Below are positions 1-64,000 of a stretch of 64,000 bases of DNA, piece after piece; position 1 is the stretch's first letter; each line of letters opens with the position of its first letter. The notes under the pieces are model-generated. The model was given only the letters and a program-made list of their open reading frames with translations, was not told the origin of the DNA and made no database searches. This stretch comes from Thermodesulfobacteriota bacterium (GTDB lineage: Bacteria; Desulfobacterota; UBA8473): the NCBI GenBank assembly GCA_040757775.1, contig JBFLWQ010000007.1:1728-65727 (forward strand), written 5' to 3'. The translations under genes were made by a program, and so were the position numbers.

Positions 1-1
1 A

Positions 2-1042
2 AACATTACGAATCTCTCTGATAAAGACACTAAAGAAGATTCTGTTCTCAGCTGGAAGACCAAACTTGACCCCTCAAAAAAAGTAGATAGTTATAGTTTT
101 TCAGGCCCGGTAGCCCTGGTAGATGGAAACTTAGAAGAAGTAAAGATAAAAAAATTGGATGAAGATAAGGCATACTCTGGAACAATTAAATGGGCTGGTT
201 ACGAAGATAAGTACTTTATTTCTTCAATAATTCCTAAAGAACCCCGGAAAACAAAACTGAGGATGTCTAAGCCCTCTGAAGACGTTGTATCCGTTGATAT
301 TATTGAACCAATAGAACTCCAGCATGGAGGGAAAATGTCGTACAGCTACTACCTGTATCTAGGTCCTAAAGACCTTGACATACTGAAATCCGTTGGGGCT
401 GATTTACAAAAATCCCTTGACTTTGGATGGTTCGACATTATTGCAAAACCTCTGTTGATCTTCTTAAAATATATAAATAAAGGCACCCATAACTTTGGAC
501 TGGCAATTATTGTTTTGACCATAGTTATAAAAATCCTCTTTTTCCCTCTGACTCATACCAGTTATAAGTCTATGAAAGATATGCAGAAGGTTCAACCCTT
601 GATGCTTAAATTAAAGAAGAAGTACAAAGACGATAAAGAAAAATTAAACAAAGAGATAATGGCACTATATCGATCCCATAAGGTCAACCCATTGGGTGGA
701 TGTCTCCCTATGATTTTACAGATTCCTGTCTTTTTTGCTTTGTACAAAGCCTTATTGGGATCTATTGAGCTGAGACATGCCCCTTTTATCTTCTGGATTA
801 ATGATCTATCTGCAAAGGATCCTTATTACATTACCCCTATTATAATGGGGGCATCAATGTTTATACAGCAAAAGATGACGCCTACAGTTGGAGACCCAAC
901 TCAGGCAAAAATAATGTTACTGATGCCTATTATATTCACCATTATGTTCCTTAATTTTCCATCTGGGCTCGTCATTTACTGGCTGGTAAATAATGTGTTA
1001 TCTATTGGCCAGCAGTTCTATATTAACAAGTATACGGCATAA
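2..1042 (+). CDS. yidC: Membrane protein insertase YidC, C-terminal portion (5' end lies upstream of window)
   Basis: Frame 2 is open from base 2 to stop at 1042. C-terminal YidC/Oxa1 TM region (...PSGLVIYWLVNNVLSIGQQ...). Lies in the conserved yidC-jag-mnmE context. Confidence 0.9.
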   Translation, partial: NITNLSDKDTKEDSVLSWKTKLDPSKKVDSYSFSGPVALVDGNLEEVKIKKLDEDKAYSGTIKWAGYEDKYFISSIIPKEPRKTKLRMSKPSEDVVSVDIIEPIELQHGGKMSYSYYLYLGPKDLDILKSVGADLQKSLDFGWFDIIAKPLLIFLKYINKGTHNFGLAIIVLTIVIKILFFPLTHTSYKSMKDMQKVQPLMLKLKKKYKDDKEKLNKEIMALYRSHKVNPLGGCLPMILQIPVFFALYKALLGSIELRHAPFIFWINDLSAKDPYYITPIIMGASMFIQQKMTPTVGDPTQAKIMLLMPIIFTIMFLNFPSGLVIYWLVNNVLSIGQQFYINKYTA

Positions 1043-1058
1043 TCCAAGGAGGTACATC

Positions 1059-1697
1059 ATGGTTTTTATTGAAACAGATGGTAAAACAGTTGAAGAGGCG
1101 ATTGAAAAGGCTTGTCAGGAATTTAATCTCCCTGAAGAGAGATTGAATATAGAAATTATTTCGGGTGGTACCAGTGGTTTATTTGGCCTTGTGGGAATAA
1201 AAAAGGCAAAGATTAAGGCCAGTTTAAAAAAGGTTGAATGTATAAACAAACTTGAGAACGCAAAGAAGACACTTGAGGACATCCTCGCCAGATTAAAGGT
1301 AGATGCCACTGTTAATGCCGAAGAACTTGGTGATAAAATACTTCTCAATATCAACGGAGATGGCAGTGGTCTGCTCATTGGCAGGAGAGGCCAGACGTTA
1401 GATGCTTTACAGCACATTGTTGACAAGATAGTCAACCGCTCCTCAGGAGACAGAAAGTGGATTATCATCGATACTGAAGGTTATAGGGAAAGAAGGGCAG
1501 AATCCTTAAAAAACTTAGCCCTAAAATTGGGTGAAAAGGTCAAAAGGCTTGGAAAGCCTGTTTATATAACCCCATTAAATGCTCATGACCGCAGGGTCAT
1601 CCACCTGACCCTCCAGGGCGATGCCAAACTTATAACAAAGAGCAAGGGTGATGGGCACCTGAGAAAGGTGGTTATCTCCAACAAAAAAGGTCTATAA
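1059..1697 (+). CDS. jag: Jag/KhpB-type RNA-binding protein (KH + R3H domains)
   Basis: ATG at 1059 preceded by GGAGGT. N-term MVFIETDGKTVEEAIEKA is typical Jag. C-terminal R3H-like region; position directly after yidC. Confidence 0.85.
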   Translation: MVFIETDGKTVEEAIEKACQEFNLPEERLNIEIISGGTSGLFGLVGIKKAKIKASLKKVECINKLENAKKTLEDILARLKVDATVNAEELGDKILLNINGDGSGLLIGRRGQTLDALQHIVDKIVNRSSGDRKWIIIDTEGYRERRAESLKNLALKLGEKVKRLGKPVYITPLNAHDRRVIHLTLQGDAKLITKSKGDGHLRKVVISNKKGL

Positions 1698-1710
1698 CTT
1701 TAAATAGATA

Positions 1711-3090
1711 ATGATTGATGAAGATACAATAGCAGCCATAGCCACCCCATTTGGTACAGGTGGGATTGGAATCATTAAGATTAGCGGGCCTAAATCTTTT
1801 GAGATTGCAAAAAAAATTTTCAGGAGAAAGGCACAATCTTCCGAATTAAAACCCTACCATTTACACTATGGCGAGGTAATAGACACTCAAGACGACTCGG
1901 TAATAGATGAAGCCTTGCTGTCATTTATGCAAAAACCGACATCCTATACCAGAGAGGATGTGGTTGAGATAAACTGTCATAGTGGCTTTCTTGTTTTACA
2001 AAAAATCCTTGAAATCGTGTTAAAAGAAGGGGGCAGACTGGCAGAGCCAGGAGAATTCACAAAAAGAGCCTTTATCAACGGGAGAATTGACTTATCACAG
2101 GCTGAAGGAGTAGTTGACATAGTCAATTCCCAAACAAATGCCAGCCTTAGGGTAGCCACCCAACAACTAAAAGGTGTTTTATCAAAGGAGATAATTAAGC
2201 TAAAAGAAGACTTGATAAATGTGTTGACTTATATTGAAGCCTCTATCGATTTCCCGGAAGAAGACATCAACATAATCCCTCCTCATGAAGTGCTGAACAA
2301 GATCAAAGTATTGATGGACAATATCAGGAGATTAATAGATAGCTATGAAGAAGGAAGGTTTTATAGAGAAGGTATCTCAGCCATTATTATTGGAAAACCT
2401 AATGTAGGAAAATCAAGTTTGCTTAATGCCTTGCTCAAAGAAAAGCGGGCTATTGTCACCTCCATACCTGGAACAACCAGGGATATTATCGAAGAGGCAA
2501 TCAGTGTTGAAGGATTCCCCTTGAAGATTATAGATACAGCAGGGATAGGAGATGCTAAAGATATTATTGAAGAAGAAGGAATCAGATTAGCCAAAGAAAA
2601 GTTGACATCCGCTGACCTGGTAATCCTGGTAATAGACATTAGCCAGGAAATGGACCAAGGTAACTTTGGCATGGTTGCAGAACTGATGGGTAAGAAAGTC
2701 ATAATTGCATTGAATAAGATTGATTTAGTACCGGAGAGCTTCATTAGCAGAGCTAAGAATGAGTTAAAGAATTATTCCGTGACGCCCATCTCTGCTTTAT
2801 ATTCTCAAGGAATAGAAGAATTAAAAGAGGCGGTATTTTCTGCTATTATCCAGCATAAATTAGACACCCCCCCATCGGTATTCATCACTAACATAAGGCA
2901 TAAAATAGCTCTGGAAAAGGCTCTGGAAAATCTGGCACATGCCGGAGAAAGCCTAATTAAAGAAATGTCCCCGGAATTTACGGCATTAGATATACAGCTT
3001 TCACTAAAATGTTTGGGCGAAATCGTTGGTGAGACCACGTCTGAGGATATTCTGGACAGGATTTTTTCAGAATTCTGTATTGGAAAATAG
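1711..3090 (+). CDS. mnmE: tRNA modification GTPase MnmE
   Basis: 459 aa with G-domain motifs (GKPNVGKSSLLNAL, DTAG, NKID) and the C-terminal CIGK motif. Confidence 0.95.
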   Translation: MIDEDTIAAIATPFGTGGIGIIKISGPKSFEIAKKIFRRKAQSSELKPYHLHYGEVIDTQDDSVIDEALLSFMQKPTSYTREDVVEINCHSGFLVLQKILEIVLKEGGRLAEPGEFTKRAFINGRIDLSQAEGVVDIVNSQTNASLRVATQQLKGVLSKEIIKLKEDLINVLTYIEASIDFPEEDINIIPPHEVLNKIKVLMDNIRRLIDSYEEGRFYREGISAIIIGKPNVGKSSLLNALLKEKRAIVTSIPGTTRDIIEEAISVEGFPLKIIDTAGIGDAKDIIEEEGIRLAKEKLTSADLVILVIDISQEMDQGNFGMVAELMGKKVIIALNKIDLVPESFISRAKNELKNYSVTPISALYSQGIEELKEAVFSAIIQHKLDTPPSVFITNIRHKIALEKALENLAHAGESLIKEMSPEFTALDIQLSLKCLGEIVGETTSEDILDRIFSEFCIGK

Positions 3091-3152
3091 ACTATTATAC
3101 TTACCTGTTTCTGAGACCTTGCATAACCTATCGAGAGATTTCTCTCTTTCTC

Positions 3153-3899
3153 TTATTTCATAAATAGCCCTTTTTCCTTAAATGAGATGTATCCGGCAGA
3201 ACCTATTATCAGGTGATCGAGCGGTGTCAGGTCAACAGCATGGCAGGCTTTAACCAGTCTTTCATTCAATGACAAATCGTGCTTGCTAGGCTTTAAACTC
3301 CCTGAAGGATGATTGTGAACGAAGATGAGCCCGGAGGCATTCAATTCAAAGGCTTTTTTGATTATCTCCCTGGGATAGACAGCGGATTGATCGACAGTGC
3401 CCTTGAACAAATCCTCGGCAGCCAGGACCATATTGGCGCTATTCAGATAAATAACCTTGAAAACCTCTTCTTTTAGATTTGACATCGATAAAGAAAGGTA
3501 TTCAAGCACATCCTCAGGTCCGTTAATAACAGCCTTACCAATGATCTCTTCTTTCAATTGCCGCTTTGCAATCTCAGTAGCTGCAAGCAACTGCGCAATC
3601 TTGGCGGTCCCTAAACCTTTAATTTCTTCCAGTGCCTTTCTATTGGCATGCAGTAACCCCCCAAGGCCACCAAACTGTTCAAGAAGTTCTCTTCCCAGCG
3701 AGACCGCATCCTTTCCCTTTATGCCTGTACGGAGTAATATAGCTACCAATCCGGCATCGGATACATATTCAGTGCCTTTCTCCAATAATAGCTCCCGAGG
3801 TCTCTCTGACCTTGGCCAATTCTTTATTCCATCAGTTTTCTTAGTTTTATCCAGCTTATTAAGCAAATTACCCTTGACATACTCTCCTTTATTCCCCAT
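3153..3899 (-). CDS. radC: RadC-like JAB/MPN domain protein (UPF0758)
   Basis: N-terminal HhH-like region and a JAMM motif HNHPSG...S...D near the C-terminus. Confidence 0.85.
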   Translation of the reverse strand: MGNKGEYVKGNLLNKLDKTKKTDGIKNWPRSERPRELLLEKGTEYVSDAGLVAILLRTGIKGKDAVSLGRELLEQFGGLGGLLHANRKALEEIKGLGTAKIAQLLAATEIAKRQLKEEIIGKAVINGPEDVLEYLSLSMSNLKEEVFKVIYLNSANMVLAAEDLFKGTVDQSAVYPREIIKKAFELNASGLIFVHNHPSGSLKPSKHDLSLNERLVKACHAVDLTPLDHLIIGSAGYISFKEKGLFMK

Positions 3900-4119
3900 A
3901 ATTTCCTCAACCTGTTAAAAGATTTGGTTCTTCTCCCAGAACCCTTGAACCCTTGATGCCTTGAATCCTTTTCATCGACCAACTCTTTGGGAGATGAAAC
4001 ATAAGTATATTGATATCGCAGAAAACGTCAATACAGAATTTATTTTACAATACCAGTTTATATTAGAAGATGCGGACATTTTCTCGCTTAATAAATTGTT
4101 AGCATAACAGAAGGAAAAT

Positions 4120-4812
4120 ATGCCAAGCAAAGCATACAAAGCCTTTAATAAGAACGCGAGTGATATCCAGCGGCTCTTAGATGTCCACGAAGAACAAAGT
4201 GGAACCTCTCCGGGTCGGCGATATAGACTCGAGGTTTTGAATAAGAGCGCCATCGTTCTCATAACTTCCTTCTGGGAGGCATACTGCGAGGACTTGGCCG
4301 CTGAAGGCCTTGAGCACATTGTGACACACTCCACGTCCTCCGCTTCTTTGCCAAAGGAAATAAAGCAGGTTGTCGCCAAAGAGCTCAGGAAAGATGCGAA
4401 TGAATTGGCTGTTTGGTCTCTTTGCGGGGACGGCTGGAAACAAATCCTCCGTTCTAACCTCCAACGCTTACGAGATCAACGAAACAAGAAATTGAACACA
4501 CCAAAGACCGAAAATATAGATGAGTTGTTCTATAACGCTTTAGGTATACCTCATGTCTCGTCGTCATGGCGATGGGCAAAGAAAATGACCGCGAACAGAG
4601 CCCGCGAGAAACTCGATAAGTATGTAACCTTGCGGGGAGAGATTGCACACAGAGGAAAGGCAGCAAAAGCTGTAACAAAGGCCCAGGTCCAAGATTACTT
4701 TGAGTTTATCAAAAAGCTGGCTTCAAAAACAGGTGGCACTGTCAATACGCATGTGGGCAAGATTACCGGCAAACATCTATGGCCAATTCTAAGGCGTAGA
4801 ATCGTTTCATAG
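4120..4812 (+). CDS. HEPN-motif protein (putative RNase / abortive-infection type)
   Basis: 230 aa. Rx4H motif (RGEIAH) near the C-terminus as in HEPN nucleases. Good RBS AAGGAAAATATG. Visibly GC-richer than its flanks. Confidence 0.5.
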   Translation: MPSKAYKAFNKNASDIQRLLDVHEEQSGTSPGRRYRLEVLNKSAIVLITSFWEAYCEDLAAEGLEHIVTHSTSSASLPKEIKQVVAKELRKDANELAVWSLCGDGWKQILRSNLQRLRDQRNKKLNTPKTENIDELFYNALGIPHVSSSWRWAKKMTANRAREKLDKYVTLRGEIAHRGKAAKAVTKAQVQDYFEFIKKLASKTGGTVNTHVGKITGKHLWPILRRRIVS

Positions 4813-5000
4813 AAATGCTAACAAAATTATCAAGCCTACGCCGGGGAAACCTGTTTTCTCTTCTTCTCGTTCTTTGGCCCGCGCGGCTGATGATAAGTGT
4901 TGAGCCTATAGAAAAAGTCTAAACTGATCGGGAAACTAAATTTACGTATAAGGACTTTTTTACAGACTAGTTATAAGGTTCAAGTAATCAAGGGAATGTA

Positions 5001-6314
5001 ATGGATTCAAAATTTAAATATGTTTTCCTTGATGCGATGATTTTTTTGCATTTTAAACCTGTTGAGCAAATTGATTGGCCTAGCTTACTCAACAGCATGC
5101 CAGTTCGGTTAACTCTCACCCGTATTACCATTAGAGAGCTAGATAAGCACAAATCAGTACATCCATCTCCTAAAATTAAGGATCGAGCGAGAAGAACTTT
5201 GAAAAAGATTGAAGCTTTTTTGAAGTCACCAGATATGCCAATAAGGGAAGGCGTTGAAATAACTTTTTATGACGAAATGCCGTCACTAGATTACCCTTCC
5301 TATGGTCTAAATCCTGATTGGTCCGATGACATTCTTATCGCCACAATTCTTTCTTATGCGCAAAAATGGGACAGAAATAGTATCGTTTTAGTAACAGACG
5401 ACACCGGTATGAGGATTAAAGCCAACTCTCTTGATATTGAAACATTTGAACTGCCAGACGATCTTCGTCTCCCAATTGAACCTGACCCTTTGGTTGAAGA
5501 GAACCGGAAGCTTAGAGAGAAGCTTACAATACTGAGCGCAACTTTGCCGGAATTGCATCTCTATTTTGACAATGGAGAATCCTTTAAGAAATTTGAATTC
5601 GACACCGAGGGGTATGAAACAGTTGAGAAACGAATATCTCGGATAACTGCTGAAGTAGAAAAAGAGAGAAAGAAAAGGGAATATACCCCAAATGTATTGC
5701 TTCATGTTTCTAGCATGCATTCTCCAACTCAGCAAGAGATGGAGCGTTTCAAAAGAGACCTGAACGAATATTTGAAACAGTACGAATCCTACCTAAACGA
5801 TCTTAGTGATTGGAAGCTTTCCAAGTCTAAGATATTCGCAATAGAATTTAATGTTGTTAATGAAGGTAATGCACCTGCTGAAGATATTGATATTCTAATT
5901 TACTTTCCTGACGGCTTCTTGATTCGGAAGGAGGATGATTTGCCAGCAATACCAAAACCACCGAAGGAACCAATTCCGCCGAAATCAACTCTTGAATTAA
6001 TTCAAAGCCGTTTCGATATTATTAAAAATTTTAGCTTACCTTCATATGATCAATCCATCCTTTCATCACTTTCTAGAAATGTCCCGAGAAACGTCTCTGG
6101 TCCCAAGATAAAGCGAACTGAAAGCTATAAGGTTGAATACCACATAAGTCGACTAAAACATGGGTTTTCTATAAAACTTGATGCCGTATATTTAGACTTT
6201 TCTGAATCCGTTGGAATTAAATCTTTCGAGGCTAAATATTGGATCAACGCAGGGAACATGCCAGAAAGTGCAGAAGGCAGCCTGCATGTAATATTTGAAT
6301 CCAAAATCTTATAA
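5001..6314 (+). CDS. PIN-like domain protein with ~290-aa C-terminal extension of unknown function
   Basis: N-terminal 140 aa show a PIN-like acidic pattern (YVFLDAMIFL ... LVTDDTGMRIKA). Remainder has coiled-coil/unknown segments. AT-rich composition. Confidence 0.45.
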   Translation: MDSKFKYVFLDAMIFLHFKPVEQIDWPSLLNSMPVRLTLTRITIRELDKHKSVHPSPKIKDRARRTLKKIEAFLKSPDMPIREGVEITFYDEMPSLDYPSYGLNPDWSDDILIATILSYAQKWDRNSIVLVTDDTGMRIKANSLDIETFELPDDLRLPIEPDPLVEENRKLREKLTILSATLPELHLYFDNGESFKKFEFDTEGYETVEKRISRITAEVEKERKKREYTPNVLLHVSSMHSPTQQEMERFKRDLNEYLKQYESYLNDLSDWKLSKSKIFAIEFNVVNEGNAPAEDIDILIYFPDGFLIRKEDDLPAIPKPPKEPIPPKSTLELIQSRFDIIKNFSLPSYDQSILSSLSRNVPRNVSGPKIKRTESYKVEYHISRLKHGFSIKLDAVYLDFSESVGIKSFEAKYWINAGNMPESAEGSLHVIFESKIL

Positions 6315-6380
6315 CCACAGGTTGGAAAAGGGTGCGAGACTTCACTCGTACTCCTCAGCCTAGCCCTTAGGAGGGATGGA

Positions 6381-6905
6381 ATGAAAAAAATTAGCATTAT
6401 AGGTGGTTTTCTCATCGTTGTCGCTATTGTTGGATTTCTTTACGTAAAAGGGACACCACAGTACTCTCTCTACCAGTTTAGAAATGCTGTAGAAAACCAT
6501 GATGCCGATACTGCAATTAAGTATTTTGATGTGGATAGCATTGTCGATAATTTAATGACAGATTTTATGAAAGAAGAGGAAGCCAAGAAGCCTAAAAATG
6601 GATGGGAAGCAATGGGACAAAATTTTGCAAGAGGACTTATGGTGTTGATGTTGCCACGGATGAAAGAAGCAATGAAAGGACAATTGAAAACTGCGATAAC
6701 TACACCATCTGATGATAAAACTGCTGTCAAAGACATCAAAAAGGGGAGCATCTCAGATTTTGAGATAAAAACTGAAGGCAAAATGGCGATTGTTTCCCGT
6801 AAGGATGATCCCAAAGTGAAGTTTAAAATGGTGAAGACGCCTGAGGGTTACTGGAAAATAGTTCAACTAATGATGCCCGAAACACTGCAACACGTACAGA
6901 AATGA
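6381..6905 (+). CDS. DUF2939-like membrane-anchored protein
   Basis: N-terminal TM helix followed by PQYSLYQFRNAVENHDADTAIKYFDVDS, the signature stretch of the DUF2939 family. Strong RBS AGGAGGGATGGAATG. Confidence 0.5.
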   Translation: MKKISIIGGFLIVVAIVGFLYVKGTPQYSLYQFRNAVENHDADTAIKYFDVDSIVDNLMTDFMKEEEAKKPKNGWEAMGQNFARGLMVLMLPRMKEAMKGQLKTAITTPSDDKTAVKDIKKGSISDFEIKTEGKMAIVSRKDDPKVKFKMVKTPEGYWKIVQLMMPETLQHVQK

Positions 6906-6927
6906 AAATAAACATACCGAGGAGAAG

Positions 6928-7362
6928 ATGATAAAACTCTATAATCTGAGCTGCTTCATCGCCATTATTTTTTTGTTCGTCCTGTTCAGTTCCGCTATTG
7001 CAAAAGAGCAAAATAAGGGAGTTGCGGTTGAAATTACGCAACAACAAAGCTCAATTAACACAGGCAAAAAATTTATAACTCTTGGATTTAAGGGCATTCA
7101 TTTGGGAATGAAACGGGATGAAGTTAAAGAAGTTGTTAGTTCCGGCAACGGATGGAGTTTCCGATACGGTTCCGATGTCTCTGACGAGTACGTATTTTTG
7201 AACTCAGAAACTCTTGTTGGCTGCAAAGATCAAGGTGAAACTGAAGAATGTTATAGGATCGACACGGTAGCACTCCGGTTTTTTGAGGATCATGTTATTC
7301 AAATAAGTCTTGATAGCCCGGAGTATACCGCGACTGACATAGATTATTATGTCAAGGGGTGA
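6928..7362 (+). CDS. Secreted hypothetical protein (signal peptide)
   Basis: Hydrophobic N-terminus ending ...SSAIA-KEQ. RBS GAGGAGAAGATG. Confidence 0.4.
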   Translation: MIKLYNLSCFIAIIFLFVLFSSAIAKEQNKGVAVEITQQQSSINTGKKFITLGFKGIHLGMKRDEVKEVVSSGNGWSFRYGSDVSDEYVFLNSETLVGCKDQGETEECYRIDTVALRFFEDHVIQISLDSPEYTATDIDYYVKG

Positions 7363-7588
7363 GAGCGTTTCAGCTTACAAATACTAAAAAAGAAATTTAG
7401 AAACCCTTCGAAGACTAATCTCAGCATAGATAGATTCAATATATTTTCGGTACAGAGCGGTTATTCAGTGCAACGTTATGAATGGAACAGGAAGGACTAG
7501 ACGATTATACTTGCTATAGATTCAAATTATTTCAAGTATTATGCAAAAATTCGATACATCAATAGGAAAGCAAGGATCTGGAAGATCT

Positions 7589-7704
7589 GGGGTCAGGTCT
7601 TGAATTATGAGTTTTATTCAAATATTCATTGCATTACAGTGAAGACAGTTGTGAAAAATGAACGCTTGTAGGTCGCGCAATCTGATAATTCAAGACTTGA
7701 CCCC
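7589..7704. repeat. 116-bp element bounded by 20-bp inverted repeats (GGGGTCAGGTCTTGAATTAT / ATAATTCAAGACTTGACCCC, 19/20 complementary)
   Basis: Read directly from the 387-bp intergenic region upstream of the T5orf172 gene. Could fold into a long stem-loop. Confidence 0.6.
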
Positions 7705-7749
7705 ATTTGGACTTAGATTATTATTGTCTGCAATTAAAAGGACGAAAAT

Positions 7750-8676
7750 ATGAAAGTACCTCTCAAAAAAGCGATTAATTCTTTATCTTGGTATAACTGT
7801 CAAACAGAATGTTGGCCCGTAACATTTAAGGATAATGAAATAATTAATTATCAAATAAAAGTATTGTCGTTTGAGAGAATTAACTTAACAGAAGTAGATG
7901 GCTCAGACAAAATCAGTCTGAATTTAGAAAATGGCATCTTATGGATATTACGGGTTGAGGTCGTAAATTTGTGGAAAAAAACAATATCCTCATTTCCAAT
8001 TTACGACTCTGTAATATTAATTGATAAGGACGGTTCAGAATATAAGCCTATAACTGATGACCATTTGACGAATGAATCTCACTCCAACTATGCCATGTCA
8101 TCAGGATTAAATCTTCTTAATGGGAGTTCTGGCTATCGCTGTGGAGAATTAATTCCGAAAGTTCCATTGAAAGGTGCGCTTGCGTTTCTTTTACCTATGA
8201 CTGAAAATGACAGGTTTTATTTATCAGTTGAAGGGGGAAAGATTTGGGAAAGAAAAGAAACCGAAGAAAAGAATTCATTGCAAGGTTGGATTTATGCGTT
8301 GACCAATCCATCTTTACCACAAAACTTTCTCAAAATTGGCATGACGACACGTACCCTTGAAGAAAGACTAAAAGAACTTTCATCTAACACTGGTGTCCCA
8401 ACTCCGTTCCGTGTTGTTTTTGAAGCAGAGGTCTCGGATTGTAAACAGGTGGAAATGATAATTCATCACAACTTAGCGAAATATCGCCATAGTTCTAGTA
8501 AAGAATTCTTTGATTTACCACAGAACGAGGCAATCCCAATTTTGGCCAGAATATGTTCACAATTCCCAATAAAACCTTCACCATCGCCTGAAGAAATAGC
8601 AAAAGAAAAAAGAGTAAATGAAATAGAGGCTGAAATTGAACGACTAAAAGAAGAACTGGAAATTTTGAAAGGATGA
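7750..8676 (+). CDS. T5orf172 (GIY-YIG-superfamily) domain protein with an unknown ~190-aa N-terminal domain and C-terminal coiled coil
   Basis: Region GWIYALTNPSLPQNFLKIGMTTRTLEERLKELSSNTGVPTPFRVVFEAEV...EFFDL matches the T5orf172/MUG113 GIY-YIG-like signature. C-terminus has heptad-like EIERLKEELEILKG. Confidence 0.6.
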   Translation: MKVPLKKAINSLSWYNCQTECWPVTFKDNEIINYQIKVLSFERINLTEVDGSDKISLNLENGILWILRVEVVNLWKKTISSFPIYDSVILIDKDGSEYKPITDDHLTNESHSNYAMSSGLNLLNGSSGYRCGELIPKVPLKGALAFLLPMTENDRFYLSVEGGKIWERKETEEKNSLQGWIYALTNPSLPQNFLKIGMTTRTLEERLKELSSNTGVPTPFRVVFEAEVSDCKQVEMIIHHNLAKYRHSSSKEFFDLPQNEAIPILARICSQFPIKPSPSPEEIAKEKRVNEIEAEIERLKEELEILKG

Positions 8677-8689
8677 GCGGTCATACTTA

Positions 8690-8719
8690 GGGACGTTGTT
8701 TCTAATTAATAAATTACTT
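8690..8719 (+). repeat. Copy 1 of a 26-30-bp motif (GGGACGTTGTTTCTAATTAATAAATTACTT)
   Basis: Begins 13 nt after the stop of 7750..8676. The 26-mer CGTTGTTTCTAATTAATAAATTACTT recurs exactly at 10603..10628, and an inverted 18-mer at 8851..8868. Confidence 0.7.
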
Positions 8720-8850
8720 GGCAGGCAGTCGGTTTTTATATAGAACCGTATCATGCTGCGACAAGCTACGGGCAGGTGGGCGTGAATACATCGCGGGTAT
8801 TACAAAGGCAATCGAGAGGGTTGAACAACGTTATGGCTATAAATATCATG

Positions 8851-8868
8851 AATAGAAACAACGTCCCC
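8851..8868 (-). repeat. Inverted copy (AATAGAAACAACGTCCCC) of the 5' part of the 8690 motif
   Basis: Reverse complement GGGGACGTTGTTTCTATT matches 8690..8704. Together with copy 1 it forms a potential ~180-bp hairpin/MITE-like unit. Confidence 0.6.
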
Positions 8869-8961
8869 AAAGGTTTCCTTTATATCAAGGCTAATCTGCT
8901 TGTCGATCATTGGTTAGATTTATAAAAATCTATTGAAGACCAATATAGGATTTCAACAGCT

Positions 8962-9600
8962 ATGAATACACTTGAAAAACTAAAGAAGAAAAGATTTCTA
9001 TTTATGAATCGGTTATATGAGATTAGTGGTGGAGATCGTCACAAAGTTTTCGATGAATGGAAAGATATTTGTGAGGTGCGTAATTTTTCAGAAAGTGAAT
9101 GTGAAACAATTTCACAATATCTAGAGGGGGAGGGTCTTATTAAATGGGTAGCACAGGGCGGTGCCATCTCAATTACACATAGAGGGGTTATGGAGGTAGA
9201 AGAAGCTTTAACTGAGCCGGAACAATCTACCAATTATTTTCCACCTGTAATTAACATTATTAATGTTCACCATATGGAAGGTTCACAAATTCAACAAGGT
9301 TCTTATCAAAGCACTCAATCTGTAAGTTTTTCTCATGAAACACAAAAAAGTCTTCAGGAATTCATTGAGTTACTAAAAGAGAAGTTACCAAATATCCAAA
9401 TTGCACAAGATGATCGTTCGGAGATTCAGGCCGATATATCAACAATAGAAGCACAAATAAATTCTATCCGCCCGAAGCCAAGTATAATAAAGGAGAGTCT
9501 AAGTTCAATTCAGCGTGTTCTCGAAAGCACAACAGCAGGAATCATTGCAGGAGAATTGTTAAAATACTTACCTGCGTTATTTGCAGCTCTTCAAGTCTAA
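8962..9600 (+). CDS. Hypothetical cytoplasmic protein
   Basis: 212-aa ORF; no motif recognised beyond a possible small helix-turn-helix-like N-terminal segment. Weak RBS. Confidence 0.35.
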   Translation: MNTLEKLKKKRFLFMNRLYEISGGDRHKVFDEWKDICEVRNFSESECETISQYLEGEGLIKWVAQGGAISITHRGVMEVEEALTEPEQSTNYFPPVINIINVHHMEGSQIQQGSYQSTQSVSFSHETQKSLQEFIELLKEKLPNIQIAQDDRSEIQADISTIEAQINSIRPKPSIIKESLSSIQRVLESTTAGIIAGELLKYLPALFAALQV

Positions 9601-9886
9601 CACTTATAAGACCTCCCCTTGTCAAGAGAAAAAAGGACCCTGATCGGAAAATATAAATAAAAAATAATACGTAGGAACGTCCATTTGTAAATTAGTTTAC
9701 AATTTTTGGAATAGCAAGAATAGCACAATTTTTAATAGCAAGGGGGTAGATGCTTCGACCGTAAAAGCCGGGGCCGAAAAAGAAACATGGTTGAATTGAG
9801 TATTGTGGCCCCATAACCTCCATAACCTTTTCCCCAAAACCTTCAATTACTGAAACTGGCACAAAAACGACAATAGGAGGTAACAG

Positions 9887-10570
9887 ATGCAAGCTACTCG
9901 TAACATAGTCATGACGACCGTTCTTATTGCAATGATCTTTCCGACATATGCATTCGGCCAATCCGCGAAAGAGGCAATTCTTGCTCTGAAAAAGCTTCAG
10001 GTAAAAGTTCAAACTGGCATAACTTATAAGGAATACTCACCCGCAGTTGCTGAGGCGAAGTTTCCCGTTATTGTTTTTCTTGAAAGCCCGGAGGGAAAGC
10101 TAGACACTGCATTGTCTGCATATCTTTCAAAAGCTGTACGGCACTATGATAATGCAATTTCAGTCTGGGGAATCAAATTTTCCAGCAGGAGAGTCGAAAG
10201 CCGTATTTACGCTGATAAAAATCGAGAGTTATTCGAAGCAGTAATTAGAATGTACCCAGATTCCCCTGTAAATGTGACTGGGTACACAAAGCAGAGCTAT
10301 ATAGACATCGGGGAAATGTTGTCTTTCATTTGGACGAAAGCCTCTATTGAACTCGAAAAGGCATCAGGGTTATTGGCACAAGTGGAATCTAATGCCAAGG
10401 CTTTGAAGCTAGAAGGCCAATTATTACAAAAGGAAAACGAGCAGTTGAAGGCAGAGATTACTGTAATGAGAACTGAAATTGAACGATTGAAGGTCGAAAA
10501 CAAGAAACTGCAACAAGAAGTTGATACTCTTAAGAGTAAGCCGACTTCTCAAAAGAAGGCAAAACAATGA
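9887..10570 (+). CDS. Secreted protein with C-terminal coiled coil
   Basis: Signal-peptide-like N-terminus (…IFPTYAFG-QS). C-terminal heptad-rich region (LEGQLLQKENEQLKAEITVMRTEIERLKVENKKLQQEVDTLK). Strong RBS AGGAGGTAACAGATG. Confidence 0.45.
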   Translation: MQATRNIVMTTVLIAMIFPTYAFGQSAKEAILALKKLQVKVQTGITYKEYSPAVAEAKFPVIVFLESPEGKLDTALSAYLSKAVRHYDNAISVWGIKFSSRRVESRIYADKNRELFEAVIRMYPDSPVNVTGYTKQSYIDIGEMLSFIWTKASIELEKASGLLAQVESNAKALKLEGQLLQKENEQLKAEITVMRTEIERLKVENKKLQQEVDTLKSKPTSQKKAKQ

Positions 10571-10597
10571 TTTTGACAAGCCAGCTAAACAATACTT

Positions 10598-10629
10598 GGG
10601 GGCGTTGTTTCTAATTAATAAATTACTTT
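10598..10629 (+). repeat. Copy 3 of the 26-30-bp motif (GGGGGCGTTGTTTCTAATTAATAAATTACTTT)
   Basis: Exact 26-mer shared with 8694..8719. Lies 28 nt after the stop of 9887..10570 and is followed by the tandem AATTCTGGGGAATTCTGGGGAC. Confidence 0.7.
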
Positions 10630-10722
10630 GCTGAAATTCTGGGGAATTCTGGGGACACAATACTTAATTATTAACAAGGGAGATTCGGCCTCTAACGTTA
10701 TTACAGTAAACCAATTTTCAAA

Positions 10723-10757
10723 TTGACATTCTCCCATTACGGATATACAATGTATAT
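10723..10757 (+). promoter_or_regulatory. Sigma70-like promoter (TTGACA-17 nt-TACAAT) overlapping a 15-bp palindrome ATATACAATGTATAT; likely mazEF promoter/operator
   Basis: Read directly: -35 at 10723..10728, -10 at 10746..10751, palindrome at 10743..10757, about 25 nt upstream of the mazE start. Confidence 0.5.
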
Positions 10758-10780
10758 TATACGTGTAAGGAGGCATAAAT

Positions 10781-11032
10781 ATGCAAGATAATATGGAGTT
10801 ACAAATTGGGAAATGGGGGAATTCGCTTGGTATTCGACTTCCAAAGCATGTATTAGAATCACTCCATCTGGGTGTAAAAGATCGGGTCAGTTGCTCATTA
10901 GAGGATGGAAAATTGATTTTAAAGCCTTTGTCTCACCAAAAGAAATACACATTAGAAGCGTTGCTCGCCCAAGTGCAAGAACCCGGTGTAGAAGTTTCAT
11001 GGGGTAAACCTGAAGGAGAGGAAGTTTGGTAG
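10781..11032 (+). CDS. mazE: MazE-type antitoxin (SpoVT/AbrB fold)
   Basis: MQDNMELQIGKWGNSLGIRLPKHVLESL... is the typical MazE/PemI swapped-hairpin antitoxin. Overlaps the downstream mazF by 7 nt. Confidence 0.8.
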   Translation: MQDNMELQIGKWGNSLGIRLPKHVLESLHLGVKDRVSCSLEDGKLILKPLSHQKKYTLEALLAQVQEPGVEVSWGKPEGEEVW

Positions 11033-11361
11033 ACTATACCCCAAAACGCGGAGATTTTATTCGCCTTAATTTTGATCCACAAGCTGGACATGAACAAAAG
11101 GGAAGCAGACCAGCTTTAGTCGTAAGTCATAGCGCTTTTAATGAAAAAATGGGGTTCGTTTTTGTTTGTCCCATCAGCAACACAAAACGTAAAAATCCAT
11201 TTTATGTAGCCATACCCAAAGGTAAAAAAGTTACAGGGATGATCATGGCAGATCAGTTGCGTTCGCTTGATTACGGAGCTAGAAATGCGGCCTACATTAG
11301 CAAATGTCCAGAAGAACTACTACATGAAGTCTTAATGCGTATAGACCCTATAATGTTCTAA
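11026..11361 (+). CDS. mazF: MazF/PemK-type endoribonuclease toxin
   Basis: 111 aa: ...YTPKRGDFIRLNFDPQAGHEQKGSRPALVVS...MIMADQLRSLD is classic MazF. Probable TTG start overlapping the mazE stop. Confidence 0.8.
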   Translation: MVDYTPKRGDFIRLNFDPQAGHEQKGSRPALVVSHSAFNEKMGFVFVCPISNTKRKNPFYVAIPKGKKVTGMIMADQLRSLDYGARNAAYISKCPEELLHEVLMRIDPIMF

Positions 11362-11407
11362 CTTACATGTATTGTAGTCGCCGCATTAGGGCGCATGAGA
11401 CCCATTA

Positions 11408-11956
11408 ATGAACACATCAGAAAAAGTCTGGCAAGAATATCATTCAAGGCTGCGTGCGTTTATTAAGAGCAGAATTATAGATGACGCGGCGACCGATGAC
11501 ACTCTTCAGAACGTATTTCTGAAAATGCATGCCGGATTGGATTCCCTGAAGGATGAGACAAAGCTGCAAAGCTGGCTCTACCAAATTGCAAGAAACGCTA
11601 TCATCGACTATTTCAGGTCGCAGAAGCCCACCGTAGATATTCCTGAGTGGCTCCCGCAACCCGAAACCGATCCCAGCGAAAAGGTCACACAAGAGTTGTC
11701 GGAATGCCTGCAACCCATGATACAATTGCTGCCCGAGAACTATCGGGAGGCGGTCATTCTCTCCGAATTAAGAGGATTGACGCAGAAGGAAGTTGCCAAA
11801 TTGCAGGGCATTTCCCTTTCCGGAGCCAAATCCCGAATACAACGGGGGCGTACCCTTTTGAAAAACATGCTGGCAGAGTGCTGTCGTTTTGAGTTCGATC
11901 ATAGTGGACGGCTCTGTGATTATAAACGAAAAGGTAAGGCTTGTGATACCTGTTGA
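11408..11956 (+). CDS. ECF-type RNA polymerase sigma-70 factor with Cys-rich C-terminal tail (SigZ-like)
   Basis: Sigma-70 region 2 (…LQNVFLKMHAGL…WLYQIARNAIIDYFR) and region 4 (LSELRGLTQKEVAKLQGISLSGAKSRIQRGR). Terminal CCRFEFDHSGRLCDYKRKGKACDTC. GC-rich relative to flanks. Confidence 0.75.
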   Translation: MNTSEKVWQEYHSRLRAFIKSRIIDDAATDDTLQNVFLKMHAGLDSLKDETKLQSWLYQIARNAIIDYFRSQKPTVDIPEWLPQPETDPSEKVTQELSECLQPMIQLLPENYREAVILSELRGLTQKEVAKLQGISLSGAKSRIQRGRTLLKNMLAECCRFEFDHSGRLCDYKRKGKACDTC

Positions 11957-12044
11957 CCATCGGATACAGATCGTTTGCGTCTTTTTTGATCTTTTTCCGT
12001 CTATAGGGTGAGCGTTGCTCATTAACCCCATAGAGGAGGTTTAA

Positions 12045-12851
12045 ATGGACAAGCAAAAGAATGACGAGATTCGCAGTGCGGTTCGGGAGAATTACGGAAA
12101 GGTTGCTGCATCAGGGCGGGCTGGTTGCGGCTGCTCTACCTCATCCTGTTGTGTAACACCCAATGATGTGACGTCAGCGGATATTTCGCTTGGCTTGGGT
12201 TACTCTTGCGAGGATGTGACCGCTGTGCCGGAAGGAGCAAACTTGGGACTTGGGTGTGGCAATCCGCAGGCCATCGCCTCCTTGCAACCCGGCGAAACGG
12301 TGCTCGACCTGGGTAGCGGCGGAGGATTCGACTGTTTCCTGGCGGTGCGGGCCGTTGGGGATAAGGGACTTGTCATCGGTGTTGACATGACGCCGGAGAT
12401 GATCACCAAATCCCGCCGGAACGCGGAGAAAGCCAGCCTCTGGAACGTCGATTTTCGGCTGGGAGAGCTGGAAAACCTTCCGGTTGCCGATGGAATTATT
12501 GATGTCATCATTTCGAATTGCGTAATCAACCTTTCTCCCGAGAAAGAAAGGGTTTTCAGCGAGGCTTTCCGAGTATTGAAACCGGGTGGACGATTGGCGA
12601 TTTCCGATGTTGTTGCAACCGCTGAACTGCCAGAGGACATTAAAAAAGATATGGCATTCCACACCGGATGTATAGCGGGTGCATCTTCTGTCGAAGAACT
12701 CCAATCTATGTTGCAACGAACCGGTTTCGAGAACATTCAGATCAAACCAAAAGAGGAAAGCAGGACATTTATCCGTAACTGGATGCCTGGAAGCAAGATC
12801 GAGGACTATGTGCTTTCGGCAACTATTGAGGGAGTGAAACCCCGGGTCTGA
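12045..12851 (+). CDS. arsM: Arsenite S-adenosylmethionine methyltransferase (ArsM-like)
   Basis: SAM-binding motif VLDLGSGGGFD. Conserved Cys pairs (GCGCS...CC; ...NCVINL). GC-rich; strong RBS AGAGGAGGTTTAAATG. Confidence 0.75.
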   Translation: MDKQKNDEIRSAVRENYGKVAASGRAGCGCSTSSCCVTPNDVTSADISLGLGYSCEDVTAVPEGANLGLGCGNPQAIASLQPGETVLDLGSGGGFDCFLAVRAVGDKGLVIGVDMTPEMITKSRRNAEKASLWNVDFRLGELENLPVADGIIDVIISNCVINLSPEKERVFSEAFRVLKPGGRLAISDVVATAELPEDIKKDMAFHTGCIAGASSVEELQSMLQRTGFENIQIKPKEESRTFIRNWMPGSKIEDYVLSATIEGVKPRV

Positions 12852-13049
12852 CAGGCAGGCGTTTAGCTTTTACACAAGAAGATTGCGGTAGCCCGATATA
12901 AAGATTCATATACCCAGAGAAAGCTCATCCCCATCTTTCTTGAAAAACAAATCCCACCAAGAGGACAAAATCGCTAAAATGAAACTTACATGCCTCAAAG
13001 AGACACAAAGAATAAGTAAAATGTCTTTGCGAGGAGATCGCCATAGGCG

Positions 13050-13164
13050 AACAGCCCCTACAACAGCACACTTAAGTGTGCTGTTGTTAAGAATGGGATT
13101 GCTTAATCCGCCTCTGGCGGATTCGCAATGACAGGAATAGGTACATTTTCAAGTGAAAGAATCT
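13050..13164 (+). repeat. R-element copy 1: 26-bp perfect palindrome CAACAGCACACTTAAGTGTGCTGTTG (13061..13086) + hairpin AATCCGCC-TCTG-GGCGGATT + conserved leader running into the rsmG start
   Basis: About 85% identical over ~100 bp to 44196..44311, including the stretch AATGACAGGAATAGGT..ATTTTCAA(G/A)TGAAAGAA that carries the start codon. Confidence 0.75.
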
Positions 13165-13809
13165 ATAGAGGGAATCCTTTATAAAGGGGCAAATGCAATA
13201 AATGTCTCTTTGACCCCCAGGGAGATTGAACTATTTAAAACTTACCTGATGGAGCTAAAGAGGTGGAGTTCTAAAATAAATATTACCGCCATACACGATG
13301 ACATAGAAATTGTGGTCAAACATTTCATTGACTCTCTTTCCCCGTTGAACTATATACCCCAAAACTCCTCCTTGCTGGACATTGGTTCAGGAGGGGGGTT
13401 CCCAGGTATACCTTTGAAGATTGCAAATCCGTCTTTATCTGTTACTTTGCTCGATTCTACCCTGAAGAAGGTAAACTTCCAAAAACAAATAATAAGACTA
13501 CTACAACTGAATAATATTAAAGCAGTGCATGGAAGGGCCGAAGATAAAAGCTCCTACAGAAAAACGGATTCACCTTTTGACGTGGTTATTTCAAGGGCAT
13601 TTTCAGGTTTAGGGAAATTTTTAGCTATAGGAGAACCCTATTTAAAGAGAGACGGGCTCCTGATAGCTATGCGTGGAAGGGGGGCAAAAAGAGAACTGGC
13701 TGTAAATGAAGAGGTGTTGACATGTCTGAGGCTAAAGCTTGTTAACATAGTTGAATTTAACTTGCCGTACTTAAATGAAAAGAGAAAGCTTATCGTACTT
13801 ACTAAATAG
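13153..13809 (+). CDS. rsmG: 16S rRNA (guanine527-N7)-methyltransferase RsmG
   Basis: GidB family: ...LKRWSSKINITAI..., SAM motif LLDIGSGGGFPGIPL. GTG start lies inside the R-element. Confidence 0.9.
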   Translation: MKESIEGILYKGANAINVSLTPREIELFKTYLMELKRWSSKINITAIHDDIEIVVKHFIDSLSPLNYIPQNSSLLDIGSGGGFPGIPLKIANPSLSVTLLDSTLKKVNFQKQIIRLLQLNNIKAVHGRAEDKSSYRKTDSPFDVVISRAFSGLGKFLAIGEPYLKRDGLLIAMRGRGAKRELAVNEEVLTCLRLKLVNIVEFNLPYLNEKRKLIVLTK

Positions 13810-14017
13810 TTCATCCTGAAAAATTCCCTTTTCCGCTCTCTGGTGCAGGTTTTTTGACCCATCTATGACTTGCTCCAGGCATTTTCAGGAACTCTCCGCC
13901 TTTAGCGGATCAAACACCTGAAAATGCTTATCTTCCGCTTTATCAAGATGGGTACCCCAAAAATCCTGCTCATGTTTGCTCCAAAAGAAATTTTTCATTT
14001 TTCAGGGTGGACTAAAT
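13803..14017 (-). mobile_element. MITE-like element copy A (~215 bp) with ~16-bp terminal inverted repeats AGTTCAYCCTGAAAAA / TTTTTCAGGGTGGACT and flanking ACTAAATA
   Basis: Reverse complement is ~85% identical over its length to 51739..51956. Inserted exactly at the rsmG stop codon. No conserved ORF. Confidence 0.65.
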
Positions 14018-14138
14018 ACTCTATTGAAGACTCACCTGTCTGCTAAGAATATAATCTTCCAGTATATAATTTCCCTACATTTTTATAGCGTTTCAGCCAC
14101 TTTAGAAAAGGCATTCAGGTGATCTCTAAAAAGCAAAA

Positions 14139-14154
14139 AGTTCCACGTGAAACA
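14139..14154. promoter_or_regulatory. parS-like centromere site AGTTCCACGTGAAACA
   Basis: One mismatch from the canonical parS TGTTNCACGTGAAACA. Located ~90 bp upstream of parA. Confidence 0.5.
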
Positions 14155-14244
14155 TCCGATTTCCCCTTTTCAAAGGATACATTCTGTGTTATTATTCAAT
14201 AAAATCCTTCTTTTCCCCTTAAATAAATAAGAAATATCATCTAA

Positions 14245-15006
14245 ATGAGAAAAATTATCTGTATAGCCAATCAAAAAGGTGGAGTCGGCAAAACCACTAC
14301 AGCCGTTAACCTGGCTGCTTCTCTTGCTGTGGCTGAAAAGCAGACTCTTTTGGTCGATATAGACCCTCAAGGAAACGCTTCTAGCGGGGTCGGTCTTAAC
14401 AAAGATGAGATTAAAGAGAATATCTATCATGCCCTTATGGAAGATAAGGATGTTGAGGATGTCATAAAAAAGACAGAATTGACTTTCCTCGATGTATTAC
14501 CCTCAAATATTGATCTTACAGGAGCTGAGATCGAACTGGTCAACCTCCCTTCAAGGGAGTTAAGACTCTGTAAGATCATTCAAAAAATAGAAAATAGGTA
14601 CGATTATATTCTCATTGACTGCCCTCCGTCCCTGGGTTTGCTGACTCTCAATTCTCTTGCGGCGGCTGACTCGATACTAATGCCTGTTCAGTGTGAATAC
14701 TATGCCCTGGAAGGCTTAAGCAGGCTTTTGAGGACGGTGCAGCTGGTTAAAAAACGTTTAAATCCCAGGCTGGAAATCGAAGGATTCCTATTGACTATGT
14801 TTGATAACCGGAATAATCTCTCTCAACAGGTTGCCGAAGAAGTAAGAACACACTTCAAGAATAAGGTCTTTAATGTCATTATACCAAGAAATGTAAAGTT
14901 GGCTGAATGCCCAAGTTTTGGTAAACCAATTTTAATCTATGATATAAACTGTAAGGGGGCAAGGAGCTATTTACAATTGGCAGAAGAAATTATGATGGCT
15001 TTGTAA
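14245..15006 (+). CDS. parA: Chromosome partitioning ATPase ParA/Soj
   Basis: Deviant Walker A KGGVGKTT; 253 aa; followed by parB. Confidence 0.95.
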
Positions 15007-15054
15007 AAAGTCCATCTGCTGCGTTGTGCTGCATCCTTCGTTATTGCGGCGTAC

Positions 15055-15092
15055 CCCTAAGTAGGGGCACGGTGACCGTGCCCCTACTTCTC
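15055..15092. repeat. GC-rich perfect hairpin AGTAGGGGCACGG-TGAC-CCGTGCCCCTACT (REP-like) in the parA-parB spacer
   Basis: 13-bp perfect stem read directly from the unusually long (~185 bp) parA-parB intergenic region. Confidence 0.5.
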
Positions 15093-15190
15093 AGGATTTG
15101 CACACCTTGCATCTGGAGCTTTTTACTTTGCCATCCCAATTTTGACTTTTTACGAGTTCATCAAATTATGAATAACGGAAGGACGAAGTA

Positions 15191-16042
15191 GTGACAAAGA
15201 GAAAGGTACTAGGGAAGGGATTGGGGGCATTGATCCCGGACATTAACCAGTATGATGACAAAAACAACTATGTTTACTGCAATGTGGAAGACATTCAACC
15301 CAATAAATTTCAGCCAAGAAAAGGATTTGATGAAGACAGGATAGAAGACCTCGTTGTCTCGATAAAAGAGAAGGGAATTATTCAGCCCTTAATCGTCAGA
15401 GATATTGGAGATGGTTATGAGTTGATTGCGGGAGAAAGAAGATGGCGGGCTGCCAAAATCGCTGGTATCACAGAAGTTCCTGTAATTGTAAAGAAGGCTT
15501 CCGATACTGAAGTCCTGGAACTTTCTTTGATTGAGAATATCCAAAGGGAAGACCTGAATGCCCTGGAAGAGGCGGAAGCATACAAACGACTCACAGAGGA
15601 ATTTACCCTGTCTCAAGAAGAGATTGCAAAAAGGGTTGGGAAGAATAGGTCTACAATTACCAACTACCTTCGTTTATTAAAACTTCCCCCGGAGATAAGG
15701 GATGGTCTGTCAAGAGATGTTGTCACAATGGGACATGCAAGGGCATTCCTGAGCCTGGGAACCCCGGCTAAGCAGAGAGAGGCTTACAGACAAGTTTTAA
15801 AGAGGGGGCTTTCCGTCAGGCAGACAGAGAGCATGGTCAGGGAATTGAAAAAGGAGAAAAAAAATAAACCACTAAAAAGAGACAAGGATATCCATTTAGA
15901 CTCCATTAAAAATGAGCTTATAAAGCGATTTGGGACGCAGGTAAAGATAGTTGCCAGAAAAGGGGGAAGGGGAAAGATAGAAATCGAGTTTTATTCCCTG
16001 GATGACCTGGACAGGATTATAGAAACATTAAAGGGACGGTAA
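15191..16042 (+). CDS. parB: Chromosome partitioning protein ParB/Spo0J
   Basis: ParB box GERRWRAAKIAG and HTH region; GTG start. Confidence 0.9.
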   Translation: MTKRKVLGKGLGALIPDINQYDDKNNYVYCNVEDIQPNKFQPRKGFDEDRIEDLVVSIKEKGIIQPLIVRDIGDGYELIAGERRWRAAKIAGITEVPVIVKKASDTEVLELSLIENIQREDLNALEEAEAYKRLTEEFTLSQEEIAKRVGKNRSTITNYLRLLKLPPEIRDGLSRDVVTMGHARAFLSLGTPAKQREAYRQVLKRGLSVRQTESMVRELKKEKKNKPLKRDKDIHLDSIKNELIKRFGTQVKIVARKGGRGKIEIEFYSLDDLDRIIETLKGR

Positions 16043-16202
16043 CCCCATAATTACCAAACTCTAACTTCAGTGTAGGTTCCTTGACACAAGCCATGAGCAA
16101 CAATCCGCTCAGGGCTTTCCGGAGTTTAATTCAAGGTTTTTATACCATATGTAGTATTTTAATTTACTTTTACTACATTATGTTGTAAACTAGAAAATGT
16201 TA

Positions 16203-18680
<2,478 letters not shown>

Positions 18681-18763
18681 GTTTTAATTTTATATATAAT
18701 ATCCCCCCTATCTCGCTGAAAGCTGACGGCTGAGCGCTTATCATAAAAACCCTTGAGGAGCAT

Positions 18764-21196
18764 ATGCATTTACAACAGCAGAAGATACCTGTAAACATCG
18801 AAGATGAAATGAAAAAATCCTATATGGATTATGCAATGAGCGTCATTGTAGGCAGGGCACTGCCCGACGTGAGAGACGGATTAAAACCCGTACATCGAAG
18901 AATTCTCTATGCTATGAATGAGATGGGTAATGATTGGAATAAGCCGTATAAGAAATCCGCCAGGATTGTCGGTGATGTTATTGGAAAGTATCATCCCCAT
19001 GGTGATGCAGCTGTGTATGATACTATAGTCCGTATGGCCCAGGATTTTTCAATGCGATATCCTTTGATTGATGGGCAGGGGAATTTTGGTTCCGTAGATG
19101 GAGATCCGCCAGCAGCCATGAGATATACAGAGATAAGGATGACCCGACTGGCATCAGAACTTCTGGCGGATATTGAGAAAGAGACCGTTGATTTTGTCCC
19201 AAATTATGACAATTCCCTTACGGAGCCCACAGTCCTTCCAGCAAAACTGCCAGATTTGTTGATTAATGGTTCTTCTGGAATTGCTGTTGGAATGGCCACA
19301 AATATACCGCCTCACAACCTGGTAGAAGTGATAGATGGAATTATTGCCATGATAGAGGACCCGGATATTAGCATCTATGACTTAATGAGGCTGGTTTCAG
19401 GACCTGATTTCCCTACCGCCGGATTCATTTGTGGCAAAAATGGCATAAAAGAAGCCTATAAAACCGGAAAGGGAATAATACATATAAGGGCCAGGGCAAT
19501 TATTGAAAGAAATAAGGACAGCGGTAAGGAAAGTATCGTAATTTCAGAGCTTCCTTACCAGGTTAATAAAGCAAGGCTGATTGAAAGCATAGCTGAGCTG
19601 TCAAGAAAAAAGAAGATAGAAGGAATCTCCGAACTTAGAGATGAATCAGATAGGGAGGGAATACGGATAGTTATTGAATTAAAGAGGGATGAAATTTCGA
19701 AGGTTATCCTTAATCAACTCTATCAATACACCCAAATGCAGATTAGCTTTGGCATAATAATCCTGGCCATAGTTGGAGGACAACCAAGGCTTTTAAATTT
19801 AAAAGAGGTCTTATACCATTTTTTAAACCATCGGAAAGAGATCGTCATAAGAAGGACTTCTTTTGAATTAAAGAAAGCAGAGAACAAGGCCCATATCCTT
19901 GAGGGGTTAAGGGTTGCACTGGAAAACCTGGACAAAGTCATAGCCCTTATCAAGTCCTCCGCTAACCCAAAGGTCGCCAAGGAATGCCTTATGGATAGAT
20001 TTTCTTTGTCTGATATTCAGGCTCAGGCAATCCTGGATATGAGGTTACAAAGACTCACTGCACTGGAACAGGAAAAAATCATAGAAGACTATATGGAGGT
20101 TCTGAAGCTAATAGAAAAATACAGACAGATCCTGGCAAATGAAAGACTGGTTTTGGATATCATTATAGAAGAGCTAACGGTATTAAAGCAGATGTATGGT
20201 GATGAGAGGCAAACAGAGATTATAGAAGAGGATACCGAAATTAGTCTGGAAGACATGATCGTTGAGGAAGACATGGTGGTAACCATTACCCATACTGGCT
20301 ATATAAAGAGAAACTCCATATCTCTTTATCGAAGTCAAAGGCGTGGTGGAAAAGGTAAGATAGGGATAACCACTAACGATACAGATTTTGTTGAACATCT
20401 GTTCGTTGCTTCGACCAGAGAATTTATGCTTTTTTTTACAGATAAAGGTAAGGTCTTTTGGCTAAAGGTCTATGAGATTCCCCAGGCGGGGAGGGTATCC
20501 CGTGGTAAGGCTATTGTAAATCTGCTGAACCTGAGTTCTGATGAAAATATCTCTGCAATCCTGCCTGTACGAGAATTTAAAGACAACAAATTTGTTACCA
20601 TGGTAACAAGGAATGGGATTATAAAGAAGACCCCTCTCGTTGCTTATAGCCACCCCCGTGCCAACGGGATAATCGCTATAAATATTGATGAAGGAGATCG
20701 GCTAATCTCTGTAAGGCTGACCGATGGAACACAGGATATCTTCCTCTGTACTAAATCAGGAAAATCTATAAGATTTAAAGAGTCTCAGGTCAGGAGCATG
20801 GGAAGGGTAGTCAGAGGCGTCAAGGGCATCAAACTGAACAAGGATGATGTGCTCGTTGGCATGGAAATCATAAACAATGATACTACCATTCTTGCCGTCA
20901 CTGAAAATGGTTTTGGAAAAAGGACAAAGGGTTCAGAGTACAAAGCTCAAAGGAGAGGTGGTTCAGGTGTAATTACAATAAAAGCTACCCTAAGGAATGG
21001 ACCTGTCGTTGGTATAAAACAGGTAACCGACCAGGACGATTTAATGCTTATTACTAATGGAGGAAAGATTATCAGAATTAGTGCTAAAGACATTTCGATT
21101 ATAGGAAGAAACACTCAGGGGGTAACGTTGATTGATGTAGACAAGGAAGAAAAAGTTGTTGGCGTAGCCAGATTAGCTGATAATGAGCAAGGATAA
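18764..21196 (+). CDS. gyrA: DNA gyrase subunit A
   Basis: 810 aa; active-site region (AMRYTEIRM) and a C-terminal beta-pinwheel. Confidence 0.95.
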
Positions 21197-21217
21197 ACAG
21201 AATAAAAAAAGGAAACA

Positions 21218-22237
21218 ATGAAAAAAGAGATTGGAGTAATAGGGGCTGGGAGCTGGGGAACTGCCCTTGCAAACCTTGTTGCAGAAAAAGGATACAGAGT
21301 TACCCTATGGGTTTTTGAACCAGATCTTTGTGAGATATTGAGAAGAGAAAGAGAGAACCCAGTTTACCTCCCAAAGTTCAGATTGTCCAAGAATATTAAA
21401 CCCACTACCTCTTTTTCTGAGGTCTGTCTGAATAAAGACATACTTGTATCGGTTACCCCCTCCCATGTAGTGCGAGGTGTTATTTCTCAAACCCTTCCAT
21501 ACCTCTCTGATAAATCAATCATAGTTAGTGCATCTAAGGGAATTGAGAATGATTCTTTGATGACCATGTCCCATGTGCTTAAAGAGGTCCTACCTGTCAA
21601 GCTACATAAAGCTATGGTCTATCTGTCTGGGCCCAGCTTTGCTAAGGAGGTCATTCAAAAAACCCCGACAGCTGTAGCGGTTGCCTCAGAAAACATGGAA
21701 GCAGCTGGAATTGTGCAGAGAGTCTTTGCAACATCTTACTTCAGGGTTTACACAAATTCTGATGTTATTGGAGTAGAATTGGGCGGGGCAGTAAAAAATG
21801 TTATTGCCATTGCTGCTGGAGTATCTGATGGACTGGGGTTTGGATATAACACTCGAGCTGCCTTAATTACCCGTGGGTTAGCGGAGATTACCCGCTTGGG
21901 TGTTAAAATGGGGGCAAATCCCTCTACCTTTTCAGGACTTACCGGTTTAGGAGACCTTGTCCTGACCTGTACCAGTGATCTAAGCAGGAATAGGTCAGTG
22001 GGGCTCAGGTTGGGAAGAGGTGTCAAACTGAAGGAAATATTGAATGAGATGAAGATGGTGGCTGAAGGTGTAAAGACTACCAAGGCTGTCTATCACATTG
22101 CCAGAAAGCTGGGCGTAGAGATGCCTATCACAGAGCAAATCTATCGTTTGCTTTACGAAGATAAGCCTGCCAAGGATGTTGTGACTGAACTTATGACCAG
22201 GGATCTAAAATGTGAATTGGATTCTTACAATAACTAA
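21218..22237 (+). CDS. gpsA: NAD(P)H-dependent glycerol-3-phosphate dehydrogenase
   Basis: N-terminal GAGSWGTALA Rossmann motif; 339 aa. Confidence 0.9.
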   Translation: MKKEIGVIGAGSWGTALANLVAEKGYRVTLWVFEPDLCEILRRERENPVYLPKFRLSKNIKPTTSFSEVCLNKDILVSVTPSHVVRGVISQTLPYLSDKSIIVSASKGIENDSLMTMSHVLKEVLPVKLHKAMVYLSGPSFAKEVIQKTPTAVAVASENMEAAGIVQRVFATSYFRVYTNSDVIGVELGGAVKNVIAIAAGVSDGLGFGYNTRAALITRGLAEITRLGVKMGANPSTFSGLTGLGDLVLTCTSDLSRNRSVGLRLGRGVKLKEILNEMKMVAEGVKTTKAVYHIARKLGVEMPITEQIYRLLYEDKPAKDVVTELMTRDLKCELDSYNN

Positions 22238-22279
22238 TTTGGATTTAGCGTTTACTAATTTATAATGAGGGACTGGGGT

Positions 22280-25200
22280 ATGGCTAAATCGAATCATATC
22301 TATTTAGGTATTGATATAGGTTCAGTGAGTGTCAATACCGTAGTAATGAATAAAAACAGGGATATTCTGGAGGAGCACTACACCAGAACGATGGGGCAAC
22401 CTTTAAAAACAGTGGGAAAGGTTCTTACAAAAGTTCTTTCCTGCATCGAAAAGGATCAAATAGTGGCTGCTTCCCTCACAGGCACAGCAGGTAAGCTGGT
22501 AGCAGAACTCATAGGGGCAAACTTTGTCAATGAGATTATCGCCCAGAGTAAATCTGTAGAGTACCTTTATCCCCGAGTAAAAACAATTGTTGAGATTGGA
22601 GGAGAAGATTCTAAACTCATCTTACTTGACTATGATAAGCACCGGAAGGGGACAAGGATCGCAGATTTCGCCATGAATACAATATGCGCCGCTGGTACCG
22701 GATCCTTTCTGGACCAACAAGCCCATAGGTTAGGTTTAAGCATTGAAGAGTTTAGCAAATTGGCGCTAAAATCAGAGAATCCTCCCAGGATTGCCGGAAG
22801 GTGTAGTGTATTCGCTAAAACCGACATGATTCACTTACAGCAGGGAGCTGCTCCAGACTTCGATATCGTTGCGGGTCTGTGTTATGCTATGGCAAGGAAC
22901 TTCAAAAGCAATATTGGAAAAGGCAAAAACTTTACCCGCCCTGTCTCATTTCAGGGGGGAGTGGCAGCCAATGTAGGCATGAGAAAGGCATTCTTTGATG
23001 TCTTGGAATTAGAGAAAGCGGAGTTTATCATTCCAAGGCATTTTGCATCAATGGGTGCCATCGGCTCTGTGATTGCTACTATGGAAGGCCCGGCTAAACA
23101 AATCCCATTTCTGGGTTTAGAAAGGCTTCAGAATTACCTGGAAACCCATCAGGAAAAAAGTATTGGATTACGTCCTCTTACCCTTTCAGAGGAAAGTAAA
23201 AAGGGAATGGCAGAGATTACAACCAAACCTTGCGCCTCGAAAAAAGAGGATAAGGTAGATGCTTTTCTGGGTATAGACGTAGGATCAATTAGCACAAACG
23301 TGGTGATTATAGATAGAAACAAGAATCTTCTGTCCAAGAGATACCTGATGACCGCTGGTAGACCTATAGAGGCAATAAGACAGGGACTAATGGAAGTTGG
23401 AGAAGAAATAGGTGATTGTGTAACTATACGAGGTGTGGGAACTACAGGTTCAGGAAGGTATTTGACAGGGGATTTCGTTGGGGCTGATATCGTAAGGAAT
23501 GAGATAACCGCCCAAGCTACAGCATCTATTAATATTGATCCAGATGTTGATACAATATTCGAAATTGGTGGCCAGGATTCAAAGTATATTAGCATAGAAA
23601 ACAGTACCATAGTTGATTTTGAAATGAATAAAGTCTGCGCAGCGGGCACCGGATCCTTTTTGGAGGAACAGGCAGAAAAATTGGGAATCTCCATCAGGGA
23701 GGAGTTTGGAAACATGGCTTTAAGTGCTCCATCTCCTGTTTCCCTTGGTGAGAGGTGTACTGTATTTATGGAGTCCGATCTTGTTCACCACCAACAGAGA
23801 GGTGCCAGTAAGGAAAATTTAGTTGCAGGGTTAAGCTATTCAATAGCTATAAATTATCTGAATAAGGTAGTAGGAGATAGAAAGGTAGGAGAAAAAATCT
23901 TCTTCCAGGGAGCAACGGCATTTAACCGGGGGATAGTGGCCGCCTTTGAAAATATTCTTGGCAAATCCATTAAGGTCCCTTTGAACAACGAGGTTACAGG
24001 AGCCATAGGTGTTGCCATTCTGGCTATGGAAGAGAATAAGAATAAGGAAAGTAAATTCAAGGGTTTTGATCTAAGTGATAAAAGTTATGACCTCTCTTCC
24101 TTCGAATGTAAGGGGTGCCCGAACATGTGTGAGATAAGAAAGCTCTCCGTCAAAGGAGAGAGCCCCCTTTTTTACGGGAGCAGGTGTGAAAAATATGAAG
24201 TGAATAAAGAAAAGAAAGAGAAATTTGACTTGCCAGATCTCTTTGCCGAGAGAGAAGATCTGCTCCTAAATATCCACAAAAAGAATGATGGATTGGATGA
24301 TACTTCTCCAGTTATAGGCATACCCAGGATACTATTCTTCCATGAGCTGCTTCCTCTATGGAAGACCTTCTTTAATGAGCTGGGATTCGGGGTAGTATTT
24401 ACTGAAAAAAGCAATAAAAAAATCATCCATCAAGGGGTTGAAAGCGTTGTAGCCGAAACATGTTTTCCAATCAAGGTCTCCCATGGACATATACTGGAGC
24501 TAATAGAAAAGGGCATAAAGAGGATATTCCTGCCAAGCATTATTAATATGAAACGAATACATCCAGATATTGAACAAAGTTACAACTGTCCTTATGTCCA
24601 GGCATTTCCCTATACTGTGAAATCCGCTATCAACTTTGAAAAACACGATGTACAGGTTCTCCAACCCATAATAAACCTTGGAATAGGGAGGAGTGGATTA
24701 GAGAAACCTTTGGTAAAGATGGCAAAGGAGCTAAAGATACCATCTAAGAAGGTCAAGATGGCTATCTCCAAGGCATTAGATGTTCAGAACAATTTCTATT
24801 CTGCCCTGCAGGCCAGAGGAACTGAGATTCTGGCCAATCTCAAAGAAGAACAGAAGGCAATAGTCATTGTAAGTCGGCCATACAACGGATGTGATTCCGG
24901 CATCAACATGGACTTACCCAAGAAACTGAGAGATTTGGGCGTTCTTGCAATCCCCCTTGATTTCCTGCCCTTAGAAGATAGTGACCTGGCAAAGGCAGCG
25001 GGACATATGTACTGGAAGTATGGACAGAGGTTTTTGACCGCTGCCCATATAATAAGGAATAATCCAAATCTATACGCCCTGTATATCACCAATTTTGCCT
25101 GCGGGCCAGACTCCTTTATATTACATTTCTTCAGGGATAAATTAAAAGGAAAACCATACCTTCAGATAGAGGTAGACGAACACAGTGCAGATGTTGGAGC

Positions 25201-26500
25201 TATTACCCGTTTAGAGGCATTCCTTGATACTCTGAAGAACGTTACCGGGAAAACAAAAGTTGAAAAAAGGGAAAAGACCACCCATACCCAAAGGAAACAA
25301 AACAAGAAAAGAAATATTTACATTCCCTATATGTCTGATCATGCCCTTGTCCTCTCTGCCGCCTTTGAAGCATGTGGCGTACCTTCGGTAGTAATACCGG
25401 AATCCGATGAAGAAACCCTGGAGTTGGGAAGAAAATTAACCTCTGGCAAAGAATGTTATCCCTGTATACTGACTACAGGCAACATGGTAAGGCTATTAAA
25501 AGACCCTGATTTTAATCGTCAAAGCTCTGCTTTCTTTATGCCATCTGCTAACGGGCCGTGCCGTTTTGGACAGTATCATCGTTTTCACCGCTTGATCCTT
25601 GATGAGCTGGGATATGAAGATGTGCCCATATATGCCCTCAATCAAGATGAAACCATTTATCAGGAATTGCAAACTATCGGGAAGAAGCTTATTGGGCTGG
25701 CATGGCAGGGCATAATAGCTGTTGATATTCTCGAGAAAAGGCTCAGGGTTACAAGACCATACGAGAAAAATCCGGGGGAAACAGAAGGTGTCTATCGTCA
25801 TTTCATACAAAAAATCTCTGACGTTATAAGAAAAGAAGGGGACATCTTTGAAACCCTGAAGGAAGCGCGGGCAGAGTTTGACTGGATAGAGTTAAATAAT
25901 CCAGAAAAAAGACCTGTAATTGGGATAGTGGGAGAGATTTATATCCGTTCAAACAATTTCAGTAATGAAAATATCGCCTTAAAGATTGAAAGTCTTGGTG
26001 GAGAGGTATGGCTTCCCCCCATCTCCGAATGGGTATTCTATACTAATTTCACATCAAAGAGGAGGAGCCTTGGTAATAAGAATTATAGGGGTTTCCTTAG
26101 CACCTGCCTGACAGAACTCTTTCAAAAACGCGTCGAACACAGATTAGAAGCGGCTTTTGACGGCTCGATAAAGAACCTCAGAGAACCGAGCACAAAGCAA
26201 ATATTAAAATGGGCAGGACCCTATATTGATTCCTCTTTTGAGGGGGAAGCAGTCTTAAGTATAGGAAAGGCAGTGGACTTTTATAAAAAGGGGGTAAGTG
26301 GTATTGTAAATGTAATGCCCTTTACCTGTATGCCCGGCACCATCGTTAGCGCTATACTCAAGCGATATCGAGATAACCATAACTATATCCCTGTCCTTAC
26401 TATGGCATATGATGGGCAAGAAAATACCAGTACCCAGACAAGACTAGAAGCGTTCATGTATCAGGTTCACCAGTATCAGGAACAGATGGGAAAAAAATAG
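22280..26500 (+). CDS. Fused CoA-substrate-specific enzyme activase (two BadF/BadG/BcrA/BcrD-type ATPase modules) + 2-hydroxyglutaryl-CoA dehydratase D-component-like domain
   Basis: Duplicated acetate/sugar-kinase-type ATPase modules (IYLGIDIGSVS..., FLGIDVGSISTN...; CAAGTGSFL twice), then a large HgdB/HGD-D-like region. ~1400 aa. ATG at 22280 preferred over the track start. Confidence 0.8.
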   Translation: MAKSNHIYLGIDIGSVSVNTVVMNKNRDILEEHYTRTMGQPLKTVGKVLTKVLSCIEKDQIVAASLTGTAGKLVAELIGANFVNEIIAQSKSVEYLYPRVKTIVEIGGEDSKLILLDYDKHRKGTRIADFAMNTICAAGTGSFLDQQAHRLGLSIEEFSKLALKSENPPRIAGRCSVFAKTDMIHLQQGAAPDFDIVAGLCYAMARNFKSNIGKGKNFTRPVSFQGGVAANVGMRKAFFDVLELEKAEFIIPRHFASMGAIGSVIATMEGPAKQIPFLGLERLQNYLETHQEKSIGLRPLTLSEESKKGMAEITTKPCASKKEDKVDAFLGIDVGSISTNVVIIDRNKNLLSKRYLMTAGRPIEAIRQGLMEVGEEIGDCVTIRGVGTTGSGRYLTGDFVGADIVRNEITAQATASINIDPDVDTIFEIGGQDSKYISIENSTIVDFEMNKVCAAGTGSFLEEQAEKLGISIREEFGNMALSAPSPVSLGERCTVFMESDLVHHQQRGASKENLVAGLSYSIAINYLNKVVGDRKVGEKIFFQGATAFNRGIVAAFENILGKSIKVPLNNEVTGAIGVAILAMEENKNKESKFKGFDLSDKSYDLSSFECKGCPNMCEIRKLSVKGESPLFYGSRCEKYEVNKEKKEKFDLPDLFAEREDLLLNIHKKNDGLDDTSPVIGIPRILFFHELLPLWKTFFNELGFGVVFTEKSNKKIIHQGVESVVAETCFPIKVSHGHILELIEKGIKRIFLPSIINMKRIHPDIEQSYNCPYVQAFPYTVKSAINFEKHDVQVLQPIINLGIGRSGLEKPLVKMAKELKIPSKKVKMAISKALDVQNNFYSALQARGTEILANLKEEQKAIVIVSRPYNGCDSGINMDLPKKLRDLGVLAIPLDFLPLEDSDLAKAAGHMYWKYGQRFLTAAHIIRNNPNLYALYITNFACGPDSFILHFFRDKLKGKPYLQIEVDEHSADVGAITRLEAFLDTLKNVTGKTKVEKREKTTHTQRKQNKKRNIYIPYMSDHALVLSAAFEACGVPSVVIPESDEETLELGRKLTSGKECYPCILTTGNMVRLLKDPDFNRQSSAFFMPSANGPCRFGQYHRFHRLILDELGYEDVPIYALNQDETIYQELQTIGKKLIGLAWQGIIAVDILEKRLRVTRPYEKNPGETEGVYRHFIQKISDVIRKEGDIFETLKEARAEFDWIELNNPEKRPVIGIVGEIYIRSNNFSNENIALKIESLGGEVWLPPISEWVFYTNFTSKRRSLGNKNYRGFLSTCLTELFQKRVEHRLEAAFDGSIKNLREPSTKQILKWAGPYIDSSFEGEAVLSIGKAVDFYKKGVSGIVNVMPFTCMPGTIVSAILKRYRDNHNYIPVLTMAYDGQENTSTQTRLEAFMYQVHQYQEQMGKK

Positions 26501-26519
26501 CCGACAAGGTGGACTATTT

Positions 26520-26987
26520 ATGTCCTTGACCGACCTGGATAAAAAGATAATTAGGGAGATTCAAAAGGACTTACCCATAACCCCACGCCCTTACCTGGAC
26601 ATTGCTGAGAAGCTCGGCATACCAGAAGAAAATCTGCTAAAAAAGGTCCAGGAGTTAATAGATAAAGGCTATATAAGACGCTTTGGTGCCACCCTCAGGC
26701 ACAGAAAAGTAGGCATTAATGCTAATGCCATGGCAGTCTGGGCAGTTCCGGATAAGGATGTGGAAAGAGTAGGAAAGATAATGGCATCCTTTAAGGAGGT
26801 AACCCACTGTTATGAAAGACACACTATACCAGAATGGAATGGCAACCTTTTTACCATGATTCATGCAAAAACAAGAGAAGGGTGTCTAAAAATAGTGAAG
26901 GGGTTATCAGAGAAAACAGGGGTCAAAGATTACGAACTTCTATTTAGCACTGAGGAGTTCAAGAAAACGAGCATGGAATATTTTTGA
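26520..26987 (+). CDS. AsnC/Lrp-fold siroheme decarboxylase subunit (AhbA/AhbB/NirD family)
   Basis: LTDLDKKIIREIQKDLPITPRPYLDIAEKLGIPEENLLKKVQELIDKGYIRRFGAT matches the NirD/AhbAB N-terminal pattern. Adjacent to hemL. Confidence 0.65.
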   Translation: MSLTDLDKKIIREIQKDLPITPRPYLDIAEKLGIPEENLLKKVQELIDKGYIRRFGATLRHRKVGINANAMAVWAVPDKDVERVGKIMASFKEVTHCYERHTIPEWNGNLFTMIHAKTREGCLKIVKGLSEKTGVKDYELLFSTEEFKKTSMEYF

Positions 26988-26994
26988 TAAATTA

Positions 26995-27279
26995 ATGAAC
27001 ATGCAATCTAGAAAGGTGTTGGAATCTCTTGAGGATCTTGCTGAAAGGCTTGGTATTGAAATCGTCTATGAAAAACTGGGAGATGAAGAGGTTTCCGTCA
27101 GAGGAGGTATATGTAAAGTCCAAGAAACCTATAAGATATTTATAGACCGTTCTGAACCAATGGAAAGCCGAATAAAAATCCTGTCCCGAGCACTCTCCAC
27201 TTTCGACACACAGAATATTTATCTCCTTCCTTTTATCAGAGAGGTTCTGGAAAATGCTGAGAAAAAAGAGTATAGCTGA
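26995..27279 (+). CDS. Hypothetical small protein
   Basis: 94-aa ORF between the ahbAB-like gene and hemL; no motif recognised. Confidence 0.35.
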   Translation: MNMQSRKVLESLEDLAERLGIEIVYEKLGDEEVSVRGGICKVQETYKIFIDRSEPMESRIKILSRALSTFDTQNIYLLPFIREVLENAEKKEYS

Positions 27280-27345
27280 TATGGAAGGGGGAAAGTCCCC
27301 GTTTTGTAACCTTGTTCTCTAGGATAGTTTGTTAAAGGAGATACT

Positions 27346-28635
27346 GTGAATACAAAAACCTCTGAATATCTTTTTAAAGAAGCCCAGAGATACATACCAG
27401 GCGGGGTAAATAGCCCTGTCAGGGCATACAAGGCTGTAGACGGCAGCCCCCTCTTTATAGAGAAGGCTAAAGGGTCTAAGATCTACGATGCGGATGGCAA
27501 CGAGTATATAGACTATGTAGGATCCTGGGGGCCAATGATTGTAGGGCACGCCCATCCTAATGTTATCTCTGCTTTAAAAAAGGCTATGGAGAACGGCACC
27601 AGCTTTGGTGCACCTACCGGTCTGGAGGTAGAACTAGCAAGAATGATAGTAGATGCCGTACCATCTATCGAATTGGTTCGGATGGTGAGTTCTGGTACCG
27701 AAGCTACCATGAGTGCCATTAGACTGGCCAGAGGATACACCAACAGGGATAAAATAATCAAGTTTGAAGGGTGCTATCACGGTCATGTTGACAGTCTTCT
27801 GGTTAAAGCAGGATCAGGGGCCACTACCCTAGGCATTCCGGACAGTCCTGGTGTTCCATGGGATTTTGCAAAAAATACCCTGACCCTTACCTTCAATGAT
27901 TTAGAACCTGTCAAAGAAGTAACAGAAAAAGATGGAGAAAATATAGCAGCCATAATAGTGGAACCTATCCCGGGGAATATGGGGGTTATACAGCCTAAAG
28001 CGGGGTTTTTGGAAGGACTCCGAAAACTCTGTGATCAACACGGTATAGTCCTGATATTCGACGAAGTCATTACCGGATTCAGGGTCTCTTTTGGGGGCGC
28101 CCAGGAGCTATACAGTGTTTTCCCGGATTTAACCTGTTTGGGAAAGATTGTAGGCGGCGGATTGCCTGTAGGAGCCTTTGGTGGCAAAAAGGAGATTATG
28201 GAGAAGATATCCCCCTTGGGGCCAGTCTATCAGGCTGGAACCCTATCTGGCAACCCCCTTGCTATGACAGCAGGGGTTGAGACCTTAAAGATACTCTCTC
28301 AGGAGGGGGTATATGAAATCTTAGATGAGAAGGCCAAGATACTGACAGGAGGAATAGAAAATGCCGCAAAAAAAATGGGTATACCTGTCTTCTCCACCAG
28401 GATAGGGTCCATGTCCACCCTCTTTTTTTCCGACAGAGAGGTAACAGATTACTCTTCTGCCAAGACAAGTGATACTAAAAGATTCGCACGATATTTCTCA
28501 GCAATGCTTGAACAAGGGATTTACCTGGCACCTTCACAGTTCGAAGCGTCCTTCGTGTCCTTGGCACATACTGATGAGGATATAGAGAAGACTATAGAGG
28601 TTGCCAGGAAATGCCTATCCTTTATTTCCCCTTAA
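27346..28635 (+). CDS. hemL: Glutamate-1-semialdehyde 2,1-aminomutase
   Basis: GTG start after AAAGGAG; conserved GGVNSPVRA and PLP-lysine region. Confidence 0.95.
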
Positions 28636-29422
28636 AGACCGGTTTTCTCTTCTCTAACCATGAGGTAACAGCCTCTTTATGGTCCTCAGTATGACATAAC
28701 TGATACTGTAGCCTCGATATATAATCCAGGGAAGATTCAAGGGTCATCTTTAAGGACTCGTTGATTGCCTTTTTAATGGTCCCTATGGCCACTGGGCCGT
28801 TTGCAAGCTTTTTTGCTAATTCTTCAGCAGCAGGTATCAATTCCTTTGGTGGCACAACTTTCTCAACCAAGCCTATCTTCTCTGCCTGGGCTGCATCTAT
28901 GATGTCTCCGGTAAGACAAATCAGTTTTGCCCACCCCAATCCAACCAGCCTAGGCAACATATAGATTCCCAGCTCCGGAGTTATACCCATTCTAACGAAA
29001 AACTCTGCCATCTTTGCATCCTCTGCAGCAATCCTTATGTCACACGAGAGGGCGAGGTCAAGACCAGCTCCTACTGCATATCCGTTTATGGCAGCTATTA
29101 CAGGTTTTTCCACATCAATTATCCCCCGGTACATCTCGTCTGCCACACTAAAATACTTATGGTACTCTGTAACACCCATTTCTCTTAATGGGTTTATATC
29201 CTTTACCACATCACCGCCAGCACTAAAGGACTGGCCGGCTCCCGTAATAATTAATGCTCTTACTGTATCATCATCCTTTACTTCAGCCCAGGCTGCTATA
29301 AAGTCATGTATAAGTTCTGGGCTCAAGGCATTTAGCTTTTCTGGCCGGTTCAAGATTACCTTGGCAAAACCCTCTTTTCTGACTATCTTAACTGTTCCAA
29401 ATTCTTTTTCCTGAACTTCCAT
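28622..29422 (-). CDS. Enoyl-CoA hydratase/isomerase (crotonase family)
   Basis: Crotonase motifs ([36 protein letters not shown]). Confidence 0.85.
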
Positions 29423-29707
29423 AATGGCATCTCCTTTTCTATTTATTTAGAATCTACCCTTTTTTAGTTATAATTAATAGGCGATATGAAGTCAACACTC
29501 TTTTTCTTCCACCTGCTTCAAGAACCCAAAAAAAAAGGGCACCGCCTCTCTTTCTCAAAAGAGATAACCCGATACCCTTCATTCCCCTCCCTGATGAGAG
29601 GGAAAGAGGGGGTATTGCCCCCCCCTCTTCACCATTTAAGAATCCTCTGAGGGTTTACCTCAAAGAGCTTCCTGTTCCAGTGATATAACACTTAGAACAT
29701 ATAGCAT

Positions 29708-29938
29708 TTATTTCCCTTTCTCTGCTGGAGCAGGAGCCTGTTCTGCTGGAGCAGGAGCCTGTTCTGCTGGAGCAGGGGCCTGTTCTGCTGGAGCAGGAGC
29801 TGGAGTCACTTGTTCCGTTGGTGCCCCCGCTTCCTCGGCCGGTTTTCCCTTGCATCCAATAGTAGATACTGTCAGGCCAAGGACAAAGAAAAAGCAAACC
29901 AAAAGATAACCTAATTTCCTCATCGTTTTCACCTCCAT
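29708..29938 (-). CDS. Small lipoprotein with (PAPAEQA)n tandem repeats
   Basis: Signal peptide with lipobox ...STIGC. Three 21-bp DNA repeats (29721..29800) encode AEQAPAP x3. Confidence 0.55.
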   Translation of the reverse strand: MEVKTMRKLGYLLVCFFFVLGLTVSTIGCKGKPAEEAGAPTEQVTPAPAPAEQAPAPAEQAPAPAEQAPAPAEKGK

Positions 29939-30329
29939 TCATAGTTAATTTTTTAGGTCATTCCTTAACCATAGTTTAAAGCATCTAGTTCCCTGACCTT
30001 TTGGCTTTATAAGTAGTATAAAGTCAAATATGTTGTAAGCGTTTAAAGTTCTTGTCACGATGTTATATAAATGTTTAATTTGTTAAATTAGAATAAAAAT
30101 CTTATATTGTCAAGTTTTTTCTATAAATTTTTCATTTAAAAATTAAAACAACTCCTTATCTTTCACGTCACCTGACATTAATATCTCGATAAACTGGGCT
30201 CTCACTTACCTTTCAGTTTGACTTATTACAGATTGTTCTGTTAAGATAAAAATATATACAACGGTTAATTACAGAACCCCGTGAACAGCTTTTGATCTGG
30301 ACAAGATGACGAACCAACCGAAATAAGTT

Positions 30330-32449
<2,120 letters not shown>

Positions 32450-32453
32450 AATC

Positions 32454-33335
32454 ATGGACGAGAATACCCCTTCCATATCTAAAGGAACATTGTACATCGT
32501 TGCTACCCCCATAGGCAATCTGGAGGATATTACCCTTAGGGCTTTGCGTACCCTAAAGGAAGTTGATCTCATTGCCGCTGAAGATACAAGAAGGACAAGG
32601 ATTCTGCTTAGCCATTACAGTATTAAAACTCCTTTAACCAGCTATTATGAATACAATAAACTCATTAAAGGTAAAAAACTCATAGACAGGCTGGAGATCG
32701 GAGAGAATATAGCTCTTGTCTCAGATGCCGGCACTCCTGGTATTTCGGATCCTGGTTATCACCTCATTAAACTCGCCCTCCAAGGCTCAATTCCTGTCAT
32801 CCCTATTCCAGGAGTATCAGCTCTGATTGCTGCACTTAGCGTCTCAGGGCTCTCTACAGACAGTTTTGTATTCCAGGGCTTTCTGCCGAACAAAATCACG
32901 GCAAGAAAGAGGTTTATTGAAAAGATAGTAGGAGAAAAAAGGACTCTTGTCTTCTATGAATCACCTAACAGGTTACGGGCTACCCTCCAGGACTTGCTGG
33001 AGATATGCGGCAATAGGGAAATCGTTGTTACCAGGGAACTGACCAAGGTCTTTGAAGAGGTGATAAGAGGGGAAATAACCCATGTCTTAACCGCTTTAAA
33101 GGGACGGCAAATTAAGGGAGAAATTACCCTGTTGGTATCGGGAAAGAAGGACACTAGCAGTGTAAACGATATCCCGACATCTAAACTCTTAGAGGATTAT
33201 CAAAAGAGATATGATTTACCTATGAAGGACTTGATCAAGATGATTTCAGATGAGAAGGGCATCTCAAAAAGGGAAGTCTATCAGGAAAGTCTGAAACTGA
33301 AAAAGGAAAAAACTGTTTGCGTAACAGACAACTAA
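32454..33335 (+). CDS. rsmI: 16S rRNA 2'-O-ribose C1402 methyltransferase RsmI
   Basis: Tetrapyrrole-methylase fold: LYIVATPIGNLEDITLRAL...AAEDTR. Confidence 0.9.
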   Translation: MDENTPSISKGTLYIVATPIGNLEDITLRALRTLKEVDLIAAEDTRRTRILLSHYSIKTPLTSYYEYNKLIKGKKLIDRLEIGENIALVSDAGTPGISDPGYHLIKLALQGSIPVIPIPGVSALIAALSVSGLSTDSFVFQGFLPNKITARKRFIEKIVGEKRTLVFYESPNRLRATLQDLLEICGNREIVVTRELTKVFEEVIRGEITHVLTALKGRQIKGEITLLVSGKKDTSSVNDIPTSKLLEDYQKRYDLPMKDLIKMISDEKGISKREVYQESLKLKKEKTVCVTDN

Positions 33336-33378
33336 CCATTATAATTAACCATTATACTTTTATTTATAGGGGGATAAA

Positions 33379-34461
33379 ATGGCAAAGATAGATGCCTTTT
33401 TTAAGCTGATGAATGAACAGGGGGCTTCTGATTTACATATGGTATCCGGCTCCCAGCCCATACTCCGTATCAGAGGCGATATGGAAAGGGTAAAATATAA
33501 GTTGCTTGAGAATGATGAGCTAAAGGCTATGCTTTATGAAATAGCTCCTGAAGAGAAGGTAAAGCTCTTCGAAGAAACAGGAGATGTAGACTTCGGGTAT
33601 GAAATTCCCGGTTTGGCTCGATATAGGGCCAATTTCTTCCAGCAAAAATACGGAATCGGGGCCGTTTTCAGAGAAATCCCTAGTGAGGTATTAACAGCAG
33701 AACAACTCGGTCTTCCACCTGTAATTACCAAGCTTGCCTTGCTTCCTAAAGGCCTGGTTTTGGTAACAGGGCCAACAGGAAGCGGTAAATCCACAACGCT
33801 GGCTGCCATAATAGACTATGCAAACAAAAACAGAAAAGACCATATTATTACCGTGGAGGATCCCATTGAATTTGTCCATAAAAGCCAGAGTTGCATAGTA
33901 AATCACAGGGAAGTAGGATCTCATACAAAATCATTTTCAGCGGCTTTGAGAGGGGCGTTACGAGAAGACCCCGATATAATCCTGGTGGGGGAAATGAGGG
34001 ATCTGGAAACTATAGCGCTGGCGATAGAGGCTGCCGCTACCGGACATCTGGTATTCGGCACCCTTCATACTACCAGTGCTGCTAAAACAGTTGACAGGGT
34101 TATAGAGGTTTTCCCGGCTAATCAGCAAGACCAGATCAGGTCTACTTTAGCAGACGGGATTAAGGCTGTAATAGCTCAGACCTTATTCAAGAGGATAGAC
34201 AAAAAGGGAAGATGTGCTGCCCTTGAAATACTCATCTGTACCGCAGCCGTTCGTAATCTAATCAGGGAAGGAAAAACTTTTCAGATACCCTCTGCAATTC
34301 AAACAGGCAAGAAATATGGTATGCAGACCCTGGACGATGCCATTATGCAATATTTGCAAAAAGGATGGATATCCCCTGACGAGGCATACAACAAATGCAT
34401 TGACAAGACTAAATTTCTACCCTTATTGAAAACCACCCCTGATGATTTCACAGATGTCTGA
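33379..34461 (+). CDS. pilT: Type IV pilus retraction ATPase PilT
   Basis: Walker A GPTGSGKST; Asp/His boxes; PilT signature AIRNLIREGK. Confidence 0.9.
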   Translation: MAKIDAFFKLMNEQGASDLHMVSGSQPILRIRGDMERVKYKLLENDELKAMLYEIAPEEKVKLFEETGDVDFGYEIPGLARYRANFFQQKYGIGAVFREIPSEVLTAEQLGLPPVITKLALLPKGLVLVTGPTGSGKSTTLAAIIDYANKNRKDHIITVEDPIEFVHKSQSCIVNHREVGSHTKSFSAALRGALREDPDIILVGEMRDLETIALAIEAAATGHLVFGTLHTTSAAKTVDRVIEVFPANQQDQIRSTLADGIKAVIAQTLFKRIDKKGRCAALEILICTAAVRNLIREGKTFQIPSAIQTGKKYGMQTLDDAIMQYLQKGWISPDEAYNKCIDKTKFLPLLKTTPDDFTDV

Positions 34462-34523
34462 TATGATAGAGAATCCAGGGACAAAACTTAAACCCTAAAA
34501 CTTTGGAGATTGGGAGAAACGTT

Positions 34524-35708
34524 ATGAGAAAACCTGAGATTGACCGTATACTGGACACCATGTTACAAACCCATGGCAATGTCTCTGATTTAAATTTTAC
34601 TCCAGACAAACCCCTTCAGGTGGAATCATCCGGACAACTGGTTCCTGTTCCAATGAATCCACCCATAGATAAACTGACTCCCTTTCAAACAGAGATATTC
34701 GCCCTAAATCTCATTAACCAGGACCGACGTCTTCTCCATACCCTATTAAAAGAGGGGTCCTGTGACTCGTCCTATTATTTAGCAGGAAAAGCCAGATTCC
34801 GGGTAAATATATTTTCCCAGAGAGCCTCCTACTCAATAGTAATGAGAAAACTGGAGACTAAAATCCCTACTATACAAGGGCTGGGTGTTCCAGAAATCTT
34901 TTCCAAGATAGCCCAGGAGAAAAACGGTCTCATCCTCGTGACAGGTGCAACAGGCAGCGGAAAGACTACCTCTCTGGCTGCTATGCTTAACAACATGAAT
35001 GAATCGAAATCTATCCACATAATTACCCTGGAGGACCCCGTGGAATTTGTACATCCCCACAAACAGGCTACCTTTAACCAGAGGGAGTTGGGCGGCGACT
35101 TTGATTCATTTGCCAGTGGCCTGAGGGCAGCCCTTCGTCAGGCGCCCAAAGTCATTCTGGTTGGTGAAATGAGGGACAGAGAAACGGTAGAAATAGGGTT
35201 AAGTGCAGCGGAAACAGGACATCTGGTTATGAGTACTCTTCATACGGTAGATGCCGGGCAGACAATCAACAGGATTATCGGTATGTTCGAACAGGAAGAG
35301 GAAAAACAGACCAGGATCCGTCTGGCAGATACTATAAGATGGATAGTATGCCAGAGGCTCTTACCCAAAGTTGGTGGCGGTAGAGTAGCCGTATTCGAGA
35401 TTATGGGCACGAATCTCAGGGTCAAGGAGTCTATTTTGAATGGAGAGTCGGAAGGGAAAACCTTCTATGATATAATTTCAGATGGTGATGCTTATGGTAT
35501 GCAGACCTTTGACGCAGATATTATCAAAAAATACGAGGCAGGTCTGATCACGGAGGAAACAGCCATGGCATACGCTTCGAAAAAGGCAATAGTCGGGAGA
35601 GGAATGGACATGATAAAGAGTGCAAAAGGGGAGAAGACTACCGACATCGAAGGGTTAGATATAGATGAAGACTATGGCAAAGAAGACCCTTATAGGAAAA
35701 AACACTAA
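34524..35708 (+). CDS. pilU: PilT/PilU-family type IV pilus ATPase paralogue with C-terminal extension
   Basis: GATGSGKTT Walker A; second tandem PilT-like gene. ATG at 34524 preferred over the track's upstream start. Confidence 0.8.
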   Translation: MRKPEIDRILDTMLQTHGNVSDLNFTPDKPLQVESSGQLVPVPMNPPIDKLTPFQTEIFALNLINQDRRLLHTLLKEGSCDSSYYLAGKARFRVNIFSQRASYSIVMRKLETKIPTIQGLGVPEIFSKIAQEKNGLILVTGATGSGKTTSLAAMLNNMNESKSIHIITLEDPVEFVHPHKQATFNQRELGGDFDSFASGLRAALRQAPKVILVGEMRDRETVEIGLSAAETGHLVMSTLHTVDAGQTINRIIGMFEQEEEKQTRIRLADTIRWIVCQRLLPKVGGGRVAVFEIMGTNLRVKESILNGESEGKTFYDIISDGDAYGMQTFDADIIKKYEAGLITEETAMAYASKKAIVGRGMDMIKSAKGEKTTDIEGLDIDEDYGKEDPYRKKH

Positions 35709-35719
35709 GGAGGGAATAA

Positions 35720-36325
35720 ATGGAGATTTTCTGTGAAACGTGCAAAACTAAGTTAAAGATTCCGGATGAAAAGTTACCTAAAGATAAGTTAGTAAACATC
35801 CCATGTCCTAAATGTAATGGCAATATCTCCGTTGACACCAGAGCACTACCAGAGGAGACTTCCGATGAAACGGCGGTTGAATTCCATGAAGAGGGTGAAA
35901 AAATGGCTTTAATCTGTGATGATAATCAATCTAACCAAGAAATACTGATATCTGCATTGAAAGAGCTGGGATACAGGGCGAGTGTGGGAAAAGATCCTAA
36001 AGATGTGCTGGAGAAGATGAGGTTTACCCATTATGATGTCATAGTTCTCGATGAAGAGTTCGGTGGAGGGACACCGTCTGAGAACCCTGTCTTAAGTCAT
36101 ATCCAGCCCATGCCTATAGTTACCAGAAGAAATACCTTTTTTGCACTAATTGGGAAACAATACACCACCCTTAATAATATGATGGCATTTTCAAAGAGTG
36201 CAAACCTGGTTATCAACCAGAAAGATTTGCCTCAAATAAAGAATATACTCAGAAAATCTATTTCCGATAACGATAAATTTTACAAGGTCTTTAAGGAAAC
36301 ACTGAGGGCTTTAGGAAAAGGATAG
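35720..36325 (+). CDS. MJ0042-type zinc-ribbon protein fused to a receiver (REC)-like domain
   Basis: N-terminal CETCKTKLKIP...CPKCNG zinc ribbon. Then ALICDDNQ...YDVIVLDEEF...ALIGK, resembling a CheY-like receiver. Confidence 0.5.
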   Translation: MEIFCETCKTKLKIPDEKLPKDKLVNIPCPKCNGNISVDTRALPEETSDETAVEFHEEGEKMALICDDNQSNQEILISALKELGYRASVGKDPKDVLEKMRFTHYDVIVLDEEFGGGTPSENPVLSHIQPMPIVTRRNTFFALIGKQYTTLNNMMAFSKSANLVINQKDLPQIKNILRKSISDNDKFYKVFKETLRALGKG

Positions 36326-36353
36326 AAGTTTAGCATAAGGAGAGGAGAATAGG

Positions 36354-37784
36354 ATGCCAGAGCAGGACGAAAAACCTGAGATTAAAGAGATAAAAGAAAA
36401 ACTGGTGCTGAAGAGGGACATTGTCTGGGACAGACTGGATAGCAAAGAAAAAGAGGATGTATTTCTCTTCTCAGAAGGATATAAAAAATTTCTTGATAGT
36501 GCCAAGACAGAACGGCAGGCGGTTAAGGAGATCGTCAAATTTGCAGAAGAAAAGGGGTTTAAAAGTGTTGGAAAACCTCCAGGAAAGGCAAAAAAGATCT
36601 ATAGTGTGTTCCAGAACAAAACCGTAGCAATGAGTATTCTGGGAAAAAAACCGATAGAAAAGGGCATAAGGATAATTGCTTCCCACATAGATTCGCCTCG
36701 CCTGGATTTAAAGCAAAATCCCCTGTATGAAGATGTTGATCTTGCCCTTCTTAAAACCCATTATTATGGGGGAATAAAAAAATATCAGTGGGTCTCACGC
36801 CCATTGTCCTTGCATGGTAAGATAATCAAAAAAGATGGGAGCGAGATGGATTTAAGCCTGGGAGAAAAAGAGACTGAACCGATATTTACCATAGTTGACC
36901 TAGCTCCCCACCTTGCCCATAAGGCTCAATACGAAAAGAAACTGGAAGATGCAGTTATTGGTGAAAAACTAAATATACTTGCTGGAAGCATACCCTTCCC
37001 TGATAAGGATACCAAGGACAGGATAAAGCTCCAGGTTCTTAAATACCTCAATGATAATTTTGGCTTAATCGAAGAGGATTTCATCAGCGCTGAACTGGAA
37101 CTGGTACCATCTGAAAAGGCAAGGGACATAGGATGGGATAGGAGCCTTATAGGTTCTTACGGGCAGGATGACAGGTCATGCGCATATACCAGCATGCGGG
37201 CAATAGGAGACATAAATAACCCAAAAGAGACTGTTTTAGTCCTGTTCCTTGATAAGGAAGAGATAGGCAGCGAGGGAAATACAGGGGCGAAATCCAGATT
37301 TTTAGAGGCTGTAGTTTCCGACCTTTTATCCTCTGGAGGCGTAAAGCCGGATGAGGGGGCAATAAGAAAGACCCTGATGAATTCCAGGGCTATTTCAGCC
37401 GACGTTAATGGCGCACTTGATCCGGATTATCAGGATGTTCATGAAAAAAGGAACGCCGCAAAACTGGGGTATGGAATCTGTATTACAAAGTTTACTGGGT
37501 CCAGAGGAAAATCCGGTTCCAGTGATGCCAGCGCAGAATATGTAGGATGGCTCAGGCAGGCATTTAACCGTAACAATATTATCTGGCAGACCGGCGAACT
37601 GGGTAAGGTGGACGAGGGTGGCGGGGGAACTATAGCCAAATATCTTGCAAGCTACGGAATGGATATAGTGGACTGCGGAGTAGCTTTGCTAGGCATGCAT
37701 TCGCCCTTTGAGGTATCCAGCAAAGCTGATATTTATATGACCTATAAGGGATACAGAGTATTCCTTAGTGAAAATAGGGGGTAA
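36354..37784 (+). CDS. M18-family aminopeptidase
   Basis: IASHIDSPRLDLK (HxDSP motif), 476 aa, C-terminal GMHSPFEV. Confidence 0.8.
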   Translation: MPEQDEKPEIKEIKEKLVLKRDIVWDRLDSKEKEDVFLFSEGYKKFLDSAKTERQAVKEIVKFAEEKGFKSVGKPPGKAKKIYSVFQNKTVAMSILGKKPIEKGIRIIASHIDSPRLDLKQNPLYEDVDLALLKTHYYGGIKKYQWVSRPLSLHGKIIKKDGSEMDLSLGEKETEPIFTIVDLAPHLAHKAQYEKKLEDAVIGEKLNILAGSIPFPDKDTKDRIKLQVLKYLNDNFGLIEEDFISAELELVPSEKARDIGWDRSLIGSYGQDDRSCAYTSMRAIGDINNPKETVLVLFLDKEEIGSEGNTGAKSRFLEAVVSDLLSSGGVKPDEGAIRKTLMNSRAISADVNGALDPDYQDVHEKRNAAKLGYGICITKFTGSRGKSGSSDASAEYVGWLRQAFNRNNIIWQTGELGKVDEGGGGTIAKYLASYGMDIVDCGVALLGMHSPFEVSSKADIYMTYKGYRVFLSENRG

Positions 37785-37788
37785 CAGT

Positions 37789-37992
37789 ATGGAATGTCAT
37801 AATACAGCGGCTAATCTGGAGCGCTGTAATTGTACCTACGAGCCCTGCGATAACAAAGGGAGGTGTTGTGAGTGTTTAGCATACCACTGGAAGATGAAAC
37901 AATTACCGGCTTGCCTTTTTCCTCCTGAAGTTGAAAAGACATACGATCGTTCTCTCAGGCGGTTTATTAATATCTATAAAGACAAGATATGA
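37789..37992 (+). CDS. Small Cys-rich protein (DUF6485-like)
   Basis: MECHNTAANLERCNCTYEPCDNKGRCCECLAYHW... A GGGG RBS precedes the ATG at 37789. Confidence 0.5.
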   Translation: MECHNTAANLERCNCTYEPCDNKGRCCECLAYHWKMKQLPACLFPPEVEKTYDRSLRRFINIYKDKI

Positions 37993-38119
37993 AGGGGAAG
38001 ATTAAAATCCTCGACGACTTCAAAAAAAAACAGCTACCGATTTTTTCTGTTAACCATTGATACCATAACTATTTCGAGATACATATTTATTATAATGCCA
38101 TAGGAGGAGGGTGGTGTAT

Positions 38120-38269
38120 ATGCCTTTAAGCTTAAGAATACCACCGAAAAAAGAAGAGATGATTACAAAAGCTGCCATAAAAGCGGGTAAGACAAAATCG
38201 GCATATATCCTAGATGCAGTGGATGAAAAACCCCACACTATTCTTATCATTACAAAAAAAGGGGGCTAA
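38120..38269 (+). CDS. Ribbon-helix-helix (CopG/DUF6290-like) antitoxin, probably C-terminally altered
   Basis: Strong RBS TAGGAGGAGGGTG. MPLSLRIPPKKEEMITKAAIKAGKTKSAYILDAV resembles RHH antitoxins. Not in the ORF track (<60 aa). Confidence 0.5.
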   Translation: MPLSLRIPPKKEEMITKAAIKAGKTKSAYILDAVDEKPHTILIITKKGG

Positions 38270-38387
38270 AATACCGATCAATGATGTATGGATTGCGGCA
38301 TCCTGCATGGAAGTAGGGGGAACGCTCCTTACAAGAGACAGACATTTCGAGGTTGTAGAACAAATAGCGACGGTTATCCTGGGATAG
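38223..38387 (+). pseudogene. Remnant of a PIN-domain VapC toxin gene (only the C-terminal ~38 residues remain)
   Basis: Frame encodes ...IPINDVWIAASCMEVGGTLLTRDRHFEVVEQIATVILG*, a typical VapC C-terminus with the last acidic residue. No upstream PIN core. Confidence 0.5.
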
Positions 38388-38496
38388 GAGGATGTTCCTC
38401 TATCCTGTATAAACAACCATCAGTTAAGGATAGGCCAAGGTATAGGAATTTTATCAGAGAATAAGGGTTTACTGAAAAACAAAGGGAAATACAAAG

Positions 38497-38694
38497 ATGA
38501 TCAGACTCCTGACGGAAGAAATAATTCTAAATCTGATAGAAGATGTTTATGCTTCATCAGAATCGGAGGAAATGAAGCAGGCTCAACTGGCAGTTTTGCA
38601 TCATTGTTTAGATTGCCTCGAAAAAGGAGAGATGTTAACCATTGATTCCGAAGAGAGAATAAAACTTCATGAAACAGGGCTGAGACTCCATTGA
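38497..38694 (+). CDS. Hypothetical small acidic protein
   Basis: 65-aa ORF whose stop abuts the TTG start candidate of the HNH gene. Confidence 0.3.
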   Translation: MIRLLTEEIILNLIEDVYASSESEEMKQAQLAVLHHCLDCLEKGEMLTIDSEERIKLHETGLRLH

Positions 38695-39495
38695 TTGCAT
38701 CCAAGGAATTTTGGGACAGTGACATGGATTCTCAGAAATAAAGATTATACTGTTATAGGATATTGTATGACAAGCAAAAGGAATAAGGATCAAGATAGGG
38801 AAGAGACCCAGAAGTTAATCCTTAATCCAAACCGTTCTGAATACTCTGGAGGTTCGAACTGGCTTGGGCATGGAAAAAACGATGGTGAATGCGCTGTTAT
38901 TGATTATAGGTTGTTAGATGGTGCCACTATGAATGAATTGAAAAATCTACGTGGTGCAATATATGAGCATTTGTCCCATTTGAAAAGAGAACACGGATTG
39001 CCATATGAAAAAGTTGTTGATAAGTACCGATTCAAACGAGATATTCTAATAGGGCCGCAGGATGCTCTTACTGATCTGGAAGAACACAAATCAGAGTATG
39101 AGAATGCCACAGAAAAAGAAGCAATAATACAGGCAAGGATAGGACAGGGCAAGTTCAGGGAAAATCTACTAAAGCGGTGGCAGTCCTGTTCAGTCACAGG
39201 CTGCCAAGAAGTTAAGGTGCTTCGAGCATCGCATATTAAACCTTGGCGCGACTGCACCAATGAGGAAAGGTTAGATATAGATAACGGGCTTCTACTAGCA
39301 CCCAATATAGACGCGCTTTTTGATGTTGGATTGATCAGCTTTGACGATAAAGGTTCTATTTTGTTTTCCCCGAGATTAACTGCCGAGGACAAGAAACGTC
39401 TCTCTGTTAACCATGGCTTGCGACTCAAGAAGGTATATCCTGGCAGTATCAAGTATCTGGCAGAGCATAGGAAACTGCATCAATATCCCCCTTAA
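38695..39495 (+). CDS. HNH endonuclease (HNH_2-type) with unknown N-terminal domain
   Basis: C-terminal ...RIGQGKFRENLLKRWQSCSVTGCQEVKVLRASHIKPWRDCTNEERLDIDNGLLLAPNIDALFDVGLISFDD is the HNH_2 motif. Alternative in-frame ATG at 38767. Confidence 0.7.
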   Translation: MHPRNFGTVTWILRNKDYTVIGYCMTSKRNKDQDREETQKLILNPNRSEYSGGSNWLGHGKNDGECAVIDYRLLDGATMNELKNLRGAIYEHLSHLKREHGLPYEKVVDKYRFKRDILIGPQDALTDLEEHKSEYENATEKEAIIQARIGQGKFRENLLKRWQSCSVTGCQEVKVLRASHIKPWRDCTNEERLDIDNGLLLAPNIDALFDVGLISFDDKGSILFSPRLTAEDKKRLSVNHGLRLKKVYPGSIKYLAEHRKLHQYPP

Positions 39496-39657
39496 GCCTC
39501 TTGAACTAGAAGGTTTGCAGCCTTCAGCCATTGGTAAGAGCCTACATTATGGAATTCGGGAAGTATAAAAGATCAATCGAGAAGAGAATCATTCGCAAAG
39601 AATCTCCCTATCTGGTGCAGACATAATGAGGGATGAAAATAATGAGGATGAAAAAAG

Positions 39658-41499
39658 ATGAATGAGAGCAGAAGGAATGCAGCACCCCCTTGGCCGACCG
39701 ATAATAACTGGGAGAGTATCGTTAAAAATCATAACAAAGTGGTAGATGCCAGCGTATACTCCACCAATGCCGAGACTCGGAATGGGTCAGAGAGCATTAC
39801 TTTGGTTATGGTCTGTGCAGTGGCTGGGATGCCCATCCCTATCAATTACCGACTGGACACCGAGAGAGCCAAAAAGGTAGCTGATCACCCAAACTGGGTT
39901 AAAAAGCGCTTGGCAGCATATCGCACGGGAGTTGACAGCAAGGTAGTAAGAGCCATTAAAGACTTTGCGGATATATTAAATGTAGATTTCCAAACCGTCA
40001 TTGACGGCTTGGACAAAGCATTGGAGTTAGGAAGAGTTGCAGGTAATATTGATAAACCTACTGAAGAAACTCGAAAAATAAACAACTTTTCAAATAAATA
40101 CATCCCAAATTTTAACGATTTTAAATTAGCATATAGAACTATTGCAAAACTTGGTCAAGAAGTTTCCCTTGATGCTGTTCTGGATCAAATCGAAATCAGC
40201 ATCAAAGAAACTACTCACATTTTAAAAGAAAATTGGCGTATTATCACGGAAGAAAATATAAAAAAAATATGGTCTGCAGAATCGAGGAGTGAAAAAAAAA
40301 TGACAGATATGCAAGTGGATTGGGCAAAACGAACCGTGAAAATGTGGGGTAGCATGGAAAATCTTTATGACTATTACGAAGCCCAAGGCTATTTCTTCTC
40401 CAGGGAAATACTAACCCGCTACTTTCTTTCTCTGAAAATCAAACCCTTTGTCATCCTTACTGGCATTTCCGGAACAGGGAAGACGAAGATCGCCCAGATT
40501 TTTGCGGAATACCTGTGCCAGGACGAGACGCCGGAGGAACGAGAAAAGCGTATCGCTTTTGTTCCAGTACGACCCGATTGGATGGATAACAAAGGGCTGC
40601 TTGGCTATTACAATCTCCTGGCTGAAGAATACCACGACACACCGGTCCTGCGCCTTCTACTCGAGGCGAAAGAGCATCCTGACAAACCTTATTTTATCAT
40701 CCTCGATGAGATGAACCTGGCAAAGGTGGAACAGTATTTTTCCGATTTTCTAAGTATCATGGAGAGCCGCACTTCCGATAAACCTCAGGGGGAGGCGATT
40801 CATCTTCATTCCATAAAGGAGGCTAAGACGCAAGATGGATATCCAATTCCATCGAAGTTTCATATCCCACCTAATGTTTATTTTACGGGAACCGTCAATG
40901 TCGATGAATCCACCTATATGTTCAGCCCGAAGGTCCTGGACCGGGCGAATGTGATTGAATTCAACGAAGTTGATCTGGAAAATTATGAAAAAGGAATCAT
41001 TGCATCGGACCGGTTTGCACTGAAGGAACAAGATGTACGGCAAAGGCTGCTTCCTGTTGCAAGCGAAACGCCATTCTGTTCCAAGACCGATTACATGGGC
41101 ATCCTGAAAACGGCGCCCGAGACCAAAGATCATCTTTTGAAAATATCGGGTATTCTCCATCCCGACAACCTCCATTTCGGTTACCGTGTCGTCAACGAGA
41201 TCAGCCGCTATATCCGTACTGCCTCTGAAATGGTGCAGGATTTCAATCTTGAAGAAGCCTTGGATATCCAGATCCTCCAGAAGATCCTTCCAAAATTCCA
41301 CGGCACCCAGGCAAAGCTGGAAGAGCCGCTATGGAAGTTCCTTGCCATTTGCCAGGGCAAGGGGAGCGTACCCGATGAATTCTATCTGGAGAAAGCGGCA
41401 GCGTATGATGAAGGTGCATCTTTTCCCCGATCTGCCAAAAAACTGGCGCGAATGATTCAGAATCTGAAAGTCCAGGGTTACACAAGCTTTATTGAGTGA
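39658..41499 (+). CDS. mcrB: McrB-family AAA+ GTPase with non-canonical ~250-aa N-terminal domain
   Basis: VILTGISGTGKTKIAQIFAEYL and FIILDEMNLAKVEQYFSDFLSIME are McrB GTPase motifs. The AT-rich 5' third differs from the GC-rich remainder. Overlaps mcrC by 8 nt. Confidence 0.8.
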   Translation: MNESRRNAAPPWPTDNNWESIVKNHNKVVDASVYSTNAETRNGSESITLVMVCAVAGMPIPINYRLDTERAKKVADHPNWVKKRLAAYRTGVDSKVVRAIKDFADILNVDFQTVIDGLDKALELGRVAGNIDKPTEETRKINNFSNKYIPNFNDFKLAYRTIAKLGQEVSLDAVLDQIEISIKETTHILKENWRIITEENIKKIWSAESRSEKKMTDMQVDWAKRTVKMWGSMENLYDYYEAQGYFFSREILTRYFLSLKIKPFVILTGISGTGKTKIAQIFAEYLCQDETPEEREKRIAFVPVRPDWMDNKGLLGYYNLLAEEYHDTPVLRLLLEAKEHPDKPYFIILDEMNLAKVEQYFSDFLSIMESRTSDKPQGEAIHLHSIKEAKTQDGYPIPSKFHIPPNVYFTGTVNVDESTYMFSPKVLDRANVIEFNEVDLENYEKGIIASDRFALKEQDVRQRLLPVASETPFCSKTDYMGILKTAPETKDHLLKISGILHPDNLHFGYRVVNEISRYIRTASEMVQDFNLEEALDIQILQKILPKFHGTQAKLEEPLWKFLAICQGKGSVPDEFYLEKAAAYDEGASFPRSAKKLARMIQNLKVQGYTSFIE

Positions 41500-43168
41500 T
41501 ATGACTGTTCTTCACTATTCACCCAAAATCCTTATGGCTATTGCCGATGCTCTCGAGTTCCCGTCGTCGGAAGAGGAAGCCTCATCTTTTATCTGTGACG
41601 AGGCTGCACCCCTGACACTTGAGGAATGGAAGACCTATTTTGTTAAGTTTTATGGAGAGCAAGTCCCTGACTTTTTCCCACAATCCGGCGTCTATACCCA
41701 GCGGCCATTTCCCGGGCATCTCTTCGAGATCAATTTTCGCGATTGCGTCGGCCTGACACGCATCGGACCTGTTCCTGTCCGCGTGGAAAGCAGAAAAATC
41801 AGCGAAACAGCTTATGAGGCAATGTTAGACTATATCGCTGAAAAATACGCCAACCTTGTCTTCAGTTTTGCCACACCTCTCGGGCAAAGTTACCGGAAAG
41901 ATAAAGCAGGGCACGATATAGCCTATGTGGAATATCTGTTTCTCAAGAAATATCTGCTGGACGGCTCTCCAAATCTGGATGCCATTGCCGCATTGATCCT
42001 GTCAAATCCCCATCACAGACTTTACAGGGAATTCCGGAATAATTCCATAGACGCAGTTACCCATTTCGATCCTGCAATGCTGGTAAATATGTTCTCTTCC
42101 CCCGAAAGATTCGCCATCCTGAAACATGGGCATCCCCTTCTTGCTACAAGTTGCGGTCGCACCATATTCCACAGGACAGGTCAACGGTTATACCCTACTG
42201 AAGCAATTGAGGAACGAAAACATCACACAGTGGACACCAACGAAAACCGATTCGTAAAGTATTTTCTGGGGTCGGTTCAACATAGACTGGTTAGCTTAAA
42301 AAAGGCAATGAAGGGGACAACAGGCGGTTATCTCAATCCTGATATAGAGGATCATTTAGAACAGATGGAAAGGAAGACCGGTCATTTCCTGGCTGACCCC
42401 ATGTGGCATGATGTGGGCACAATGCATCTCATCCCGGCAAATTCCCAGGTGTTGCAGCGCCGGGAAGGTTATCGTCAGTTGTTTCGTCTGTATTCTCTAA
42501 TGCAGCTTGTCTCTCGTTGTGATTTTGATACTCACGACTTCAGAAATCTTTTAGAAACAAAGGACACGCCAACCCTGTTTGAGTACTGGTCTTTCTTTAT
42601 CGTCAAAGACATCCTCGACAACACAAGAAAACCCCTATCCTGCAAAACGGTGGTATCGGATGCACCTCTGGAACAACGGGTCAATCCGGGAATTTGCATC
42701 CAGTATGAAGGCGGCGTCTCATTATGGTTTAACAGGACCTGTGCCGGGTCTGCCGGTATGCAGCCAAGTGAGAAACTGGATAGACATTATTTTGCCCATG
42801 AGAGTTATTCCCATACATTCCGGCCGGACATTATCGTCTCCAAGGAGGATAGTATCCTCATTCTCGACGCAAAGTATAAAGGCGAGCGGGGCGGATTCTA
42901 CGGCGAAGCCAGTGACGGAACTATTCAATCATGGAAGGATGAGGACATCGACAAGATGCATACCTACAGGGAAGCAATCCAGAATGTCATAGGCGCTTAT
43001 ATTCTCTATCCAGGAGAAAAAGCGATTGTTTACCCAACTCACGATGCGGTAGAAACATATGAAGGTGTCGGGGCTTTGCCATTAAAGCCTGAAGCAGGAG
43101 CACGCCCTGTTGAAAGACATTTAGAGTATATTAAGCGGGTAATTCACGATTTTATAAAAGAAACTTAA
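41492..43168 (+). CDS. mcrC: McrC-like PD-(D/E)xK nuclease subunit (DUF2357-type)
   Basis: ...RPDIIVSKEDSILILDAKYK is a PD-(D/E)xK motif; translationally coupled to the McrB-like gene. Confidence 0.7.
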   Translation: MSDMTVLHYSPKILMAIADALEFPSSEEEASSFICDEAAPLTLEEWKTYFVKFYGEQVPDFFPQSGVYTQRPFPGHLFEINFRDCVGLTRIGPVPVRVESRKISETAYEAMLDYIAEKYANLVFSFATPLGQSYRKDKAGHDIAYVEYLFLKKYLLDGSPNLDAIAALILSNPHHRLYREFRNNSIDAVTHFDPAMLVNMFSSPERFAILKHGHPLLATSCGRTIFHRTGQRLYPTEAIEERKHHTVDTNENRFVKYFLGSVQHRLVSLKKAMKGTTGGYLNPDIEDHLEQMERKTGHFLADPMWHDVGTMHLIPANSQVLQRREGYRQLFRLYSLMQLVSRCDFDTHDFRNLLETKDTPTLFEYWSFFIVKDILDNTRKPLSCKTVVSDAPLEQRVNPGICIQYEGGVSLWFNRTCAGSAGMQPSEKLDRHYFAHESYSHTFRPDIIVSKEDSILILDAKYKGERGGFYGEASDGTIQSWKDEDIDKMHTYREAIQNVIGAYILYPGEKAIVYPTHDAVETYEGVGALPLKPEAGARPVERHLEYIKRVIHDFIKET

Positions 43169-43230
43169 ACTGTTATATCGGTCATTAGGCATTTACAAAT
43201 TGAAATAGACACAGGTAGAAGGAGGATCAC

Positions 43231-43326
43231 ATGGCAATAGTTGAGGTAAGCATTGTCCCCATTGCTGTCTCTAATACCAGCCTTGGTGAATATGTGGCAA
43301 ATGCCTTAAAGGATTTTAGGAAATGA
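43231..43326 (+). pseudogene. Duplicated 5' fragment (31 codons) of the MTH1187/YkoF-family gene
   Basis: MAIVEVSIVPIAVSNTSLGEYVANALK..; ~85% nucleotide identity to the start of 43867..44166. Strong RBS GAAGGAGG. Confidence 0.6.
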
Positions 43327-43841
43327 CCAAAGCAATTAAGAAAGAACCCTATTCAACCCTCATCACCGACCTCGCCTCTCTTATTGAGCAGGGGCGCAAG
43401 GTTGCGGTACAGTACGTAAATACCGCTCTGGTTAGTACTTATTGGCTAATGGGCAGAAGGATTGTAGAGTATGAACAGAAGGGGAAAGAACGAGCGGAAT
43501 ATGGTGAGGCTCTCCTAAAGAAATTGTCTATTGATTTGACTCATCGGTTCGGTAAGGGTTGGGGATTAACTAATTTGAAAACCTTCCGCCAGTTTTACCT
43601 TACCTATTCGGGTGTTATTCAAAAAAGTCATACAGTGTGTGACCAATCGATTTCTGCATTAACCGATGAAAAAAGCCACACAGTGTGTGGCGAATTGCAG
43701 CCAGTTCCCCAGACAGGACATGAAATTTCCGAGACACTGGTTCGGGAATTACCTCTATCTTGGTCTAACTACCGTTTGCTTATTCGTCTTGATGAACCAT
43801 TCAAACGAGAATTCTATGAGGCGGAGTGCATAAGAATTTAG
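43323..43841 (+). pseudogene. N-terminal fragment of a YhcG/DUF1016-family PD-(D/E)xK nuclease gene (nuclease domain missing)
   Basis: MTKAIKKEPYSTLITDLASLIEQGRKVAVQYVNTALVSTYWLMGRRIVEYEQKGKERAEYGEALLKKLSIDLTHRFGKGW...FYEAECIRI matches the DUF1016 N-domain and stops where the nuclease domain should begin. Internal 46-bp tandem duplication around the 15-bp palindrome CCACACAGTGTGTGG. Confidence 0.5.
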
Positions 43842-43866
43842 AAAAGCTGAGGAAAAGGAGAGTCAG

Positions 43867-44166
43867 ATGGCAATAGTTGAGGTAAGTATAGTGCCTATTG
43901 GTGTACCGAATACCAGCCTTAGTGAATATGTGGCAAATGCCCTAAAGGTACTTAAAAATTCTGGACTTAAATACGATTTGACCTCCATGGGCACCATCAT
44001 CGAAGGAGAGCTTGAGAGGATTCTCAGCATAATCAGAGAGATGCACGAAACCCCTTTTAAAAAGGGCGTTATGCGTGTGGTTACAACAGTAAAAATCGAC
44101 GACAGAAGGGATAAACCCGCTACCTCCGAAACAAAGGTGGAATCTGTAGTTAAGAAGATGGGATGA
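43867..44166 (+). CDS. MTH1187/YkoF-family (DUF77) protein
   Basis: 99 aa: MAIVEVSIVPIG...GTIIEGELERILSIIREMHE...RVVTTVKIDDRRDK is typical of the family. Confidence 0.8.
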   Translation: MAIVEVSIVPIGVPNTSLSEYVANALKVLKNSGLKYDLTSMGTIIEGELERILSIIREMHETPFKKGVMRVVTTVKIDDRRDKPATSETKVESVVKKMG

Positions 44167-44195
44167 GCAGGGGAAGAATCAATGAAACCCGCGAG

Positions 44196-44311
44196 CGACC
44201 CCTTCAGCAGCACACTTAAGTGTGCTGTTAAAAAGGATGGGATTGCTTTGCCTGCCTGTGGCGGGCTCGTAATGACAGGAATAGGTGTATTTTCAAATGA
44301 AAGAAGCGATG
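44196..44311 (+). repeat. R-element copy 2: 20-bp perfect palindrome CAGCACACTTAAGTGTGCTG (44208..44227) + hairpin GCCTGCC-TGTG-GCGGGC + conserved leader running into the amrS start
   Basis: Homologous to 13050..13164. The hairpin arms carry compensatory changes relative to copy 1. Confidence 0.75.
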
Positions 44312-45310
44312 TTGTATGATAAATTAAGAGACGGAAAGGTTAAGTGCAACCTGTGCAATCATAGATGCGCCATTGCTCCCTTAAAGAGGGGGGTATGTGG
44401 TGTGCGGGAGAACAGGGAAGGGATTCTCTATTCTCTTGTCTACAATAAGGCTATTTCAAGAAACATAGACCCTATAGAAAAGAAGCCTATCTTTCATCTC
44501 TTTCCCGGCTCGAAATCCTTCTCAGTAGCCACCGCAGGATGTAATTTCAAGTGTCTACACTGTCAGAATTCGGATATTTCCCAGATGCCCATAGATCAGG
44601 ACCGAATTCTTGGCAGAGATTTTTTGCCCAAAGAGATCGTCTCTGAAGCCTTACAACACAAATGTAAAAGCATCTCATATACTTATACAGAACCCACCAT
44701 ATTCTTTGAATACGCTTACGATACTGCTGAGTTGGCTCATAAACAGGGGATAAAAAATGTGTTTGTTACCAATGGTTATATGACCAAAGAGGCGCTTCAT
44801 ACTATAAGACCATATCTGGATGCAGCGAATGTGGACCTTAAGGCATTTTCTGATGATTTCTATAAAGAGATTTGTGGTGCCAAACTGAACTCTGTGCTCG
44901 ATTCCATAAGGACGTTGAAGGAGATGAGGGTTTGGATCGAGATTACCACCCTGATAATACCCACATTGAACGACGGTGAAGAGGAGCTTAAGGGTATTGC
45001 AGAATTTATCAGGGAAGTAGGGGAAGACATACCCTGGCATGTAAGTGCCTTCCATCCTACCTATAGGTTGCTTGACCGACCAAGAACATCTGCAAAAATG
45101 CTTCACAGGGCAAGGGAGATAGGCATGGAGGTTGGCTTAAGGTATGTCTATTGTGGTAACATTCCTGGAGATGAAGGGGAAAATACCTATTGTTATAACT
45201 GCAAGAAATTGCTGATACAAAGATATGGATACCAGATATTACAGAACAGAGTTAAGGATGGTCTCTGTCCGGATTGTGGGGTAAAGGTCGATGGAATTGG
45301 TTTTGGATAA
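44297..45310 (+). CDS. amrS: AmmeMemoRadiSam-system radical SAM enzyme
   Basis: N-terminal Cys cluster (CNLCNHRCAIAPLKRGVCGVR) plus radical SAM CNFKCLHCQN. The start region is donated by the R-element. Confidence 0.8.
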   Translation: MKEAMLYDKLRDGKVKCNLCNHRCAIAPLKRGVCGVRENREGILYSLVYNKAISRNIDPIEKKPIFHLFPGSKSFSVATAGCNFKCLHCQNSDISQMPIDQDRILGRDFLPKEIVSEALQHKCKSISYTYTEPTIFFEYAYDTAELAHKQGIKNVFVTNGYMTKEALHTIRPYLDAANVDLKAFSDDFYKEICGAKLNSVLDSIRTLKEMRVWIEITTLIIPTLNDGEEELKGIAEFIREVGEDIPWHVSAFHPTYRLLDRPRTSAKMLHRAREIGMEVGLRYVYCGNIPGDEGENTYCYNCKKLLIQRYGYQILQNRVKDGLCPDCGVKVDGIGFG

Positions 45311-45417
45311 GGATAGCTTACTATGGTTGGAGAGTATAAATTGAAAGGGAGTGTCGCCTAAAAGTATCTGGTTGATATAGAAGGATTATTTAATAAAATT
45401 AACAAGGAGGGACAAAA

Positions 45418-46122
45418 ATGGCAAATACTATTATTAAATGGTTGAGTCATGCTTTTTTTTCCATCACAACATCCAGGGGCAAAGTAATCTTAATAGATCC
45501 ATGGGTAGACGGTAATCCATTGTGCCCTGTCAAGCTCGATGATATAACCAGGGCTGATCTTATTCTGGTTACCCATGACCATTTTGACCACTGTGGAAAT
45601 GCGGCAGACATCTCTAAAAAAACCGGCGGGGTAGTGATAGGGCAGCCTGAGACGGTTGGAAGGCTAAAAACAGGGCTTTCTTTACCCGAGGGGAATGTAA
45701 TATTTGGTGGCTTTGGAATGAATATAGGCGGGAGTGCGACTATAGACGGCATCTCCGTTACCATGACCCAAGCATTTCATTCATCTGAAACTGGTTCCCC
45801 ATGTGGGTACATCATTAAATTGGAAAACGGGCTTACCATTTACCACGCAGGAGATACCGGTATCTTTGCAAGCATGAAGACTCTGGGAGATATCTATACT
45901 ATTGATATAGCCCTGCTTCCTATAGGCAGCTGCTTCACCATGGATCCTATTCAGGCTGCTGCTGCCTTGAAACTCCTAAGACCCAGAAGAGTGATACCTA
46001 TGCATTACAAGACCTTTCCTATCCTGGAGCAAGATGCCAGCAGGTTCGTTGATCTCGCAAAGAAGGAAGCACCTGCTGTTGAGTTAATAGTCCTTGAGCC
46101 TGGAGAGGAATACGTTATCTGA
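45418..46122 (+). CDS. UPF0173-type metal-dependent hydrolase (MBL fold)
   Basis: VTHDHFDHCGN metallo-beta-lactamase motif; 234 aa. Confidence 0.75.
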   Translation: MANTIIKWLSHAFFSITTSRGKVILIDPWVDGNPLCPVKLDDITRADLILVTHDHFDHCGNAADISKKTGGVVIGQPETVGRLKTGLSLPEGNVIFGGFGMNIGGSATIDGISVTMTQAFHSSETGSPCGYIIKLENGLTIYHAGDTGIFASMKTLGDIYTIDIALLPIGSCFTMDPIQAAAALKLLRPRRVIPMHYKTFPILEQDASRFVDLAKKEAPAVELIVLEPGEEYVI

Positions 46123-46129
46123 GAAGACA

Positions 46130-46154
46130 GGGGGGCTTTAAAGCCCCCCTTTTA
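46130..46154 (+). terminator. Rho-independent terminator: 20-bp perfect palindrome GGGGGGCTTTAAAGCCCCCC + TTTT
   Basis: Read directly, 8 nt after the stop of the MBL-fold gene. Confidence 0.7.
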
Positions 46155-46268
46155 AGATCAAGTAAGGGGAAAACACCTTGACACAAACCGATTAATCAGA
46201 TATTTTTACGCCATTACTTGCTGCTGGCAGGTGGTTAAAGCCAGAATAACAATTAATAAGGAAGAAAG

Positions 46269-47432
46269 TTGATGTCTCATCGCCCTACAATTGCCGAAAT
46301 CGATCTTGATGCCATAAAGTTCAACTATGAACAACTACGGAAAAAAGTTGGCAAAGAGACGAAGATGCTGGCTGTGGTTAAGGCAGATGGATATGGACAT
46401 GGCGCCACATTTATATCGAAAGAGCTCCAGATGCTAGGGGTAGACCTGCTTGGTGTGGCTATATGTGAAGAGGGTATATCCTTGAGAAAGGCAGGGATAA
46501 AGAAACCGATTGTTATACTGAACGGCGTCTTCAAAGGGCAGGTTAAGGAAACCGTTAAATACAATCTCACTCCGGTTATCTTCGATTCAAATACTGCCCA
46601 AAGATTGTCTGATGAAGGTAAAAGGGTAAATAAACGGGTTAAGGTTCATGTGAAGATTGATACTGGCATGGGAAGGGTTGGGATTTTACCCAAAGACATA
46701 ACGCCATTTTTTACTAAATTAAAGGACATGCCAAATCTAGAGGTTGAAGGGGTACTATCTCATTTATCGACTGCCGATGGAGATAGCCCGGAAGATCGAG
46801 ATTTTATCTCTTTACAACTTCAGAGATTTGAAGAATGCATCAGAGAAATAGATATGCTCGGTTTCTATCCTCCTTTAAGGCACATCGCCAACAGTGCCGC
46901 GAGTGTCGATTTGCCGCCTTCCTTTTGCAACGTATTGCGACCTGGTTTAATGCTCTACGGGGCACACCCTTCTTCCAGGTTTGCCGAAAAGATCCAATTG
47001 AAACCTGTTATGAGCTTAAAGACAGAGATCATGCAAATAAAGAATATCCCTCCGGGATATAGTATCAGCTATAAAAGGACTTTTGTGACTCAACGGGATT
47101 CGGTTATAGCTACTTTACCTGTCGGCTATGCAGATGGTTATAGCAGGCTCTTGTCCAACAGAGGGACAGCATTGATTGGAGGGGAAAAGGCGCTGGTGGT
47201 TGGAACTGTGTGTATGGATATAACAATGGTCGATGTGACTAATATCCAAAACGTAAACGTGGGGGATGAGGCAGTCTTGATGGGGAGACAGGGAAATCAT
47301 GAAATTTCTGCTGATGAGATAGCTGAAAAGATGGGGACTATCTCTTATGAGGTCTTTTGTGGGGTAAGCAAGCGTGTCCCCAGGATTTATATAAAAGGCA
47401 GAAAGATTATCGGGAAGAAAACTTATGTTTAA
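46269..47432 (+). CDS. alr: Alanine racemase
   Basis: PLP-lysine motif AVVKADGYGHG; 387 aa. Confidence 0.9.
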   Translation: MMSHRPTIAEIDLDAIKFNYEQLRKKVGKETKMLAVVKADGYGHGATFISKELQMLGVDLLGVAICEEGISLRKAGIKKPIVILNGVFKGQVKETVKYNLTPVIFDSNTAQRLSDEGKRVNKRVKVHVKIDTGMGRVGILPKDITPFFTKLKDMPNLEVEGVLSHLSTADGDSPEDRDFISLQLQRFEECIREIDMLGFYPPLRHIANSAASVDLPPSFCNVLRPGLMLYGAHPSSRFAEKIQLKPVMSLKTEIMQIKNIPPGYSISYKRTFVTQRDSVIATLPVGYADGYSRLLSNRGTALIGGEKALVVGTVCMDITMVDVTNIQNVNVGDEAVLMGRQGNHEISADEIAEKMGTISYEVFCGVSKRVPRIYIKGRKIIGKKTYV

Positions 47433-48195
47433 GTTCTTTGATTTTTTGGGTTCTATGGTAATACACTTTATTGAAGAGGGCGGAAGAATAATGCTTCTCT
47501 TCATAAAGACACTCATGTGGACATTTCGCCCACCTCTAAACCCCAAAAACATTCTGCAACAGATGGAAGAAGTGGGGGTTAATTCCATTCCGGTGGTGCT
47601 TATAATGTCAATCTTTACTGGAATGGTCTTGGCTCTGCAGAGTTATACAGGATTTCGAAGGTTCAATGCCGAGGCATTCGTAGGTACAGTAGTTGCTCTG
47701 TCAATGGTTAGAGAACTTGGACCTGTGCTTTCTGGCTTAATGGTCTCGGGTAGAGTTGGGGCAGCTATGGCTGCCGAACTTGGTACTATGCAGGTTACAG
47801 AACAGATTGATGCCCTTTACACTCTCGCGACCAATCCCATCAAGTTTCTCATAGTCCCCAGATTCTTAGCCGCTCTCTTTGTAATGCCTTTATTGGTTAT
47901 CTTATCTGATATAATTGGGATTTTAGGGGGTTATCTCGTCAGTGTAGTTATGCTGGGTACCAATTCTACAATCTACATAAAAAGGACATGGGACTATATG
48001 GAACTGGATGATATATACACCGGTTTGTTAAAGGCCTGTGTCTTTGGAATAATAATCGCTACTATAAGTTGCTATCAAGGTTTTTATACCCGGGGCGGGG
48101 CTGAGGGGGTTGGTAAAGCCACAACCAGGGCGGTGGTGCTTTCCTCCTTAATAATCCTGATATCCAACTACTTCATTACTGCCCTGATGTTCTGA
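47425..48195 (+). CDS. mlaE: ABC transporter permease MlaE
   Basis: MlaE/Ttg2B family membrane protein; overlaps the alr stop. Confidence 0.85.
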   Translation: MFKFFDFLGSMVIHFIEEGGRIMLLFIKTLMWTFRPPLNPKNILQQMEEVGVNSIPVVLIMSIFTGMVLALQSYTGFRRFNAEAFVGTVVALSMVRELGPVLSGLMVSGRVGAAMAAELGTMQVTEQIDALYTLATNPIKFLIVPRFLAALFVMPLLVILSDIIGILGGYLVSVVMLGTNSTIYIKRTWDYMELDDIYTGLLKACVFGIIIATISCYQGFYTRGGAEGVGKATTRAVVLSSLIILISNYFITALMF

Positions 48196-48224
48196 AAATA
48201 GGGAGTAAGTCAAACCTGAAATGA

Positions 48225-48332
48225 GAGCTTTGAAAAACTTCTGCTATGTCATTTCGGCTCCCTCGCTTGTCATTCCGAATCCGCCTCTGGCGGATGAGGA
48301 ATCTTGTTATTTGAGTAGATTTTCAAAGCTCT
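48225..48332 (-). repeat. R-related 108-bp element with 13-bp terminal inverted repeats (AGAGCTTTGAAAA / TTTTCAAAGCTCT) around the hairpin GAATCCGCC-TCTG-GGCGGAT
   Basis: Its central hairpin is the same as in R copy 1 (13050..13164). Sits in the mlaE-mlaF spacer. Confidence 0.6.
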
Positions 48333-48360
48333 TCTGAAAGGAGCTAGTAAGCAGGCTGAA

Positions 48361-49149
48361 ATGTCAAAAGAAGACCAACAGGGCTCTAAGCCAGACAATA
48401 TGATTGTGGTTAGAAACCTCTACAAATCCTTTGGGAAGAACCACGTGCTTCAGGGATTAAATCTGGAAGTGAAGCGCGGTGAGGATATTGTAGTAATCGG
48501 CGGAAGTGGTACGGGAAAGAGTGTGTTGATCAAATGTATAATTGGTCTAATCAAACCCGATAAAGGGACCATAGTTGTGGATGGCGAAGATACATCTTCC
48601 TTCAATGAGGCGAAGCTCAATGAAATGAGGAAGAAGTTTGGTATGCTCTTTCAGTTCGGTGCCCTATTTGACTCAATGCCGGTATGGGAGAATGTGGGTT
48701 TTGGGTTAAAACAGCATACCAACCTTAAGGATGATGAGATACGGGGTATAGTTGCCGAAAAGCTTAACCTGGTTGGATTAAATGGTATTGAGGAGCTAAT
48801 GCCCTCTGAGCTCAGTGGCGGAATGAAAAAGAGGGTTAGTTTAGCCAGGGCAATAGCAATGGAGCCCGAAATCCTCCTCTACGACGAACCGACTACCGGG
48901 TTAGACCCTATAATGGCCGATGTAATCAATGAACTGATTATCCAGTTGAGGGAGAAGCTGAAGGTTACATCTATAGCCATCACCCATGATATGGTAAGTG
49001 CTTACAAAATAGGTGACAGGATCGCAATGCTCTATAAGGGCAAGATCATAGAAATAGGTACCCCTGGTGAAATAAGAAACTCAAAGAACGAGATAGTGCA
49101 GCAGTTTATTCAAGGAAAGTCAGAAGGACCAATAACCAGAGGGGAGTAA
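48361..49149 (+). CDS. mlaF: ABC transporter ATP-binding protein MlaF
   Basis: Walker A GGSGTGKS; ABC signature LSGGMKKRV. Confidence 0.85.
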   Translation: MSKEDQQGSKPDNMIVVRNLYKSFGKNHVLQGLNLEVKRGEDIVVIGGSGTGKSVLIKCIIGLIKPDKGTIVVDGEDTSSFNEAKLNEMRKKFGMLFQFGALFDSMPVWENVGFGLKQHTNLKDDEIRGIVAEKLNLVGLNGIEELMPSELSGGMKKRVSLARAIAMEPEILLYDEPTTGLDPIMADVINELIIQLREKLKVTSIAITHDMVSAYKIGDRIAMLYKGKIIEIGTPGEIRNSKNEIVQQFIQGKSEGPITRGE

Positions 49150-49167
49150 AGAATAGGAGGGTTTGTT

Positions 49168-50217
49168 ATGAAGAAGATGTCCACTGAAATAAAGGTAGGT
49201 GTGTTCGTGGTACTGGGAATACTTGTCCTTGCCTACATGACTGTAAATATAGAGAAGATAAGGATTGGCAGGGCGGTGGGATATAGAGTGTATACAAAGC
49301 TGGACTCTGCCTCAGGGTTGGTTAAGAATTCACCTGTCAGGATTGCAGGCGTTGAAGTAGGCAGGGTAGAAAACATTGCCCTCGATGCTGGAAAGGCAAA
49401 GGTGACCTTACGTCTCCCCTTTCAGGTAACCCTGCCCGTTGATTCTCTGGTTTATGTGAAATCAGAGGGACTCTTAGGCGAAAAGTATATCGAGATTCAA
49501 CCAGGTTCGTCTAAAGATGTATTTGCCCGGCAAAATGCTGAAATCAGGCAGGGGGCATCTCAGGTAGACATGGATCAGATATTTGCTCAAGTAAACTCTG
49601 TTGCCACAGATATTAAAGGAGTAACTGCCTCATTAAACAGGGTATTAGGGGGGCAAGAAGGCGAACAGACCTTGAGAAAGACCTTTGAAAATATTAAAGA
49701 GGTAACCAATGAGTTGAATATAACAGTGAAGCAAAATAGAGAAAAATTTAGTACTATTATGAATAATTTTGAAAAACTCAGCGGTAACCTGGTCGGGGTA
49801 TCTGCCAAGGCTGGAGATGCCTTTAACACTATAGACAGGGTCGCAAAGAAGATCGACAATGGGGAGGGAACCCTGGGTAAACTGGTGGCGGATAAAACTC
49901 TATATGACCAGTCCAAAGGTGCCATGGCAAGCCTTAACAATATAGTCAAAAAGATTGAAAAGGGGGAGGGAACTCTGGGTAAACTGGTGGCGGATAAAAC
50001 TCTATATGACCAGTCCAAAGGTGCCATGACAAGCCTTAACAATATAGCCAAAAAGGTTGAAAAGGGGGAGGGAACCCTGGGCAAATTGACTACTGACGAG
50101 ACCCTTTATACTGAGACAAAGAGTGCCCTAAAGAAGGTTAATAAGGCTGCCGGAGGGTTACAGGAGCAAACTCCTATAACTGTGTTGGGGACTGTTTTAG
50201 GTACTGTTTTGAAATAG
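49168..50217 (+). CDS. mlaD: MCE-domain protein MlaD with three ~28-aa C-terminal tandem repeats
   Basis: N-terminal TM + MCE domain. Three copies of GEGTLGKL(V/T)ADKTLYDQSKGAM.SLNNI.KK(I/V)EK encoded by ~84-bp DNA repeats at about 49850..50130. Confidence 0.8.
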   Translation: MKKMSTEIKVGVFVVLGILVLAYMTVNIEKIRIGRAVGYRVYTKLDSASGLVKNSPVRIAGVEVGRVENIALDAGKAKVTLRLPFQVTLPVDSLVYVKSEGLLGEKYIEIQPGSSKDVFARQNAEIRQGASQVDMDQIFAQVNSVATDIKGVTASLNRVLGGQEGEQTLRKTFENIKEVTNELNITVKQNREKFSTIMNNFEKLSGNLVGVSAKAGDAFNTIDRVAKKIDNGEGTLGKLVADKTLYDQSKGAMASLNNIVKKIEKGEGTLGKLVADKTLYDQSKGAMTSLNNIAKKVEKGEGTLGKLTTDETLYTETKSALKKVNKAAGGLQEQTPITVLGTVLGTVLK

Positions 50218-50240
50218 GAGAAGATACTTAAGGAGACAGG

Positions 50241-51740
50241 ATGAAGAGAACTATTGTCTTTATAATTACCCTTTTTCTCTTGATTCTTGCCTCCGGATGT
50301 GCCACTTCTCTTACAAACAACCGCAGATTGAATATGGAACCTTTATTCAATTATGACAGGGACACAGAGACAGAAGCATCTGAATTGGATGCTCTTGGTC
50401 CCCTTTTTACCTTTCAGTCTAAACCGAAGGAAAAAGAATACGGGTTTAGGCCCTTTTTTTATGTGAGGAAAAACGAAGATGACCATTTTAAGGAGGTAGA
50501 GTTCCTATACCCGCTTGGCAGGTACAGAAAAACAGACAAAGAAAGGGTTTCTCAGTTTGTTCCCTTTTTTTCTTCTCACAAGGATCTAACCGAAGACTCC
50601 AAGAAGCCCTCTGATTTCGGGTTCTTCCCTGTCTTCTGGGGAAAAGATGAGGAAGATAAGAGCTATTGGGGGGTTTTCCCTATATACGGACGGCTAAACC
50701 ACAGGTTTGGAAAGGATCAGATCCGCTTCGTTCTCTGGCCTGTGTATTCTGATTCTAAAGAGGACGATTCATGGACATATAACGTCCTTTGGCCAATCTT
50801 TTCTTATACCACAGGGGAAGGCAAAAGGGGGTTTAGAGTATGGCCTCTTTACGGACATGAAGAAAAAACGGGTGAATATTCAAAGAATTTCGCATTATGG
50901 CCTATATTCTTCTTTCAAAAAACTGACATGGATACTGACAACCCCCAAAGGTTTACGGCAGTTTTCCCGCTGTTTGCAGATACCAGCTCACCACAAAAGG
51001 ACTCAAGGACATTTCTTTGGCCTTTTTTCAACTATACCAATGACAAAGCGAATAATTATAAACAATGGGATATGCCCTGGCCAATCTTCCATTACAGCAA
51101 AGGAAAAGAAATTAAAAGCTTTAGATTGTTTCCCCTTTATGGATACAAGACAAGACCTGATTCAAAGACCCGTTTCTTTCTATGGCCATTATACACATAT
51201 GACAAAGAAATTCTTGAAGACCACGAGGACACAACTTATAGATTCCTGTTAATCAATAAATATCAAAGAATGGTATGGAAAGGGAATCTTAAGGACGCAA
51301 AATCCGTAAGAATATGGCCTATATTCTATTATAATAGAAAACAAGATGGCTCTGTTAAATTCTCCTTCCCGGAGATTATCCCCTTAGAGGATGAGGGATT
51401 TGAAAGAAACTGGGCACCACTTTTCAGGCTTTACCAATATAAGGGAGATGCCGAGGGTAATATGGAATCAAAATTCTTCTGGGGGCTTTACAGACACAAA
51501 AAGATGGATTCAAAAGAGTTTTTTGAGCTATCTTTTCTATTATCATATGAAAAAGAGAAAAATAGAATGTGCTTTTCTGTGTTAAAGGGGCTTTTTGAAT
51601 ACCAACAGGAAAACGGTGTGAATTCTATCAGGCTCCTTTATCTTCCTCGTTTAATAAAATGGGAATCCGGCGAAGAGACCCAGAATCAGCCGGTCTTGCC
51701 AGCCTCAAGAAGATTGGGAGAGAGCTGGGTTTATGACTAA
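50241..51740 (+). CDS. Lipoprotein built from ~14 degenerate ~20-25-aa repeats centred on a (L/V)WP(I/L)(F/Y) motif
   Basis: Lipobox ...LILASGC. Recurrent FVLWPVY, NVLWPIF, FALWPIF, FLWPFF, WPIFHY, FLWPLY, IWPIF etc. Confidence 0.6.
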   Translation: MKRTIVFIITLFLLILASGCATSLTNNRRLNMEPLFNYDRDTETEASELDALGPLFTFQSKPKEKEYGFRPFFYVRKNEDDHFKEVEFLYPLGRYRKTDKERVSQFVPFFSSHKDLTEDSKKPSDFGFFPVFWGKDEEDKSYWGVFPIYGRLNHRFGKDQIRFVLWPVYSDSKEDDSWTYNVLWPIFSYTTGEGKRGFRVWPLYGHEEKTGEYSKNFALWPIFFFQKTDMDTDNPQRFTAVFPLFADTSSPQKDSRTFLWPFFNYTNDKANNYKQWDMPWPIFHYSKGKEIKSFRLFPLYGYKTRPDSKTRFFLWPLYTYDKEILEDHEDTTYRFLLINKYQRMVWKGNLKDAKSVRIWPIFYYNRKQDGSVKFSFPEIIPLEDEGFERNWAPLFRLYQYKGDAEGNMESKFFWGLYRHKKMDSKEFFELSFLLSYEKEKNRMCFSVLKGLFEYQQENGVNSIRLLYLPRLIKWESGEETQNQPVLPASRRLGESWVYD

Positions 51741-51956
51741 ATAGTTCACCCTGAAAAACGAGAAGTTTCCTTTGGAGCGAACATGAGCAGGATTTTTGGG
51801 GTACCCATCTTGACGAAGCGGAAGATAAGTCAGCCTTTGGCGGATTTGACCCGCCAGAGGCGGGGAGTTCCTGAAAATGCCTGAAGCAAGTCTAGGATGG
51901 GTCAAAAAACCTGCGCGGGAGAGCGGAAAAGGGAATTCTTCAGAGTGGACTAAATA
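51739..51956 (+). mobile_element. MITE-like element copy B (~218 bp) with terminal inverted repeats AGTTCACCCTGAAAAA / TTCTTCAGAGTGGACT and flanking ACTAAATA
   Basis: ~85% identical to the reverse complement of 13803..14017. Inserted at the stop codon of the lipoprotein gene. Confidence 0.65.
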
Positions 51957-51977
51957 CAGATGAAAGGACTGAAAAAT

Positions 51978-53540
51978 ATGCCAAAGATTAAAAGGGCGTT
52001 GATAAGTGTCTCAGACAAAGAAGGGATTGGACAATTCGCCATGGGGCTAAATGGCATGGGAGTCGAAATACTATCTACAGGGGGGACAGCCTCTCTGCTG
52101 AAAGGGAATGGACTGCCCATAATATCTGTGTCTGATTATACCGGATTCCCGGAAATGTTAGATGGAAGGGTTAAAACCCTTCACCCAAAGATACACGGGG
52201 GGCTTCTCGGGCAGAGAAGCAATAAAGAACATTTGGACAAGATGAAAGAGCACGGGATTGAACCCATTGACATGGTAATAGTTAACCTCTATCCCTTCGA
52301 GGAAACAATAGCTAAAGAGGGATGTACCCTTTCCGAGGCTATTGAGAATATCGACATTGGGGGGCCTACCATGCTACGTTCTGCTGCCAAGAACTACACT
52401 GATGTTACTGTTATAGTTGATCCAGCAGACTACGACAGAGTGTTAAAAGAAATGAAAGAGAATGACGGGGTTGTATCGTTGGATACAAATTTCCGGTTGG
52501 CCAAAAAGGTTTTTCAGCTAACGGCAAGATACGACGGTGCCATTTCAAACTACCTGGGAAGCCTGGACAACAAAGAAAAAAGACATGGGTTCCCGGAGAC
52601 TCTTACCTTACAATTCGGGAAGAGCCAGGGATTGCGCTATGGTGAAAACCCCCATCAAGAGGCTGCGTTTTACACAGAAAGAAGCATTAAAGAGCCATGT
52701 GTATCCAATGCTTCCCAGCTTCAGGGAAAAGAACTCTCCTTCAATAATATCATTGACCTGGATGCTGCCTTAGAGACAGTGAAAGAATTTCAGGAGATAG
52801 CGGCTGTAATCATTAAGCACACCAATCCCTGCGGCGTAGCAACATCTGAAAAATCCTTAGTAAATGCCTATTGCAAGGCAAGGGATTGTGACTTTACATC
52901 TGCCTTTGGGGGAATCGTCGGTCTTAACCGAAAGGTTGATATCAAGACAGCAGGCGAGATTACTGCCACATTTATTGAGGCAATCATAGCACCAGGATAC
53001 GATGAGGATGCACTGGAAATATTAAAAGAGAAAAAAGACCTGAGGGTTCTCCTTGTTCCCAGCCTTGAAGGATACATTCAGGAAGGATACGACCTGAAAA
53101 AGGTTGTGGGGGGGCTTCTGGTACAGGATAGAGACCTGGGCATGGTAGACTTCAAATCTTTGAAGGTAGTCACTAAGAGAAACCCCGCAGAAGATGAACT
53201 TAAGGCTATGAGTTTTGCATGGAAGGTCTGTAAACATGTCAAATCCAATGCCATCGTATATTCCACCTCGGATCAGGTTGTTGGGATTGGTGCAGGACAG
53301 ATGAGTAGGGTGGATTCTTCCAAGCTAGCTGTAATGAAGGCAATTTTACCCACAGAGGGAACTGTTTTGGCTTCAGATGCCATGTTCCCTTTTCGAGACG
53401 GTGTAGATGCTGCTGCGGAAGCAGGGGTAACAGCCATTATACAGCCCGGAGGCTCTATAAGGGATGAAGAGATAATCCAGGCAGCCAACGAACACAATAT
53501 CGCCATGGTATTTACCATGATGAGGCATTTCAGGCATTAG
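51978..53540 (+). CDS. purH: Bifunctional AICAR transformylase / IMP cyclohydrolase
   Basis: [14 protein letters not shown] start with AAGGA RBS; highly conserved PurH. Confidence 0.95.
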
Positions 53541-53559
53541 TAAATCCTAAGGAAATGAA

Positions 53560-54834
53560 ATGAAAATACTGGTAGTTGGATCCGGAGGCAGGGAACACGC
53601 TTTGGTCTGGAAGATCAACCAAAGTCCCAGAGTATCAAAGATATACTGTGCTCCCGGCAACGGAGGGATAAGCAAGCTTGCAGAGTGTGTTGACATTCAG
53701 GCTACAGATGTTCATTCTCTTTTAAAATTCGCAAAACAAGAAGAGGTCGGACTTACTGTTGTTGGTCCGGAGTTACCCTTAACCATGGGCATAGTCGATG
53801 AATTTGAGAAAGAAGGCCTCCGGATATTTGGCGCCAGTAAAAAATCGGCAGAGATTGAAGAGAGCAAGGCATTTGCCAAGGATCTGATGAAGAAATACGG
53901 GATACCCACAGCAGAATACCGCACATTCACCTCTAGAGACGAAGCAGTAGACTATATAAGAGAAAAAGGGGCCCCTCTTGTAATCAAGGCCGATGGACTG
54001 GCAGCGGGAAAGGGGGTTATCCCTGCCAAAACCATTGAAGAGGCTGTAGATGCCGTAGATCTTATTATAGTCAAAAAGGCATTCGGTGAGGCAGGCAAAA
54101 GGGTAGTAGTTGAGGATTTTTTAAGTGGTGAAGAGGCATCTTTTCTGGTCTTTACCGATGGTAAATATGTGATTCCCCTGCCATCTTCCCAGGATCATAA
54201 ACCAATATTTGATGAAGATAAGGGACCAAATACAGGTGGCATGGGAGCTTACTCCCCTGTCCCTATCGTAACAGAGAGTTTACATAAACAGATAATGAAA
54301 GAAATAATTCAACCGACCATAAGTGGTATGGCTTCAGAAGGAAGGAAATATAAAGGGGTCTTATATGCAGGATTGATGATTACGAATGGCTGGGCAAAGG
54401 TTTTGGAGTTCAACGCCAGATTTGGTGACCCTGAAACACAACCCTTGCTTATGAGGATGAAGAGCGATATAATTCCTGTTTTGGAGGCCACCATAGATGG
54501 AAATCTCCCTAAGATAAAGGTTGAATGGGATGAGAGGGCTGCTGTTTGTGTGGTTATGACATCTGGGGGGTACCCGGGAAGTTATCAAAAAGGCTTTGAC
54601 ATCACTGGGTTAGAAGAGATATCAAAGATACCAGGTGTCGAAGTGTTTCATGCGGGAACGGTTATAAAAGATGGAAAGATAATTTCAGATGGCGGAAGGG
54701 TTCTGGGGGTAACTGCGTTAGAATATGGGATTAAAGATGCCATTGGTTTAGCTTACAGGGCAGTTAAGAATATTCACTGGGAAGGTGTGTATTATCGGCA
54801 GGATATTGGCAGGAAGGCTTTAAATTGTAAATAA
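53560..54834 (+). CDS. purD: Phosphoribosylamine-glycine ligase
   Basis: MKILVVGSGGREHAL; ATP-grasp fold. Confidence 0.95.
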   Translation: MKILVVGSGGREHALVWKINQSPRVSKIYCAPGNGGISKLAECVDIQATDVHSLLKFAKQEEVGLTVVGPELPLTMGIVDEFEKEGLRIFGASKKSAEIEESKAFAKDLMKKYGIPTAEYRTFTSRDEAVDYIREKGAPLVIKADGLAAGKGVIPAKTIEEAVDAVDLIIVKKAFGEAGKRVVVEDFLSGEEASFLVFTDGKYVIPLPSSQDHKPIFDEDKGPNTGGMGAYSPVPIVTESLHKQIMKEIIQPTISGMASEGRKYKGVLYAGLMITNGWAKVLEFNARFGDPETQPLLMRMKSDIIPVLEATIDGNLPKIKVEWDERAAVCVVMTSGGYPGSYQKGFDITGLEEISKIPGVEVFHAGTVIKDGKIISDGGRVLGVTALEYGIKDAIGLAYRAVKNIHWEGVYYRQDIGRKALNCK

Positions 54835-54865
54835 CGCAGCAAAAAGGAGGAAAAAATCTGGTGCG

Positions 54866-55387
54866 ATGAAAGAAGATATGAGGGGGAAAAATCCGTTGGT
54901 TTCCATTGTTCTGGGCAGTGATTCCGATTTGCCTATTATGGAGGAAGCCAGAAAGGTTTTGGAAAATCTGGGCATAGAGTATGAGCTGACCATTTCTTCT
55001 GCCCATCGTTCTCCAGAGAGGACGGTGAAATACGCTAAATCTGCTATCAAAAAAGGGGTTGAGGTGATTATAGCCGCTGCTGGCGGGGCTGCACACTTAG
55101 CAGGGGTAATTGCTGCAGAGACGGTCTTACCGGTAATTGGTGTCCCTATTGATTCATCTTCTCTAAAGGGTTTAGACGCACTGCTCTCGACAGCCCAGAT
55201 GCCCGGAGGTGTGCCTGTTGCTACCATGGCTATTGGAAAAGCAGGAGCAAAGAATGCAGCAATCCTCGCTGCTCAGATATTGGGTGTGAAGTACTCTAAA
55301 ATTAGAGACGAGTTGAAGAGGTATAAAAGAGAACTGGCATTTGAAGTGGAAAAGAAGGCACAAAAGCTAGAAAACCAGGTAAGATAA
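54866..55387 (+). CDS. purE: N5-carboxyaminoimidazole ribonucleotide mutase
   Basis: PLVSIVLGSDSDLPIM and AAGGAAHLAG motifs. Confidence 0.9.
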   Translation: MKEDMRGKNPLVSIVLGSDSDLPIMEEARKVLENLGIEYELTISSAHRSPERTVKYAKSAIKKGVEVIIAAAGGAAHLAGVIAAETVLPVIGVPIDSSSLKGLDALLSTAQMPGGVPVATMAIGKAGAKNAAILAAQILGVKYSKIRDELKRYKRELAFEVEKKAQKLENQVR

Positions 55388-55422
55388 AATCTCCTCTTTG
55401 CTAAGGGTTTTTTCAGTGTGAA

Positions 55423-56253
55423 CTACCTAATCTTCTCATTGGGCAGAGTTATAGACACTACTTGCCCTGAATTTCCGAGCTTACCCAGGGCTTTTCCGTT
55501 ATAGAAAAGATCAATTCCTCCAGCGTTCCCGATGAATAATTTGAGTGTATGAAGGGCATTCCATGTTAATTTTTCCCCTGGCTTCAGGATAACTTCAAAA
55601 GGCGGTTTATCATCGATTTGAACCCTTAACCAGGTTGTTTCAGAAGTTTTTGCCAGGAGGGTTTTTTCTCCCTCTTTTTGAGATTCGGCCTTTTTCTTCT
55701 CTGATATTAATGGTTCTCTCCCATCGGACAATGAGATAGTTGATCCAGGTTCTTTCGGCGGTTTATCCGCTGTTACCACCCTCTCCGCTGTCTCTTCGGG
55801 CAAAGGGAGCTGAACCATCGTTTCTTCAGGTGGCACAGGAGGTACCAGCGATGGTTTAGAAATAACATCTGTACGGGTTTTAATCTCCTCTTTTTTGTCG
55901 AGGTAAAGATAAAAAAACAGAAAAACAATTAAGATTATTGCTAATGGAGAAATGATAAGTAATCGTTTGGACAAAGGGGGTTTTTCTGGGGGGGGAGCAA
56001 TCTCTTTGACCTTTTTCAGGTTATTTAAATAACTCTTATATTGCAGAACGACCTCGTCCTTATCCAATCCCACATAACTTGCATATGCCTTTAAGAATCC
56101 TATGACAAAAACTTCCGCAGGCAACTTGTCTGTGTCATCACTCTCTATAGCCTCCAGGAAGACCTTTCTTATCCTCGTAGCTGCTGAAATCTCTTCAAGG
56201 GAAACAGACCTTGATTCTCTCTTTTTCCTGAGATATTCTCCAAAAGAGTCCAT
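55423..56253 (-). CDS. rodZ: RodZ-like cytoskeleton protein (HTH + TM + DUF4115)
   Basis: N-terminal XRE-type HTH FGEYLRKKRESRSVSLEEISAATRI, a central TM helix, and a C-terminal DUF4115-like beta domain. Confidence 0.7.
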   Translation of the reverse strand: MDSFGEYLRKKRESRSVSLEEISAATRIRKVFLEAIESDDTDKLPAEVFVIGFLKAYASYVGLDKDEVVLQYKSYLNNLKKVKEIAPPPEKPPLSKRLLIISPLAIILIVFLFFYLYLDKKEEIKTRTDVISKPSLVPPVPPEETMVQLPLPEETAERVVTADKPPKEPGSTISLSDGREPLISEKKKAESQKEGEKTLLAKTSETTWLRVQIDDKPPFEVILKPGEKLTWNALHTLKLFIGNAGGIDLFYNGKALGKLGNSGQVVSITLPNEKIR

Positions 56254-56392
56254 GTTGCTCCAAATAATATCTGTTTATAAACTGCCCGGAGGCAATCTTT
56301 GTTTGACCAACTGTTTTTTAACACATATTAAAAATTCTTGCAATAAAAAGATTTTGATACAAATTTGAACATATCTCTCCTTCGGTGCAGAC

Positions 56393-56452
56393 TTGTAGGG
56401 GTTCGATTTATCGAACCCGCAATGACGGGCGTCATAAATGCCGCCCCTACAA
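56393..56452. repeat. Structured ~60-bp element with nested hairpins: outer TGTAGGGG/CCCCTACA, inner GGGTTCGAT-TT-ATCGAACCC, and GGGCG-N10-CGCCC
   Basis: Read directly from the divergent rodZ/mreB intergenic region. Shares the CGCAATGAC segment with the R-element. Confidence 0.5.
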
Positions 56453-56620
56453 ATACGTGAAAAGGAAATTCCTATACAACAAATTAATTTATCGCTTGAT
56501 ATAAGACATATTATCTGATATATTCCCACCCCATTATTAACTTACCTTAAATTCGATTTAATTCTTTCTCTTCCTGTGAGAAGAATTGTTGAATTTCCTA
56601 AAATTAGAAGGGAGAATTAG

Positions 56621-57661
<1,041 letters not shown>

Positions 57662-57686
57662 CATAAAAAATTTAATAAGGGGAACG

Positions 57687-58520
57687 ATGCTTTCTATCTT
57701 CAGGAGATACCGAGTAATAGTAATCGCTGTCTCTCTTTGTATAGTTTCCATACTCCTTATCTCCCTAAATATTAAAGAAAGGAAGAAGCCCCATCTTTTT
57801 CAAAAGATTATTTTCGAGGTCTCTTCACCTTTTCAAAAGACAATTCAGTCAACTGTAGGGGGTGTAAAAACCCTGTGGGGCAATTATATCTTCCTTGTAA
57901 ACCTTAAAAAAGAAAATACCGCTTTAAGCAAAACCATTAATGCCTTGAAAGAAGAGAACCTTCGTTTAAGGGAAGCGGCTATTGCCAACATGCGGTTAAG
58001 AAAACTCCTCCTCTTTAAAGATGAGTTCAGGAGCCCGATGGTTCCTGCAGAGGTAATTAGTGAGGATCCTTCCAGTTGGTTTAAAACCATCATTCTCGAT
58101 AAGGGCAGCAAGGATGGTATTGAAAAAAAGATGGCGGTAGTAACCTCGGAGGGAATGGTTGGGCGTGTCATAGGGGTTTACAGGTCTGTCTCCAAGGTTC
58201 TGTTGTCAACAGATCACAGCAGCGCTATTGATGTTATGGTACAAAGGACCAGAGCTAAAGGAATCCTTGAAGGAATGGTAAATCAGACATGTCAGTTAAA
58301 GTATGTCTCTCGTGCCGATGATGTAAGAATAGGAGATGATATTATATCTTCTGGTTTAGGCGGAATATTCCCAAAAGGGCTGCTTCTAGGAAGGGTGAGC
58401 AAAATAAAAAAGGAAGGTTCTGGGTTGTTCCAATATATTGAGGTGACTCCCAGTGTAGACTTTACTAAACTTGAAGAGGTCTTCATAGTAGTCGGAGATA
58501 AATCCGCATTGACGAAATAA
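57687..58520 (+). CDS. mreC: Rod shape-determining protein MreC
   Basis: TM + coiled coil + MreC beta domains; follows mreB. Confidence 0.9.
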   Translation: MLSIFRRYRVIVIAVSLCIVSILLISLNIKERKKPHLFQKIIFEVSSPFQKTIQSTVGGVKTLWGNYIFLVNLKKENTALSKTINALKEENLRLREAAIANMRLRKLLLFKDEFRSPMVPAEVISEDPSSWFKTIILDKGSKDGIEKKMAVVTSEGMVGRVIGVYRSVSKVLLSTDHSSAIDVMVQRTRAKGILEGMVNQTCQLKYVSRADDVRIGDDIISSGLGGIFPKGLLLGRVSKIKKEGSGLFQYIEVTPSVDFTKLEEVFIVVGDKSALTK

Positions 58521-58660
58521 GTCAAAGTGGTTTTCTTTTCTTTATTACTCTCGAATCCTGGAATCCTCGAACCCTTGCGGCGCAAAAGATTAAAATGAAG
58601 TTTTCGCCTAAGGGCTAGGGTCCTTCTTCCATTCCCTAATGGGAATAATAAAGGTTAGGT

Positions 58661-59152
58661 ATGGGGGGGTTTTTTGGCTTCTTATTGTTAGGAATAGTTT
58701 TTTTAAGCTTACAAACTACAATTTTGAACTTTTCCCCCCATATTCCCGTTAAGCCGGACCTTATTATAATAATGGTAGCCTATCTCGGGATATTTCAGGG
58801 GCCAGTGAGAGGTATATTTCTTGCTGCCATCTTGGGCTATCTTACGGATACTCTTTCTGGGGGAATAACAGGGTTGTTCACCTTTCTAAGGATTCTAACT
58901 TTCGTTCTAACAAAACTGGCATGTGAAAATCTTTATCTCAAAAGTGCCCTTTCTCAAACAATACTAATAATAATGCTGAGTATTATTGATGGAATCCTCT
59001 TGCTTTTAACCCTGTATGTATTCAGCTCTGTTGAGAATCTATGGATTTTTGTCGCAAGGGTTCTTCCTATTCAAGCTATCTTAACTGGTATATTCGGCCC
59101 GCTGATATTCTTAATATTGAACAAAACAGGATTATTGTTTGAGCCTCGATGA
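58661..59152 (+). CDS. mreD: Rod shape-determining protein MreD
   Basis: Polytopic 163-aa membrane protein after mreC. Confidence 0.8.
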   Translation: MGGFFGFLLLGIVFLSLQTTILNFSPHIPVKPDLIIIMVAYLGIFQGPVRGIFLAAILGYLTDTLSGGITGLFTFLRILTFVLTKLACENLYLKSALSQTILIIMLSIIDGILLLLTLYVFSSVENLWIFVARVLPIQAILTGIFGPLIFLILNKTGLLFEPR

Positions 59153-59241
59153 ATAGCATGTTCTTTGAAGTCTCTATTTTGCCCATCTTTTATCCATCAA
59201 AGGGAAGAGAAAAAAGGTTCACCTTATAACTACAATCAGCA

Positions 59242-61080
59242 ATGTTACTGTATGATAAAGACAATAAAAAAGAATTCGAAAAAAGGCTGTTTTTTTCTAT
59301 TGTGTTCGCAATAGTTGCCTTTGTTATCATCCTCTCTAGACTATGGCACCTACAAATACTCCAAGGAAAAAAATTTAAAAGCCTTTCTGAAAATAACCGA
59401 ATAAGAATTGTTAAAATACCCGCCCCAAGAGGGATTATATTCGACCGAAAGGGTAGGGTTCTGGTAGAGAACTACCCTTCCTTTGATCTATCCATAATAC
59501 CCGAGGATGTTAATGGCCTAGAAAGGACAATAAAAGAACTAAGTGGCTTATTAAACGTAAAGGCTGAATTGTTTGAGGCGAAGTTAAAAGAGTCTCAGGG
59601 CAACCCTCCATTTAAGCCTATAAAGGTAAAAACGAACCTTGATTATAGAGAGGTGGCTATTGTTGAAACAAACAAACTGGATCTCCCTGGAATAACAATT
59701 GAAATAGAGCCCAAGCGTCTTTACATATTTGGCAAATTAGCAGCTCATCTTATTGGATACATGGGGAAAATCAGCGAGTCTCAATTGAAAACAAGGGTTT
59801 CGTCTGGATATAACATGGTGGACTTAATAGGAAAATACGGTATAGAGCATGATTATGAACCCGTTTTAAGGGGAAGTAACGGAGGAGCTCAGGTTGAAGT
59901 TGACGCTGTTGGGAGAAAAGTAAGGGTTTTACGTGAACTGGAACCAACTCCTGGTGAAAACATATTCTTAACTGTTGAATTAGACATTCAAAAACTTGCA
60001 GAAAAAGCTCTCTCTGATATGATAGGTACTGTTATAGTAATGGACCCAAATACTGGGGATATTCTTGCATTGGCTAGCAGTCCTTCCTTCAATCCAAATA
60101 TGTTCTCTCCAGGAATCTCTTCGAAAGATTGGGAGGCTCTCGTAACTAATCCTTATAATCCGTTAGCAAACAAGGCTATTCAAGGACAATATCCGCCAGG
60201 TTCCGTATACAAGATTATTACCGCCATAGCAGGTCTTGAGGAGAAAGTTATTACGCCAGAAACCATCTTTTACTGTGACGGCTCCTACAGATTCGGCAGG
60301 CGACCATACAGGTGCTGGCAAAAGAAAGGACACGGGAGGGTTAATCTCCACCGGGCATTGGTGGAGTCTTGTGATGTTTACTTTTACCAGGTGGGACAAA
60401 GACTGGGAGTGGACAGAATAGCATATTATTCCTCTTTGTTTGGTCTTGGCAAACCAACTAGTATTTCTCGCACAAACGAAAAACGGGGGCTGATCCCAAC
60501 ACGCTTATGGAAATTAGAAACTCTAAAATCTCCCTGGCGAGAAAGCGAAACCTTGTCTACAGCAATTGGACAGGGTTTTGTTCTGGTTACACCCCTTCAA
60601 ATCTTAAATTTAATATCCTCCATAGCTAACGGAGGCGTACTGTATCGCCCACAGATAGTAAAAAAAATCGGGTCCCCGGGAGGAAACATTATCAAGGAAT
60701 TCTTTCCCGAAAAGATGAAAAAAATTCACGTTGCTGACAACAGTATTAATTTAATAAAAGATGCTCTTTGGGGAGTGGTTAATGAACGCCTCGGCACTGG
60801 ATGGAGGGCCAGAATAGAAGGGGCTAATGTTGCGGGAAAGACAGGAACCGCCCAAGTAGTAGGATTGCCAACGGGGGTGGATGAGTTAAAAAAATTTGTT
60901 CCTTTTGAGCACAGAGACCATGCCTGGTTTGCCGCTTTTGCCCCAAAAGACAGACCCAAAATGGCTATTGTGGTGCTACTGGAACATGGAGGGCATGGGG
61001 GTAATAAGGCTGCACAAATTGCCGGGGACATTATAAAAGGAGCCCTTAAAATTCTAAATGACGACGATTCCTCTTTTTAA
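59242..61080 (+). CDS. mrdA: Penicillin-binding protein 2 (peptidoglycan D,D-transpeptidase MrdA)
   Basis: SVYK (SxxK), SCD (SxN-like) and KTGTA motifs; 612 aa. Confidence 0.92.
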   Translation: MLLYDKDNKKEFEKRLFFSIVFAIVAFVIILSRLWHLQILQGKKFKSLSENNRIRIVKIPAPRGIIFDRKGRVLVENYPSFDLSIIPEDVNGLERTIKELSGLLNVKAELFEAKLKESQGNPPFKPIKVKTNLDYREVAIVETNKLDLPGITIEIEPKRLYIFGKLAAHLIGYMGKISESQLKTRVSSGYNMVDLIGKYGIEHDYEPVLRGSNGGAQVEVDAVGRKVRVLRELEPTPGENIFLTVELDIQKLAEKALSDMIGTVIVMDPNTGDILALASSPSFNPNMFSPGISSKDWEALVTNPYNPLANKAIQGQYPPGSVYKIITAIAGLEEKVITPETIFYCDGSYRFGRRPYRCWQKKGHGRVNLHRALVESCDVYFYQVGQRLGVDRIAYYSSLFGLGKPTSISRTNEKRGLIPTRLWKLETLKSPWRESETLSTAIGQGFVLVTPLQILNLISSIANGGVLYRPQIVKKIGSPGGNIIKEFFPEKMKKIHVADNSINLIKDALWGVVNERLGTGWRARIEGANVAGKTGTAQVVGLPTGVDELKKFVPFEHRDHAWFAAFAPKDRPKMAIVVLLEHGGHGGNKAAQIAGDIIKGALKILNDDDSSF

Positions 61081-61095
61081 GGTAAAAAATTCTTT

Positions 61096-62199
61096 ATGAA
61101 ATTTGATCGAAGGTTAGTCTTAAATTTTGACTGGTTTCTTCTTTTTATAACGATACTTATTGCTACTATTGGAGTAGTTAACATCTATAGTGCAACTTTT
61201 GCCGTAAAAGAACCTGATGGAATGCCTGTCTATCTAAAACAGATATGCTGGATTCTTGTGGGAATCTTTGCAATGTTTCTCTCTTTCTGTGTAGATTACC
61301 GTTTGTTGGAACGCTCTGCCTATCCTTTGTTTGTAGTGGCTGTCTTATTGCTAATCTTGGTAATTCCTTTTGGCAAAAGTGTTGCCGGATCAAGAAGATG
61401 GCTTCAACTTGGGGTTTTTTCACTACAACCGTCGGAGTTTCTTAAAATCGCTCTAATATTTATACTATCAAAGTACTTTAATAAATATCATGGTTATAGC
61501 CCGGGGGCAATTCGTGGTTTTCTTGTTCCCTTTCTTATTCTGGCATTACCGGTTATCCTTGTTCTTCTTCAACCAGATTTAGGAACAGCTCTTATTATTA
61601 TATTGATCTTTCTATCTCTCTTATTGTTCAATGGAATAAAGATAAAAAATATTCTAATAATGTCCTCGGTTTTTTTAGCAGGGCTTCCTCTGTTTTGGCA
61701 CTGTTTAAAAAATTATCAAAAAATGAGAATATTAACCTTTATTAATCCGGATCTCGATCCCCTAGGTTCTGGCTATCATATAATTCAATCAAAGATTGCT
61801 ATAGGTTCCGGGGCATTTTGGGGAAAGGGATTTTTAAAAGGAACCCAAAGCCAGTTACTTTTCCTTCCTGAACAACATACTGATTTTGTTTTCTCGGTTT
61901 TTGCAGAAGAATGGGGGTTTGTCGGGGCTCTTATTGTAGTGTTTCTATATTTACTTGTTGTGCTTTGGGGCTTACGAATAGCTGCTCATTCAAGAGAGGA
62001 TTTTTGTGCCTTTTTGACCTTTGGCATAGCCTCTATGTTCTTCTGGCAGATATTCATTAATATAGGCATGTCTGTGGGTATTATACCCGTTGTTGGCGTT
62101 CCATTACCTCTTATGAGTTATGGAGGGTCATCTACTATATCATTTCTGCTTGGGATTGGTATACTTATCAATATTAGTACAAGAAGATTCTTGTTTTAA
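61096..62199 (+). CDS. rodA: Peptidoglycan glycosyltransferase RodA (SEDS family)
   Basis: SEDS-family polytopic membrane protein following mrdA. Confidence 0.9.
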   Translation: MKFDRRLVLNFDWFLLFITILIATIGVVNIYSATFAVKEPDGMPVYLKQICWILVGIFAMFLSFCVDYRLLERSAYPLFVVAVLLLILVIPFGKSVAGSRRWLQLGVFSLQPSEFLKIALIFILSKYFNKYHGYSPGAIRGFLVPFLILALPVILVLLQPDLGTALIIILIFLSLLLFNGIKIKNILIMSSVFLAGLPLFWHCLKNYQKMRILTFINPDLDPLGSGYHIIQSKIAIGSGAFWGKGFLKGTQSQLLFLPEQHTDFVFSVFAEEWGFVGALIVVFLYLLVVLWGLRIAAHSREDFCAFLTFGIASMFFWQIFINIGMSVGIIPVVGVPLPLMSYGGSSTISFLLGIGILINISTRRFLF

Positions 62200-62343
62200 T
62201 TCGTCTATATAAAAAGCCTTTAGTAAAATTTTAAATAATTAATTCTTGATAAATGAATTCCTTTTGTTTATTATACCAATATCGTGTTTTAAAATCTATT
62301 AACAGGTGTTGATAAACCTGTGGAAAAATAGGTTTTTATTTTT

Positions 62344-63669
62344 ATGGATATTTGGCAGGGCGTATTAGAAACAATAGAAAAAATTGTTGATCCCCGTACT
62401 TTTGAAAATTGGTTTATGCCCATCAAATTAATTTCCATGAATCAGGAAACCATAGAAATAGAAGTACCAAATAAATTCTTTAAGGATTGGTTTTCTGAAA
62501 ACTACCTGCCCCTTATAAAAAATGCTGTATTCACTTTTACTAATAGAGAATACATCTTCAAGTTTTCTTGCTCTAAGCAAAAAAAGGGGGCTCGTCCCCA
62601 TAATTATAATAAGTCTATAGCAACAAAGATATCCCCCCTCCTGCGCGGCTCGTCAATAGGAGATCCGCTAAACCAAAACTATTCATTTGAAAACTTTGTG
62701 GTTGGGAACAGCAATCAATTTGCTCATGCTGCCTCTCTTGCTGTAGCAACTAATCCAGCAAGGGCGTATAATCCTCTTTTTATTTATGGAGGAGTCGGTC
62801 TTGGAAAAACTCATTTGTTAAATGCTATAGGGAATTTTATAACAAATAAATCTATACAAATATGCTATGTAAGTTCAGAAAATTTTATGAATGAGTTGAT
62901 TAATTCTATCCGATATGATAGGATGGCAACTTTTAGGGAAAAATTTAGGGGCATAGAGGTTTTGCTTATTGACGACATTCAGTTTATAGCAGGGAAAGAA
63001 AGAACGCAGGAAGAGTTTTTTCATACCTTTAACTCTCTCTATGAATCTCAAAAACAAATAGTTGTAACAAGCGATAAGTTTCCAAAAGAAATTCCATATT
63101 TAGAAGAACGGCTTCGTTCTAGATTCGAGTGGGGGCTTATTGCTGATATACAACCACCAGAAACAGAGACAAAGATTGCAATTTTAAAAAATAAGGCGTA
63201 CTACAATAATATACCGCTTCCTGATGATGTAGCTTTTTTTCTTGCAGAAAACATAAAGTCTAACATTAGAGAACTAGAGGGGTCCCTTATAAGAATAGGT
63301 GCCTTTGCTTCTCTAACTGAAAGTGAAATAAATTTAAACATTGCAAAGGAGGTTTTAAAAGAAATAATTTCAAACAAGAACAAAGAAGTCAGTATTGATG
63401 CTATACAAAAAGCAGTTGCTTACTTTTTTAAGATCAGGGTCTCTGATTTAAATTCTAATAAAAAACTAAAGATATTTACACTACCAAGACAAATAGCAAT
63501 GTATTTATCAAGAAAACTCACCAATCTTTCTTTTCCCGAGATTGGGATCTCTTTTGGAGGAAAAGATCATTCAACAGTAATTTATTCTGTAAATAAAATA
63601 GGTAAACAGATCGAGTCTGATAGCTTAATAAAAGAAGCTGTTAATTCTATTAAAGCTAAAATAGAGTAA
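62344..63669 (+). CDS. dnaA: Chromosomal replication initiator DnaA
   Basis: AAA+ Walker A GGVGLGKTHLL; the C-terminal DNA-binding domain carries the DnaA signature. Confidence 0.97.
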   Translation: MDIWQGVLETIEKIVDPRTFENWFMPIKLISMNQETIEIEVPNKFFKDWFSENYLPLIKNAVFTFTNREYIFKFSCSKQKKGARPHNYNKSIATKISPLLRGSSIGDPLNQNYSFENFVVGNSNQFAHAASLAVATNPARAYNPLFIYGGVGLGKTHLLNAIGNFITNKSIQICYVSSENFMNELINSIRYDRMATFREKFRGIEVLLIDDIQFIAGKERTQEEFFHTFNSLYESQKQIVVTSDKFPKEIPYLEERLRSRFEWGLIADIQPPETETKIAILKNKAYYNNIPLPDDVAFFLAENIKSNIRELEGSLIRIGAFASLTESEINLNIAKEVLKEIISNKNKEVSIDAIQKAVAYFFKIRVSDLNSNKKLKIFTLPRQIAMYLSRKLTNLSFPEIGISFGGKDHSTVIYSVNKIGKQIESDSLIKEAVNSIKAKIE

Positions 63670-63821
63670 TTGTATTTCTACAACAGCGAATAATTTTTTC
63701 CTTTTATTATCAACAAAAAAAATAATGTAATTCCTGGCTGTTAGCTTTCTTATTAACAAACCCACAGTAACTACTACTATTACTGTTATATAGTTAAAGT
63801 AGTAATAATAGGGTATTAAAA

Positions 63822-64000
63822 ATGGAACTCATAATCAAAAGAGAAGATTTATTAAAGGTTCTTTTAAAAACTCAAGGCATTATCGAAAAAAGAAATGTAA
63901 TGTCTATATTAGAAAATGTTCTGATGGATGTGAAAACAGATAGGGTGGATTACTCTGCAACAAATCTGGAAATTGGAATATATGGTAGTTGTGAAATTGA
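63822..64000 (+). CDS. dnaN: DNA polymerase III beta sliding clamp, N-terminal part (continues past window end)
   Basis: MELIIKREDLLKVLLKTQGIIEKRNVMSILENVLMDV... is the typical DnaN N-terminus. Open to the window end. Confidence 0.85.
   Translation, partial: MELIIKREDLLKVLLKTQGIIEKRNVMSILENVLMDVKTDRVDYSATNLEIGIYGSCEI

Follow-up and report, generated by a model that had tools for sequence, protein, structure and literature searches.

How does an McrBC-type motor find its target when the part that should read DNA is not its own? This question is raised by a locus in the 64,000-nucleotide stretch of Thermodesulfobacteriota DNA analysed here (the window), in which three open reading frames, coding for an HNH_2 endonuclease, a 613-residue McrB-like protein, and an McrC-like nuclease, follow one another on the forward strand (Table 1). 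A preliminary description of these genes as a modification-dependent, three-gene restriction module with a chimeric McrB is partly confirmed as an observation and partly supported as an interpretation. On balance, the data favor an McrBC-type system built on a core-only McrB, to which small proteins encoded upstream would bring recognition in trans, docking through a shared C-terminal module.

Table 1. Features of the locus and of its flanks, numbered along the window.
Feature	Position	Strand	Basis
Decayed vapBC-like pair: TacA-like antitoxin fragment (38111-38269), PIN fragment (38214-38387)	38111..38387	+	Pfam
65-aa ORF	38497..38694	+	Conserved upstream of related adaptor/McrB loci
Single-chain HNH_2 endonuclease, 242 aa	38767..39495	+	PF13391, NCBI annotation
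HNH variable N-terminal domain, residues 1-105	38767-39081	+	Domain family
HNH_2 catalytic domain, residues about 113-217	39103-39417	+	PF13391, VcaM4I match
N-module, residues 1-140 of the 613-aa ORF, variable all-helical domain	39658..40077	+	AF2, homologue clusters
C-module, residues 146-212, ~65 aa, conserved	40093..40293	+	Profile search, pLDDT >90
Fusion junction: SD AGGAG (40285-40289), A9 (40292-40300), core ATG (40300-40302, M215)	40285..40302	+	Sequence reading
McrB-like AAA+ motor core, 399 aa	40300..41499	+	AAA_5, NCBIfam McrB, E. coli McrB structures
Walker A GISGTGKT	40462-40485	+	McrB core
Walker B D350-E351	40705-40710	+	McrB core
Signature N414-V-D416-E417, "NxD" type	40897-40908	+	McrB core
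McrC-like subunit, 555 aa from the conserved ATG, DUF2357 and PD-(D/E)xK	41501..43168	+	Pfam
McrC catalytic D446...D459-A-K461	42827-42874	+	PD-(D/E)xK nuclease
Truncated YhcG-like gene, DUF1016_N / PDC-S02	43323..43841	+	Pfam, PADLOC

The McrB Motor and the McrC Nuclease

The McrBC-type nature of the module is supported for both partners. The motor core matches AAA_5, the NCBIfam McrB family (E 2.6e-9), and the E. coli McrB structures (PDB IDs 6hz4 and 6ut6, E about 1e-8), and its motif residues are invariant in the homologue alignment A1. Close McrB relatives (55-83% identity) are ~400 aa long, and more than 100 homologues of this size, sharing 60-83% identity, start at the equivalent of M215 in the window. 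The McrC-like protein combines DUF2357 (E 4.6e-50) and PDDEXK_7 (E 2.1e-14), and its D446, D459-A-K461, and M4 are invariant in five homologues. The tight coupling proposed for the two genes holds, since the invariant McrC methionine corresponds to the ATG at 41501, 1 nt past the mcrB stop (TGA, 41497-41499); an 8-nt overlap is obtained only with the mechanical TTG start at 41492. No DNA methyltransferase was found in the operon, the window, or the relatives.

A Fusion to mcrB That Depends on a Single Base

The N-terminal part of the 613-aa protein, previously taken for a chimeric domain of McrB, is not native to it: in all relatives found, the equivalent of residues 1-214 is a free-standing gene that ends 1-40 nt before mcrB. 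The close homologues of residues 1-215 are free-standing in five cases out of five (179-223 aa), and loci L001-L004 display genes for proteins of 227 and 210 aa, McrB (399 aa), and McrC (554 aa), in this order. The fusion exists because the junction contains nine A's and not eight. With A8, the upstream frame reads AGT GAA AAA AAA TGA, and its stop overlaps the mcrB start as ATGA, which is the usual layout; in L001 and L007 the homopolymer is absent and a TGA stop lies 4 nt before the mcrB ATG.

It is possible, though we tend to doubt it, that one surplus A was called in the A9 run, the real layout being a 213-aa adaptor, ATGA, and a 399-aa McrB. Deleting one base restores the exact canonical stop/start overlap, the relatives are all split, the record is a MAG, and a protein identical to the 613-aa product has been recorded only once, no assembly in the contig index containing it. 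Against a miscall, the given sequence reads A9, and 9-mers are rarely miscalled in short-read assemblies. Furthermore, covalent reader-McrB fusions are common in the family (P0008, P0014, P0024, P0088, and P0101), so that a fused form is plausible and, by analogy, expected to be functional. The core has also kept its Shine-Dalgarno sequence and its ATG (AGGAG-N10-ATG), and free core could therefore still be produced. The issue of the miscall touches the fusion alone and leaves the adaptor model unaffected.

Presumed Adaptors with a Variable N-Module and a Constant C-Module

The fused gene product assembles two helical modules. The N-module is predicted by AF2, from an 81-sequence alignment, with pLDDT values that exceed 90 over most of residues 11-125 (means of 82-97 in blocks of 10 residues). 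The C-module follows the consensus YLPTKEDFESAYR..G..ISxDxVLDQIE....K.G..LK.NWR.ITE.NIEIWSKK. Neither has a significant structural neighbor in the PDB and BFVD according to Foldseek (none with E<0.4 for the N-module), and the C-module has no match in Pfam, NCBIfam, or PADLOC. The earlier view that the N-terminal part is unrelated to catalogued McrB reader domains thus stands, as no Pfam, NCBIfam, PADLOC, or PDB-fold match was obtained.

A profile search with the adaptor piece returned 217 matches, ~200 of them via the C-module alone. At least 142 other small proteins end in this module, which in 142 of 143 proteins is separated from the C-terminus by no more than 17 aa; the window fusion alone carries anything beyond the module. 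These genes are closely linked to mcrB. In a census seeded on McrB (non-redundant loci, at least 55% identity, n=36), mcrB is immediately preceded by one to four same-strand tandem C-module genes in 28 of the 36 clade loci. Seven other clade loci exhibit no detectable adaptor, and some of these (L023, L033) are also devoid of a fused domain. Where McrB identity falls below 50%, C-module genes are found upstream in none of 31 loci, and these distant McrBs possess long fused N-termini (median length 731 aa). Ahead of some more distant mcrB genes, C-module-like tails below the threshold can be found. Conversely, a census seeded on the C-module finds mcrB directly following in 12 of the 13 loci with sufficient downstream DNA, L111 being the one without it.

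The N-module has ~16 homologous clusters among 1.84 billion representatives, and is found fused to a canonical NxxD McrB (P0252, 42% identity, E 7e-26) and to HNH nucleases (P0250, 47% identity, E 2e-39, and P0258). Other variable domains travel likewise: one family comprises 23 adaptors, 10 HNH_2 proteins, and one McrB fusion, and a second family 23 adaptors and four McrB fusions. None of the variable domains matched a known reader of modified bases (EVE, SRA, YTH, DUF3578); Pfam returned only DUF4268, in 6 of 149, which is seen in adaptors as well as in McrB fusions. The idea that specificity resides in a swappable cassette is borne out by this shuffling among chassis and by base composition, the adaptor GC being lower than that of mcrB in 32 of 33 loci. 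In the window, the AT-rich stretch first ascribed to some 250 codons is confined to codons 141-214, that is, the C-module (GC 0.293), running slightly into the motor; codons 1-140 are not AT-rich (0.455), compared to 0.469 for the mcrB core, 0.466 for mcrC, and 0.417 for the whole window. We presume that the N-module is a target reader and the C-module a docking module for McrB, which would make the C-module proteins trans-acting reader or adaptor subunits.

These proteins might instead be regulators or inhibitors of McrBC, either DNA-binding transcription factors or antitoxin-like silencers acting until a phage cue, a reading that we find unlikely. It would fit their small size and helical nature, their best (non-significant) fold matches to winged-helix/HTH proteins (Cdc6/ORC, DtxR-like, CENP-B, InsJ HTH), the toxin-antitoxin genes close by, and the lack of a detected known reader domain. 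However, a regulator is not expected to occur as one to four tandem copies whose N-domains are hypervariable and whose C-terminus is constant. These variable domains also take the place of the N-terminal DNA-binding domain in McrB and occupy the reader position on HNH nucleases, and the window fusion, with its 9-aa linker, places the module at the usual position of an McrB reader.

Decayed Neighbors, Intact Operon

The vapBC remnants reported upstream are real according to Pfam: the antitoxin fragment matches TacA1 (E 1.4e-5, profile positions 2-41 of 80) and the toxin fragment PIN (E 1e-4, positions 88-117 of 120). In L001 and L005, the corresponding place upstream is taken by intact PIN and RHH genes, with 46-48% identity to the PIN fragment. 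Of the two scars described downstream, the YhcG-like gene is indeed truncated, retaining only the N-terminal domain (DUF1016_N, E 3.5e-31; the best PDC-S02 matches cover approximately the first 130-137 positions of 234- to 351-position profiles), whereas the MTH1187-family gene (43867-44166) is intact. The 65-aa ORF is found by tblastn with 83% identity in L031 (528-722) and 79% in L008 (1-162), each time upstream of adaptor/mcrB. It is a possible small regulator, with only a weak PADLOC winged-helix match (E 0.0027).

Such decay on both sides, together with the existence of fragmented McrBC loci elsewhere (e.g. L043), could indicate a decaying remnant in which the in-frame fusion was an early step of inactivation, selection being gone. 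This is improbable: the three long ORFs are intact, none of the Walker A/B, NxD, PD-DxK, and HNH residues that homologues share without exception has been lost, and the fusion preserves both reading frames.

An HNH_2 Endonuclease Alongside the Operon

The HNH_2 assignment is confirmed (PF13391, 46.7 bits for a cut-off of 21), and H156, N173, D182, and D186 do not vary among 120 homologues. The TTG start at 38695 is replaced by the ATG at 38767, matching the 242-aa NCBI product; the 65-aa ORF therefore does not abut the gene. On its other side, the HNH gene is followed by a gap of 162 nt before the next gene. Its N-terminal domain (~105 aa) is uncatalogued, being neither EVE, PUA, nor SRA; it belongs to the family of 23 adaptors, 10 HNH_2 proteins, and one McrB fusion, and is 40% identical over 88 aa (E 2e-14) to a C-module adaptor located directly upstream of mcrB in L030.

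The three-gene module of the preliminary description, in which the HNH_2 nuclease cooperates with McrC and with an McrB bearing a native chimeric reader, would draw on this shared domain pool, on the proximity and common strand of the genes, on the HNH gene found upstream of adaptor and mcrB in L005-L007, and on a homologue (41% identity) adjoining a different, canonical McrBC in L009. It is very improbable and already largely refuted by the census, as only one of 36 clade loci (the window itself), plus the related L005-L007 lineage, has an HNH_2 gene no farther than 6 kb from mcrB, the HNH gene is set apart from the next gene by 162 nt, another homologue (39% identity) resides among housekeeping genes, the HNH protein has no C-module and none of 143 C-module proteins an HNH_2 domain, and the supposed McrB domain is a separate gene everywhere else. 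Across genomes, consistent HNH co-occurrence is thus not found, while the McrB N-terminal part did not turn out to be a known reader. The HNH protein is best read as an accessory, independent single-chain enzyme.

Comparison with Known Systems

The canonical Type IV McrBC systems of E. coli K-12 and T. gammatolerans likewise possess an AAA+ motor with Walker A/B and an Nx(x)D loop, an McrC with a DUF2357 finger domain and PD-(D/E)xK immediately downstream, and an operon without methyltransferase. E. coli mcrB yields two products, McrB-L and McrB-S, which the internal SD/ATG of the window would parallel if the fusion is real. The resemblance to E. coli McrB is limited to E about 1e-8, and Pfam McrBC (PF10117) remains below threshold. 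The canonical signature is NTAD, as compared to NVDE here, and the native motor of the window clade has no N-terminal reader, the presumed readers being separate polypeptides with their own C-terminal module, often several per locus. Component A of PADLOC PDC-M26 matches the window McrB core (E 7.8e-61) and the 400-aa McrB of L012, but its 724-position profile carries an unrelated N-terminal region of ~300 positions; no PADLOC model is matched by McrC or by the adaptors.

That an McrB can function in split form has a precedent in LlaI and BsuMI, non-canonical three-gene McrBC systems with a DNA-binding subunit R1, a motor R2, and a nuclease R3, in which LlaI.R1 binds both monomeric and hexameric R2 (bioRxiv 10.64898/2026.08.31.748284). 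On the level of function, this is the precedent for the adaptor model. These systems possess cognate methyltransferases and target unmodified specific sites, whereas the window has no methyltransferase; their single 329-aa R1 harbors an ERCC4-like domain, as compared to one to four tandem proteins of 150-310 aa sharing only the helical C-module.

The NxD followed by E fits the definition of the NxD branch of McrB GTPases given in a paper that also covers CoCoNuT systems (Bell et al. 2024, eLife, PMC11090510); according to these authors, none of the NxD motors is characterized. Unlike CoCoNuT, the window has no long coiled-coil fusion and no HEPN, CnuH, or TerY-P partners, and its McrC nuclease is intact. 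Separately encoded readers with a shared C-terminal module, and the HNH, are absent from that survey. The HNH protein has the sensor-N, HNH-C architecture of single-chain modification-dependent HNH restriction enzymes, such as the EVE-HNH enzymes VcaM4I and TspA15I and the sensor-plus-HNH fusions of Lutz et al. (2019). Its catalytic domain is closest to that of the modification-dependent VcaM4I (PDB ID 6yex, E 1.7e-23), but its N-domain is the uncatalogued one shared with McrB adaptors.

A Model for Recognition in Trans

In the favored model, the clade's motor would be a core-only McrB of ~400 aa with an NxD signature, and one to four small, tandem-encoded upstream proteins, each with a variable N-terminal reader domain and the conserved ~65-aa C-terminal module, would supply target recognition in trans. 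The C-module would dock the reader onto the McrB hexamer and the reader would bind foreign DNA at its target; with stimulation by McrC, the McrB ring would then hydrolyze nucleotide and translocate, and the PD-(D/E)xK nuclease of McrC would cut the DNA. The window would represent the case of one adaptor, in frame with mcrB, and the HNH_2 nuclease would act in parallel, not as an McrBC subunit, with a reader domain taken from the same shuffled pool. That the readers recognize modified DNA is suggested by the logic of the architecture and the absence of a methyltransferase, and the system is probably modification-dependent (Type IV). A large undescribed family appears to fit different target-recognition domains onto one motor-nuclease.

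Gene content of the locus

Four ORFs on one strand make up the region, encoding a 65-aa product, an HNH_2 protein, a 613-aa McrB-like protein and a McrC-like protein. The preliminary description had read decayed genes on either side: the vapBC fragments and the truncation of the YhcG-like gene are genuine according to Pfam, while the MTH1187/thiamine-binding family gene, also listed as a scar, is full length. Intact PIN and RHH (FitA-like) genes occupy the equivalent upstream position in the homologous loci L001 and L005, where the window retains fragments only, so that this toxin-antitoxin pair appears to travel with the McrBC island and to have decayed in the window.

Homologues of the 65-aa ORF (79-83% identity) lie 5' of mcrB or of adaptor genes, the latter encoding small proteins with a variable N-terminal domain and a conserved C-terminal module (C-module) of ~65 residues. 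In locus L008 the homologue immediately precedes an adaptor with no HNH gene in between, which suggests that the HNH gene was inserted in the lineage of the window or lost from that of L008. The sole library match of the 65-aa product is a weak PADLOC winged-helix model, and it could be a small regulator. The best sigma-70-like match of the region spans the HNH start codon and is directed toward the 65-aa ORF. A scan of the locus for intergenic promoters and terminators gave nothing exceeding shuffles.

Features of the window and of homologous loci (numbered L)
Locus	Feature	Position	Strand	Source or remark
Window	PIN/RHH fragments	38111-38387		
Window	65-aa ORF	38497-38694	same as the other three ORFs	ORF call
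Window	HNH_2 gene, 242 aa	start ATG 38767-38769	same	NCBI annotation; Pfam HNH_2 46.7 bits
Window	sigma-70-like match	38773-38744	minus	TTGTCA-18-TATAAT, 11/12
Window	McrB-like ORF, 613 aa	39658-41499	same	AAA_5
Window	adaptor/mcrB junction	40285-40302		AGGAG-T-G-A9-TG
Window	McrC-like ORF	ATG 41501 to 43168	same	DUF2357 + PDDEXK_7
Window	YhcG-like gene, truncated	43323-43841		Pfam
Window	MTH1187/thiamine-binding family gene	43867-44166		Pfam profile positions 1-91 of 92
L001	PIN + RHH, intact	916-1586		
L005	PIN + RHH, intact	326-996		
L008	65-aa ORF homologue	1-162		
L031	65-aa ORF homologue	528-722		
L036	ORF, sub-threshold C-module	9364-9966		
L040	ORF, sub-threshold C-module	1-774		
L043	ORF, sub-threshold C-module	9583-10020		
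L043	broken McrBC relative	10214-12496		many short ORFs
L097	four tandem C-module genes	5512-7845		226, 167, 173, 197 aa
L111	C-module gene, no mcrB after it	11-1005		
L115	three-adaptor McrBC in defence island	3394-18961		

The McrB motor and its McrC partner

The McrB-like ORF matches AAA_5 (25.9 bits, cut-off 22) and, far below the equivalog cut-off, the NCBIfam McrB model (E 2.6e-9). E. coli McrB (6hz4) matches it with an E of 7.4e-9, the alignment spanning Walker A, Walker B and the N-loop; residues 252-440 are the part aligned by the NCBIfam model and by the experimental structures of E. coli McrB. G269-T276, D350/E351 and N414/D416/E417 are invariant among 14 homologues, and the protein possesses the Walker A, Walker B and Nx(x)D loop of a McrB-type AAA+ NTPase. 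Residues 414-417 read NVDE, an NxD followed by E, and do not vary within the clade (relatives sharing at least 55% identity with the McrB core). This signature defines a large, experimentally uncharacterised McrB branch (Bell et al. 2024, PMC11090510), to which the window motor would by this signature belong.

As had been proposed, the gene immediately 3' of mcrB encodes a McrC partner with a DUF2357 finger (170.6 bits, E 4.6e-50 in Pfam) and a PD-(D/E)xK nuclease (PDDEXK_7, 54.4 bits, E 2.1e-14) whose residues D446/D459/K461 are invariant. Its start codon, 1 nt past the mcrB stop, is kept in 5 homologues.

In PADLOC, the motor matches the candidate model PDC-M26A, while McrC and the adaptors match no model. 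The PDC-M26A alignment reaches back to residue 166, which could be read as natural fusions of the C-module to McrB; this reading was rejected because residues 1-214 alone match nothing and because the core-only McrB of locus L012 aligns to the same profile region. To note, a McrBC relative in L043 is broken up as a pseudogenised copy. A plasmid collection yielded only distant McrB relatives (≤43% identity) and no adaptor homologues.

The N-terminal piece is a separate gene in relatives

Used as query against 5.8 billion proteins, the 613-aa product matched thousands of relatives. One record is identical; the best of the others (60-83% identity) cover just the C-terminal 62-68% of the query, and most of them are ~400 residues long and start at the equivalent of window M215. 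Conversely, residues 1-215 used as query matched five proteins, all free-standing and 179-223 residues long. Loci L001-L004 encode in order PIN, RHH, a 227-aa and a 210-aa protein, McrB (399 aa) and McrC (554 aa); loci L005-L007 encode PIN, RHH, HNH_2, a 179-aa protein, more small genes and mcrB. The presumed reader piece is formally fused to McrB in the window, but it is a separate gene in 28 of the 36 clade loci as well as in all 5 close homologues, and the chimeric N-terminal domain described at first would then not be the native arrangement.

In the window, the fusion depends on one base of an A9 run, whose ninth A also opens the start codon of mcrB. Were the run only eight A's long, the upstream frame would stop at a TGA overlapping this ATG (ATGA), the same tight stop-start layout as in L001 and L007, which lack a homopolymer at this position. 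The window fusion could stem from a real mutation, from an error in sequencing the metagenome-assembled genome or from a slippage-prone site. Since the Shine-Dalgarno sequence and the ATG of the core are retained, translation of a free McrB core would still be possible. The contig index does not contain the exact 613-aa product.

Anatomy of the adaptor

A profile of six homologues, run against 1.84 billion cluster representatives, gave 217 matches. About 16 of them have residues 1-140 (the N-module) in common, while ~200 match through residues ~146-212 alone (the C-module). In 142 of 143 proteins, no more than 17 residues separate the C-module from the C-terminus, the lone exception being the window fusion. 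AlphaFold2 with an 81-sequence alignment predicts two confident helical domains and a disordered linker (pLDDT 88.7); an earlier model, built on 6 sequences, was of low quality (pLDDT 68) and gave no PDB match. The 81-sequence model has no Foldseek match at E<0.4 in the PDB or among the viral models of BFVD.

Residues 1-215, six other adaptors and the N-domain of the HNH protein match nothing in Pfam (E up to 10), NCBIfam or PADLOC; profile searches of these libraries thus bear out the suggestion that the N-terminal part holds no known McrB reader domain. Among PDB sequences, the adaptor profile finds no relative except a weak match to the THR5 chain (8ga7, E 5.7e-5), made of 3 short stretches and discounted as probably composition-driven.

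Linkage of C-module genes to mcrBC

A census seeded on the motor core, comprising 80 fetched genome loci annotated by home-made HMMs, links the C-module to this clade. At 55% McrB identity or above, 28 of 36 non-redundant loci carry one to four C-module genes on the same strand immediately 5' of mcrB; in several of the others, McrB bears some other fused domain or the locus begins at a contig end. Below 50% identity, C-module genes are found in none of 31 loci, and the McrBs are long (median 731 aa). In the reverse direction, 23 metagenome loci were seeded on the C-module by means of a scan with a 9-sequence alignment of it: mcrB-mcrC lies directly 3' of the C-module genes in 12 of the 13 loci having enough downstream sequence.

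The one departure, L111, represents an exception or, alternatively, a locus that was rearranged. There the next gene encodes a 257-aa protein that, judged by eye, is hydrophobic over an N-terminal stretch and charged, possibly coiled-coil, over the rest. The largest array seen, with four C-module genes ahead of mcrB, is that of L097. Of 7,436 ORFs, those of L040, L036 and L043 score highest for the C-module below the threshold; these ORFs lie directly 5' of more distant mcrB genes (47-52% identity), their tails are C-module-like by eye, and the adaptor architecture probably extends past HMM detection. In L115, from a Deltaproteobacteria MAG lineage, the McrBC sits inside a dense defence island with an AAA_15/AAA_21 ATPase, AbiEi/AbiEii and a NERD-UvrD helicase, and a 1125-aa RNase_H_2/AAA_30/AAA_12 helicase-like protein is encoded immediately 3' of mcrC.

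Adaptor GC content is below that of mcrB in 32 of 33 loci, so that the compositional contrast noted in the preliminary description is a trait of the whole family. Its extent had been overdrawn: in the window the AT-rich part is codons 141-214 (GC 0.293), as compared to a GC of 0.455 in codons 1-140, 0.469 in the motor and 0.466 in mcrC; the window in its entirety stands at 0.417.

Variable domains are shared between adaptors, McrB and HNH proteins

Three sets of sequences were clustered together: the variable portions of C-module proteins, the extensions that McrB homologues have at their N-terminus and the N-terminal regions of HNH_2 homologues. One domain family, which includes the window's HNH N-domain, assembles 23 adaptors, 10 HNH_2 proteins and one McrB fusion; a second contains 23 adaptors and 4 McrB fusions, and a DUF4268 family likewise comprises both adaptors and McrB fusions. 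In pairwise comparisons, the N-module shares 42% identity (E 7e-26) with P0252, a McrB fusion, and 47% (E 2e-39) with P0250, an HNH fusion, while the HNH N-domain shares 40% (E 2e-14) with an adaptor of L030. P0252 is a 556-aa protein in which the N-module is borne by a canonical NxxD (NTAD) McrB, its AAA+ domain apparently interrupted by a large insert between the two Walker motifs, A and B.

The same domains are thus found, in alternation, where McrB has its reader, where single-chain HNH enzymes have their sensor and at the end of C-module proteins that varies, and they would most simply be target-recognition modules. The constant C-module would then be the part contacting the constant partner, McrB.

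The HNH gene

The HNH protein carries an HNH_2 (PF13391, cut-off 21) beta-beta-alpha-metal domain in which H156, N173, D182 and D186 are invariant among 120 homologues. Its nearest solved relative is the nuclease domain of VcaM4I (6yex, E 1.7e-23), an EVE-HNH modification-dependent enzyme. No known modification-sensor domain (EVE/PUA, SRA, DUF3427, SBD) was found in residues 1-162 of the ORF with Pfam at E up to 10, and the NCBIfam PT-DNA restriction and MAG4270 models match the HNH part only, far below cut-off. The TTG at 38695 first taken as its start gives way to the ATG of the NCBI product.

A role as third subunit of the McrBC module, as initially put forward, does not fit its setting. 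The protein lacks a C-module, 162 nt separate its gene from the next one, and it accompanies this McrBC clade just in the window and L005-L007. Homologues with the same N-domain stand beside a different McrBC in L009 and in a housekeeping context in L011. For these reasons it is treated as a putative independent accessory nuclease using the same reader pool, seemingly unrelated in function to the McrBC beside it, yet sharing domains with it.

Comparison with known systems

McrBC is usually presented as a machine of two proteins in which McrB itself carries the specificity. To our knowledge, only the LlaI and BsuMI systems, which are linked to methyltransferases, have a split DNA-binding subunit.

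In these systems, DNA binding falls to a subunit of its own, R1, which can bind the McrB-like motor R2 (bioRxiv 10.64898/2026.08.31.748284); this is the functional precedent for the adaptor model. The R1 gene is separate and lies 5' of the motor gene; clade relatives have adaptor genes in this place, and in the window the equivalent gene is fused to mcrB. LlaI and BsuMI possess a single R1 of 329 residues, described as an ERCC4-like domain 1 followed by a domain 2, whereas the adaptors differ in size and in their predicted all-helical fold. Furthermore, LlaI and BsuMI have methyltransferases and target unmodified sites, whereas the present clade has no accompanying methyltransferase: none was found among window ORFs at 34.5-47.4 kb, nor adjoining the operon in L115 and in the locus of protein P0064. 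This favours a modification-dependent or other non-self cue.

A classification as CoCoNuT was rejected. Those systems have a long coiled-coil on McrB and tandem or alternative nucleases (HEPN etc.), the McrC nuclease often being inactivated or absent; the window has two small globular helical domains in the predicted N-terminal structure, no coiled coil, no HEPN and an intact McrC catalytic motif. Conceptually, exchangeable reader subunits would resemble the HsdS subunits of Type I systems and the adaptor proteins of AAA+ proteases. Readers encoded apart from McrB and united by a common module are not described in the census of Bell et al. 2024 (PMC11090510), which does not mention HNH either.

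Proposed model: a motor served by exchangeable readers

The locus encodes a McrBC system from a clade with core-only NxD motors and detachable, often multiple putative reader subunits that bear a conserved, uncatalogued C-terminal module; in the window, the single adaptor is joined to the motor atypically, through one base. The preliminary observation was real but mis-parsed, as the adaptor is a separate gene in relatives and the HNH gene seems unrelated in function. We hold this gene and domain anatomy with high confidence. That the adaptors act in trans as reader subunits of the McrB motor is, judging from domain arrangement, the somewhat likelier account of their function. A broader model is offered tentatively, at slightly less than even chances: the NxD McrBC clade would be programmed by a cassette array of exchangeable readers with a universal ~65-aa docking C-module, giving one motor-nuclease up to four target specificities, the same reader domains being exchanged with HNH enzymes of the single-chain type; in this genome, mutation or transcriptional slippage in the A9 tract between adaptor and mcrB could moreover switch the reader between tethered and free.

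For annotation, the 613-aa “AAA family ATPase” corresponds to two genes in every relative found, and the small upstream ORFs should be counted with the system. No NxD motor was characterised as of Bell et al. 2024 (PMC11090510), and the clade provides a compact core-only one that could probe nucleotide specificity and DNA engagement without an N-linker. These loci contain dozens of reader-domain families unrecognised by any library, which would be candidate sensors of modified or otherwise foreign DNA, a kind that has yielded useful epigenetic tools. An uncatalogued conserved docking module seemingly lets several unrelated reader domains serve one motor-nuclease.
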